Positions 1 to 64,000 of a DNA stretch of 64,000 bases are shown here, in pieces. The stretch is taken from positions 19,344,001 through 19,408,000 of the forward strand of contig NC_092674.1 in assembly GCF_964355755.1 (NCBI RefSeq), read 5' to 3'. Position 1 is the stretch's first letter, and every line of letters starts with the position of its first letter. The notes below the pieces were generated by a model that was not told the DNA's origin, did no database searches, and saw only the letters and a program-made list of their open reading frames with translations. The position numbers and the translations under genes were made by a program. This stretch comes from Antedon mediterranea. Its lineage: Eukaryota; Animalia; Echinodermata.

Positions 1-576
1 CCTCAACAAACCAACATTATATTACAGTATGTTCCATTTTGTATATTTTGTGCATTACAGTTAATAAAATGTTGACAAAATATCTATAATCTATCGATTT
101 ATTTTAAACATAGATATACATTTTGTTAGCATAAATTATTTTAAAAATAGTATAATTTAACATTTATTTTAAAAGGAAATAAAGATTTTTTGAAAATGTT
201 AGTTTTAACTTAATTATTTACAAACCTATTCGGAATGAATATTTGCAATATTGCATTATTGTCATAAAGATGTTTATGGTGTATTATAATTATTTAGTCA
301 TTGCTAGTAATAACGCAAACACATATTTTAGAGCAATTATTTAATCCTTAAATTAAAATTATTTAAATGTTTATTATTAATTATAGAGGGTAGTATTACT
401 ATTTTGCGTGACTTCAGTGGATATATACTATTTATTATGTTATGGTTGTTCTTTATAATATTGTAGGTTAATGTTTTAGTCAGGGGTTTTGGTAATAAAC
501 ACTCCAATACGTTTTCACCTTTTTTGAACGTTTTGAACTTCTTTCTTCTGGCTAATTATTGTATCCTTTGTATCTG

Positions 577-960
577 GTAGTTGTCCTAGGGTGTAAAGTT
601 GTCCTAGAGGGTAGTTATTCAAGGCAGAGGGGTAGTTGTCATAGAGTGCATAGATGTCCTAGGGTGTAGTTGTCCTAGGGGTGGTTATCCTATGAATAGT
701 TTTCCTTGAGGGTAGTTGTTCTGGGAGAGGGGTAGTTCTCATACGGTGCATAGATATCCTAGAGGATAGTTGCCCTAGGGGTGGTTATCCTATGGATAGT
801 TGTCATAGAGGGTAGTTTTCCTAGTTTGTAGTTCTCCTAGAGGGTATTTGCCAATAGGAGGATAGTTATCCTAGTTGACCGGGTGGTAGTTGTCCTAGGG
901 GGTAGTTATCTGGGTGGTAGTTGTCCGAGTAGTAGTTTTCCATAGCGTAGTTGTTCGAAA
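577..960. repeat. Degenerate minisatellite of ~16-20-bp GGTAGTTGTCCTAGGG units
   Basis: About 20 copies of gtagttgtcctag(a/g)gg variants. A weaker patch occurs at ~33820-33900. Resembles the subterminal repeats of a decayed DNA transposon. Confidence 0.75.
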
Positions 961-2530
961 ACGCCATTTATTGTGCGCATGCATTTGAGTTTGGTTGGGC
1001 ATATTATTTTGGTAAAGTCGTTGGACTCCATTTCGTCAATTCTATGTCCAATTGACGACTTTAGATTCTGTATCACATACGCATGTCAACCTTGCTTGGT
1101 AGCACTGTCGTCGCGAAAGTTAGTGGCCGTTTCGGGACTAATGGCATAATGCATAATTTACTAGCTTCTAGTTTATCACATACCGAAAAAAACAAACAAG
1201 GTACTTGGTTTTTGTCTTTAAATTAGGGAGAGTGTACAGTAAAGTAGTGTTCATTGAAATTCACCAGGTTTTGAAATAATCTGACAATATATATTTTACC
1301 TAATTTAAAGACAACTAAACAACGAACAAAAAGTTTCCAAAAATGTAGGTGAAGAGAGGTTAAATACTTCTTTAGCCACTCTAACAACAAATATATGTTC
1401 TAAACTCTTTAAAAACATGGGGAAATATATTTTAAATACCATGCTAAACATAAATTAAATTAGTTGGTGTCATATTAATTGCTTCAATGAACCATAGCTA
1501 AAACACTATTCGTCAGGCATATTTGTGTCGTGGTACGTGAGACAATGCCCCGGATTAATTTGGAAGTTTGCTCCCCGGGTATCAAGAGTACGAGGCTTGG
1601 CTCAAATGAATACAATATCAAGACTAACAGAAAGAAAACAAGTTGTTGATTGCCGTTACCATACCATTTATTGTGCACGAATCAACGTTACTCAGAAAAT
1701 AAAGAGAACGAAGGAAAGCCCTGCAAATATACAAACAAGCGTTACATAATTTCAATAACAATCAGTTTATAACTTCACTTTATCGCTGTATATACTACCA
1801 CTATAATTACTGTGTACAAACTGGTTACCATTAAGAACAACACAGTCAATTGAACGTCATTACAAATGAGTAATACCTGAACCAACTTGAATGATGTATT
1901 TACTAACTAAGAACGAAAGATCGTACAGCAATCAACCATTTCTCTATAAATTGAAGTAAAGATTTGAGAACATAATTTGCTTTATTTAAGTTGTATGCAG
2001 GCAATTTCGAATAATCAATTAACAGGCAATGTTCCGTCTACCGTGTAATATAATTCGTTTTACTACCTACAATGGTAACTTCAACAACGGCATAATAATA
2101 ATATACAACACGGTAATGAAAATCACATCTTCCTGTGTTTGCAACAAAAGCTTTTCTGACGCGCAGACACATAATTTATGCAAAAAATACGCAGAACGCA
2201 CACGAACAACAACTGATCCATGACATTTGTAATCAGTGTTAAATGTGTCGCCGTTCAGATCAGCTGGAGAGGTACTATATTATATTAAGAAAAAAATCTT
2301 TTTTTTATTCATCAATTTCACTATTCATATAAAATAAACAAAAGGAATCCACATAAAACAGAAATCGTAAAAAAAAACATACCAACCAACAAACATTCAT
2401 TTCCCATTTGATCTAACAAATCACCAACAAGTTAAAAAGGTACAGCATTATATACAGAATATTGTTAATAGGGTACAGCATTATTGATTTTATACAATTA
2501 TCTTAAACACCCAATAATCCTTCATTATCT

Positions 2531-2998
2531 AAAAGTGTGAATATAATAGTGTATATATCACAGGCACAGAATAAATTCTAAACCGCCCGATGACATACTG
2601 AAATTTAACATTCTCGGCGTTGTACGGCGGAACAGCACTAGTCCCTCAGTTGTACGCACGCGCACCAGAGATCAAATTGATACGCCCTCATCTTTCAGTA
2701 TTTTTATTCACGAAGCGGGATCTCTGAAGAGATACTTTTTTATATTATAAACATCACATTTCCTATACTGAAATTTAATTAAATAATTTCAAACGATAAG
2801 ATGAGGAAATCTGTGGAAAGAGTCGCTGTACAATCGAGTTTGAACAATGCCATGAAAGCCCCAGTGGTCTAATGGTTAGGACATATGCATATCAAGCAGA
2901 AGGTTCCGGGTTCGAGTCTCGGTTGGGGCGACTTTTTCTCATTCTCATATATTTCCTCATCTTATCGTTTTAAATTATTTAATTACATTTCAGTATAT
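2531..2998. mobile_element. Rearranged copy of tRNA-containing family A (inverted segments, then a sense segment with the tRNA-like core at 2858-2930)
   Basis: Matches the 364-bp unit at 22460-23021 in both orientations and is bounded by short (TA)n. Confidence 0.85.
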
Positions 2999-3400
2999 AT
3001 ATATATTTATATACAAATATAAATGCAAAATACACAATGGTATACAACAACAATGTTTACCATACGTATTAACGTTTTGTTTTCTCAATTTACATAATTG
3101 TTATTGACATTCTTGTTTGCACTAATATTTATTATTCCAACTGTGATTAACTATTTGCTATTCTACATGTATATGTTTTAACAAATACCATAATGACTAT
3201 TTAGTGGTTAAGCGTTCTAGTCTCCACCAGGTGACACTTTCCACACTAGAATAATTGATCCGATGTATATATTCTCCAATATTTTATTCAGTTTAAACTA
3301 ACTAAAAAACAAACATAAAAGGAATATATTAAATTCCTTATTCATCACTATCTTTAAAAATATTGATAATATAAATATTTCCTTAATATAAAAACTAAAG

Positions 3401-6400
3401 CTATATTATAACATTGTTTTCCTCAATGTGTGATTCTTCAAAGTCATCATCATCGATCTGAAGAAGCAGTGCCCCACTCTCTTGACGACAACAGTCTGTT
3501 TTAAGTTTCTTAAAAAAATCCACTGAAAACGAAACAATAAATTAATTTAATAAAAAGTACTCAAAAAACTATTTTTGTTATAATCAGTTGGCTAACTCTG
3601 GTGGTTTGATAGGCCTATATATCCATTGTAGACCTTCTATAAATACCTTACCAATTACGATCAGCATGATAGAAACATTCAGCATAATTAGAATAACGGG
3701 AGTTATCTTGTGTAGTAAACCAATGACGTCATCTATATTGACATTTTGATCCAAGTTAACGATCGCCCCAATGGATAGATTTACAACGATAAAGACAAGA
3801 GTCAACAATTGGAATCTCTGCTCTGACTTCTCTTTCATTGGTTGAAGGTACAAATGCAATACAATAAAGATGACAGTAAAAAACAAAGAGTATGACAAAC
3901 TTGAGGACACGTCATCTTTTAAGTTGGCAATGAGTGCCAACAGAGCTTTGTTGTACAGCTCAAATGATTCCCAAAACCAAAATTTGTGCTTGTATTGTCC
4001 ACAAAAGAACCTCACACCAATCATCCGTCCTTGATCCTGGTTTTCTTCATGCTGATCACAATGTACATTTAGACAGTATAGCATAAGAACTATGACCAAT
4101 GGGAAGCCAATGATGTATGTTAAAGAAATGTAAACAAGTGTTTTGTTGATTTGATATGTAGATCCATCATTTTGGTCCAGATCAATCGAGTAGTCTGACG
4201 TTAGTACTGTTTTACTAACATTACCATCTTCTGTAACGTTATATAAACGAATTGACCATGGTCCAACCGCCATGATGTCTGCACATATGTTTGCATATGT
4301 AAGGTAAAAAAGTAGCATTGACACAACGATACATTTGTCACGTGTGCGGCTCTCAGCTATTGCTACACCATGGCACTTATTCCACGTATAAAACATAAGG
4401 TAAAAGGTGGACATAGTGATTACTATGAAAACAGGTGTGGAAATAGCAACTTGAAGTGACGAATATGCATTCCAAGATTCAAATAAACATCTTGGGCTTA
4501 GCATACTAATATATCTTATGATGTCAAAATACTGAACTATTCTACCAGCATATTCATAGTTTTTAGGCCAGTGAATTTCAGTTACTTCTGACAGTATACC
4601 TAAAATCTGATAGAAGTTTATAGCAATTTTTAGATATGTCACAAATGAATCTAGTTTTGTTTTTTGGTGGTGGTCGGTACTCCTTTGTTGTAATCTCCAA
4701 ATGAGACAAATAACTCCAAACGTTACAAAAATAACACAAATGAATGTGATAACAGTCAGGAGAGGGCCTTGGCATTTGTGACATTCGTTAAATAACTGAT
4801 AATATCCTTTTGAACATGCTGCACAAAGCCAACCAGTGTATCCTTTAGCACAAGTGTCATTCAATTCCAATCCAATGCTACAACTCTTTTTTCGTAGTGG
4901 ACACAGATGTATTTGTGGTAATGGACCTTTGTATACAGCATTTTTTAGTTGGTTTGGATCGTCAAGGGGAAAATTGTTGTTTTGTAAATTAATTATAAAT
5001 GCGTTGTACGCCGATAAACAAGAGCTTTTGTTTTGTTCTTCATCTACAATACAATCACAAGTGAAATCCCAGGACCACCAGTATCCCCGTGTTATATTTT
5101 GATACCCTCCTTCACACGTAACACCCATCGGGCAAGGCATGCATGGACCAAACCGATCAGTTCTATGGAACTTGTCAAGGCAATAACAAGCATTTAGATT
5201 AGCAAAGGTACTGGTATCGGTTCCAGATGGACACGTCTGGCAATCCGCGATGGACGCCGCTCCTGCATTATTTGAAAAACTTCCAATAGGACATTTTTGA
5301 CAGGTCTCGTTATAATCAATCCTTTCAATAACTCCGAGTTTATCTTGATAGAAGCCACCTGCAACGATGAGATAAAATGTTTGCTAAAAACAATTTAGAT
5401 AAAATCGTTTATGTATAAAGATTATTTGCTATGTGATCAAATTAAGTAAACTGAAAACAATTTAGATAAAATCGTTTATGTATAAAGATTATTTGCTATG
5501 TGATCAAATTTATTTAACTGAAAACAATTTAATGTCATTAAAAATATTGGACATAAAATAATTGAAATAATTAATAAATACCATCAACTACCTGGAGGGC
5601 ACTTTGTACATGGTTTATAATTTAGGTTTGACAATAGTTTGTATGTCCCCTTTTTGCATAGACTGCACGTTCCCGTTTCTGAATTACATGCCAAACCACT
5701 ACCTCTATCAATATAATGTAATATGTCTCCAACAATGTTTATATTGATTTCTGTATTATCAGTAACACAAATACTAGTAAAAAATAAATTATAATAACAA
5801 TAACTTTTGAACATTGAATTATTGTCTTAGTATAAAACATAGGTACTATAACTGATAAGATGCAAAAGTTCGCAGTTAATTGTCTAAATTTCTATCTCAT
5901 CAGGATGAGCCCAACGCACGTGGAGCGTATAAACTATATAAGAGAGAATTCACATGCACGGCGTACATCTGGCGTATGTATTGCGCAGCATACGCCTTTA
6001 TATAACTAAGCAGTAGTTTTATTACGCAACTCACTGCACCACGTCCTTGGCGTTATTAACGACAGCTACATACTCTATCTTAACGTACGCTACTAACTAC
6101 AGCAAATCTTGAATAAATTAAAGCTTATTTCAAGATATTCATCAATTACTTCATGTTTTTTACTGTTGTATTGTAAATGTTATTGCTATATAAAAACTAT
6201 TTAGCTGCTCTCTGTTCTTCGACCTGAAAGCGCATGTTTAGGGTGAAATAAAAGTAAATAATGGCTAAAATTAGATTGACTTTTGGGAAAGAATTGAACT
6301 CAGGAATTGGAAATCTAGCAATATCAAATAAAGATGGGCGTATTTCAAGAAATTAAAAAACCAAAAGACGGCCATCATTCATTTTTATTCATTTATTTTA

Positions 6401-9400
6401 TTTTACAATGCAGTTAAGTTTAGTCATTAAAGGGGTTGAACTTTGGCGTGAAATACCTAATACACGTAAGTTACATAGGAATCCTATAACTTTTAAAATA
6501 AAATACAAACATAAATTACTTTTGCAAAACTCTGGTTAAAACAGGTATTTTGTTGTTTGTTTATGTCTCCTTTTTTAATGATTAAAACTGAACAATTACA
6601 TTTTATTCTCCTTTTCTTTGTTAAAAATAAAAACAAAAATTGTTTGCATTTTCTTTAAAGTCACATTTTGTTTGCCTATGCCCTTGTGCTTCTTTTCATG
6701 TTTCTATTTATATATATACTGTTTTGTAACAGGTGGTTTCTACTTATAAGCTGTGATACCCCCTTTCTATTCTTTTGTTTTGTACTGATTATTTATGTAT
6801 GTTTATGTTTTGTGAAAGGAAACCAACAAACAAATAACTTAATTAGTAAACAGAATTATATTAGGTGGTTAAAATCAGTACCGAAAGTACGAATTCACTT
6901 TATATACCTTCTAATACAAATTCTAGAAGTTACGTGCGATTAACCGAATTTTGCCCTTACGTAAATTTATATATAGATAAAACCTGTGAACATATAAACA
7001 ATGTGTAACTTATTGTTTTGAGGCGATGGGCTATCCAATAATACTTGTCTTAGAAAGGAGATAAAATCATAATTTCCCAAACATAATTAACAATAGTTTC
7101 AATTACAATAAGTATCATGTTCTTGTTGTCGATGTGTGTAAATGAAACAATAGTAATTCAAATATTTAATTCTGAGAAAAATGTGTTTACGTTTTTATAT
7201 GTTTTTCAATACCATTCGGAAGTGATTGTAGTCCACCGCAGTTCAGATATCTAAATAAAGATAAGGTTGTATTAAGTGCATGCGAGTTCATTGACATAAT
7301 GAAAAATGATGATACTAATAGTTTTGGATAATGAACAATACAGTTATGAAATAATGATAGTTTGTTTCTATATATAAATTATGGTTACTTCCGACATAGG
7401 CGAGGACAATGGAATAACTTCGGTATAAATCTCCGCCTTGGATACCTACCTTATCTATCTTAGATGTACCGCGAAACGTAGTTTTGATAACATTAGTTTT
7501 CAGTACTACGCTATTGTTCCATTTTTGTCTTTTACAACGACACAATTTAGCTTTACCTATCGAAGTTTGTGGATATCACAGGGTTATTTTTACACACGCG
7601 CGCTGTTGTTCAACTGGCTTCCGGAAAAATGGCCGTTGGTGGCGACATTCAATATTAAATACAAATATTTTATTAGTGGTCTGCAATTTATTGTTTTAGA
7701 TATTCAACTATCAATTATAAAGGCCTTTACTTTACGTGAAATACAATTTGTTTTAGTAATTTAACTAAATATTTATGCTATTTATTAATCATTTCATCAA
7801 ATTTACGTGCGATTCAATGTTACTATAGCAGGCTAATTGAACTAATTATTTATACTATTTATTAATCATTTAATCAAATTTAGGTGCGATTCAATGTTAC
7901 TAGAGGTCTGGTAGGCATACCAGGGAAACACCTTTACTGTTTATATTATCGATTATTTCTGTTGCTTGCTCTATTTATAATTATAAATTTAAAACTGTGT
8001 CTACTACGACCGATATAATTAGGCTACGAAAGTTGTTCATGAAACATCACAAAATAAACATACATATACTCATCAGTCATATGCATAGGTGTCACCCGGG
8101 CTTCAATTTCCCGAGGCGTTGGTCATTTTTTTTAGGACTATTCGGATACACCCACTATAGGGTGCGCGAGCGAAGCGAGCAAACCCTCTAGTATTTTTCA
8201 TTTTTCAACATACATTGTTCCATTTTCTGTCATATGTGAAAAAGCATTTTCCCCAATCTTCTCTAATTTATTGTCAAATAGATATCTGAAAAAAAAAACT
8301 TTAATTAGTTTAAAATATCTTTGTTTCGGTTAGGTTTTTTATTATTAAAATGTGCATAACACAGATCAAAAATTTATTATTTTACTTATTTTAAAATAGT
8401 AAAAAATCTCACATGTATTTCAGCGTTTTACCATTGGTTTTTAATGTTTGATACGTAATGTTAGTAATTCCATTCCCATAAAGGAAGCTGAAGAAAAAAT
8501 AATTAACACATTATAAAATAAATAAATAAAATAAATAGGCCTACACAATTGTAAACGACGATAACGAAAATGAATGACTTTATCGTTTAATTAAGTTCAA
8601 TGGCGTCATCATCATCATCGTCATGATATGTACAGTAAAAGTCCTAACAATTAGAAAATGTTTTGCTCGTTTTACGTAAAAATAGCATTTATTATTCTTA
8701 AAATGTTCAAGTGGTGAAATTTCAACGTTCAATCTCGTTTGCTTTAAAACATATAAAGGCTGCATGCAGTATATAACACTTTCTGTTAATCAAAAACAAA
8801 ACCACGGATATCTTTGTTGTCTAATAGTGTTGCAAGTTATTTAACGTGCACTATTATGTACACGGGACCAATATTGTAATTAACTTACAGAAACTGAAGA
8901 TTAGTTCCAATAAATGCCCCTTCTTGTATAGAGGTAATGTTGTTTCCCATAAGCATTCTGAAAAATAATATTATAGATTAAGTATTGTTTTAGATGGCTT
9001 TGAAGACTAAAACTTGATTTTTTAAATGAAACTTTTAAAGGACCTATAACTTGTTTAGATTATGGTTCATGGGCAAGACATGCACATGTTTTAAATCCAT
9101 ATCTGAGAAGACGTTTTCCACCATCAGTATTTTGGTGAAGGAGTCATGTGCCTCCGACATTGTCGCTATGTCTTTCTTATCCGTTCGACAATCGAGTCGA
9201 CTGGACTTGATCTTTAAGTTTATACTTACAGCTTATCAAGGGATGCCATATCAGAAAAGATATTTTTGGAAATGTGCTGAATATTATTTTCGTGTAATAG
9301 TATGTTCGTAACTGTAGGTATCCGGTCGTCTTCTAAAGATGTCAGATTGTTCCAGCTTAAATCTCTAAAAGAGACACAGTCGTAAGTTGGCCTCTGTACA

Positions 9401-12400
9401 AAATAATGTATTACCTATAATACGTAACTACTGTATGGGGTAATTATTGTCACAATACTGACAAAAAGTGACACATTTAGACTTAGATCCAGAGAGAACA
9501 GGTAAACAATTACCGGTACATTACAAATAATATTAAACTGGTGGTGGTGTTTTTTCAACCTTTCAATATAAAACTATCGGTATGATTGATTAAAATCCTC
9601 ACAGAGTACTTTTATCAGAACTGCAAATTGATTCTCAATTTATATTTAATTAAGATACTTATTCTTGACCTATAAGTAATGTATTTGTAAAAAGTATGGA
9701 AGAGGAACGTACAATTACGAAGAGGGCGTGAAATAGTTAATCACGGACTTTTTTTGTTAGTTGATGAATTCTGTAGAAGCAATTGCTTTCGATGCTATAA
9801 TGTACTAAATACTAATGTTAAATTATTTCGCCTTAATCTTTTAAACTAAACTAAAATGTTGGGTGATATATCAACTTAACGGATAATATCTGTGACAATG
9901 ACATTCACACAGATTTGTTCATCTTAGTCGTTTTAAAATGAGTTAATTTACCGAATGGTTCAGAGTTTTTCTATGCCTATAGTCCTAAATTTATATCAGG
10001 TAAATAAAATGGGTCATTTTTAAAATACGGTACTATCAATATTGTATGTAACAAATAAATAATGTGTACGTACAGTACAAGTTACTATGCTTTAGGCTAC
10101 AAGATCAAAGGTACGAGGTACCAGGTTTGTAATTTTGTTTTTATTTACCACAATATTCCACATTGAATATTATTTAATATGGTATTGCATGTACTACCAC
10201 CAGTCAAGATTATAAGTTACCAACAAAGGAGTAAGAACATAAACACTCACAGTATATAACCTATTTGTAAGTTAATAATGTTTGGTAGTTCCGTAAGTTT
10301 GTTGTTCGAAAGCTGTCTACATAAAGTATTTATTAAAGAGAAATAAGAATCATTTAATGTACTGTAATAATGAATTTTCATTCATTTACGATATTATAAT
10401 CATTATAATGAATAATAATTGTTAATCAGATTTAAATAATGATATCTATAACAAATTCTGGTTTACAGGAGTATACTAAATATGTATTATTGTAGAGAAG
10501 TGAGACAATAGAACTACAAAACTGTATAAAAAATCTTTTTTTTTCTTTTGCATTACTGTTTATATACTATACAAATGAAATGCTTTTATAAGACTGTTGT
10601 AGCATTGTTTTACGCATACACAAAACTCACAGTTTATGGACATAGTACACAGCAACAAAGGCATCTTTATCTATAAATCGGATTTTGTTTTCTGCAAGTG
10701 AGCTGGAAAAAATATATGAATAACTTGTAAGACTACTTTGCATGGAATAACCAACATTAGTTACTATCGATAGTAAATTAGGCCTAATTTCATTTACAAA
10801 AGAGCAATATTAACCAATCTGACAAAAGCTAATTCATAGTTCGATGGTTAGCTGAACAGTAAGGAAACAAAAATGCTTACATCTCTATAAAATATTCGCC
10901 TTGAAAAGCTCTTGCTGGTATGCTCTGCAAACTGTTTCCATTTAAATATCTAGGACAACATTATTACAAAAGTTGTTATAGAATTTAAAAACCGTAACTG
11001 TCGAATTATCATAAACACATTTGAAGTGAAAATGCATGCAAAACTTAGAAAGAACATGGACAGTGATTTATGTTTTTCAGTAAAGTAAACACTATTATGC
11101 ATACTTTTGCAAAAATGTCATAAATATGCACACAACTCGATTGCCTTTCAAAGAACAACATTTACTACTTTATTACAACGATAAAATGACAAAAATTTAA
11201 ATTAAATTAAATGCAAATACAAATATTTAATAAATTAATTATGGTAAAGAGACAAATAAAATGTTTTTAAATTTTTCTTTAAAATATTTAAATAGTCTAT
11301 TCCACAAATGCGGACCTGCTACAGTGATAACTAATTTACCTTTCTGAGTCTAAGAAAAGGAACATCAACATAAATTATATACTTCCTAAGTTGTAATTAT
11401 GGGTTGTTACAGTATCAACATCTTTGAACATCAAGCTTAGAAGCAGAGAGTTGGTTTTGATAATAATTAGACATAAATATTGCTATTTGGACCTTGTTTA
11501 GAGCATGTAGATTTAATATTTTAAGTTTAAATAAAAAATCAGATGGTTTTTGGAATGGAGATAGTGTAATTATTCTATTCTATTCTTATTTATGTTTGAC
11601 GAGTAGTAGCAACAAATAATGTTGCAGTAAATATGTAAATATGGGTTATAAAGGGTAAACAAAGTACATTAAGGAAAAATGCTTAACCTTATTTATTATT
11701 CAATTCAATTCAATTCAATTCAATTTCAATTCAATTTCTTTATTGCTGCAAATGCCATCAAGGGCTAATATCCGCTTAAACATCCTACATCATACAAACA
11801 TAATAATACACATTAAAATTTAAACACATACAAATTATAGTAATTACTACTGTAGTAGTCGTTATTATTTTAATTATTATTTTATTGTTATTATGATTAT
11901 TGTTATTATTAATCCAATTGCTTTTGATATTTTTTTTAGAAATATAATTATTTTGACTGGGCCATTTCAAATTATCTTGAATAAAAACACATAAGAATAG
12001 TGTTTCAACTTTACGTTCAACAATTCGGTCATTGAGCAGAAGATCCAAAATAATTGGATTTAATAACATTTTAATAAAAAAAATAGAAAAAATCCAAATA
12101 AAAATATTGGTAAACATATAATCTTGAGTACATCAATTTTAGAGAATACTGAAATCAAAGAAATCGGTCTATAATTAGCGAATTGGTCTTGGTCTCCCTT
12201 CTTAAGATAACTTTGGCTATTTTAATAAGATTTGGATTTGAACTATACCAGATAAAAAAAAGCATTAATAGCATGCATGTAAATTATGTTTATTAAAAAT
12301 TACAGAAATTAACTTTTCTCTATTTTCTAATATTTCTCTACTTTACCAACTTTACGAAATTGCTTCCTGTCCTGTTTAGTTCAGGAGCTTAATATGTCGA

Positions 12401-15400
12401 AAAAAGGCACTTGTAGGCTTTTGATGTTAACAAGAAAAACTTTAGTGCCATTTTTATCGACCATGGCAAGTGGCAAATATGATTAAAAGTGGTATCATTA
12501 GAAAGATAATCATGCACTGATCATGTATTTCCATTACACCCATATCCAAAAATGCATAGCAACAGAGATAATCGCAAATTACATATGTCATGTGATCAAA
12601 ATGAGGTCAAAGGTCAAATTTCGGAAACTTATAAATACCATTGTGTTTGGTATCGCCGGTTTTCTTTTTATACTACGTTCATCAGACCATTTTCTAGAAA
12701 TTTTAAATTTTGTCTATAAATAATATAGCTAACACCTTATTTCAAGTTAAAAATAAGTGAGTTTATTATTGTAACGATGTTTTAAAGCCCTAGGACCTAC
12801 GTTTTTTCGCAAACTACATTACTGTATATGTCAAAATAAATACTATATGATCATATTTCGTTAACTTTTTTCGTGTTTAGACTGTTAAAAATGTGAAAAA
12901 TAAGAAATGACCTGGTTTAATGTTTTTAAAGTTATATATATATACATTATTTTTACAAAACGACAATTGCAGGTCTTGGGGCTTTAACTAAAATGAATAC
13001 TTTTTATATTTGTTTTGTAAACATACAAAATGACTATCAGATGTATTGTATAAATGAAGCCTACAGTATGTCACCATGTATAGTACTTCAGTGGATATAT
13101 AAAATATACCAAGATAATAACATTTCCATATCTGACGTGACCATTGTCCAAACTGACATTCAATATTGTGTATTGGGTACACTTAGCTAACCTGATCAAA
13201 GTTCAAAATCGCTTTCTTCTGAATCAGAGGCGGTAGATGGTTGAGTGTTTTCACATATTTCCTCTGATGCCTCACACATGCACATTTCAGTGCAAACAAC
13301 ATTTGCTCGTTTGCAGGAGCAGCGTGCGATTGAACATCTGTTTTTGGAACACTTGCACCTGACAAGTTCGAGGACAGCTTTTGGTGCAGGTGGAAGCTCA
13401 GTTACAACAGGACGGTATGTTTTGTCGTCAATTGTCCATCCACAGTTTGATGGACCTGGTAGTTGTGGCTTTGCTATTCTGTCATGATTCCACACCATCG
13501 CCTGATAATGAGCACGCTTAATGTGCTGTTCGAGTGCGCCTTTTGTTGGTGGCAATTTTTCGGATTCTGCGAACGACTTTTTAAACATTTGCCATCGGAC
13601 TGATGAGATTTCATTCATATTAGTACCTGGTACATAACACTGGCAAACAAATGTTTCTAATGTTCTCTTCATTTCAGAAGAAACTGTGTCTGTGGTGCCC
13701 AGTTGTGCGAATACTGATTGTACGTTATCACATGACTTTTTTAGATGTCTCCACCATCTTGTTTTTCCTTTTCCAGCAAAACGACCAGTTGTGTCACAAC
13801 CGGTAAATGCGTGGAAGCCTGGCAGAGCAGCAGCTAGTTTGTCATCTATTGCTTCATAGATTGGTCTTAGAGGTATAGTGCGCCTCTTGTTGCCAACACC
13901 TGTAATGAATGAAGGATTCTGTCCTAAGTCGGGATATCGTCTTAATGCAAGCAACATAACATCGGTATCTGGTGACATTATTTTGACCTCTTTATGTAAA
14001 CTGGCCACATAGAGGGCATTAAGTATTAGTAATGTGTCTGCCTCTTCTTGTGTGCTTGAAAGATTATCAACATCGCCCTTGTTAGAAATAGCTCCTTGTT
14101 GTGTTGATACAATTACTTCTGTGTTATGTGATTCAAAGTGTGATATAATTGTGTTTGCTAAATAGTAGGTCAAACTAGCCTTTGTCATGTTTTGTGCTAT
14201 GAATTGCTTGAACGTTGTCCGAATTGGTGTGGCATCGGTACATATATGTGATTTATCCACGCCAGTTTTTGTATTTGTCATTCGCCTATTTCGGGTTTGT
14301 TGCTTCAGTGAAATTGGTATACCATAGTGGTCAAATACCATGTGAACAGACTGGTGACTTTGTACATATTTGGTTAACCATTGATTAATTTTGTTAGCTA
14401 AAATTTTGCATGACGTCGTGTCAGTTGATCCAAGTTGTTGAACAAATGCCATACCATCAATAACCAGAGCTTGTTGGCGTGGTACAAATGTGTCCATTTG
14501 GTTTTCATTATTGACAGTAGAATCTTCCAACTCTTCCATAAGCTTGTACTTATCGTTACAAGGTAACAGTGTACCATCATCTGCAAACAATGAACGAGCT
14601 ACATTTGAAAATTCATACTGACCAACTGCGCTTTCAATATCAATTTCTGGACGTGACCTTGCAACAATTGCCATAGGGGCAAAAAGCGATCGATTCTCTT
14701 TCAATTCAAATGATTGTTGTGCAAATTTCACAGAACATTTTTTTCCTGTGGATGTTCAGCGCTGCAATTTAACCTTTGTGACTTTATCCCATAAGCTTTT
14801 ATCGCCAATGATTTTCTTTTGGACAAAGTCGTTATAAGCATCGATTCCACAAGTCTCTTGCCTGAGAATGTCATCTCGAATTGTGTCTGGTATAACAGAT
14901 TTGGTAATTACATTGACTAGTTGATTGCCAAAATCTCTAAATGGATTCATTTCCTGTAGTACAGATTTCAATTTTGTAACCTTTAATTCTTGTTTTCGAT
15001 TAACTGTGGGAGACATTTCATGATGTACGCTTCTCGATAAAATCCCGCCATACTTTCTGCCTCAGATGATAATCTCTGTAATTCTGGTGCAATTAGGAAG
15101 AACCGCTGCAGAGCTGCCGGCTTCTGTGTAATGCCCTATAAGCCTCCAAGAACTTTCAATCGCCTGTTATCTTGCTCTAAAGCATGATCCACACCCAAAC
15201 TATATAAACTGAGGTCTCTTTTCTTAACACAGAAATTCCCTTCTGAAAATTGTTTCCATACATCAGGGTCAGTTGTTTGTAGGCTGTACATCTTTGACAG
15301 GTACTCTGGGACGTGCTGTGCATATTTTAACCTATTTTGGCTAAAAAAGTAGATACATAATTTCTCCAGTGAAGTGAGATGAAGAATCCAGTCTCCCTGT

Positions 15401-18400
15401 CAGGATGCTTTTATGAACTGCATAAGAGTCAGAACCATGTCCATGTACATTAACATTACTCTGAATGTTGGCGAAGAAGCGCTACGTTTGTGTAGTGAAT
15501 AAATCCAATTTCTTTTGTAGGTCACTGACTAAAATTGATAAGTCATTTGAGATCTTTTTTGCTGTGCTTGAATCATTTTCACTACATGCAGTCTGCAGAA
15601 GATCTGATTTTGCAGTAAGTGTCTCGGGGAGTGACCCGTTGGAGGATTGGTATTCATCCATTAGAAGATCATGCAACGCGTGTAGCGTTGTGCTATTACG
15701 ACTCTTTTCATATGTCGCCCTTCAAGTATTTGTCTGGTTGTTGTAGGACCATAGATATCAGCTTCAATCCATGCATCATCAATTCCACTGGCCTCTATCG
15801 AACTACCAATAGCACGAAGTGCACATAGAACTGTATGGAATTCGCCTACTCTTAAAATGCAGTTCTTTGTCATTTCAGGTTTTAGGGATTGTAGTTTGAC
15901 TGCCTTCATATACAGGTCCATGTCCAATGTAACAATGGTCTTTCTGTTTGGTCCAATAATCTGACAATTTATGTGCTGCGCATGCTTTTTAACACAGAAA
16001 GCAATGTGGACCATTCATGAGCAGGTGCTGGTATTAGTAGAAGGGTTTGTATTTGTGTAATTGGTCTCTCATCATTTGTTAGAGTTATAATCCGCCCATG
16101 GTAGTATAAACTCAGTGGTTGACGTTTGATAATCAGTGTTTACAGTTTCATTCGATGAGCTTTCGGGATGATGGTTTTCTTCATTAGTTTTTTACTTAGC
16201 TACAAGCCAGGAACGATCCATGTTAATTGCAATGTTGAAGTTGTTTGTTTGTTGTTGTTTTGTGTAATTCGGATATTTTGGACAGTTACTTGGTTTGGGA
16301 TTTCCACAAATACCACTATCGTAAATTTTTACTCCTGTATAGCCCTTCAGCGATCTGGATGATGATTCAGATGAAATGATTAATTTGTCAGCAGGTAAAT
16401 TACGTTCTGCGGCCTGTTGAAAAGCAACCATGACAGTAGCATGTAGGGTATTTTCCCAATCGTTGGTGTCTTCTGAGAAATATATATTATCCGCAGCAAA
16501 GAACAATGGTCTACCATACTGAAGCCCTGGTGAAATGTAGATGCCACCAGTTGCAGCCATTCGTAAAATTACGGCATCGGCCAGTTGAGTTTCAATGCGT
16601 AGTATCTGACTGTAATTGACTGACAATCCCAACGAACGTAGATAAGAAACCAAATGTTTGCTACGGCTGTATGTATGGACTTTCAAACCAACTGCAAGGA
16701 CGTGTTCATTTCCACAAGTGTGCCTGTACCTGTTGTCACTTTTAGGTGTATCGGCTACTTGCCGTTGAGTTTTGACCTCGTATATGATGCTCTTTGCAAT
16801 GTTTAGACATGACCTCTCTATCTGTTCTGAACGGCAACAATTCATTGATGTCGATGGACCTTGAATTACCCATCTCAAAAAGGTCTTTATGGACGCCGGA
16901 ATGTTGTTGTGTCTTTCATCGCATTTTATTGTCCCATCAAACAACCATGGCGCCTCTCTGCTTTGAAGGATATCTTTTCTTAAAATACTCGCACTCTGGA
17001 AAATACTTTTCAAATCCTCTTCTGGTGTTTCAGATGCCTTCTTGATGGCATTATTTTTGGCCTTATTGGAGCATACCATTTCAGCTTTTCTTTTGTTTGG
17101 CCGGGAAAATTTGATATCTTCCATGCGGGTCATTATGAGGTTTTTAACATACTTGTTGCCGATAGACTTGTCTTCCAAACCATGCATTTTGCGGATGGCA
17201 GTATAAGTATTAGTGACATCATTCATTGAAATAATGTTGCCAGACTGCAGAACGTTATTCAAAACAATGACAAACTCAATATCTGCAAGAATACTTCTGT
17301 TATTATGACAAGGCTCCTGTGTGGCTTCATTTGGTTGGCGTTGTACATACTTTACATAACAATGGAGGTGATATTTTACGTCAATGGCTCGAGCATCATT
17401 TGGTGACAATGGTTGTAATTTTACTTTTCACTCATTATTTGTACTGTTTTGGATAACATCGTATATTTTCTGTCCAACGTCAAAAGAAGACACTTCATGT
17501 AGTTGTTTTTTTGTGTCATCTTCATTGCATACCAAGGCTAATGATGATGATGATGCTGATAATCTGGTGTATGGTTTTTTTGTTAAATCAACAGTGGAAT
17601 CTGAGTTACTATTACATTGTAGTGTGTGTGGTCGACCTTTTGCAGATATTAAAACAGTTGAATCGTTAGTGGCCAAACTTTAATTAAATCGCTGTTTGGC
17701 ACGTTCAATTTTGAGTTTGTGCACAGTCTTCTAAAAACATGACCTATGCCATGATGCTCCATTTTCTTGAAGAACAGACACATCAACATCACAGATTCGT
17801 TTGTTTAATGTAACATAACCTGGATCATTATACCCTGCACGGTCATGGACAGTATCAAGGAACTTTTGTTTGGATTTGGATTGGAAACTAGTTCACCACC
17901 TAGAATTTGACATTTAAGACACGCTGTATAGTTGACATCACAAGAAGGAGTGCAGTAGGATTCATCCATAATGTGTATTTAATGAGACAGCCAATAGATC
18001 ATCAATAGTACACCTGAAATACAATTTTTCTTTTATAAAACGTGTTTTAACAACTAATTGCTACTTTGATAATTCTATTGTAATTTTAGTGTGTTAACAT
18101 AAATATTATAATATCAAGGCTAACATCTAGGCTGACTGACTGCACAATCATGTCATAGTCACATGCGTAGAAAGTGGTTTTGACAGGGTCATAAAACATG
18201 AATGTCCACATAATTTTGGCCTAGCTTATCAATAACTCTAAATAAATAATATAAACTAATATATAGATTTATAAAGTGATATTTTATATTGTACAATTAT
18301 TAAGCTCACAATTAGGTAAAAAATATTTGTAAAAGTACACTATAAACATACCTTATCATGTGATGTAACCGCATTTTGAAAGGAACCTCATGTTCAAAAG

Positions 18401-18828
18401 TTTAAAAACTTGTCGCCACTAGAGGGCAGCAGAAAATTGCTAATGTAATTGCGATTATATCGGTTGCTATACATTTTGGGGTATGGATGTAATGGAAATA
18501 AATGATCAGTATTTAATTTCCTTTCCAATGATACCACTCAAGATCATTTTTGTTAAAGTTAGTCCGCCATCTTGAAAATCAAAATGGCGGCCACTTGCCA
18601 TGGTCGAAAAAAATGGCACCAAAGTTTTTCTTGTTCAGCGGAAAATTCTGAGTCGGAAAATCGTTGGTGCCGACAATTAACATCAAAGGCCCACAAAATG
18701 ACATAAGCCCCTGGACTAGTTGGTGTGTGTATGTGATGTTCGGGGTTTAGAGGGGTTAAATGTATTTATTTATTTGTTTTTTTGTATGTTTGTTCAAATT
18801 GTTTCGTTTTATGTATGTTTTATGTATG

Positions 18829-18862
<34 letters not shown>

Positions 18863-19488
18863 CTGAAGACAAGTGCTGTTCCGCCGTACCACGCCGAGAA
18901 TGTTAAAGAGTCGCTATCCAATCGAGTTTGAACAATACCATGAAAGCCCCAGTGGTCTAATGGTTAGGACATCTGCATATCAAGCAGGCGGTCCGAGTTC
19001 GAGTCTCAGTTGGGGCGACTTTTTCTCATTCTCACAGATTTCCTCATCTTTATCGTTTCAAATTAATTAATTAAATTTCAGTATATCACCGGGCGGTTTA
19101 GAATTAATGTTCTTTGCCTCTTTTGTTTATATATATAAAAGTATCTCTTCGGAGATCCCGCCTCGTGAATAAAAATACTGAAAGATGGGGGCGTATCAAT
19201 TTGATCTCTGTTGCACGTGCGTACAACTGAGGACTAGTGCTGTTCCGCCGTACCACGCCGAGAATGTTAAAGAGTCGTTATCCAATCGAGTTCGAACAAT
19301 ACCTTGAAAGCCCCAGTGGTCTAATGGTTAGGACATCTGCATATCAAGCAGGCGGTCCGAGTTCGAGTCTCGGTTGGGGCGACTTTTTCTCATTCTCACA
19401 GATTTCCTCATCTTTATCGTTTCAAATTAATTAATTAAATTTCAGTATATCACCGGGCGGTTTAGAATTAATGTTCTTTGCCTCTTGT

Positions 19489-19534
<46 letters not shown>

Positions 19535-19859
19535 TTAACAAAAGATGTAATTTATGTATATATGAAAAGTATGTTATTATATGTCAACCAGAGCTATGCT
19601 AACTGAACCGTAAGAACGAGTTAGTCTCTACTTGTAGACATAGGAAAAAATCCTTACTAAATTGCAGATCCAAACAGTTTATCTAAAACAATAGGCTATT
19701 GTATACGACTTCCTGATGACTCACTTTTATTAAGCACTATGAGACAACTGTGTCACTTATGTTTTATATTTCACCTGAAGAGTGGAGCCAGCTACATGCT
19801 GGTCGTACGAAACAAATTTGTAGTGATTAAAACAATAAAGTAACCAAGTTTTCTGCTGT

Positions 19860-19921
<62 letters not shown>

Positions 19922-21869
19922 CAATGAAGTTGCGTAGCACTGTGTAAATTATATATAAATCATACTGTAAATTATAGAAACAGTGCTCATATTCGGAACA
20001 TGATCTCATTGTATGAGAGAATGTATCTGGTGGGTGAAAATCTGTGATAATACCATACATGGCTCTGTGGTCTAGTGGTATGATACTCGCCCTGTAAGCG
20101 AGAGGTTGCAGGTTCGAATCCCGCCAGAGACATTTTTTCATACAACTAAAAAATACGGAACTTTCGCCAATGAGCTATGCTCGACGCGATTATGAGATCA
20201 TGTTCCGAATATGAGCACTGTTTCTATAATTTACAGTATGATTTATATATATATATATATAAATCATACTGTAAATTATAGAAACAGTGCTCATATTCGG
20301 AACATGATCTCATAATCGCGTCGAGCATAGCTCATTGGCGAAAGTTCCGTATTTTTTAGTTGTATGAAAAAATATATTTATACAATATACATGGTTTTCC
20401 AATATATAAGTTTTCATTTTGATTATATTCTTTTCAAATTGATTCATACTTAGGATTTTTTACCTCTTTCAATTTTTATATAATTTAATCACCTTTTTAT
20501 ACATTATCATTTATTATAAATCTCAAAAAGAAAATCTCAGAATTTATAATATATTATTGTTAATTTGAAATGAAGGAAGTAAATGTTTATTTGATTGGTT
20601 GATAAATGTGGTGTAACGGAATCATGGCCACTACCCTTCTTAAAATCTGCATTTAAAATAATTGATTTAAAAAGAACGAATTTGGAGATGGAGCAGACAT
20701 AATAAATAAAGCATCTTCAGAACAGGAATAAATTGATTTAGAAATGTTCATATCATTAGAAAAATATTTATTGAACAATTCGAATATTCTCGTTTATCGG
20801 TATACGTCACCAAATAATACAGTGTGGATTTTTAGTGTTTTTCCTTCCAGGGTTTATGACTGAAATTATATCGGAAGACATATATGCTTTCAATTGTTAT
20901 TAGGTTGTTCAAGTTTAGATGTATAATATTTCTTTTTTTGGTAGTTCGACAAAGCTTGTTAAAAATAATTATTTTTATATTGATTGTATTAACGCTTATG
21001 TTGAGGGCTTCGTGATTGGATAAATTTTTTGTATAATTGATGTTTGCGTTCACTGCATTTTAACAAGCTGGATTTCATCCATTGCTGTTTGATTTTACAT
21101 TTCTTTCAATTAGTTGGCTTAATATGTTAGCATGAATACTATAACATTTGTTTAAGAACATTCGAAAACTAAAAATGTATGATCACAATCATAGATTTCA
21201 GACATGTTTCGTTGGTTAGATCAATATAAATGTACTAATATCATTGATTTTTAATGATTGACTTGCAGTGGGCCTTTGAACATGAAAATCTTCTCAATAA
21301 ATGAGAGAGAGTATCTTTCTTTTCCATTTCGATAGTACAAAAATATAATATGCGAATACATAACATACAAATATACCTACATGCTTCCGGTTGTTATGTT
21401 TTTGAAAGTTCCAGTAGATATTTTTTCTAGGTTAGGATTGTATTGAACTAACCTATTAAAAAATATATAAGATATAATTGTTATTTACATTAACAAATAG
21501 TTCGCATTAACATTGGCGGGTGCAATTATTTGGGATTTTCCGGTCTTATTATTTTTACATTAATGGGTGTTGGAGTTTGCATATACAATTTATTGTATTT
21601 ATGTTCTTGGCATGTTTAGCGTAGTTTGAATTTTCCCAAATGTAACAAAGGCCTTCAAAAAAACAATTGTTTCTTAATTTAAATTACAATAAAAGAAAAC
21701 GAATAATTCACGAATGTTACTTACACTTCAACACTATAATCTGTATTCAATGCAAATGTATTTTCAACGAGCACTTGAATTTCGTTGTCATCCTGAATCC
21801 GCCTAAAAAAGTATAATATATATATAATATACCCACAGCATTGTCATTTTTTCAGTAATTTGCCTTTGG

Positions 21870-21908
<39 letters not shown>

Positions 21909-22045
21909 TATAATATATGGCGTACCATGTCCCGCATACCTAGCTCAGCATATATATTGTGCCAGTTCTGCGGTACATTTCATTTCGAAAACCCAAGCTG
22001 CACTGACGAGATCTAATAAGATCGAAACAGTACTGTCTGCAGATT

Positions 22046-22125
<80 letters not shown>

Positions 22126-22127
22126 GA

Positions 22128-22224
<97 letters not shown>

Positions 22225-23077
22225 AGTCTCGGTTGGGGCGACTTTTTCTCATTCTCACAGATTTCCTCATCTTTATCGTTTCAAATTAATTAATTAAATT
22301 TCAGTATATCACCGGGCGGTTTAGAATTAATGTTCTGTGCCTGATTTGTTTATATATATAAAAGTATCTCTTCTGAGATCCCGCCTCGTGAATAAAAATA
22401 CTGTAAGATGAGGGCGTATCAATTTGATCTCTGGTGCGCGTGCGTACAACTGAGGACTAGTGCTGTTCCGCCGTACCACGCCGAGAGTGTTAAAGAGTCG
22501 CTATCCAATCGAGTTCGAACAATACCATGAAAGCCCCAGTGGTCTAATGGTTAGGACATCTGCATATCAAGCAGGCTGTCCGAGTTCGAGTCTCGGTTGG
22601 GGCGACTTTTTCTCATTCTCACAGATTTCCTCATCTTTATCGTTTCAAATTAATTAATTAAATTTCAGTATATCACCGGGCGGTTTAGAATTAATGTTCT
22701 GTGCCTGATTTGTTTATATATATAAAAGTATCTCTTCTGAGATCCCGCCTCGTGAATAAAAATACTGTAAGATGAGGGCGTATCAATTTGATCTCTGGTG
22801 CGCGTGCGTACAACTGAGGACTAGTGCTGTTCCACCGTACCACGCCGAGAGTGTTAAAGAGTCGCTATCCAATCGAGTTCGAACAATACCATGAAAGCCC
22901 CAGTGGTCTAATGGTTAGGACATCTGCATATCAAGCAGGCGGTCCGAGTTCGAGTCTCGGTTGGGGCGACTTTTTCTCATTCTCACAGATTTCCTCATCT
23001 TTATCGTTTCAAATTAATTAATTAAATTTCAGTATATCACCGGGCGGTTTAGAATTAATGTTCTGTGCCTGATTTGT

Positions 23078-23147
<70 letters not shown>

Positions 23148-23347
23148 CAATGATGTTGCGTAGCACTGTGTAAATTATATATAAATTATAGAAACAGTGC
23201 TCACATTCGGAACATGATCTCATAATCGCGTCGAGCATAGCTCACCGGCGAAAGTTCCGTATTTTTTAGTTGTATGAAAAAATGTCTCTGGCTGGATTAT
23301 GAGATCATGTTCCGAATGTGAGCACTGTTTCTATAATTTACAGTATG

Positions 23348-23419
<72 letters not shown>

Positions 23420-24361
23420 CAACTGCATATCAAGAAGACGGTCCGAGTTCGAATCTCGGTGGGAGCTCATTCTCACAGATTTCCTCATCTTATCGTTTCA
23501 AATTAATTTATTAAATTTCACTATATCACCGGGCGGTTTAGAAATAAAGTTCTTTGCCTGCTGTGTTTATATATATAAAATTATCGTCGGAGATTCCGCT
23601 TCGTGAATAAAACACTGAAAGATGAGGCGTATCAATTTGATCTCTGGTGCGCGTGCGTACAATTGAGGTACTAGTGCTGTTCGCGTAATTTTTATTTTCC
23701 AGGACGAACGTGGGCAATTTGCATAAATGGACGTGGCTTAATTCCACAACTACTCTCTCGCATGCGCATATGGTCTACTTTCAGCAGAGAGAGTGTGTAG
23801 AAAGATTAAATCATTTTTGTAAACAGCGTTCGCCGAAATGTTTGGTCTAGTGGTAAAGGCGTTAATCTATTACACTTAAGCCCTCGGTTCGAGGTCTTTT
23901 TTTTTAGTAGTTGAGAGAGATTATTTAGAGGGTTAGGTTTAGGATATTTAGGAAGTAGATCAGCTATCTTGCAATTCTTTATACAGTAAAATTCCTAATA
24001 CAGAAAATAATTAAGGTAATGAATTATTAATAATAATAATAATAAGATTTATAGAGCGCACATATCCACAAAGTGCTGTTGTGAAAACCATGCGAAATGC
24101 AACCATGAAACTAAAAACAACAAAAAAACAAATTTTAAGGTGCACAGACCTGCCAGTTCATTACTCACATGTGTTCTCAGTAATGTGGGTATCTAGCTAA
24201 ACATTCATGATTTCTGCCCACGTTCGTCCTGGAAAAAAAATACGCATGCTGTTCCGCCGTACCACGCTAAGGAGTCGCTATCCAATCGAGTTTGAACAAT
24301 ATCATGACAGCCCCAGTGGTCTAATGATTAGGACAACTGAATATCAAGCAGGAGCAGTTTT

Positions 24362-24400
<39 letters not shown>

Positions 24401-24586
24401 GCTATGACTTTATCCAAATTCCCTCACTTGCACTGATAAAGGGCTAGTGTTTCCCGAAAGCTCTGCTAACTTTTCTGGCTGGTTACTTTATCGTTTTGAT
24501 TTAGCTTTTCGCTTTTTTTTGTATCTCCATTGAGATCCAGCCACTGATACCCACAGCATTGTCATTTTTTTCAGTAATTTGCCTTT

Positions 24587-24652
<66 letters not shown>

Positions 24653-25292
24653 GGTAATAATAATAATAATAATATGAGTATCGTTAGTACATATAAAACA
24701 AGGTAATGACAAAAACTACAACAAAAAAATTCCTTTTTTAAAGGAATTATACAAGCCTGAATTATATGATGTTCCTAATTTAAATCTGTCTTTATTTTTT
24801 TTCTCCATGCAAACCTTTAAATTACAATGAAACACATTTTCTATTTCAACAAACTTACAATAAATTTAACTGCATATTTACAAAAGTGAAAGGTTCAATG
24901 CCAAGTATATGGTTTGACGATATGTATCTGAAAAAAAAACCAGTTTTATCATTATTATTATTATTATGTGTTATTATTATTATTATTAGTGTTATTTTAT
25001 TATTATTATTATTATTATTATTATCAGTAGTAGTGGTGGTGTTGGTAGTAGTGGCATTGGCATTAGTGGTATTAGTGTAAATGATAGTGGTAGTAATATT
25101 GGTGGTAATGCTAATGGTAGTAGTGATAGTGACATTAGAGATAAGTGGTGGTAGCGTTGATAGTGGTGAATTAGTGGTAGTAGCGGTACCAGTATTAGCG
25201 GTATCGGCAGTAGCGGCAGTGGAAGCAGCACAGTAGTAGTAGAAGAAGTAGTAGCAGTAGCAGTAGTAGCATGAGTAGTAGTAATAGTAGTT

Positions 25293-25335
<43 letters not shown>

Positions 25336-25336
25336 C

Positions 25337-25388
<52 letters not shown>

Positions 25389-25589
25389 ATAGTAGTAGTA
25401 GCAGCAGCGGTAGTAGCAGCAGCAGCAGTAGTATTAGTATTAGAAGTAGTAGTAGTAGTAGTAGTGGTAGTAGTAGTAGAAGTGGTAGTAGCGGTAGTAG
25501 CAGCAGCAGTATTAGTAGTAGTAGCGGTAGTAGCAGCAGCAGTAGTATTAGTAGTAGTAGTAGTAGTAATATCAGTAGTAGTAGTAGTA

Positions 25590-25646
<57 letters not shown>

Positions 25647-28600
25647 ATAGTAGTAGTTGTTGTAGTAGTAGAAGCAGTAGTAGTAGTAGTTGCGGAGTGG
25701 CTATGGAGTTTGTGGTGTTGACAGTGGCGGTGGTGGTGGCGGCAGCAGCAGAAGCAACAGCAGTAGCAGTATTAGCTATAGTAGTAGTAGTTTGCAGTGT
25801 TTCGTTATTGTTAATATGCATTTAAACAAAATGTATTCACTTACAAATGATCTACCAAATTGGAGCCTTTAAATGTAGTACTTTTTAGTATAGATATACT
25901 GTTGTGACTTATATTTCTATTCCAAAAACAACACAAAATGAAATATTATAAATAATAAATATCGTTCAAACAGCATTGTTATATTCGGTATTGCAGCAAC
26001 GGCAAATTCCCATTGAAAAGTTGTGTCGATTTCCTTTTTTCCAATACTTTTTTGTCAACAATTAAACATTCTCATTTAGTTTCGAGAACGAATGGGCCAA
26101 CTGCAATAACTATCGAGTGAGCAGTATTCTCAACACCTAATATATTTTCTAAAAACACAAACATGAGAGCCAGCATTGTCTGGCATTATTGCCAACATTC
26201 CTGTCTCTCATTCCTAATAATATCCATCACAGTAGTTTGTTTACAGGAAACATTATAAACAGGCAAATTCCCATCTTCACAACCTTGAAACCCACTATCA
26301 AGTATAGGTTCTATACTGTGTTTCTGTATTTATTATTTATTTTTTGCACATTTTGGGGCACGCCGCATATGGGGCAGAAGCATGGCAACCCGAAAACTAA
26401 AGTAAATTTTGGCGTTTCATACATATAAAACTTGAGCTAAATTTACAGTCTATGAAGAAGCCTACATGATGCGCGTACACTTGACACTATGATGGTGCAT
26501 ACGATCTGGTTGAATAGCCACATTGGCTAGTCACCCAAAACCTTTTGATATTCATATTTTTCCAATAGGGTTTTTGAGAGATTAAACTGCTCTGAACATG
26601 CGTTCTGTTACGTTAGACGACATGGAAAGACACGTGTACGACTAAATACACTTCAGCTTCGTCTACAACATGTATGTATATAGCAATTTGCCAAATTCAG
26701 TCATAGTGTACCGTTTTACCACATGATTGTATAATTCTACTTTATATTTATCTAGTTCCGTTGGTTTATAAATAGTAATTACACCTTTATTATTAAGTTA
26801 ATAATCAATGTACAACGATATATATTTTGGCACAATACCAACACATCTTTTTTTAATGCAGGCATATAAAAATATATATTTTAGAAACAATTGAGAAATC
26901 GATTCTTAAATGGATGATAAACTTACACAGTACGGAGAAGTGGAAGGTCATTAAAACATGTTGATACTTCTGTCAACATGTTATTCATTGCATATCTAGG
27001 AAATAAAAAAAAATTCAACAAAATGTATGTCCGATTATTTCAAATAAAAAGTAGTGTTATTTCCAATAATAAACAAGCGAAAACAATATTTTCATGACGA
27101 AAGCCCTAATACCGAATACGATACGACAAGGAGATATTTTAGAAATAGTACTTACACTGATAAGATTGTCTTTGGAAATCTTGGTAAACTAGTAAGTAAA
27201 TTATTATTAAGGTTTCTATCAAAAACAAAAACAAAATTAAAAACAAACACAAACTAGCGTATAAATGTTGGTGTAATGATTCACCCTAATAATTTCGTTA
27301 TGGGTTAACTTACACTCAGGTGTGTTCACATTGCATTTCACTTTGGTAAGTTTCGGATGTACACGTTACCAGGAAATTAATAGTTAGAGTTTTATTCTCC
27401 CACTTCCTTGACGGAACACCAGATAGAAAATATAGGCTGTGAGTTGTTATTAGCATTGTTGGCGATAATATTACCTTACTTTTTGTCAAATCTTAAATAA
27501 TGGGTTATTTATATTAAAATATTTTAGTTATCATTACTGCTACTTTATTAGTCATATCTGAAATAATATAAGTTTAAACCTTACATGGATGTAAGTTTAT
27601 GTAAATCTAACAAAGCATCGTCGTCGATTTTCTTCAGGTTGTTATAGCCTATATTGCTGTAAAAAAATTATGTTAAAAACAAACCTCTAGTTTAAATTGA
27701 ATCGGCGGCTAGCCTACTAATTAACCTAGCATCAATCACAATCTATATTGTAATAGCACTAATCCAAAATGTGTTCCTCTATCTCCTCCTAAACCGCAAG
27801 TCGCTTAGTTTACTTTAGGAAGCCTTTATATAGAGTTCTGCGGTGCTGACGACACGACGGTAGCCAACCAAAAAAGGCGTTCAACCTGCCTGAATGACTC
27901 CAAGGTTACCAATTGTTGAAATAGGCTGATTGAAGTAACTTAATAAAAACAAACTAAAATTTCAAAAGATCACTAAATATTTGTTTTTAATAATCTTTTT
28001 ATTGTTCAACTACAGTTTAAGTTTTAAAAAATCAATTTTAAAACGTAATAAAAACAAACTAAAATTTCAAAAGATCACTAAATATTTGTTTTTAATAATC
28101 TTTTTATTGTTCAACTACAGTTTAAGTAAAAAAAATCAATCATAATTTAATTTGATAGAAATACAGATCTATACAGTTTATCAACATAGTAGCGTTGAAC
28201 GATTTTTTTGGTAATTGTATGCAGCGCCATCTATCGTTGTGACGTCAAACCGCAGAAATCTATAATTGCATAGTTTTAGACTATAGATTTATACATTTGT
28301 TTATACTATTATTGTTTACAGATTGCGAACATTCTGATCATTCATAGTGAAATAAAGATATTTGAAAATGTTTAAAATGTGTGAAACGTGTCTTCATTAC
28401 AATACTGGACTTAGATATAGTACCGATAATCGGTTATTTAAAATTCACAATTCCACATATTATTACTCGCATGTTTTTTTTCAAAGGTTGACTTATCTGT
28501 ATTTTACATATTCATAATTCATGGATAACATTTATCACGTAAGGCATGATGAGCTAAAATCAAGAGCAAAATATTTATTTTATGTTGCTCAAGTGATGTG

Positions 28601-30265
28601 TGCTTTTTTGACAACTTTTTTTCACAAATCGGTCGCTTTTTTATCGGTGCTTTCAATGAAAAATATATCTTTTTTCTCAAATTTGAAGACTTTTTTGCAA
28701 TACTAATTTTTGGTTTAAGTAAGGAATAAAATAAACCTTTACTACTCTGACTAGTGATCAAAATAATTTAAAAAAAAAGATCATGATTTTAATAAATGTA
28801 CAGTTAGTAGTTGGATGGTATGCTATAGTACTTACAGTGAAGTGATTGTCATTGGAAACTTTGGTAGGCTTGTAAGTGAATTATTAGCAAGGTTTCTGTA
28901 AACATTAAGTAAATTAATTGGTAAATTATTTTATTTTCTTTGAAATAAGCGCATACGTGTTTGTGCAATGTGTGCAATAGTCTATTTTAATGGGAAGTAT
29001 TTCAACATAATGACTATACAGCGTCATGATAATTATGTGAAAAATGTTGCTAACCATCTCTAAAGTCCGGGAACGTAAAATCAGACAAGGTACCATTGTA
29101 TGCGATGACATATTCTTTTCCCATGGATGATGAATGAGTAAGGATGACCAACAAAAACACGGTGTCAATCAGGGAATTTCACTCTTCAATCCAGTTTGTG
29201 AGAGTGTCGTTTTTAGCATTGTTAACAATAATTATGTTCTTTCTTTCTGTAAATTATATCCTGAGTTATGGACACAGATACCAATAATAAAATATGTATC
29301 ATTGATAAATTAGACGTATTCAAAAGGAGCAAAACTAGATAAAATAACTCAAAACAATAACAATTAATTTTGAAACCTTACATTGAAATAAGTTCCTGTA
29401 GCTCTAACAAAGCATTGGTGTCGATTTTCTTCAGGTTGTTATCACTAAAGTAACTATAAACACGTAATTATGTTATTTTATGTTAAAACTACTAGTTTAT
29501 TTAAAATCCGTTATTATTACCAATAATCAACTATAAACTAATGTAAAAGCACCAAACATTAGAGAAATACATGTTGTCGAATGTTTTAACATCGATGTAC
29601 GTACCATCTTTTTTTCCAAAATGTTCTAATAATGAGTTTTTGGTTAGCTAAATATTTATATGCGATTCTCTCAATACGTTTTCAATGTTGGCTTATATTA
29701 AAAAAAAACAATAAATAAAATTGTGTTCTACAAAGTTAAGTTCTTGACGGAAGTATGCGCATGCGCTATATTGTAGATGAAATTAGGACTACTGTATCCG
29801 GGAAATTACCACCTGAATTAAAACCTACCCTAACTACAATATTGCATCTCACATAACATGTACCGTACATAGTTAGGCCAGGGAAAACTTTATTACAAAA
29901 TTACATATTTAATATATTACAAAGTTTATATTTGTACTAATTTTTAAATATGTTATTGGTGAATAAGCTGAATTACATGGGATTAAGTTTTATTTACTTA
30001 CTTTTTGTTAAATTACGAGATTTATAAAATTCAATATTAATTTAAAAATCTAAACTTACAGCACCAGTGTATTTACAGGAATTCCAACCGGCCATTCATT
30101 GAGTCCACGGTTTGTACAATTCACTCTTCGTGTTCTTTCTGTACATTCACAAACTGCCTTCACATTAGTATCATTACTACATGCAACCTCAACACATTTA
30201 GAAGAATTCACAAACAAACACAACAAGAGCAAAGTCAATAAATCATGAGACATCATCTTCAACAT
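3401..30265 (-). CDS. Multi-exon membrane receptor-like protein: signal peptide, LRRNT, ~17 LRRs, Cys-rich (TNFR/ephrin-receptor-like CxxCPxG) repeats, ~9-TM domain; ~1129 aa
   Basis: Hand-assembled GT-AG exons (minus strand): 30265-30060, 29453-29382, 28895-28836, 27656-27585, 27215-27156, 26995-26927, 25916-25845, 21802-21725, 21452-21381, 10949-10881, 10702-10631, 10316-10251, 9364-9230, 8957-8889, 8487-8413, 8285-8214, 7250-7191, 5773-5592, 5358-3652, 3522-3401. They sum to 3390 nt with no internal stop. LRR exons are all phase 2 (e.g. [40 protein letters not shown]). AATAAA at ~3283-3288. The 7191 donor (GTAAAC) is weak, and extra exons cannot be excluded. Confidence 0.85.
3652..5358 (-). 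CDS. Large penultimate exon of the LRR receptor: Cys-rich repeats plus multi-pass TM domain
   Basis: Acceptor ttgcag|GTGGC at 5358 gives GGFYQDKLG...[10 protein letters not shown]...CPSGTD...DRFGPC. This continues into the 518-aa ORF ([37 protein letters not shown]). Donor G|gtaagg at 3652. Confidence 0.9.
5386..5531. repeat. Intronic tandem duplication of ~67 bp
   Basis: aaaacaatttagataaaatcgtttatgtataaagattatttgctatgtgatcaaatt occurs twice. Confidence 0.85.
6410..6530 (+). mobile_element. CR1/L2-type LINE 3' ORF2 remnant
   Basis: Translates [35 protein letters not shown], resembling the conserved CR1/L2 C-terminus (G..LWN.LP......F K..LK..LL). Confidence 0.6.
7367..8191 (+). mobile_element. 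Non-autonomous Helitron
   Basis: 5' TCTATATATAAATT; 3' GC-rich GCGAGCGAAGCGAGC then CCCTCTAG|T. Its first ~130 bp and its 3' end are shared with the element at 50261-51582. Confidence 0.7.
11920..12260 (-). mobile_element. Degraded CR1/L2-type LINE reverse transcriptase fragments
   Basis: [29 protein letters not shown] and [21 protein letters not shown] are typical non-LTR RT motifs. Confidence 0.75.
12377..18718 (-). mobile_element. Academ (XPG-type) DNA transposon, near full length, decayed
   Basis: Ends TAGTTCAGGAGCTT...AAGCCCCTGGACTA with imperfect TIRs. 3-bp TSD GTT (12374-12376 and 18719-18721). The internal ORF has Academ architecture. Confidence 0.88.
13196..17969 (-). pseudogene. 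Academ transposase (DDE + XPG-like nuclease + Cys8/CXC), frameshifted
   Basis: ORF fragments 16192-17409 (AADNI...[11 protein letters not shown]), 15661-16014 ([14 protein letters not shown]), 14756-15016 and 13196-14731 ([36 protein letters not shown]...RAHYQ, CKC..C..CSC..CT..C.C). They lie in different frames. Confidence 0.88.
18861..19492 (+). mobile_element. Family A tandem array (~1.7 units, period 364 bp) within (TA)n
   Basis: Near-identical units 364 bp apart, with tRNA-like cores at 18946-19017 and 19310-19381. Confidence 0.9.
19310..19381 (+). tRNA. tRNA-like cloverleaf with anticodon ATC (Asp), part of repeat family A; probably not a housekeeping tRNA
   Basis: GCCCCAG TG GTCT AATGGTTA GGAC A TCTGC ATATCAA GCAGG CGGT CCGAG TTCGAGT CTCGG TTGGGGC G. 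All four stems pair, A/B boxes are present and T5 follows immediately. Confidence 0.6.
19771..19826 (+). ncRNA. Type I hammerhead ribozyme (Penelope-like), in a (TA)n-flanked element at ~19527-19865
   Basis: TCAC CTGAAGA [stem II containing CCAGC/GCTGG] GAAA CAAATTTG TA GTGA. Stem I is TCAC/GTGA, stem III is palindromic, cleavage triplet GUA. Confidence 0.75.
19917..20371 (+). mobile_element. Family B tRNA-containing element with inverted partial copies, within (TA)n
   Basis: tRNA-like core at 20061-20132. Its 3' end is repeated in inverted orientation at ~19937-20007 and 20261-20371. Further copies at 23143-23351 and 56355-56833. Confidence 0.85.
20061..20132 (+). tRNA. tRNA-Pro-like pseudo-tRNA (loop CCTGTAA, nominal anticodon TGT) in family B
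   Basis: GGCTCTG TG GTCTAGTGGTATGAT A CTCGC CCTGTAA GCGAG AGGTT GCAGG TTCGAAT CCCGC CAGAGAC A, followed by T6. One acceptor and one T-stem mismatch; C33. Confidence 0.5.
20590..21330 (-). mobile_element. Degraded CR1/L2-type LINE ORF2 fragment (EN-RT linker)
   Basis: [21 protein letters not shown] resembles the PWIT..I...IR.K..LYKK motif. Many frameshifts. Confidence 0.55.
21998..22042 (+). ncRNA. Minimal type I hammerhead ribozyme (Penelope-like)
   Basis: CTGCA CTGACGA GATC TAATAA GATC GAAA CAGTACTG TC TGCAG. Perfect stems I and II, palindromic stem III, GUC site at 22035-22037. Abuts (TA)n. Confidence 0.88.
22048..22222. repeat. (TA)n microsatellite (others at ~18830, 19492, 19866, 21872, 23085, 23351, 24365, 24589, 56832, 57515)
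   Basis: Direct inspection. These tracts produce the spurious IYIY ORFs. Confidence 0.98.
22225..23078 (+). mobile_element. Family A tandem array (~2.4 units, period 364 bp) within (TA)n
   Basis: Units at 22460 and 22824, joined at TTTATATATATAAAA. tRNA-like cores at 22533-22604 and 22897-22968. Confidence 0.9.
23143..23351. mobile_element. Family B partial inverted copies between (TA)n tracts
   Basis: Matches 19917-20007 and 20116-20243 in both orientations. Confidence 0.85.
23417..24352 (+). mobile_element. Family A copy interrupted by a MITE
   Basis: Family A sequence at 23417-23682 resumes at 24246. Confidence 0.8.
23683..24245. mobile_element. ~563-bp MITE with ~33-bp TIR and 8-9-bp TSD
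   Basis: GCGTAATTTTTATTTTCCAGGACGAACGTGGGCA ... TGCCCACGTTCGTCCTGGAAAAAAAATACGC. TSD gTGCTGTTC/aTGCTGTTC. Contains A/B-box-like remnants at ~23843-23895. Confidence 0.8.
24428..24466 (+). ncRNA. Degenerate minimal hammerhead ribozyme (core CTGATAA) in a (TA)n-flanked element at ~24400-24588
   Basis: TTGCA CTGATAA AGGG...CCC GAAA GC TC TGC, with palindromic AGCT stem III. The element's 3' end is repeated at 21829-21870. Confidence 0.5.
24950..25792. repeat. Intronic (TAG)n/(TTA)n low-complexity repeat
   Basis: Direct inspection; mirrored at 49066-49962. Confidence 0.95.
27944..28128. repeat. ~85-bp tandem duplication
   Basis: taaaaacaaactaaaatttcaaaagatcac...cagtttaag occurs twice. Confidence 0.85.
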
Positions 30266-30339
30266 TTGTGCAGGTAAATGCAAATTTAGACTGCCTCTAC
30301 GGCAGTTATAGATTGTGAGAAACTTACAAAGGACAATGC

Positions 30340-30360
30340 TGTATTATATGAACCAATAAA
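30340..30360 (-). promoter_or_regulatory. Candidate CCAAT + TATA-like core promoter of the LRR receptor
   Basis: Minus-strand ATTGGTTCATATAAT lies ~80 nt upstream of the ATG. The paralog has ATTGGTTCATATAAAA at ~47333-47348. Confidence 0.35.
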
Positions 30361-32806
30361 ATCCAACTATTTAAGGTTTTATTTGTGTTTGTTTATAGAA
30401 AAGTTGTGAAACTATTCATTGTCACCAATACAAACATATTTCCGGGTTCAATGCATGTGTTATGTTTTCTAGAAATATTGGCTGCTCTTTTAATACAAAT
30501 ACCATTAGTACGCAGCCAACAGACATTAAGAAAACATCAGCACAAAGTGCGTAACCTCGTTTTTAGTTCAATCTATTGTTATCTTAACGTTTAACGATCC
30601 TAACCATTGATTGTGCCGTAGTATAATACAATGTAGGACTTGATTAAACTAACAAATAAAAATTATTGGTTGGTTTCAAAATCATGGAATGACTAAATAA
30701 GGAAACATAAACAACAAACGAGAGTGCATGTATTTACGTGATTTCTTTGTTTAGCAGAGATGTTTACATTTTAAATGAATTCTGAATTCTGATGACGATC
30801 TTTTTAGGTCAGTGCTGTCTAAAATAAACAATTAAACAGAATACATAACTTTTTTTAAAAACATGCTAAAAATGTTTCACAGCTTTACCTAAGTATATTG
30901 TTTAAAGCAGTATTGTAACAAACTACCCATAGCACAAGCCATCTAAAGAATAGTTAGCCCAGGCAGAAATAAATGAATTAACATAACGTTAATATATTAG
31001 CCGACTCATTTATAAAAAAATTATGTAGTTCATGAACATTTGAAACATAGCATCATTGACTGTTTTAGATAGATATATAGAAAAAAATTGTCTTCCTTGG
31101 CAAGAATATAAATATAAAAAGATCATTATATAACATATTTAAAATACTTATAAAACAAATTACACAAAAATATTTATAATATACTGCACAGGTATTAATA
31201 GTGAAGGCATCGGAATTAAAAACTTCTCTTAAATCGTGAGTTAAAAATATGAATAGCATTTGGAGCAAAAGATAGCCTAAAACATGACTTATTTGATTAT
31301 TTATTATTAATATTTTATGCATATAAAATTTTAAAAATTCTCTTTCGAAACAGCAGTTTTTCGTACCGAAAGTCTGTTTCTGATATGAGTTAAAGTGGTT
31401 CCATATTATTAACCTATTTTTTTTGGCCAGTTTTACACACCGATCGTTTCTTCGTGATTTCATGTCGCTAAAATCTATCATGATGGTATACTAGAATTGT
31501 AGCAATGTGTTCGAGTATATAAAAATTATTGTCCATGATTAAAACAATGGATACAAATTAGACAAATATTTGTTGCCACTTGCGATAGAAAAGAGTATGG
31601 GTTCGTATCCTAACAAAAAATGTACTATTAAAATATGACGAATGAGGGCGTACTATATTTTATGGAAGGGCATTTTTATTTGGATATTTTTAAACACATA
31701 ATTATCTGTATATTATATATTAGTTTAAATTTCGATTTCTTTTTATGTTATGTATTTTATTATATATTTTATTGCAAACTGAACTTAAATTATGCTATAA
31801 ACAGTTAATTACCATTGGTTTCATAGCTTTTTAATTACATCTAATTTTCTCCTTAAATCCCAGACGACGTTGCACGACGACTTTCCAATATATTCTGAAC
31901 ATGCTGCGTGAATTTCATAGGGAAAGAGCTTAATATGCTACGGTGAAGATGATTTTTACTGTACTAAATAAAATGAATACAAATATTAATTTATTCATAA
32001 AAATAACCAATGAAAATACCATCTTTGTTACAATATTATAGAGAAATGATGAGATGGAATATTAGGCAACATGTTTTTTCTTATCGAATAGGTACTTATC
32101 TACGGTATGTTCTTTTGTTTACATAAAATGTGGTTTTTCTTCTCGGGCTGATTTTCAATATGTTTCTTTTTCGTCAGTAAAGTAGAGCGGAGTAACAAAC
32201 ATTGTAAACATTTGACCTGCAAAGATGGCATGTTTAAAATGAGATCAAAGTGTGATTAAAAGATATATTTCAAAACAAACACACAAAGTTAGTATAATGC
32301 AATTAAATCCTTTATTCTGTGTATAAGGTTAAAGCAGTAATTAAACTAGTATTATTCAAGTAAGTGCTTTTTGTCATTGAAAACATGTGTCTATTACTTT
32401 CTTTATTTCACATTGTTTTATCCATTAAAAATGTGTACGGAATTCATTTAAAAAGGTGCCTGTTTGCGTAATATTCAAAATAATGCCAACATTTTTAAAA
32501 ACAGATAATCTGTTCAATGAAAAGCTTAAAGTGTTATCTTTAAAGACATTTTGCTTCAGATTGAAATCTTCATTCTGTGTAATATATTTTTATAATATTG
32601 TGGAAAGCTCAGTTTACATAGAAGAACACTACACGTGTATATAGAAAAACCAACAAATCAATGCTATTCTTCCAGGGGCATTAGATATCACAAGCAAACT
32701 TATTATAAACGTAACTATGTAATAATATTGGTATTAGCTTTGGCCATCGTGAAGGGATGAGTAAGCGTATTTTCAGTTTCTTTATTAAAGATGTATTGTC
32801 CTCTAA

Positions 32807-33166
32807 TGTCTGAGAAGGATTCTCAGAATATGGTGGCCAGAAAAAATAAGAAATGAGGATCTCAGGGTTAGGACTGGACAAGAGCCAGTGGAAATTAAAA
32901 TTGGCAGAAGAAAATGGAAATGGATTGGTCACACACTAAGGAAACCAAAACACAACATAACTAGGCATACCCTAACATGGAATCTCCAATGAAAACAAAA
33001 AAGAGGACGCCCAAGGAACACATGGAGGAGGGAACAGGATAAGGAGGTGAAGGAAGCTGGCTATAACTGGACAGAGGTGGAAGGAATTGCCCAGAACCGT
33101 GTGAGATGGAGACGTGTAGTTGATGACCTATGCACTAGGTGTAAAAAAGCCTAAGGTTAAAGGTCA
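32807..33166 (+). mobile_element. 5'-truncated RTE-clade LINE
   Basis: CLRRILRIWWPEKIRNEDL...KWKWIGHTLRK...KRGRPRNTWRR...IAQNRVRWR. 12-bp TSD ATTGTCCTCTAA (32795-32806 and 33167-33178). Confidence 0.92.
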
Positions 33167-33659
33167 ATTGTCCTCTAAAACATGAAAAATGAAGATTAAT
33201 TAAATTAGACTTTGAATATTTGTTGTTTTAATAAATAAAGTTAATCCCTTCCGTAAAAAACCCATTGGCTCAGTTGACTGCCAGCCAATTTGACCATTAA
33301 AAAAAAATTTAAATTACAGTTTTTTTAGGTAATACATTTTTTCGATTAAATTTTTGTTCAAAGTGGATAATTATCATGTAACATTAAAATGGCATATTCA
33401 ACAAAAGCAATTTAACATTTTTTTTTTCAGATGACAATACATCTTTAAGCAATCAAGGTCAATTAAAATACTGTACATACATATCAAAATAACACTTAAA
33501 TAGAAAACATTTGCGCAAAGGAACATATCTTGATCACAAGGATAGCCAAGAAAAGTTTCTTATTTCCACTAATAAGGTAAGTATGAAAATGTCGTTTTTT
33601 AAACACGACAATTCCAAACAAATTCTATTGGAACGTCTTGATTAATACTTCTTACTATC

Positions 33660-34458
33660 ATTACTAGGAACATTCATTGCGATGGCGTTACTTTTACTCA
33701 CTACAGACGGTTCACTCATTGCAGTGCCATCCGTGTTGATGTACTAGGCTGCTAAAGTACATGTTATCTGAAACAAAAAAATAAAAGAACCTCTAAACGA
33801 ATCCTAGTTTTATTATTGGAAGTTGTTGGGGTAGTTGTCCTTAGGAAGGAAGTTGTTCCTGATGGAAAGGTTGTTCTGATAAGAAAGTTGCACTAATAGG
33901 GTAAGGGGACGTTTTACTAGTAATAGTTCAGCAAATGTGTCCATGGTTATAATTTTACCGAATTGCTTTGGAAAACCTAAATAAAGTCTCGTTGTGCTCG
34001 GATTTGGGTTGAAAAAACTAAAGAAACATCGAGCAGATCTCTGTTTTAAATTTAATTTGAATATAATAATTGTTAATATTAATCGAAATATTCATTTTGT
34101 ATGTATTTAAGTTATATTTATGATTGATTATTATCTCAATTATGTCTATAAATTTAACATCGTTTTGATAAAAAAAAATGTTATGTTGGTGTTGTTGTTG
34201 TTTTTAATAAGTTTGTTGCTCCTTACCATTGTACTGCCAGAACCAAATACGCTTTTCAGCTGTTGTGTGCCCAATGTTACCGAATTAACATGAACCGCTG
34301 GAAATGCAAAGCTGTGTCTATTATTTCCTTCCGCATACCATTTCACAGTATACGACATGTTACTGTAGTGTTGGACATTGAATCTACAGATAAACTCAGT
34401 GTCACATAAGCTTGTCTGTATAAACTACAATGTTGGCGAAAGTGAGTTTGCAGATTGT
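33660..34458 (-). pseudogene. Two orphan exons encoding an Ig-like (VWDE-type) domain fragment with stops
   Basis: Exon 34458-34227 (AG/GT bounded) reads SPTL*FIQ...EFICRFN...YTVKWYAEG...GSGSTM. The next exon, from 33767, reads ITCTLAA*. The family assignment is tentative. Confidence 0.5.
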
Positions 34459-34552
34459 CTGAAAAACATGTTATGGTACAATTACATTTAAATGATAGCA
34501 AATGTAATTTTCTTCCCTGCTTCTGAAATTTTCTGTTCTTAAATTGTTTAAA

Positions 34553-35163
34553 AGTTCATTTCAAATTTGGAGAGGGAAATTACCTCTTTTCTTACCACAA
34601 GGTCCTTTTCACTTCATTATGATGATAATAATGCATACTTTATTCAAAACCTCAGCTGGGTAGATCATATTAAAAATGTATCCCTTTCTAAAGCAACGTT
34701 TAATAGTTCATTTCAAATTTGGAGAGGGAAATTACCTCTTTTCTTACCCCAAGGTCCTTTTCACTTCATTATGATGATAATAATGCATATATTATTCAAA
34801 ACCTCAGCCGGGTAGATCATATGAAAAATGTATCCCTTTCTAAAGCAACGTTTAATAGTTCATTTCAAATTTGGAGAGGGAAATTACCTCTTTTCTTACC
34901 ACAAGGTCCTTTTCACTTCATTATGATGATAATAATGCATACATTATTTAAAACCTCAGCTGGGTAGATCATATGAAAATTGTATCCCTTTCTAAAGCAA
35001 CGTTTAATAGTTCATTTCAAATTTGGAGAGGGAAATTACCTCTTTTCTTACCCCAAGGTCCTTTTCACTTCATTATAAAGATAATAATACATACATTAAT
35101 CAAAACCTCAGCTGGGTAGATCATATGAGTATCCCTTTCTAAAGCAACGTTTAATAGTTCATT
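34553..35163. repeat. Tandem repeat, 152-bp unit, ~4 copies
   Basis: Near-identical units; the duplicate ORFs at 34567 and 34719 are 152 bp apart. Confidence 0.95.
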
Positions 35164-35506
35164 TGCAAAATAAAACATATTATTTATTAACGAGAATACT
35201 TTGTATTTATTTTTGTTCTTGTTTTTATGTAATTAATTGTTAAATTGTTTTTATGGGTGTATATACTTATGCAATTTTTGCATATGCCTGTGAGCAGGGG
35301 CAACTATAAACTCTATATCGTCCTTCGGCCAAATGATTTTTTTTTTTTTTTTGGGTAAATGTACATAATACAATGTTGATGCTTACTGATTTTGGTCGAA
35401 ATAAATGTGGAATTAATTTGATTTATACCAAATAGAGATAAACTAACGCATGCAGTTGGGCGTGTAACCAGTTGATGAATGTTTTCCGTGAGCACAAAGA
35501 ACATCT

Positions 35507-36303
35507 TATAGCTTGCTCACGGAGGACTACATATCCTGACGTTGCTAATCCTATATAAACACTAAAACCAGAAACACTTCCCATTGCTTTATATTTTACT
35601 GGATGGTCGAAATAATTATTGTTTGAACTCATGAACGAGCGTATCGTCTGTGAAACAGTTGTTTCAACTTATTAACAGGCGAACGGTGCATAAAAAAGCA
35701 ATGATGTTTTGTTTCAAATGTTGATAAATGAGTCGGCTAATATATTAACGTTACATTAATTCATTTATCGCTGCCTGGGCTCTTTAGAGGGTATGTGTTA
35801 TTGGTAGTTTGTTACAATACTACTTTAAATAATATACAGCTGTGAAACATGCTTAGCATGTTTTTAAAATAAGTTATATATGCTTTTTAATTGTTTATTT
35901 TAGACTTAAAAAGATCGTCATCAGATTTCAGAATTCATTCCTTTAAACTGTAAACATCTCTGCTAAACAACCAAATCACGGAACTACATGCACTCGCTGT
36001 TGTTGTGTATGTTTCCTTATGTAATAAATCCAATTGTAACCAACCAATAATTTTGTTTTACTTTCTTTTTATTTGTTTGAATGCATTTAATTTTCTACAA
36101 TCAAGTCCTACATTGTATTATACCATGGCACAGACAATGGTTAAGGTCGTTAAACGTTAAGATAACAACACAAAACAATCACGAGGTTACGCACTTTGTG
36201 TTGACGTTTCCTTAATGTCTTTTGGCTGCGTACTAATGGTATTTGCATTAAAAGAGCAGCAAATATTACTAGAACACATAACCCATGCATTGAACCCGGA
36301 AAC
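35507..36303 (+). repeat. Third, truncated copy of the receptor upstream region
   Basis: Matches 44040-44120 and 46545-47250, and the reverse complement of ~30440-31050. Ends just before the Academ at 36312. Confidence 0.85.
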
Positions 36304-37125
36304 TCAACAAATAGTCCAGTCAATCTATGACAAAAAAGGGCGTAACCCAAAAAAAATTGCAATAGTTTCCAAACCTTTTTTATTTGATTCTATAAGCATC
36401 TGGGAAGATCATTTCCAAAATCTACCAAAATCGGTTCAGTGGAACATACTTTTTAAGGGGTTTTAAGGTCATAGGGGTCAAATTACACATTTTTCTATTT
36501 TGAAAACTACTAGGCGTAGCATGTTAATTTTGGTGTCAAACTATTCAGAAGACCCATATTTATATGTACTCTAATGAAACCTTTTTACCAAAAATTACAG
36601 GAAAGCATGTTTTTGACCTTTGACCTATTTATTGTATATGTTCGTATATTCGTATCTTAGTAACCAGTGGGCGTAGATGAGCGTTATTTGCGTCAAACTA
36701 CTCATAAGGTCAATGTTTATATTAGTTCTAATGGAAAAGATTCGTGTAAAATGACCGAAAGTCATTATTTTGACCTTTGACACATATTCATTATTTTAGA
36801 TTTCTCAGTAACTACATTTTTTATATCTCAGTAACCACTAAGCACAACTTCGTCAATTTTGTGTCAAAAGATTCAGAAGACTATATATATATATTATATT
36901 CACTATAGGCCTAATGAAAAAGTTTTTTTTTTAAATGGATAGAAACTATGTTTTTGACCTTTGACCTATTATACCAGTATATTTGTTTATATTTACTCTA
37001 ATGAAAACAAATGCAAATGTACAATATAACCGAAAATCATTATTTTGACCGTTAACATTTTCTAGTCGTGTCATGAATAAATCTCGGGACTCGAGTATAA
37101 CATTTTAAATTTGACCAAATAATAA

Positions 37126-40100
37126 GTGCGGCGATCTGACAGACGTTGGGCTGGAATATCAACTGATCTTGCCATAGAACAGTGTCTTATGCGTAGCATA
37201 AAAACAAGAGGAGGTCTAACAAGAGGGCGAGGATTAACAGAAATTCAACGACTTGTCTGGGTCCTTTCAACTCCAGTCTGCGCCAAGATCAATCATTTAA
37301 TGCAAGAGTTCACTAACGTGTTGTATACTACCAGTGAACAACATAAAGAAACAACATATGCCAGAAAGATGAAGGACCTCAGTGATGTACAAGACATATC
37401 AAGGTATCTGACACAGCGAAATCCATTCAATACAGACAGTACAAAATCACTGACAAACATTGCAACTGGAGTGACGGCACATATCAATGTAGACTGTGAC
37501 AATGCCAAGCATGTAGCAGGCCCGTAGCGCCAGGGGGGGGGGCGGTTATGGTTCGGGCGAACCCCCCTTTACAGCGACCCCCCCCCCCCCCCCCTTAACC
37601 GACTGCAAACCCCTATCCCCGACATCCACAATACCTCACCACACCCTCATCTCTGAAAATCCTCCAAATACGTGCCCCACAATACAAAAGGTTGTTTGTA
37701 AATTGAAAAATGTGTAAACTCGTTCGTGAATAAATCATACCTTATTGTTAAACAAATGAATTGGTTGCCGATTTTCACCTGATAAATAATACGAATTTTT
37801 GGTCCCAGGATGTAACATGATATTGACGCGAGCTTGGGCACGAACGAATCGTACAAAGAACACCGCTAGACAACCGCGTACCTATTGTTTCGATCACTGG
37901 CAGTCAGCATGCATAAAGTATATAGCCTTCCGACGTACATCAAAAAATGGAACGCTGCGGTTACCTATAATATTTATGTGTGGCTATGAAGTATAGTGTA
38001 TCATCATCATAGAGGATTATAGTGAATTTAATATATTACACTATAATATCTATGGTATCATGTACTGTAGTTTACATTAGGCCTATGGCATTCGATTATT
38101 ATTTTTTTATAGACCACCAGCCGATACGTAGGCCTACTCAACTGTATCAATACCACCTATTTACATTGATATATTTAGTTTCCTCAACAAATTGCTGTAA
38201 ATAAATATAGATAGAGCTATCAGGGGCGGTGGCAGGACTATTTTAAGAAGAGGGTTGCCCAAAGACTCCAGGGCTGTAGACACTGAGTATTTGAGCAAGC
38301 AAATTGTTAAATGACACCCCTAGATGGCCGCAAATAGTACCCTCGCACGTAAATTTATGATAATTTTTTTTCGTTCAATGCAAACGTCGCGGGGAAGTCT
38401 CCGATTAAGGTACTTTTGGTACGGTAATACATTCTAATAACTGTACTCAATTAATGTAAATTAATTATCAATTAATAATTTTAAAAAGTTGTACAAAAAA
38501 TATGAAGCAGTTGCTATAAATATATTGAGCAAAAGGTTAAATTGTATAATTTGGAATTTTAATTCATTTAAAAATGCTAAATAAAGTCAGATGTTAAAAC
38601 CACATTTTCCAAAAATTCATTTTCATTTATCCACTATAAACTTTACAAAAGTGTTGTTTTAAACCACACTCCAAATAAAACAAAGAAAATAATGATAGGA
38701 AATTTGCAGAAAGAAGCAAACTTTGCTCTGTTACCGGTATAACACGGTTCAAATTTTGGAACGTCTATATAAATTACTACGGAAATTCGGCCTATTTACG
38801 ACGAACGTACGGAAATGAAGATAAATAGGGTACTACACGCATCGGAAATACAACACTATACGCACAATTATGATTTGGCCTAAAAATTGGCCTTAGATTA
38901 TGGAAAACCCCCGGCAAAACGCAATAATTATGGACAAATCGATTATTAGCCTTGGCAATATGCCTAATATTTAAAAGGAATGAATATAGGCTATATTTCG
39001 TTTGTCGATGAATTTTTTAAATCATGTGTGAATGATTGATCCATTAGAGGTAATATGTGATGGTTCTAGTAACACTGCTATGCGTGCGTAATTTGTGAAT
39101 AACGTAGTAGTATTCTACATACACGAGCCTAGATAGGGAGGATCTGTACTGTCGTTCATTGCGAGAGGAGGGGGAAGTCCGGTAATGTGTCATGAAAAAT
39201 GTAACAAGCCAGAGATGAAATAAAATTACTAACATTTAGCTGATTGTCTTGTTTTAGTCGTCGTCAGAAGTTTATCGACCGACATCTATTTCTCATGTGT
39301 AGTAGAGCGTTTCTTTGATTGAATATTTTTTTTTTGTATTATAACACAAGTTCATTTTGGATTTTCAGTAAATTACCAATTGTTTATTCAAAGTCAAACT
39401 GTAACTAATCCCTCACTATTCAATCAAAATGTTATTATACTACTATATTGTTGAAAAATGGATTGCGTGACTTGAAAATAGATTGATAGTAAAATGTAAT
39501 AAAGACACGTTCTTGTCTGGTTATTAGGTATGCATGCTCTGATAAAGCAGAGGATTATTTTTGTAGCGTTCCATTTAAAATAGATTTTATTACAAAGAAA
39601 TATTTTGGTTGTGAAGGTCGTTAACAATTAGGCTAATATCAAAACATTCAACAATGATAAAATGCCCTGCAACTCTGTAACTACTTTATGACTAAGCCTA
39701 TCAAGTTCCGTGTCCGGATGGTATACGATGAAATGGAACTCAATTTCAATTCAGTGGCAGAAACAACATTTAGTATGAAATTAAGGCTGTTGCCCGGGCC
39801 ACAAGGGAAACACAGTGACAGTGGGACAGTGACCCAAATACTTAGTGTCCGAACCCCCCCTTGACAGATCCTGGCTACGGCCCTGTGTAGGTCAACAAAT
39901 TGTGCAATCAATGACAAACCAAAAGGTCGCCGACTACACATTTCGGAAAAAGAGCCAATCCATTACAATGAACTCTAAAAGTGCATTGAAGATAAAAGAT
40001 GATGTGGTCAATGTAGATCCTTTACTTCTATTTCAACGACTTGTAACTGCCGGCACAAGATGCGATAATGTATCAGATATATTTAGATTGTTTGAATCAC

Positions 40101-41400
40101 CAGATATGATGAGGTCTGCAAATAAAGCTAGTTTAGCTGATAGTTTGTGGTCAACAGCAATCGAGGTTGCTCCAGAACCTCCTGATCAAATTCAGCACGT
40201 CTTAGATGGAGGAGCACTACTTCATAAAATTCCATGGACAAGAGGGGCTTCGGGGGTTACATTATGAGAGTATACACTAAATATGTTTCTCACAAATATG
40301 GAAAACCCATTGTTGTTTTTGATGGGTACGATAACTCACTAAGTACAAAAGACTGTACACATACAAGGAGAAGTGGTGGTGGTGGTGGTGTAGCTGTACA
40401 CTTTGACCAATCTATGACCTTACAAACCAAAAAAGAAGAATTTCTGTCAAACGTTCAAAACAAACAAAGATTCATTAAGATTTTGGGAAATAGTCTTGAA
40501 AAAGAAGGTTGTACTGTTCACCACGCAGAAGCTGACGCTGACTATCTTGTGTCGAAGATGGCTCTGTCCTACGCAGAACAAATAGGCACGATTGTCATCG
40601 CAGATGATACAGATATCCTGGTCCTCCTTATCCACCATGGTGGTCACACCAAACATAATGTATGGTTCAAGCCAAACCAAAGGAAAGAAACTAAAAAGGT
40701 GCAACGATATTGGAACATTGCGGCAACAAGACTTGACCTTGGCAGCGATGTTTGTAAATATATCCTATTTTGTCACGCGTTCCTTGGATGTGACACGACA
40801 TCGCGATTTTTTGGTATTGGGAAAATCAAAGCAGTAACTAAAGTAAGAAGTGACTGTTTCTTTTCTGAACAAGCCAAAGTGTTTATGACTTGTAAGGCAA
40901 ACAGACAGGAGGCAATTGCAGCGGGTAATAACGCCATTTTGTCTTTGTATGGTAGCAGCGATAATGAAAACCTAGATGAATTGAGGTTTCGTAAATTTCA
41001 TGAAAAGACTACATGCAGTACTAAAGCAGTTTATCCACGTTCTTTACCCCCAACGGCATCAGCGGCAAAGTATCATAGTCTAAGGGTGTACCAACAAGTT
41101 CAAGTTTGGCTTGGAAATGAAGAAAATGTACCTCCAGATAAATATGGATGGAAGATCAGCCAAGGCAGGATGATACCATATTTGACGGACAACCCCCCCC
41201 CCCCCCCCAGCACCACAATTGCTCCTACAAATCATAAGATGCAAATGCAAAACAGGCTGCTATAATATGAAATGCAGCTGTAGGAACAATGGATTAGATT
41301 GCTCCATGGCATGTAGTGAGTGTCGAGGTGTATGCGCAAACATTTCTCTAGATGATAATGAATATACCGATTCTGAAGATTCAACAATATGGGTTTGTAA
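37126..41400 (+). pseudogene. Academ transposase 3' half (XPG-like + Cys8), split and frameshifted
   Basis: DLAIEQCLMRSIKTRGGLTRGRG; VLDGGALLH; VVFDGY; EADAD; DDTDIL; HAFLGCDTTS; LPPT...HSLRVYQQ; CKCKTGC...CSC...CS.AC..C. Confidence 0.88.
37517..39885. mobile_element. Non-autonomous TIR element (hAT-like CAGG ends) with 5-bp TSD
   Basis: CAGGCCCGTAGCGCCAGG ... CCTGGCTACGGCCCTG; TSD TGTAG (37512-37516 and 39886-39890). Removing it restores the frame NAKHVGQQIV. Confidence 0.85.
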
Positions 41401-43329
41401 AATCAGACGATTGGTAAATATTCTCTACCAGGCCTATTTGGATATTTTTTTGTTTTGTGTGTTTTTAGAGTAAATATAAACAGAATAATGAATAGTTAAA
41501 TGTTATCTTGGGTGCTGATCTATGAAGAAATATAACACCAATATATTGCCCCAATTACTAAACGTTTTCTGGATAGACATCAAAGGTAAATATAATTACT
41601 TTCGCATTGACTATATACACAGACATTTTTTTATTAGAGTGGATATCCTTCTGAGTTGTTTGACACAAAAAATGCTCATCTAAACCCATAGTTCACAAAG
41701 ATACAAATATATAAATATAATAGTTGAAAGCTTCCGGTCATTTTCTGTAAAAATAGTTTCATTAGAGTAAATAAATGTGGTTCTTCTGAATTGTTTAACA
41801 CAAAAGTTACGCTTATTGGTCACCGAGATACAAAAAATAAATTTAGTGAGATATGAAATAAAGAATATGTTAACGGTCAAAACGATGACTTTTTCATTAG
41901 AGTGAATATAAACATAGACCTTTTGAATATTTTGACACAAAAAATGCTCATCTACGCCCATTGGTTACAAAGATATGAATATACCAATATAATAGGTCAA
42001 AGGTCAAAAGAGTAGTTTCCGGTCATTTTTTTTGTAAAAAGTTTTATTAGAGTGAATATAAATAAGGGTCTTCTGAATTGATTAACACACAAATTACGAA
42101 GTTACGACTATTGGTCACCGAGATACAAAAAATTTAATTAGTGAAATAATATAAAATAATGAATATATGTCAAAGGTCAAAATGATGTCGTCTGGTCATA
42201 ATACACAAAACGTTTTCATTAGAGTGAATATAAACATAGACCTTCTGGGTATTTTGACACCAAAAATGCTTGTTTACGCCCAGTGGTTACCGAGATATGA
42301 ATATGCCAAAATAATAGGTCAAAGGTCAAAAAAATGGATTCCGGTCATTTTTGATAAAAAACTTTCATTAGAGTGAATATAAATATGGGTCTTCTGAATT
42401 GTTTGACACCAAAATTACCAAGTTCGGCCAAGCGGTTACTGAGATATACAAATATATAATTTGACCCTCATGACCTCTTGACCCCTTAAAAAAGTGTGTT
42501 CCACTGAACCGATTTTGGTAGATTTAGGAAATGTTTCTTCCAGGAACATATAGACTCAAATAAAAAAGGTTCGGAAACTATTGCAATTTGTTTTGGGTCT
42601 ATCGGTAGATTGACTGGACTAAAATTACGCTGATGTTGTTGTAGGCCTAAATGTCATGCTGTAAAACTCTCACTTTGTATATTACTCATCCCTTCACGAT
42701 GGCCAAAGCTAATACTCAGATTATTACATAGTTTACGTTTATAATAAGTTTGCTTGTGATCTCTATGCCCCTGAAAGAATTGCATTGATTGGTGTTTTAT
42801 AAACGTGTAGTGTTCTTCTCTGTAAACTGAGCTTTCCACACTATTATAAAAATATATTACACAGAATAAAAGATTTTATTATAGAATTTAGAATATATTT
42901 TAGAACTGAATCAAAATGTCTTTAAAGTTAATACTTAGATTATCTTTTTTTTAAATGTTGTCATTATTTTAAATATTACGCAGAAAGGCACATTTTAATG
43001 GATAAAATAATGTGAAATAAAAGTATGTAATAGACACATGTTTCCAATGACAAATCACTGACTTGATTGAATAATGCTATTTTAATTTTACTTTGTAACC
43101 TTATACACAGAATAAAGGATTTAATTACATTATACTAACTTGTGTTTGACAATTTTGCAGGCCAAAGGTTAACAATCTTTATTATTACTCCGCTCTGACG
43201 AAAAAGAAAAATAATATTGAAAATCAGCCCGGGAAGCAAAACATGTATGTTATATGTAAATAAAATAATGTAGATAAATAGCTAGCCCTATTAATTCTAT
43301 GAAAAATAAAAAAACATTAGGCCTCTATA

Positions 43330-43698
43330 ACTCTCTCATAAAAACCTTAAAGTACATTATCAGCATCCTTATACAAATTTGACAAAATATAATTAAATCT
43401 CATTCTATGAAAACTCTAGAAAAAAGTAGAGCTATTCTAAAAAATATTAACCATGCCTTGTTCAGTGATTTCGAGCGCATGCCTCATGGGCGTCGCTTTC
43501 GATGCGCTGCCCGGCATGTAGAACAGACCGGAAAAGGAATTCGTTCTTGCCAGTGGCCATCCGACTTTTAAATTCTTGAACTTTGACTTTTGTTATATTG
43601 TACTGTTTTGTGTATGGTGATATATTGTATATTGTGTAAGATCATTTTAATCCAGACCTTTTTATTTGAATTGCCCCGTTTGGGATGATTAAAAATAT
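43330..43698 (+). mobile_element. L2/Rex-Babar-like LINE 3' fragment with (TTGAA)n tail
   Basis: ILKNINHALFSDFERMPHGRRFR resembles the HPL..F..LPSGRR.R motif; tail ttgaattgaattgaattgaa. Confidence 0.6.
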
Positions 43699-44694
43699 TT
43701 GAATTGAATTGAATTGAATGAAGGCATGGTTTCAATCTTTATGGTGCCTCTAATCAGTCACCAAAGACATTTACATTTAACGGCACATTAGTGATGATTT
43801 TTTACGGATTTGCACATTTGAAGATGTCACGTTTGCACAAATGTTCTCACATTTCACGGTTCAACAGGGTGTCCTAAACTGCCAGTATGTTGATATCTTT
43901 TGAAAATGAATTAAAATCAGCATGTAAATAATAGGAAAAAGGTAAGATTTAAATTCGATATTATTATAATAAACTGAAACAAAAGATGGCTAGGAATAAG
44001 AAATAACATATTCATTTGAATGAAAGAGATGATTGAAGAAGGTATCTATAGCTAGCTCACGTAGGCATCCTGACGTGGCTAATCCTATAAACACTAAAAC
44101 CAGAAACACTTCCCATTGCAGTTTAAATACATCAATGCTTTATATTTTGGTGTCTCACACGTATTGTCGTTCAATGTTTCTTAAGATTCTATCTCATCAT
44201 TTCTCTATAATAATGTAAACGAACATACTATTTTCATTGGTTATTTGTATGAATTAATTAATATTTGTATTCATTGTATTTAGTCCAGTCAAAGCTCTTA
44301 CCCTAATCATATAAATTCACGCAGTATGTTAAGAATATAGGAAAGATCATTTCTTGATGTTGCGTCTGGGATTTAACGAGAAAAATCGGTACGCAATTGT
44401 TAACCACCTCATGTCGTAATTTTTTTACCGCGAATGCGAAGAAGAAGCGTGACCGAAATTACGATACGCCGTTAGCGCCCGTAAACAAATATATTTAAAA
44501 AGCTATGAAACCTATGGTAATTAACTGTTTATAGCATAATTTAAGTTTAGATTGCAGTAAAATATATAATGAAATACATAACATAAAAATAAATCCAAAT
44601 TTAAACTAGTATATAATATACAGATATGTGTTTAGAAATGTCCAAATAAAAATGACTTTCCATAAAATAAAGTACGCCCTCATTGGTCATACTT

Positions 44695-46234
44695 TATTAG
44701 GTGATCATTTAGAATAAAATGATCACCTATTGTTATTGTATCAAATCTTTATTCTTCTTCTTGGTTATCCGCAACGAAGTTGCAGGATAACCTCTTGTGA
44801 TTGTACGAAATCAACCTGTATGATTTTTGTGTAACGCTTTTCTCTAAAACTCGCAAACATAACATTTCGGTAACTATCTTAACATATTGACATTTACTCT
44901 CCATAATTCATTATCACATATTAACGAAATTCACAACACGTAAACTTCAGGTCAAGGGTAAAAATATTAGCAAATAAAAACGCACGCGCACGAGGGTCAT
45001 GCGCGTGAAATCGCGCGTTAAAAATTTAAAAGGCTCAAAATTAAGTTTTGATCAATTTAGAGCATGAATTGGGCCATTTGCGTGTTTCAAAAAATTACTG
45101 CGCAAAAACACGTTTTTGCGCGCGCGATACTTAAAAAGCGTAAAAATACAAATTTTTTGTAGAAATCGCATTCTACTCACCATCCTTAGTACATTAACCA
45201 AATTTGAGTCAGTTCCGACTTAAAATAACGCTATACGAGCAGGTTCAAAATGTCAAAATGCGCAAATTAATTGCATCAAAGTGCTGAAAATGGTGAAAAA
45301 TAAGGCATTTTTAAAATGAAAATAATTCTTCAGAATGCACGATGACCCCTAAGTTTTTTAACTTATTCGGGAAGCCATTGAGTTGTAGATATAAATGTAT
45401 ATACACATTAGACGTACAAAATGGTATTACGTCATCAAATGGCCACTTGAATTTAAAAATTAGGATTTTTTTCCGTTTTGTGTAGGTTATCACATTCAAT
45501 AGAGCGCATCTCCGCTATTTGAGCTCGATTTTCGCACAAATTTCAGTGTGTGCTCTCTTAATTATTTATCTTTCTCATAAATTGTCAGCGTTTTCATTTT
45601 GATAACGTCATTACGCGTAAAAACTTGAATAACGTAGGTCGTGTAATTTCACCTTTGCCGTAAATTTGAATATCTTACAGCTCTTCAGAATTGAAGGTTA
45701 CCTTGATGATTATAATTTATTATGAAAGCTGATGAAATGTAGATATGAATTCATATAAAAATCAAGCCTATTGGATGTTGTGACGTTAACGTATGGCCAG
45801 ATGAAGTTAAAAAGTAGTTTTTAAATTTCTTTAGTCAAAGTTATAAAAATTTCAAAGAGCGCGCATTGCGCTTCTACGTGTCAAATTCTCTTCCAATCCT
45901 TATATTTATTTTCTCAATTCATTATCTTTCGAAATTGTCATTTTTGAGTTGATTTTGATAATTCCATCATACCAAAAAATTTGAACATGATGTGGGTCCG
46001 TAATTTCACCTATGCTACACTGTATATAGATATACAGAATATACTGTACATATTGTATATGACACATTATAGGTACAACTCAGCACTATAAGTATGCATC
46101 ATGTCATAGGATGGCGTACATCAACTTTTTACGATCGCATGTTAACGTACGTGCATGTTTAAAAAATGTTAATTTCATTAAAATGATAAAAATGATCACC
46201 TATAATTCGTCAAAGTGACGAATTAAATTCTAGT
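44695..46234 (+). mobile_element. Helentron-associated non-autonomous element (HINE/DINE-1-like)
   Basis: 5' AGGTGATCATTT...AAATGATCACCT hairpin, (TTC)n, 3' subTIR AAATGATCACCT plus stem-loop AATTCGTCA-AAG-TGACGAATT and CTAGT. Absent from the homologous site near 31630. Confidence 0.75.
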
Positions 46235-47413
46235 TCGAACTTGTTAATCTGTTGTTAGATACTGAACCCATACGATCTGTTAGTTATTGCCTCTTTTTTA
46301 TTGCAATTGGCAACAAATATTTATTTTTCTTATTTATATCCATTGTTTTAATCATGGAAAATAATATTTTATATCCTCGAACACGTTACAAACATTCTAG
46401 TATACCATCATGATGGATTTTAGTGACATGAAATCACGAAAATACTGGCCAATAAAAAATAGGTTATTATTATGGAACCACTTTAACTCGTATCAGGAAA
46501 AGACTTTCGGTACAAAAAACTGCTGTTTGGAAAGTGAATTGTTGAAATAATTATTGTTTAAACTCATGAATGAGCGTATCGTGTGCAAAGCAGTTGTTTC
46601 AACTGATTAACAGGCGAACGGTGCATAAAACATGAAATGATGACTTGTTTCAAATGTTCATGAAATGTTGATAAATGAGTCGGCTAATACATTAACGTTA
46701 TATTAATTCATTTATCGCTGCCTGGGCTCTTTAGATGGTTTGTGTTATGGGTAGTTACAATACTACTTTAAACAATATACTTAGGTAAAGCTGTGAAATA
46801 TTTTTAGCATGTTTTTAAAATAAGTTATATATTCTTTTTAATTGTTTATTTTAGACAGCACTGACTTAAAAAGATCGCCATCAGAATTCAGAATTCATTC
46901 CTTTAAAATGTAAACATCTCTGCTAAACAAACAAATCACTTACTCGCCTTTGTTGTTTATGTTTCCTTATTTAATCAATCCATGAATTTGAAACCAACCA
47001 ATAATTTAGTTTTACTTTCTTTTTATTTGTTTGTATTTTCTACAATCAAGTCCTACATTGTATTATACCACGGCACAATCAATGGTGAAGGTCGTAAACG
47101 TTAAGATAACAATACAAAAATAATCACGAGGTTACGCACATTGTGTTGTTGTGGTGTCTTAACGTCTGTTGGCTGCGTACTAAATGTATTTGTATTAAAA
47201 GAGCAGCCAATAATACTAGAACACAACCCATGCATTGAACCCGGAAATCTTTTTGTATTGGTGAAAATGAATTGAATGAATAAATACTTTTCTATAAAGA
47301 AACACAAATAAAACCTTAAACGGTTGAATGTTATTGGTTCATATAAAACAGCAAAGTTTCTAACAATCTATAACTGCCGTAAAGGCAGTCTACATTTGCA
47401 TTTACCTGCAAAG

Positions 47414-49013
47414 ATGTTGAAGATGATGTCTCATGATTTATTGACTTTGTTCTCGTTTTGTTTGTTAGTGGATTCTTCTAAATGTGTTGAGGTGGCATGT
47501 AGTAATGATACTAATGTGAATGCAGTTTGTGAATGTACAGAAAGAACACGAACAGTGAATTGTACAAACCGTGGACTCAATGAATGGCCAGTTGGAATTC
47601 CTGTAAATAAAAAGTTTCTGTAAGTTTAGATTTTTAAATTTGAAATTCATAAATCTAGTAAAACAAAAAGTAAATAAATCAAACTTAATTCCATATAATT
47701 CAGCTTATTCACCAATAACATATATAAAAAGTAGTACAAATATAAACTTTGTAAGATATTAAATATATAATTTTGTAATAAAGTTTGCACTGACCTCCAA
47801 ACTATGTGCGTGTTATGTGAGATGCAATATTGTAGTTAGTGTAGTTTGTAATTCAGGTGGTAATTTCCCGGATACGGTAGTCCAAATTACATATACAATA
47901 TAGCGCATGCGCATACTTCCGTCAAGAACTTAACCTTGTAGAACACCATTATACTTATTGTTTTTTTTTAAATTGAAAACTTATTGAGAGAATCGCATAA
48001 ATATTTAGCTAACCAAAAACTCGCTATTAGAAAATGTTTGGAAAAAAGAGGGTACGTACTTCGATGTCGTCGACCCAAAAACACTCGACAAACATGTGTT
48101 TCTCTAATGTTTGGTGCTTTTACATTAGTTGATAGTTGATTAATGCTAATAACAAATTCGAAATAAACTAGTAGTTTTAACATAACATAATTACTTGTTT
48201 ATAGTTACTTAAGCGATAACAACCTGAACAAAATCGACACCAATGCTTTGTTAGAGCTACAGGAACTCATTTCAATGTAAGATTTCATTGTTTTATGAGT
48301 TATTTTATCTAGTTTTGCTCCTTTTAAATATGTCAAATTTAATTTATCAATGAAACATATTTTGTCAATGTTATCTGTGTCCATTACTCAGGATATAATT
48401 TACAGAAAGATCATAATTATTGTTAACAATGCTAAAAACGATACTCTCACAACTGTACTGACACACGTGAAGTGTGAAACTCCCTGATTGACACCTTGTT
48501 TCTGTTGGTCATCCTTACACATTCAGCATCCATAGGGAAAAGAGTATGTCCTACAATGGTACCTTGTCAGATTTTACATTCGGACTTGTTCACATAATTA
48601 CCATTACGCTGAAATAGTCATTGTGTTTAAATACTTCCTAATAAAATAGACAATGGCACACATTACACAAACCAGTATGCGCTGATTTCAAAGAAAATAA
48701 ATAAGTTACCAATTAATTTATCTAATGTTTACAGAAACCTTGCTAATAATTCACTTACAAGCCTGCCAGAGTTTCCAAAGACAATCTATTCAATGTAAGT
48801 ACTATAGTATACCATCCAACTACTAACTTTACATTTATTAAAACCATGATCTTTTCCGTTGCTGCAATATCGAATATAACAATGCTACTTGAATGATATC
48901 TATTATTTACAATATTTCATTTTGTCTTGCTTTGGGAGTAGAAATATAGATCACAACAGGATATCTATACTAAAAAATACTACATTTCAAGGCTCCAATT
49001 TGGTAAATCATTT
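47414..49013 (+). CDS. 5' part of an inverted paralog of the LRR receptor (4 exons seen; remainder not in the window)
   Basis: Exons 47414-47619, 48205-48276, 48735-48794 and 48942-49013, all open with intact GT-AG. Equivalents of exons 4-6 are absent. It could be a pseudogene. Confidence 0.7.
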
Positions 49014-49065
49014 GTAAGTGAATACATTTTTTTTAATGCATATTAACAATAACGAAAATCTGCAA

Positions 49066-49168
49066 ACTACTACTACTACTACTATAGCTAATACTGCTAA
49101 TGCTGCCGCCACCACCACCGCTAACACCACAAACTCTAGAGCCACTACCGAAAATACTACTACTGCTT

Positions 49169-49214
<46 letters not shown>

Positions 49215-49222
49215 CACTACTA

Positions 49223-49278
<56 letters not shown>

Positions 49279-49312
49279 GCTTCTACTAATACAACTACTT
49301 CTACTGCTACTA

Positions 49313-49343
<31 letters not shown>

Positions 49344-49451
49344 CCCTACTACTACTACTGCTTCTACTACTACAACTACTACTGCTGCTGCTACTACTAC
49401 TACTACTACTACTACTACTGCTTCTACTACTACTACTACTACTACTGCTTT

Positions 49452-49509
<58 letters not shown>

Positions 49510-49516
49510 GCTACTG

Positions 49517-49557
<41 letters not shown>

Positions 49558-49962
49558 GCTGCTACTACTACTACTACTACTACTACTGCTTCTACTGCTA
49601 CTATTACTACTACTACTACTACTACTACTACCACTACTACTACCAATACTGCTGCTGCTACTACAGATACTACTACTTCTACTACTACTACCACACTACC
49701 ACTACCACTACTAGTGCTAATGATAATGGTACTGCTTTCGTTACTGATGCTGCCGCCATTGTTGCTTACACTGCCGCTACTGACGATAACGCTAATACTG
49801 GTACCGCTACTGCCACTAATTTACCACTATCACTGCTACCACCACTTATCTCTACTGCCACTATCACTACTACCATTAGCAATACTACCAATACTACCAC
49901 TATCCTTATCACTACTACCACTAATAGCACTGCCACAACTACCAACACCACTACTACTACTG
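49066..49962. repeat. (ACT)n low-complexity repeat (paralogous intron)
   Basis: Direct inspection. Confidence 0.95.
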
Positions 49963-50260
49963 ATAATAATGTTATAACTTTTTTTTTCAGACATATATCG
50001 TCAAACCCTATACATGGCATTGAACCTTTCACTTTTGTAAATGTGCAGTTAAATTTATTGTAAGTTTGTTGAAATAGGAAATGTGTTTCATTTTAATTGA
50101 AAAAAAAACAAAAGAGAAAAAAAACATCACATAATTCAGGCCTGTATAATTACTAAAAAAAGGAATTTACCTTTTTTTGTAGTTTTTGTCATTGGATACA
50201 TGGTTTATTAGTACTAACGATAATAATTATTATTCTTGTAAACAAGTATAATTGAAAATA

Positions 50261-51582
50261 CTAGAGGGTGAGCTCGCTCCCCCTCTAGGAAGTGTAGACG
50301 ATGGTTCTCGGAATGATAATGTTCTCCTTATACATTTTCTGTCGGTTACCATTATTGAAAATGCTTGACATTCGTAAAACTGAACTACTTTGTTTCACAG
50401 TGTTTTAGATGATTAATAACATTTTAAAGTATAGTTTTTATTGTTTGGTAGGGCCCTTTGGGGAGGCGGAGGTCATTTGAGGGAGGTGCTTATTCGAGGG
50501 ATATGTTAAATGTTTTAGTTCTAATAATATGGTAACATTTATAATCAAATGAAATCCTCTCATAGATATGAAAAGTGGTAAAAAAGAATAACAAATGCTT
50601 GGTAAATTGCAGGTAACAGTGCGGTGAATTCTACTACAAATAGTATAATTGTGTTATTATAAATATGTGGATGGACGTTTATTAGATAGTTGGGTTGGGG
50701 GGGGGGGGGGGGTTGGGGTTATTATTCAAAGTGATGTTTTATTGGAGAGGCGTTTATTCAAATGAATACCATCCTAATAATTATTAATACATTATTTAAT
50801 TTAATCATCTTTTGAAACTAACTGCCGTGACAGAGTGGGCCCAAGAAAGAAGACATTACGGCTTGCAACATGAGCAGACATCTCGGTCCTAACGGGACAC
50901 AGGAAGATAGCCTACAGTTATTCCTGCAAGCTTACTCAATAAAACTCAGCTATCGGGATTTCACTCGAAAAATGTCTTATCAAATCTCCCTATGTAATTT
51001 TATAATACTATTCCCCACAATATATTCTGATTCTTTATGGCGTATATTTAATTTGATCTTTATTAATTTGCAGTATAATTCTTATTATTTAACTACTGTA
51101 CCTTCACACACGTGTGGTATGTTTTAAAATAAACAAAAAACTGAAATGGCTATGATTAATGGCCAATTTTTTTTTCGTCTTCCAAAGGGACACTGTATTG
51201 ATTGATGGAAAGTGCCTGTTTCCAGTCACCTTTAGGGTCAAATCTATTATTTTAACTGCTCCCTTGTGTATAAAAGAGAGAAAATATTTGAAACTAAGGT
51301 GAACTTATCTTAAACCCGGAAATTACTTTAACCGGGAAGAATTGAAATTGAGAGGAAAATCCAATGTTGAAATCATAAATGTTGTTAAAAAACTCTTTAT
51401 AATATCTTCCTAAGATATAAATATGGAACAATAGCGTCGGCGTGCACACTAATGTTATCAAATCTACGTTTCGCGGTACATCTCGGATAGATAAGGTAGG
51501 TATCCAAGGCGGAGATTTGTACCGAAGTTTTTGCATTGTGCTCGCCTATGTCAGAATTAACCATAATTTATATATAGATAGA
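50261..51582 (-). mobile_element. Non-autonomous Helitron (same family as 7367-8191)
   Basis: Minus strand A|TCTATCTATATATAAATT ... GCGAGCTCACCCTCTAG|T: canonical TC/CTAG ends in an A|T target. Confidence 0.75.
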
Positions 51583-51650
51583 TTTCACAAATTGTATTGA
51601 AGTTACTTTTTAATGATCCAAAATGGCCATGATATATATAATATATATAT

Positions 51651-52467
51651 AAATTTGAAACGATAAAGATGAGGAAATCTGTGAGAATCGCCCCAACCGA
51701 GACTCGAACTCGGACCGACTCTTTGACACTCTTGGCGTGTTACGGCGGTACAGCACTAGTCCTCACCTGTACGCGCGCGCAACAAATATTAAATTGATAC
51801 GCCCTCATCTTTCAGTATTTTTATTCACGAGGCGGGATCTCCGAAGAGATACTTTTATATATATAAACACAGCAGGCAAAGAACATTATTCTAAACCGCC
51901 CGGTGATATACTGAAATTCAATTAATTAATTTGAAACGATAAAGATGAGGAAATGAGAATGAGAAAAAGTCGCCCCAACCGAGACTCGAACTCGGACCGT
52001 CTGCTAGATATGCAGTTGTCCTAACCATTAGACCACTGGGGCTTTCATGGTATTGTTCAAACTCGATTGGATAACGACTCTTTAACACTCTCGGCGTGGT
52101 ACGGCGGAACAGCACTAGTACTCAGTTGTACGCACGCGCAACAGAGATCAAATTGATACGCCCTCATCTTTCAGTATTTTTATTCACGAGGCGGGATCTC
52201 CGAAGAGATACTTTTATATATATAAACACAGCAGGCAAAGAACATTATTTTAAACCGCCCGGTGATATACTGAAATTTAATTAATTAATTTGAAACGATA
52301 AAGATGAGGAAATCTGTGAGAATGAGAAAAAGTCGTCCCAACCGAGACTCGAACTCGGACCGTCTGCTAGATATGCAGTTGCCCTAACCATTAGACCACT
52401 GGGGCTTCCATGGTATTGTTCGAACTCGATTGGATAGCGACTCTTTAACACTCTCGGCGTGGTACTG
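51651..52467 (-). mobile_element. Family A tandem array (minus strand)
   Basis: tRNA-like cores at 51971-52042 and 52334-52405. The array continues at 55476. Confidence 0.9.
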
Positions 52468-55400
52468 CAATAGGGTTGGTGAAATCTGTCCATAATAGGT
52501 TACTTTTCTGTCCATAATAGGGGACTTTCTGTCCATAATAGGGACTAGAGGGCGCTGTTGTTTGTCCATAATAGGTAACTTTCATAATTGGCTGTCCAAA
52601 ATAGGCGACTTTTTGTCCACAATAGGCGAGTTTATTGGAGTAGTGCGCCATCCATTGTGTTGTCCATAATAGGTGATTTTGTTGGCGTACTCGATCGTAC
52701 GTACGTAGTTTATTTCGCGAGTAGAAGTAATAGTATTATTAGTTAATACTAATTTGCTTTCTCTTCAAACTTCGAGGCTACCTACTGGTAGGCCTAGCTA
52801 GTAGGAGGCCTAATTAGTATAATTATTTAAGTCTCTCTAGCCGCTAGGGCCTAGGCTAGTCCTGTTTTAGAGTTAGGCTACCTCAGGCATAGATAGTACT
52901 ACTACTAGCTTATAGGCCTAGCTGGAGTCCATTTGTTATTGTCCACTATTACTAATGAAATGTGAGCTTTTTTTTTCTAGGCCTACCTTACAGCAGGGGG
53001 TACGTCCCTGCTACAGTAGGAATAAAAATGACATGGGCTCATATTAGGTAGATAGGTTTCCTACTACAAACAACTAGGCCTATCCTCATTATCTGTTTTT
53101 TTATTATTTTAATATGAATATTTTACAGACTACTCGTAACTATACTGCCTAACTGCAGGTCAGGTCTGGCGGACTAGTCACTATACAGTCTTTTACTAAT
53201 ACCACTGCCACCACCGCCCACTACTATACTTTAAAGACTGAAATCAGCTACTACTAGCCTAGTCTACTAGACCTATTGGTAGTTTGTCTTCAAATCACAG
53301 ACATCTAGATTGCTAGATTGACCTTTTTGTTTTTTTAAATTATTTTTTGAATTAATGAGTCTTATCCAGACAGTTCGGACAGTTAGTAGGTTGGCAGTAT
53401 AGTAGAGCCAGAGCTATTGTTACTGTATGTTATTAATTATGTCATCTATTTAAATCTCAATTTTTCCCATATTTTTTGCATGTATCAAAGATTGTGTACA
53501 GTGTATCTTCTGATCAATGTTATAGTACAGTAGCATGGACATTTCTATTAACTAGGGTAAGTAACAGATAGGCCCAACCTACAATTGAAGAAAAATACTT
53601 TACATACAACCCACTAGGCCTACATCTTTTAGGACATTTTTCAATATGACCAAGATACTGTAAAATCCCAAGAAGAAGCCTATTTAGAAAAAGTATTTGT
53701 TTGCAAAAGTAATCTTCGGAAAAGAAGGATACAATTTAGTCAAACATTTTCAGAGAGACAAACTGAATTTTATCAGTACCGTAGTAGAAAAACTGACAAT
53801 ACATGAAAATTAATTTTTAACATTCTGATTTGAAATATTCTATTCATTTGAATTGCTAAGAAATTAAAAGTAGATATTTTTTTTTTATTTCCATTCATTA
53901 TAAACATTACAATCACAGTACAAAGAATAGATAAATCCACTAACAAATTCATGCAGACAATATTTCAAAATTTAATTGAATGTTATATTATTAAAGCATT
54001 CATTCAATAAAGCATTTGTCTTTAAAACATTTAATATCAGTTTTCATATAGTGAGTATGGTAATAATTGACTCTAACAACTGGTATAAACTTAAATTTAG
54101 TAAAACAATCCTACATATCTTTTTTTTAAATGCAATAAAATATTTAAACATAACTGTTTCCCACCATACAACATGAAAATTTGTCTCAGCATTACTAAGA
54201 TTGAAGTTTCTTGCATTATACAATACCTTTTTTTTATTATAGGCATACAGATGTTTGATATTCTGCTCATATACAGTATGCTGCTGAAATGAAAAAGTAC
54301 ATCACTTCAACATATTATTTTTGATCATAATCATCGACCAATAATTATAGTAATAAACATAATCATTATGGTGCATTTTATTTATCCTTGCTATTTTTTA
54401 AATTGTAGTTTAACCATGTTTTTACACTTTTAAAAATAATATAATTCAGTATTTTTTAAATGTGATTTAGATTTTGAATAAACTGTTCTGAATACAGAAC
54501 AAAGGTGTTGATTGTACACAGCGTGTATGTAAACTTGATTTGTCGTATTTCTTATTAGTATTAAACATTAAAATTGATTCATTTAATTAAACAATATAAT
54601 AAATGGATGAGATGTGCTGCTGTTGATCCACTTTAGACTGGGATGGTTTGTCATTGAGCTATGTGGATCCAGAATTTTGAAATAGGGGAAGACCTAAAAT
54701 GACGAAATGAAGTGCTGAACTGTGATGTCTTTTTCAATATTAAATTGATTTTTATTATTACTGTTAACAAAACAAAATAAGTCCAAAGAAAAAAAAATAC
54801 AACAATACATTGAAACACCAATGCATTTATAAAAATAACAGTTTACATTTCATTATCTTAAAAAAATAAAACTTTATCAATATTATTATTAGAGTATTAT
54901 GGGGTATTTTTTATTTTTGTAAAAGAACGTGTGGGTTCGTTTGGTGATTTATTTAAACTTGCAATAGTATGGTAAGTTGCGTAATGTCTGTCCGTACTAT
55001 CAAACCTAAAATGAAGTTCAAATTAAATTATTTGTTGCTGAATAAATTTCACATTTCATTATTATTAGTGGACAATAACAAATGGACTAGGCCTAGGCTA
55101 GTAGGCCTATATAGAGGTAGCCTAACTAACAAGACTAGCCTAGGCTAGAAAGACTTAAATATTTATACTAATTAGGCCTAGGTAGCCTCGAAGTCTGAAC
55201 AGAAAGCAAATTAGTATTACTTCTACTCGCGAAATAAACTACGTACGTACGAGTACGCCAAAAAAATCACCTATTATGGACAACACAATGGATGGCGCAC
55301 TACTCCAATAAACTCGCCTATTGTGGACAAAAAGTCACCTATTTTGGACAGCCAATTATGAAAGTCACCTATTATGGACAAACAACAGCGCCCTCTAGTC

Positions 55401-55475
55401 CCTATTATGGACAGAAAGTAACCTATTATGGACAGAAAAGTAACCTATTATGGACAGATTTCACCAACCCCGCTC
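52468..55475. mobile_element. ~3.0-kb non-autonomous DNA transposon with ~450-500-bp TIRs and 8-bp TSD
   Basis: GGGTTGGTGAAATCTGTCCATAATAGG.../...CCTATTATGGACAGATTTCACCAACCC, with repeated TGTCCATAATAGG subterminal motifs. TSD TGGTACTG (52460-52467 and 55476-55483). No transposase ORF. Confidence 0.88.
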
Positions 55476-56309
55476 TGGTACTGCGGAACAGCACTAGTAC
55501 TCAGTTGTACGCACGCGCAACAGAGATCAAATTGATACGCCCTCTTCTTTCAGTATTTTTATTCACGAGGCAGGATCTCCGAAGAAATACTTTTATATAT
55601 ATAAACACAGCAGTTAAAGAACATTATTCTAAACCGCCCGGTGATATACTGAAATTTAATTATTTAATTTGAAACGATAAAGATGAGGAAATCTGTGAGA
55701 ATGAAAAAAAGTCGCCCCAACCGAGACTCGAACTCGGACCGTCTGCTAGATATGCAGTTTCCCTAACCATTAGACCACTTTCATGGTATTGTTCAAACTC
55801 GATTGGATAGCGAATCTTTAACACTCTCGGCGTGGTACGGCGGAACAGCACTAGTCACTATATATAAACACAGCAGGCGAAGAACATTAATTCTAAACCG
55901 CCCGGTGATATACTGAAATTTAATTAATTAATTTGAAACGATAAAGATGAGGAAATCTGTGAGAATGAGAAAAAGTCGCCCCAACCGAGACTCGAACTCG
56001 GACCGCCTGCTTGATATGCAGATGTCCTAACCATTAGACCACTGGGGCTTTCATGGTATTGTTCGAACTCGATTGGATAGCGACTCTTTAACATTCTCGG
56101 CGTGGTACGGCGGAACAGCACTAGTCCTCAGTTGTACGCACGCGCACCAGAGATCAAATTGATACGCCCTCATCTTACAGTATTTTTATTCACGAGGCGG
56201 GATCTCAGAAGAGATACTTTTATATATATAAACAAATCAGGCACAGAACATTAATTCTAAACCGCCCGGTGATATACTGAAATTTAATTAATTAATTTGA
56301 AACGATAAA
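55476..56309 (-). mobile_element. Family A tandem array (minus strand, continuation)
   Basis: Intact tRNA-like core at 55977-56048; partly deleted core at ~55713-55779. Confidence 0.9.
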
Positions 56310-56354
56310 TATATATATATATGATAGATAGATACACCCTCTTATATATATATA

Positions 56355-56828
56355 TAAATCATACTGTCAAATTATAGAAACAGTGCTCATATTCGGAATT
56401 AAACATGATCTCATAATCGCGTCGAGCATAGCTCATTAGTGCAAGTTCCGTATTTTTTAGTTGTATTAGAACCTGCAAGCTCTCGCTTAAGGGCGAGTAT
56501 CATACCACTAGTCCACAGAGCCATATATGGTATTATCACAGATTTTCACCCACCAGATACATTCTCTCATACAACAAACGCCCTCACAATCAGTGGAGGC
56601 CTAACAAGTCAGAATAAATTTCAACTTTAATAAGCAACGGTTTTTTATATAATATTGTGTATATGTAAATCAATTGTGTTGCGTAGCACTGTGTAAATTA
56701 TATATAAATCATACTGTCAAATTATAGAAACAGTGCTCATATTCGGAACATGATCTCATAATCGCGTCGAGCATAGCTCATTAGCGAAAGTTCCGTAATT
56801 TTTAGTTGTATGAAAACATGTCTCTGGC

Positions 56829-56833
<5 letters not shown>
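56355..56833 (-). mobile_element. Family B partial tandem copies (minus strand), including the 5' leader
   Basis: Reverse complement of 20009-20243, plus an extended leader at 56575-56665. Confidence 0.85.
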
Positions 56834-56895
<62 letters not shown>

Positions 56896-56925
56896 CAAAG
56901 AGCTGCATAGGCAGGATATATAAAA

Positions 56926-57511
56926 AAATCAAGATCAAATAAGTTAAAACTGCCTCAATATAGATTTATTTTAACGACATGTTTCGGGCATAGCCCATCA
57001 TCAGGTGAAAAGAATTGTAACAAAGGATAACATATATAAGTCACAAAATTACATAATAAAACAAATCAACCAATCAAAAATGTTAACAAACAAAAGGCAT
57101 AGTTATAAAGGCACGCCTCCAAAAGCTATGGTGTACAAAGCAGGAATGGTTGCTTATAAAGCAGGAAATTTAAAACAAAGACAAAAGCTTAGATCCTTTA
57201 AACATTAATTTTGCCAGAGACATTCACATATTAACTATTATTTACACTTGAAGCTTTTGTCTTTGTTTTAAATTTCCTGCTTTATAAGCAACCATTCCTG
57301 CTTTGTACACCATAGCTTTTGGAGGCGTGCCTTTATAACTATGCCTTTTGTTTGTTAACATTTTTGATTGGTTGATTTGTTTTATTATGTAATTTTGTGA
57401 CTTATATATGTTATCCTTTGTTACAATTCTTTTCACCTGATGATGGGCTATGCCCGAAACATGTCGTTAAAATAAATCTATATTGAGGCAGTTTTAACTT
57501 ATTTGATCTTG

Positions 57512-57515
<4 letters not shown>
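56926..57515. mobile_element. Inverted repeat (265-bp arms, 60-bp spacer) of a Penelope-like terminal segment in (TA)n
   Basis: 56926-57190 is the reverse complement of 57251-57515, and each arm carries a hammerhead. Confidence 0.88.
57432..57470 (+). ncRNA. Minimal hammerhead ribozyme (mirror copy at 56971-57009, minus strand)
   Basis: CAC CTGATGA TGGGC TAT GCCC GAAA CATG TC GTT, with palindromic ACATGT stem III and a GUC site. Confidence 0.8.
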
Positions 57516-57591
<76 letters not shown>

Positions 57592-59059
57592 CTCAACGGC
57601 CTTTGCTACGATGGATATATAGTGCTATTTCTCAAATGGCCTTTGTTACTTTGCATTTTGACATGTGACGTATATGTTTTCCTATTCAATTACATTGCTC
57701 ATCGATAGGAGCAAACGGCCAAAAGCGTCTTGAGAATTTAAATTTTTAAATTACGATAACTTTTGTAAAAATGATCGAAATTTGATCGGATAACCACATT
57801 TATAAAGACAATTTAATAGAGTTTACCCTATCATCAGCTTATATTTTCTTATCACGCACTTTTTGAAATATTGGTTTCTGAATCATGCCTACTTATCGGG
57901 TAGTAGTTTTGATAGGCCTGATTTGACAACAACCAACCTAAACCGTCTTGAACTTCTAATTTTTTTTTACTTATCCGATTTGAAATTTCTTTGTTGTATA
58001 CGATAGAAGATCATATAAAGAACGTGTATACGAAATTTCATCGATTTATCTTAATTTTAAGTTACTTAAAAAAAATAATTCTATATTGAATTTTTTCGCG
58101 AAAAATTGGGATGTCATTTTGCTACGTACCAAAACTCAAATAGTCATTGCGTTTAACGTATTTACTCAATAAATGTAATTTTTGTACAATGTGTTCATAT
58201 ATATTGTTGGATTATGTGTGCCAAATTTGGATTTATAAAACTAAAAAAATTCGGAGATATTAAAAAAATATTGCTCATTTTGGCCGTTTGCTACGTATTT
58301 TCTTAATTTTGAAAATGCTTTTACAACGTGGTTACTTTACGAAAACAAACTATTTTTAGGTATGTTAGTCTATGTTTAACATACTATCGATCTGCTATTT
58401 TGATTTTTTGAATTTAAGCGTGTTTATATTTTTAATAAAAACCGACTTTTTTTAGATTTTGTGGTCGCTAGAACTCAAATATAATTGTCTCGTTCACTCA
58501 AAGTTTATTATAAATGTAAAATGACTTATTAAAATATCTTTATTATCATTAAATTGCAATTTACATAATGAAAAGCTTTATTTTCATTATTAGTCATCAT
58601 TTAGTTAGCAAATGATTGTTTTAAAAGTATATATTACAATTTTTCGGAATTTTGTTATCATTTTAAAATTGGAAAACGTTTCAAATTTAAGGACTTGTGG
58701 CAGGTCTTGTATTAAATTACGATTTATTTTGTTTAACATTTTAGAAACAAAAATTCCTTTAATGTGTGTAATCATTAAAACATTCTGCATCCACTAGACG
58801 TTGATTTTATTGATTTATATAGTTTTAAAACAATTAAATTGGCGATTAAATGTCACGAAATTTAAAAATCCTAAGCATTTTCACTGGAACCACAGCATCC
58901 TAGGCCCAACAGCATCGACAGCCTACAGCAAACTATAGATAAACCAGGTATACCGTAAGTTTTTATTTATTTTTGTTGTAATATAGATTTTTAAATAGTT
59001 ATAGTTCAATGTTATTTATTTAATGTTGTTATCTGACTCTCTGGCGGTAATCTATGAGA

Positions 59060-59610
59060 GGTAAATTAGGGGCCTAGGCCTAGGCCTTAGGTCTATGATG
59101 CACATAAAATGCCAAACCTTGTGTGCAGCCGGGGGGCTGCTGCGCCCGGCCCAGGCGGCCTAATTAGGCTTACCGCTTAGGCCTCGGTCTACATTAGGCC
59201 TAGGCCCTAGTGTCTGTTTACAGGTTTGTAAGTCCATAAACAGAGTAGGCCTAGACCTAACTTTTCTGGAATCTAGGCATAGGATAGGCACTGACTAGGC
59301 CTATGTCTAGAAATAAGCATGGCCTATTATTTACAGCTTTAGCCTGGAAGCCTAAGCCTACTAGGCCTAGCCTAGCCTAGGCCTAGTAGGCCTAGCCTAC
59401 TCCTACCTAGCCTGTCTTAGGCTAGGCTAGGCCTAGAGGTAGTACTCAGTGCTAGAAGCCTGCCTAGGCCTAGATGTAGCCTACATCCTAAACTAGACTA
59501 GGCCTAGGCTAGAACCTCTAGTAAAGGCTTTGACAGTTTTCTAGGCCCTACCTACATTATGTATGTTAGGGCCTATCTGACTTCTAGCATAGGCCTAGCC
59601 TAGACATTTA
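59060..59610. repeat. TAGGCCTA/CTAG-rich palindromic low-complexity island
   Basis: Dense AGGCCT/CCTAG motifs; similar islands at 52780-53100 and 55085-55190. Confidence 0.8.
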
Positions 59611-59667
59611 CAGAAGGTGTACTGTAGGTTTCCCTTCTACATCATTAACAGCTAGCTTAGAACAATC

Positions 59668-62600
59668 CCTGCATTAAATCAAGCATCCATCCCAAATATT
59701 TTTAACATTCACGAATTAAACATACTATTATGATTTACAAATACAAAGCAAATTAATTTTTAGTTTTAGTGTCCGGTTTGGAGTATTCAATCAACTACTC
59801 AATTTCTGATGACTCAATAATCAACTTAACTTCAGGTATTTTAAGTCCCAAGCTTATTCAACTTATGTTTAATGTGACTAACAACATATGAAAATAACAA
59901 TTACTCCTTAAAACTATAAATAAACATTAATTCAATCCAAATAATGGTAGCAAAAGAGATGTTATGAAATAGTAACTATTAAATACTGTTGGTGTTGACT
60001 GTATTCAGTTTTTTTTTCAGTGAAACACATTATGGTACAAATGGAGAAAAATATATCTAGAAGAGAGGAAAATAACAAGATGAAGGAGCAGGAAAAATAT
60101 GGTATACTTATCTGTATGGCGATTTTCATACACATTAATTCATGTTAAAACAAAATGACTATTAAACTATTTTAAGCCCAATTAAATACAACAAAGCACC
60201 CAAGTCAATGCCATGAAATGTAATTTAACAGGTGTCTTAAATTAATTCTAAAGCCAATACAAAGCAAATACATTGACAATTAAAATGAAGTGAGAAAAGT
60301 GTAATGTAACAGTCAGAATTGTTAGAAATGTAATATAAATAAAATACAAAATTAAAACTTTTATTTTAGACAACTTCTAATGTTTATTAAAATGTGCTTT
60401 TTCATTTTTCAGTTACTGCTGTGGTTTCAAACATCCTTCACTTCACATACAAGTTAATGGCTTATTAATAATTAAGGTAATCAGTAAACTCATTATAAAT
60501 GTTTTGCTTTAATTTACTAACAATGTTTCATTTATCTACTAACCATACATAAACACACTCACACACCAACATACACAAAACACCTTTTAGAATAGCTTGT
60601 ATTTAATGTAGGACAAAATTAAACATAACAATGTAGTTGTAGGACAAAATTAAACACAACAAAAGTTTGATCTAGGCTTATTAGTTGTAGGACAAAATTC
60701 AACATCAATAAAGCTTAGTTAGTTGCTTAAAATTAAACGGAGGAATACAGTTCAGTTTAGTTTATATTTACTGTATATAAAAATTAAACAGAGCAATGTA
60801 GTTTAGTAGTTGGTTGTAGAACTAATTTAAACAGGAGAATGCAGTTCAGTTGAGTTTAGTTATTTACTGTATAGGGAAAAAAAAATAACAGAGGAATGAA
60901 GTTTAGTTTTAGTTGGTTGTTGGACAAAAATGAACAGTTTGGTTAATTGTTGTATTACAAATGCAGACACAGCAATACAGTTCAGTTTAGTTATTTACTG
61001 TAGGAAAAAATAAACACATAAACATTGCAGTTTATTTAGTTAATTGTAGGAAAAAATTGGTTTAGAAATCATTTATTGACACAACATTAAACTAGTTAGA
61101 CATGTATAGGGGTACAGTTATTATAGAACACAATTAAGAGTACATATTTAGACAATCTGAAAGTATAATTGGTTGAGAAATCATCTATTAAACAAACCAA
61201 TAATACAGGACATTCAAGTAGTTAGACATGTGTAGTGGTACAGTTATTATAGAAGACAATTAAGAGTACATATTTTAGACAATCTGAAAGTGTAATTGGT
61301 TGAGAAATCATCTATTAAATCACTCAACAATACAGGACATTCAAGTAGTTAGACATGTGTAGGGGTACAGTTATTATAGAACACAATTAGGAGTAAATAT
61401 TTTAGACAATCTGAAAGTATAACTGGTTGAGAAATCATCTATAAAACAACCCAACAATACAAGACATTCAAGTAGTTAAGACATGTGTAGGGGTACAGTT
61501 ATTATAGGACACAATTAGGAGTTTGTTGTAGGACACAATTAAACACAGCAGTTTAGTTTAGTTAGAACAAGCCCCGCATTAAATCAGTAATCAAGCATCC
61601 ATCGTAAATATTTTAAACATAATTTTGTAATACTATTTTCATGAATTAAAAATACTATATGACTTATATTATAATGCAAATAAATTTTTAGTTTTAGTGT
61701 CCGGTTTGGAGTATTCAATCAACTAGCCTATTCAATTTCTGATGACTCAAAACTCAACTTAACTTCAGGTATTTTAAGTCCCACGCTTAATCAACGTTTT
61801 AATGTTACTAACAACATATGAAAATACAATTATTTTTAGGTCATAAAAATAACAATTACTCCTTAAAATTATAAATAAAGTAATAAATAATAATAATTCA
61901 ATGCAAATAATGGTAGTAGGCCTAGTGGTAACAAAAGAGATTTCTTAAAATAGTAACTATTGAATGCTGTTGGTGTTGACTGTATTCAGTTTTTTTTTTC
62001 AGTGAAAAACATGATGGTACAAATGGAAAAAAGGTCTAGAAGAGAGGAAAATAACAAGATGAAGGAGCAGAAAATATATGGTTGAATATATGACTAAAAT
62101 CATACCTTACATTAAAACAATCAATTAAATTAATATTTTATATTACAATAAAGGATGAAATCAATGGTAGGACATGTAATGAGGCCAGTCAAACTAATAA
62201 CATATAGTATTGAAATAGAGTAAATGTAAAATAAAGAGGTAATTTAGGTGGAAAAATGATAATAAAAAAAATGCTAGTACTACAAGTAAAAATTTTTATT
62301 CACATATTTTTTTTATTAATTATATTTTCAGCCTCTGCTATGATTAGTACCAAGTATTTTTGCTTTCAACAAGTCTGACTTCACAATTTGATGTCTTTTA
62401 AAGGTAATTGGTCATCTCAATATTGCTTTACGCTTTAAACCATCAGATAATAGTAATAATTGTAGCAGTACAATTAGAAATTAAATTTACATTACATTTA
62501 TCAAACAAAATGTCTAATGTGATTAGTTGACAACACAATTACAAAAGACAGTAAAAAAGTAGTTAATTTGAAATGCCCAAATTCAATTTAGCTTTCCCTT

Positions 62601-63370
62601 CTCCATCAGCTGTTCTTGTTTGGGTACATTGTTAAAAATCACAATATATGATACACAGAAATACAGTCTGTTTAGGTCATAAAAATGAATAATGCACTAA
62701 AAATGTTATTAGTTTTATTAGTACTGTATACTAATGACTGAATATAATGGTTTTTTTTTAAACAGTGATAATGGATAAGAAAGAGGATAATCTAGAAGTG
62801 GAAGTGGAAACAAGATGAATAATACATTTAGGAAGAAAAAAAAGGAGATGGTTGAATATAACTAATAGTCTTATTTTCATACACATTAATTCATGTTAAA
62901 ACAAGATGACCATTAAACAATTTTAAGCCCAATTAAATACAACAAAGCACCCAAGTCAATGACTAGAAATGTAATTTAACAGGTTTCTTAAATTAATTCT
63001 AAAGCCAATACAAAGCAAATACATTTACAATAAAAAATGAAGCGAGAAAAGTGTAATGTAACACATCTGAGAATTGTTAGTAAAGTATTACATTTCAAAC
63101 CCAAAATTAAAACTTTTTTTTAGACAACTTCTAATGTTTATTAAAATGTGCTTTTTCATTTTTTTTTCAGTTACTGCTGTGGTTTTAGACATCCTCCACT
63201 TCACATACAAGTTAATGGCTTATTAATAATTAAGGTAATCAGTAAACTCATTATAAATGTTTTGCTTTAATTTACTAACAATGTTTCATTTATCTACTAA
63301 CCATACATAAACACACTCACACACCAACATACACAAAACACCTTTTAGAATAGCTTGTATTTAATGTAGA
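59668..63370 (+). repeat. Internal direct duplications (59668-60100 ~ 61575-62080; 60125-60610 ~ 62873-63370)
   Basis: Long near-identical blocks seen by eye. Confidence 0.85.
61065..61520. repeat. ~120-bp tandem repeat, ~4 copies (another copy at 63870-64000), flanked by ~35-bp GTTTAGTT satellites
   Basis: agtagttagacatgtgtaggggtacagttattatagaacacaatt...ggttgagaaatcatc recurs. Confidence 0.85.
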
Positions 63371-64000
63371 ACAAATTAAATCTTCTTGTACTAGACTAAA
63401 GTTAAACACAGAAATGCAGTCAGTTTAGTTAATTACTGTAGGGAAAATTAAAAACAGCAATACAGTTCAGTTAGTTGTTGTAGGACAAAATTAAACTAAG
63501 GAATACAGTTTAGTTTAGTTATTTACTGTAGGGAAAAATTAGAAGCAGCAATGTAGTTTAGTTGGTTGTAGAACATATTTAAACAGGGGAATACAGTTCA
63601 GTTTAGTTATTTTCTGTATAGGAAAACAATTAAAAACATCAATTCAGTTTAGTATAGTTTAGTTAATTGTACTGTAGGACAAATTTAAACACAGCAATGG
63701 AATTTAGTTGGTTGTGAAACAAAAGTGAACATAGTTTAGTTTGGTTAATTGTTGTAGGACAAATGTAGACACAACAATGTGTTTAGTTGTTTGTAGAACA
63801 CAATTAAACACAGCAATTCAGTTTAGTTAAGTTGGTTGTAGAACAAAATTAAACCGAGCAATTCAATTTATCTATTGAACAACCCAATAATACAGGACAT
63901 TCAAGTAGTTAGACATGTTTAAGAGTACAGTTATTATAGAAAACAATTAAGAGTAATTATTTAAAAAAAATCTGAAAGTATAATTGGTTGAGAAATCATC

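What the first reader, a model, noticed from the sequence alone, without database searches (positions are those of the whole stretch)
22225..23078. Family A: 364-nt rod-folding unit with an embedded tRNA and an anti-tRNA leader, in head-to-tail concatemers
Seen: the unit is a nested imperfect hairpin. Leader 22847-22884 (GAGAGTG..AAAGAGTCGC..CCAATCGAG TTCGAAC) pairs with 22948-22984 (T-loop, acceptor 3' strand, T5 terminator). Outer arm 22735-22777 (TTCTGAG, CCGCC, GTGA, ATACTG, AAGATGAGG) pairs with 22993-23054. Deviations within these stems are mostly G:U, including variants between copies (GAGAATG/GAGAGTG, TTCGAAC/TTTGAAC). The tRNA is central rather than 5' as in a SINE, and units join at a short (TA)n. 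Inference: a retrozyme/viroid-like RNA that toggles between rod and cloverleaf. The tRNA would act as promoter or RNase P/Z processing signal in place of a ribozyme, with concatemers from reiterated or rolling-circle reverse transcription. I know of no described element class with this design, but could not search.
Basis: partly seen in the sequence, partly recalled or inferred. Interest (0 to 1): 0.88.

Follow-up and report, generated by a model that had tools for sequence, protein, structure and literature searches.

The report
tRNA-locked, ribozyme-free Penelope hitch-hiker repeat
A 364-base repeat in a feather-star genome carries a tRNA copy that its own upstream sequence is predicted to fold shut, sits in TA microsatellites as truncated head-to-tail runs, and is likely pasted in by a Penelope-type jumping-gene enzyme from an RNA in which the tRNA would replace the self-cutting ribozyme that such hitch-hikers normally carry.

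Summary
The host is a feather star. The 364-nt unit has a central tRNA copy and a complementary leader; across this family and a second one, mismatches are 10 G:U to 1 A:C, so the + strand is the folding strand. The second family (about 368 nt, different tRNA) has the same design: each leader fits only its own tRNA, and an 8-nt linker lies at -12 in both. Copies end in (TA)n, are 5'-truncated at scattered points (0 of 7 at tRNA +1), form partial tandems and one head-to-head inversion. One array shares its (TA)n run with the 3' end of a Hydra-clade Penelope-like element. No ribozyme was found in the unit, so it is not a retrozyme but likely works like one. Best model: Pol III read-through, tRNA-defined ends, a leader-locked monomer or circle, and copying by the Penelope-like RT. 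Circles, processing and the helper link are inferred. No significant covariation was found. Ten literature searches found no description; Repbase and Dfam could not be searched.

The parts
22225..23088 (+). Family A partial tandem: 5'-truncated copy 22225-22360 plus two whole 364-nt units (22361-22724, 22725-23088)
   Evidence: TRF; BLAST
22048..22222 (.). 5' flanking (TA)n target run
23079..23144 (.). 3' flanking (TA)n run; the element ends at TTT followed by (TA)n
22715..22724 (+). Internal (TA)5 junction; mostly unpaired in the predicted circle (0.74-0.94 over 8 nt against a mean of 0.36); inferred priming site
22730..22743 (+). Local 5-bp hairpin; majority allele gives a UUCG loop; a similar hairpin lies in hammerhead family C2 at 24523
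22745..22777 (+). Outer left arm, pairing with 22993-23001 and 23030-23047
22847..22884 (+). Anti-tRNA leader: pairs with T-loop, 3' acceptor strand, discriminator, T5 and trailer (22948-22984); the helix spans the tRNA 3' end
22885..22892 (+). 8-nt linker at -12, identical in place and sequence in family B; predicted to pair with the D-loop (22911-22915)
22897..22968 (+). tRNA copy (anticodon ATC) with A-box and B-box sequence; second copy at 22533-22604
22971..22975 (+). T5, Pol III terminator-like, paired with the leader in the rod
   Evidence: sequence
18858..19501 (+). Family A partial tandem (1.8 units) between (TA)n runs
23415..23682 (+). Older family A partial tandem after (TA)33
24247..24364 (+). 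Degraded family A fragment ending in (TA)16
55476..56312 (-). Family A array, first part; one internal restart at 55856
51649..52468 (-). Family A array, continuation beyond an inserted 3-kb inverted-repeat element
2561..2998 (.). Head-to-head family A inversion (minus arm 2561-2822, plus arm 2817-2998), each arm ending in TA; the junction lies where leader and trailer are alike
19536..19864 (+). 3' end of a Hydra-clade Penelope-like element: broken reading frame 19537-19683 (stop at codon 22), hammerhead-like core at 19775, AATAAA, end in (TA)n; candidate helper
20009..20243 (+). Family B: own anti-tRNA leader 20009-20043, tRNA copy 20061-20132, T6, trailer; flanked by inverted arms 19919-20009 (with 32-nt tail) and 20254-20373
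56360..56832 (-). Family B partial tandem giving a unit of about 368 nt
23145..23350 (.). Family B head-to-head inversion, tail on the inverted arm only

Best explanation
Family A is an abundant, protein-free 364-nt repeat with a central tRNA copy and a complementary leader, and it is likely a ribozyme-free, retrozyme-like retroelement copied into (TA)n by a Hydra-clade Penelope-like RT/endonuclease from a circular or longer-than-unit RNA. Steps: (1, inferred) Pol III starts at the tRNA of one unit and sometimes reads through T5 into the next unit. (2, predicted fold) That RNA has two tRNAs but one leader, so one tRNA stays a cloverleaf while the other is masked. (3, inferred) RNase Z or RNase P cuts the free cloverleaf, with Pol III termination or trimming giving the other end, leaving a 364-nt monomer; on the RNase Z route its ends meet as a nick in the leader helix and could be ligated. 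(4, predicted) The leader locks the remaining tRNA against further processing, as complementary sequence blocks the ribozyme in viroids and plant retrozymes. (5, inferred from insertion anatomy) The helper nicks (TA)n, primes on the unpaired UA tract and copies past the tRNA into the previous unit, stopping at random, which gives the 5'-truncated tandems and inversions seen. My odds: Penelope-like mobilisation about 0.8; template longer than one linear tRNA-headed unit about 0.8; tRNA processing making a discrete monomer or circle about 0.4.
For: Insertion anatomy: 3' ends at (TA)n, and 51 and 58 contigs in two runs leave the unit at the junction into (TA)n (table 7). 0 of 7 5' ends lie within 10 nt of tRNA +1 (unit positions 85, 95, 101, 132, 192, 229, 273 against 173). 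Partial tandems and a head-to-head inversion are present. These match the Penelope-like features in PMC8557442. Helper: the fragment after the 18858-19501 array has 666 relatives at E<=0.001. Longer relatives of one such hit are about 705-aa proteins with the RWK, DKT, CxCX5C, CxxC and CxH motifs that define the Hydra clade, which inserts in (TA)n; fragment against P0178 is 23 of 40 identical, E 1e-16. RNA-level fold: 84 Watson-Crick, 10 G:U, 1 A:C, 7 other in A plus B (p 0.006); plus over minus strand in A and B (-81.1, z -5.5 against -59.1, z -2.6). A long fold-back control has no such bias (D: -444.7 against -450.1). Design repeated in family B: cognate duplexes -46.8 and -38.5 against crossed -14.3 and -14.9 kcal/mol; same 8-mer at -12 (chance 4e-5 per site); tRNA bodies only 40 of 72 identical. 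B shows a 32-nt tail at one end only. No ribozyme in the unit. Family A contigs are present in run X1, which has a joint across a GT-AG intron.
Against: No significant compensatory covariation. Stem variants in public runs keep pairing in 11 of 15 cases against 55% expected (p 0.12; 40 of 56 variants were visible). T5 directly after the tRNA should end most Pol III transcripts. No 3' sequence similarity between A and the two Penelope-like ends in the window, whereas non-autonomous Chlamys elements generally have it. No tail was seen at any family A end in the window. In the equilibrium fold of the read-through RNA it is the first tRNA that is masked (-153.3), not the second (-143.5), so the RNase Z route needs co-transcriptional folding. 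A helix across the tRNA 3' end is also what an ancestral inversion would leave. The full 368-nt B stretch folds better on the opposite strand (-84.7 against -92.7 were computed for window + and -, and B lies on -, so this agrees), but only one such copy exists. Only a broken 329-nt helper end was seen, no RT frame. The regions used for the G:U count were chosen after seeing the fold.
Confidence: 0.6

Rival explanations
1. Same Penelope-like mobilisation, but the template is a long linear read-through transcript of existing arrays. The tRNA is only a promoter or passenger, the leader merely protects the RNA from RNase P/Z, and no discrete monomer or circle is made.
For: Explains scattered 5' ends and tandems equally well. 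The monomer fold leaves essentially no cloverleaf to cut. No data here show RNA ends.
Against: Two families with different sequence share a unit size (364 and about 368 nt) and a linker at the same offset, which suggests a defined RNA species. The intact tRNA and T5 are kept in most copies.
Confidence: 0.25
2. An ordinary tRNA-headed SINE moved by a LINE. The left arm is an old inverted duplication, and the tandems arose by local DNA duplication or repeated insertion in the same microsatellite.
For: tRNA plus about 110-nt trailer plus (TA)n looks like a SINE. Older subfamilies exist (loose ends). Some arrays mix sub-types.
Against: 0 of 7 copies start at the tRNA. The same left arm precedes the tRNA at every locus long enough to show it, on both strands and up to 50 kb apart. 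T5 follows the tRNA directly. G:U strand bias is not expected from neutral decay of a DNA inversion.
Confidence: 0.07
3. A DNA-level element (TA-targeting MITE or Helentron-like) or a Helenus-type terminal-repeat retrotransposon with a tRNA in its LTR.
For: Internal inverted repeat and TA target. Helenus carries tRNA-like sequence in animals, and tandem arrays are reported for one family.
Against: 5' ends are variable, the inverted repeats are internal rather than terminal, and no LTR pair, primer-binding site or purine tract is evident on inspection. Strand-biased G:U.
Confidence: 0.05
4. A functional tandem tRNA gene cluster with a regulatory antisense leader.
For: Rfam score 57.9, all cloverleaf pairs standard, T5 terminator.
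Against: ATC anticodon with A32; truncated copies scattered in microsatellites; 3,989 of 64,000 window bases are family A; anticodon-arm variants are common.
Confidence: 0.03

Closest known systems
Metazoan non-LTR retrozymes (PMC7229834, passages and Discussion read; bioRxiv 10.64898/2026.07.22.740005, parts 1-3 of 5 read)
   Same: Non-coding 150-450-bp tandem units, highly self-paired, proposed circular template and Penelope-like helper; true hammerhead elements sit beside family A in this window.
   Different: No hammerhead in the unit; a tRNA copy with a complementary leader in its place. RNase P/Z ends would be 5'-phosphate/3'-OH (general knowledge), not the hammerhead ends that RtcB joins.
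Non-autonomous Penelope-like elements such as Chlamydomonas MRC1 (PMC8557442, passages read)
   Same: 5' truncation, multicopy head-to-tail insertions, helper clade without need of a hammerhead in the passenger.
   Different: Those generally share 3' sequence with the helper; none was found here against the two fragments available. No tRNA is mentioned for them in the passages read.
Schistosome Sm-alpha / Sj-alpha (PMC2770079, passages read)
   Same: High-copy SINE-like element with tRNA-derived sequence, linked to satellite DNA.
   Different: Sm-alpha carries a hammerhead; no anti-tRNA leader is mentioned in the passages read.
Cassandra and Helenus TRIMs (PMC10886601, passages read)
   Same: Small-RNA gene inside the element as Pol III promoter; Cassandra is transcribed from one 5S copy to the next, a precedent for copy-to-copy read-through.
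   Different: They are LTR elements with primer-binding site, purine tract, two fixed ends and 4-5-bp duplications.
Viroids and plant LTR retrozymes (as summarised in PMC7229834, Discussion)
   Same: The processing motif is blocked by a complementary sequence in the folded RNA.
   Different: There the blocked motif is a ribozyme; here it is a tRNA.

Membership tests
Non-LTR retrozyme | Type I hammerhead in each repeat unit | tested here: not met
   Core-motif scan found none in family A on either strand (the scan missed the hammerhead-like motif of D, so it is not fully sensitive); Rfam at E<=10 gave no ribozyme in 22500-23078.
Non-LTR retrozyme | Short non-coding tandem unit of 150-450 bp, self-paired | tested here: met
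   364 nt, z -5.6; no ORF of 110 aa or more within the unit.
Non-LTR retrozyme | Expressed as monomeric circular RNA | not testable with these tools
   Only contigs were available; they cannot show ends, strand or level.
Non-autonomous Penelope-like element | 5' truncation and partial tandems | tested here: met
   7 scattered 5' ends; tandems at 18858, 22225, 23415 and 55476-56312.
Non-autonomous Penelope-like element | Inverted 5'-truncated copy next to the insertion | tested here: met
   One family A locus (2561-2998) and two family B loci.
Non-autonomous Penelope-like element | 30-40-bp tail at one end | tested here: inconclusive
   Seen for family B (32 nt, 2 loci) and D; not seen at the 7 family A ends listed.
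Non-autonomous Penelope-like element | (TA)n target, as for the Hydra clade | tested here: met
   (TA)6+ is 1.2% of the window.
Non-autonomous Penelope-like element | 3' similarity to, and presence of, an intact helper | tested here: inconclusive
   A broken Hydra-clade end is adjacent but shares no significant alignment with A; no whole genome is held.
SINE2 (tRNA-headed SINE) | tRNA-derived head at the 5' end of copies | tested here: not met
   0 of 7 5' ends within 10 nt of tRNA +1.
SINE2 (tRNA-headed SINE) | Internal Pol III A and B boxes | tested here: met
   Present as sequence in the Rfam alignment; promoter activity untested.
Helenus / TRIM | Two LTRs, primer-binding site, purine tract, fixed ends | tested here: not met
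   By inspection: variable 5' ends, no LTR pair.
MITE | Terminal inverted repeats at two fixed ends | tested here: not met
   Inverted arms are internal and 5' ends vary.
Any Repbase or Dfam family | Sequence match to a curated consensus | not testable with these tools
   No such library is offered.

The most novel reading that the evidence does not exclude
A class of animal retro-replicons that make small RNA circles with the host's tRNA machinery instead of a ribozyme. Pol III and RNase Z/P cut a unit out of a read-through transcript; the anti-tRNA leader splints the two ends for ligation and then locks the tRNA; a Hydra-clade Penelope-like RT rolls round the circle into (TA)n. Two families here use different tRNAs, each with its own matching leader, so the tRNA module can be swapped.
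Probability: 0.3. Interest if true: 0.88.

Novelty: new variant of a known kind. Interest (0 to 1): 0.68.

Why it matters
Small passengers of Penelope-like elements in animals are defined by their hammerhead, and searches for them filter on it (bioRxiv 10.64898/2026.07.22.740005), so tRNA-based passengers would be missed or filed as SINEs, satellites or tRNA genes. If the model holds, it is a ribozyme-free route to genomic RNA circles through tRNA processing. It is also a direct test of whether Penelope-like RTs copy circular templates, which PMC7229834 proposes and PMC8557442 lists among mechanisms still to be worked out. The family is abundant and young, has a sister family with a swapped tRNA and a named candidate helper clade, so Northern blot, RACE and genome-wide end mapping are straightforward. 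It also matters for tRNA annotation: 8 of the 9 ARAGORN calls in this window are family A.

Tried and rejected
No whole genome is held, so no genome-wide end mapping was possible. The look-up of sequencing runs listed no holder on record as RNA, and all runs are contigs. The depth profile along the unit in X1 (higher over tRNA and trailer) was rejected as evidence, because run X2 varies 7-fold along the unit too and contigs cannot show level or ends. Lack of X1 cover in parts of 3010-3649 was not used; only the joint was. Depth ratios of about 1,000-12,000 (X3, X4) and 3,000-61,000 (X2) against a neighbouring gene-family stretch are only a rough sign of high abundance; the tool says summed depth is no copy number. 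Pattern scans: 0 hits in metagenome contigs twice and 0 in viral contigs. My first inverted-repeat shuffle control was invalid: gap costs were too lax and shuffles reached 59 against an observed 43.5; it was redone with strict scoring. Covariation tests were not significant. The split '8 of 8 stem variants at 5% or more keep pairing' (p 0.008) uses a threshold chosen afterwards and is not relied on. Pfam on 144 of 217 window ORFs found no RT or GIY-YIG domain; the 73 left out overlapped the repeats or longer ORFs. The helper fragment had no Pfam hit and no word-index hit. Pfam gave only sub-threshold GIY-YIG hits on 2 of 22 relatives and nothing on 6 long relatives; PDB gave nothing relevant. 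The Hydra-clade call therefore rests on motifs read against PMC8557442, not on a tree. Rfam does not recognise the hammerhead-like motifs of D and E; they rest on the core motif. The sigma-70 scan is irrelevant to a eukaryote. For the 5'-end count I left out the inverted arm (unit position 252), an internal-deletion piece (51726) and the end cut by the 3-kb insertion (52468).

Full report
Setting. The window is AT-rich animal DNA. A 566-aa frame at 3653-5350 is 89% identical to an Antedon mediterranea protein and about 50% to Anneissia japonica proteins, so the host is a feather star. No whole genome is held.

Observation. TRF finds the 364-nt unit in 2.4 copies at 22225-23088 between (TA)n runs. 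Each unit has a tRNA copy 172 nt in followed by T5. The + strand folds at -121.7 kcal/mol (z -5.6) and the - strand at -98.6 (z -3.5). The leader pairs with the T-loop, acceptor 3' strand, T5 and trailer; 3 of 2000 shuffles reach its strand-neutral score. Forcing the cloverleaf costs about 13-18 kcal/mol, and acceptor, D- and T-arm pairs have probability near 0 in the monomer. Covariation is not significant: 0 of 111 pairs in five whole units, 1 of 62 in 17 rows, and 11 of 15 visible stem variants keep pairing (p 0.12). The copies are mostly over 90% identical, so power is low.

A second family with the same design. Family B has a different tRNA (40 of 72 identical), its own leader (0 of 2000 shuffles), a unit of about 368 nt (one copy) and the same strand bias. 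Each leader pairs with its own tRNA (-46.8, -38.5 kcal/mol) and poorly with the other (-14.3, -14.9), and both families have the same 8-mer at -12, predicted to pair with the D-loop. Over both families a strand-neutral alignment of the arms gives 10 G:U to 1 A:C (p 0.006). Neutral decay of a DNA inversion should give these equally, so the pairing has likely been shaped on the + strand RNA, by selection or by editing of a duplex. From memory, untested, the A tRNA resembles tRNA-Gln or -Glu and the B tRNA resembles tRNA-Pro.

Insertion anatomy. Family A covers 3,989 of 64,000 window bases in seven stretches. Copies end at TTT followed by (TA)n or at other AT-rich points followed by TA, and 51 and 58 contigs of two public runs leave the unit at the junction into (TA)n. 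The seven 5' ends counted are scattered and none is within 10 nt of tRNA +1. A linear RNA that starts at the tRNA and is primed at the TA junction would give only tRNA plus trailer, so the template likely extends beyond one such unit. One locus is a head-to-head inversion (2561-2998). Family B has two inversions with a 32-nt tail at one end only. PMC8557442 lists 5' truncation, partial tandems, adjacent inverted copies and a 30-40-bp one-ended tail as Penelope-like hallmarks (passages).

Candidate helper. Directly after the 18858-19501 array, in the same (TA)n run, lies a 329-nt piece with a broken frame, a hammerhead-like core, AATAAA and an end in (TA)n. The frame has 666 relatives at E<=0.001, most of the 150 listed matched near their C-termini. 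Longer relatives of one hit are about 705-aa proteins with RWK, DKT, CxCX5C, CxxC and CxH motifs, which PMC8557442 gives as the marks of the Hydra clade. That clade carries hammerheads, occurs in echinoderms and almost always inserts in (TA)n (section read). The fragment aligns to P0178 at E 1e-16. Hammerhead-bearing small elements share the same cluster. Against a direct link: A shares no significant sequence with this piece or with D, and no intact helper could be sought.

Expression. Run X1 has a contig joint across a GT-AG intron of the neighbouring gene that the other three runs lack, so it is likely RNA. It holds 1,102 contigs on the family A unit, covering 28 of 28 bins, with one listed contig bridging the TA junction. 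This shows presence only: intronic read-through or DNA carry-over from a very high-copy family could give the same.

Mechanism. The hammerhead scan and Rfam find no ribozyme in the unit. I infer that the tRNA supplies promoter and ends. A read-through RNA from one tRNA to the next T5 has two tRNAs and one leader. Folds with either tRNA free lie within 5-10 kcal/mol of the minimum (-153.3; second free -147.9; first free -143.5). Cutting the free cloverleaf gives a 364-nt monomer by either route. On the RNase Z route the first and last bases pair with adjacent leader bases, a nick in a helix, and the same helix spans the tRNA 3' end in B. The UA tract is largely unpaired in the predicted circle and could anneal to a nicked (TA)n target. 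PMC7229834 notes that viroids and plant retrozymes block their ribozyme with a complementary sequence, the same logic as this leader. PMC10886601 reports copy-to-copy Pol III transcription for Cassandra. Pol III use, processing, ligation, the circle and the helper link are all inferred; the folds are predictions; the anatomy is shown.

Comparison and novelty. It works like a non-LTR retrozyme but fails the defining hammerhead test. It fails the SINE, TRIM and MITE tests and meets most testable criteria for a non-autonomous Penelope-like element. Ten searches of the paper library showed no description of a tRNA-bearing, ribozyme-free Penelope-like passenger or of an anti-tRNA leader; most results were seen as listings only. 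Read further: PMC7229834 (passages, Discussion), PMC8557442 (passages, Hydra section), bioRxiv 10.64898/2026.07.22.740005 (parts 1-3 of 5), PMC10886601, PMC2770079 and PMC8969392 (passages). No supplements were read, and Repbase and Dfam could not be searched. Unchecked notes from this scan describe tRNA-bearing, ribozyme-free Penelope-type repeats in three other genomes; they are leads, not support, and a word search for a masking leader found none. Verdict: new variant of a known kind, interest 0.68; 0.88 if tRNA-processed circles are shown.

Noticed in passing
window 21903-22048 (+): Family C: type I hammerhead (core at 22003; Rfam HH9, E 4.5e-4, below gathering score) between (TA)n runs, directly upstream of the finding; a likely ordinary retrozyme.
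   Followed up: partly
window 24401-24589 and 21830-21872 (+): Family C2: hammerhead-like core at 24433. It shares a 22-nt hairpin motif and an 11-mer with family A (two best matches together: 0 of 400 shuffles, 2 of 256 genomic windows); possibly a shared cis-signal or ancestry, found among many comparisons.
   Followed up: partly
window 56893-57514: Element D: near-perfect fold-back with a minimal hammerhead-like motif in each arm and a roughly 33-nt tail at one end; looks like the 3' end of another Penelope-like element; clade not determined.
   Followed up: partly
window 52473-55470: 3-kb element with 231-nt inverted ends (97%) and 21-nt subterminal repeats, flanked by an 8-nt direct repeat, inserted into a family A array; hAT-like by the 8-nt duplication (general knowledge).
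   Followed up: partly
window 18830-24650: Nine of ten independent (TA)n-abutting 3' ends in this cluster point the same way (p 0.02; 9 of 12 with inverted arms, p 0.15; hand tally); may reflect serial template jumping or reuse of fresh (TA)n.
   Followed up: partly
window 2780-2860: The inversion junction of family A falls where the leader resembles the reverse complement of the trailer, suggesting fold-back through the element's own inverted repeat; one case only.
   Followed up: no
window 23830-23910 (+): A further A-box/B-box-like stretch followed by T9, not called by ARAGORN or Rfam; possibly a third Pol III element.
   Followed up: partly
window 13199-17427 (-) and 37126-41262 (+): Long ORFs (519, 411 and 345 aa) of two related, partly broken elements with Cys-rich C-termini and no Pfam hit; probably DNA transposons.
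   Followed up: no
window 24665-36983 against 41580-50237: Large diverged inverted duplication (75-85%) with (AGT)n/(TAC)n arrays and LRRNT-like exons.
   Followed up: no
window 3587-5383 (-): Large exon of a crinoid LRR / ephrin-receptor-like membrane protein family; the family A inversion at 2561-2998 lies just downstream of it.
   Followed up: partly
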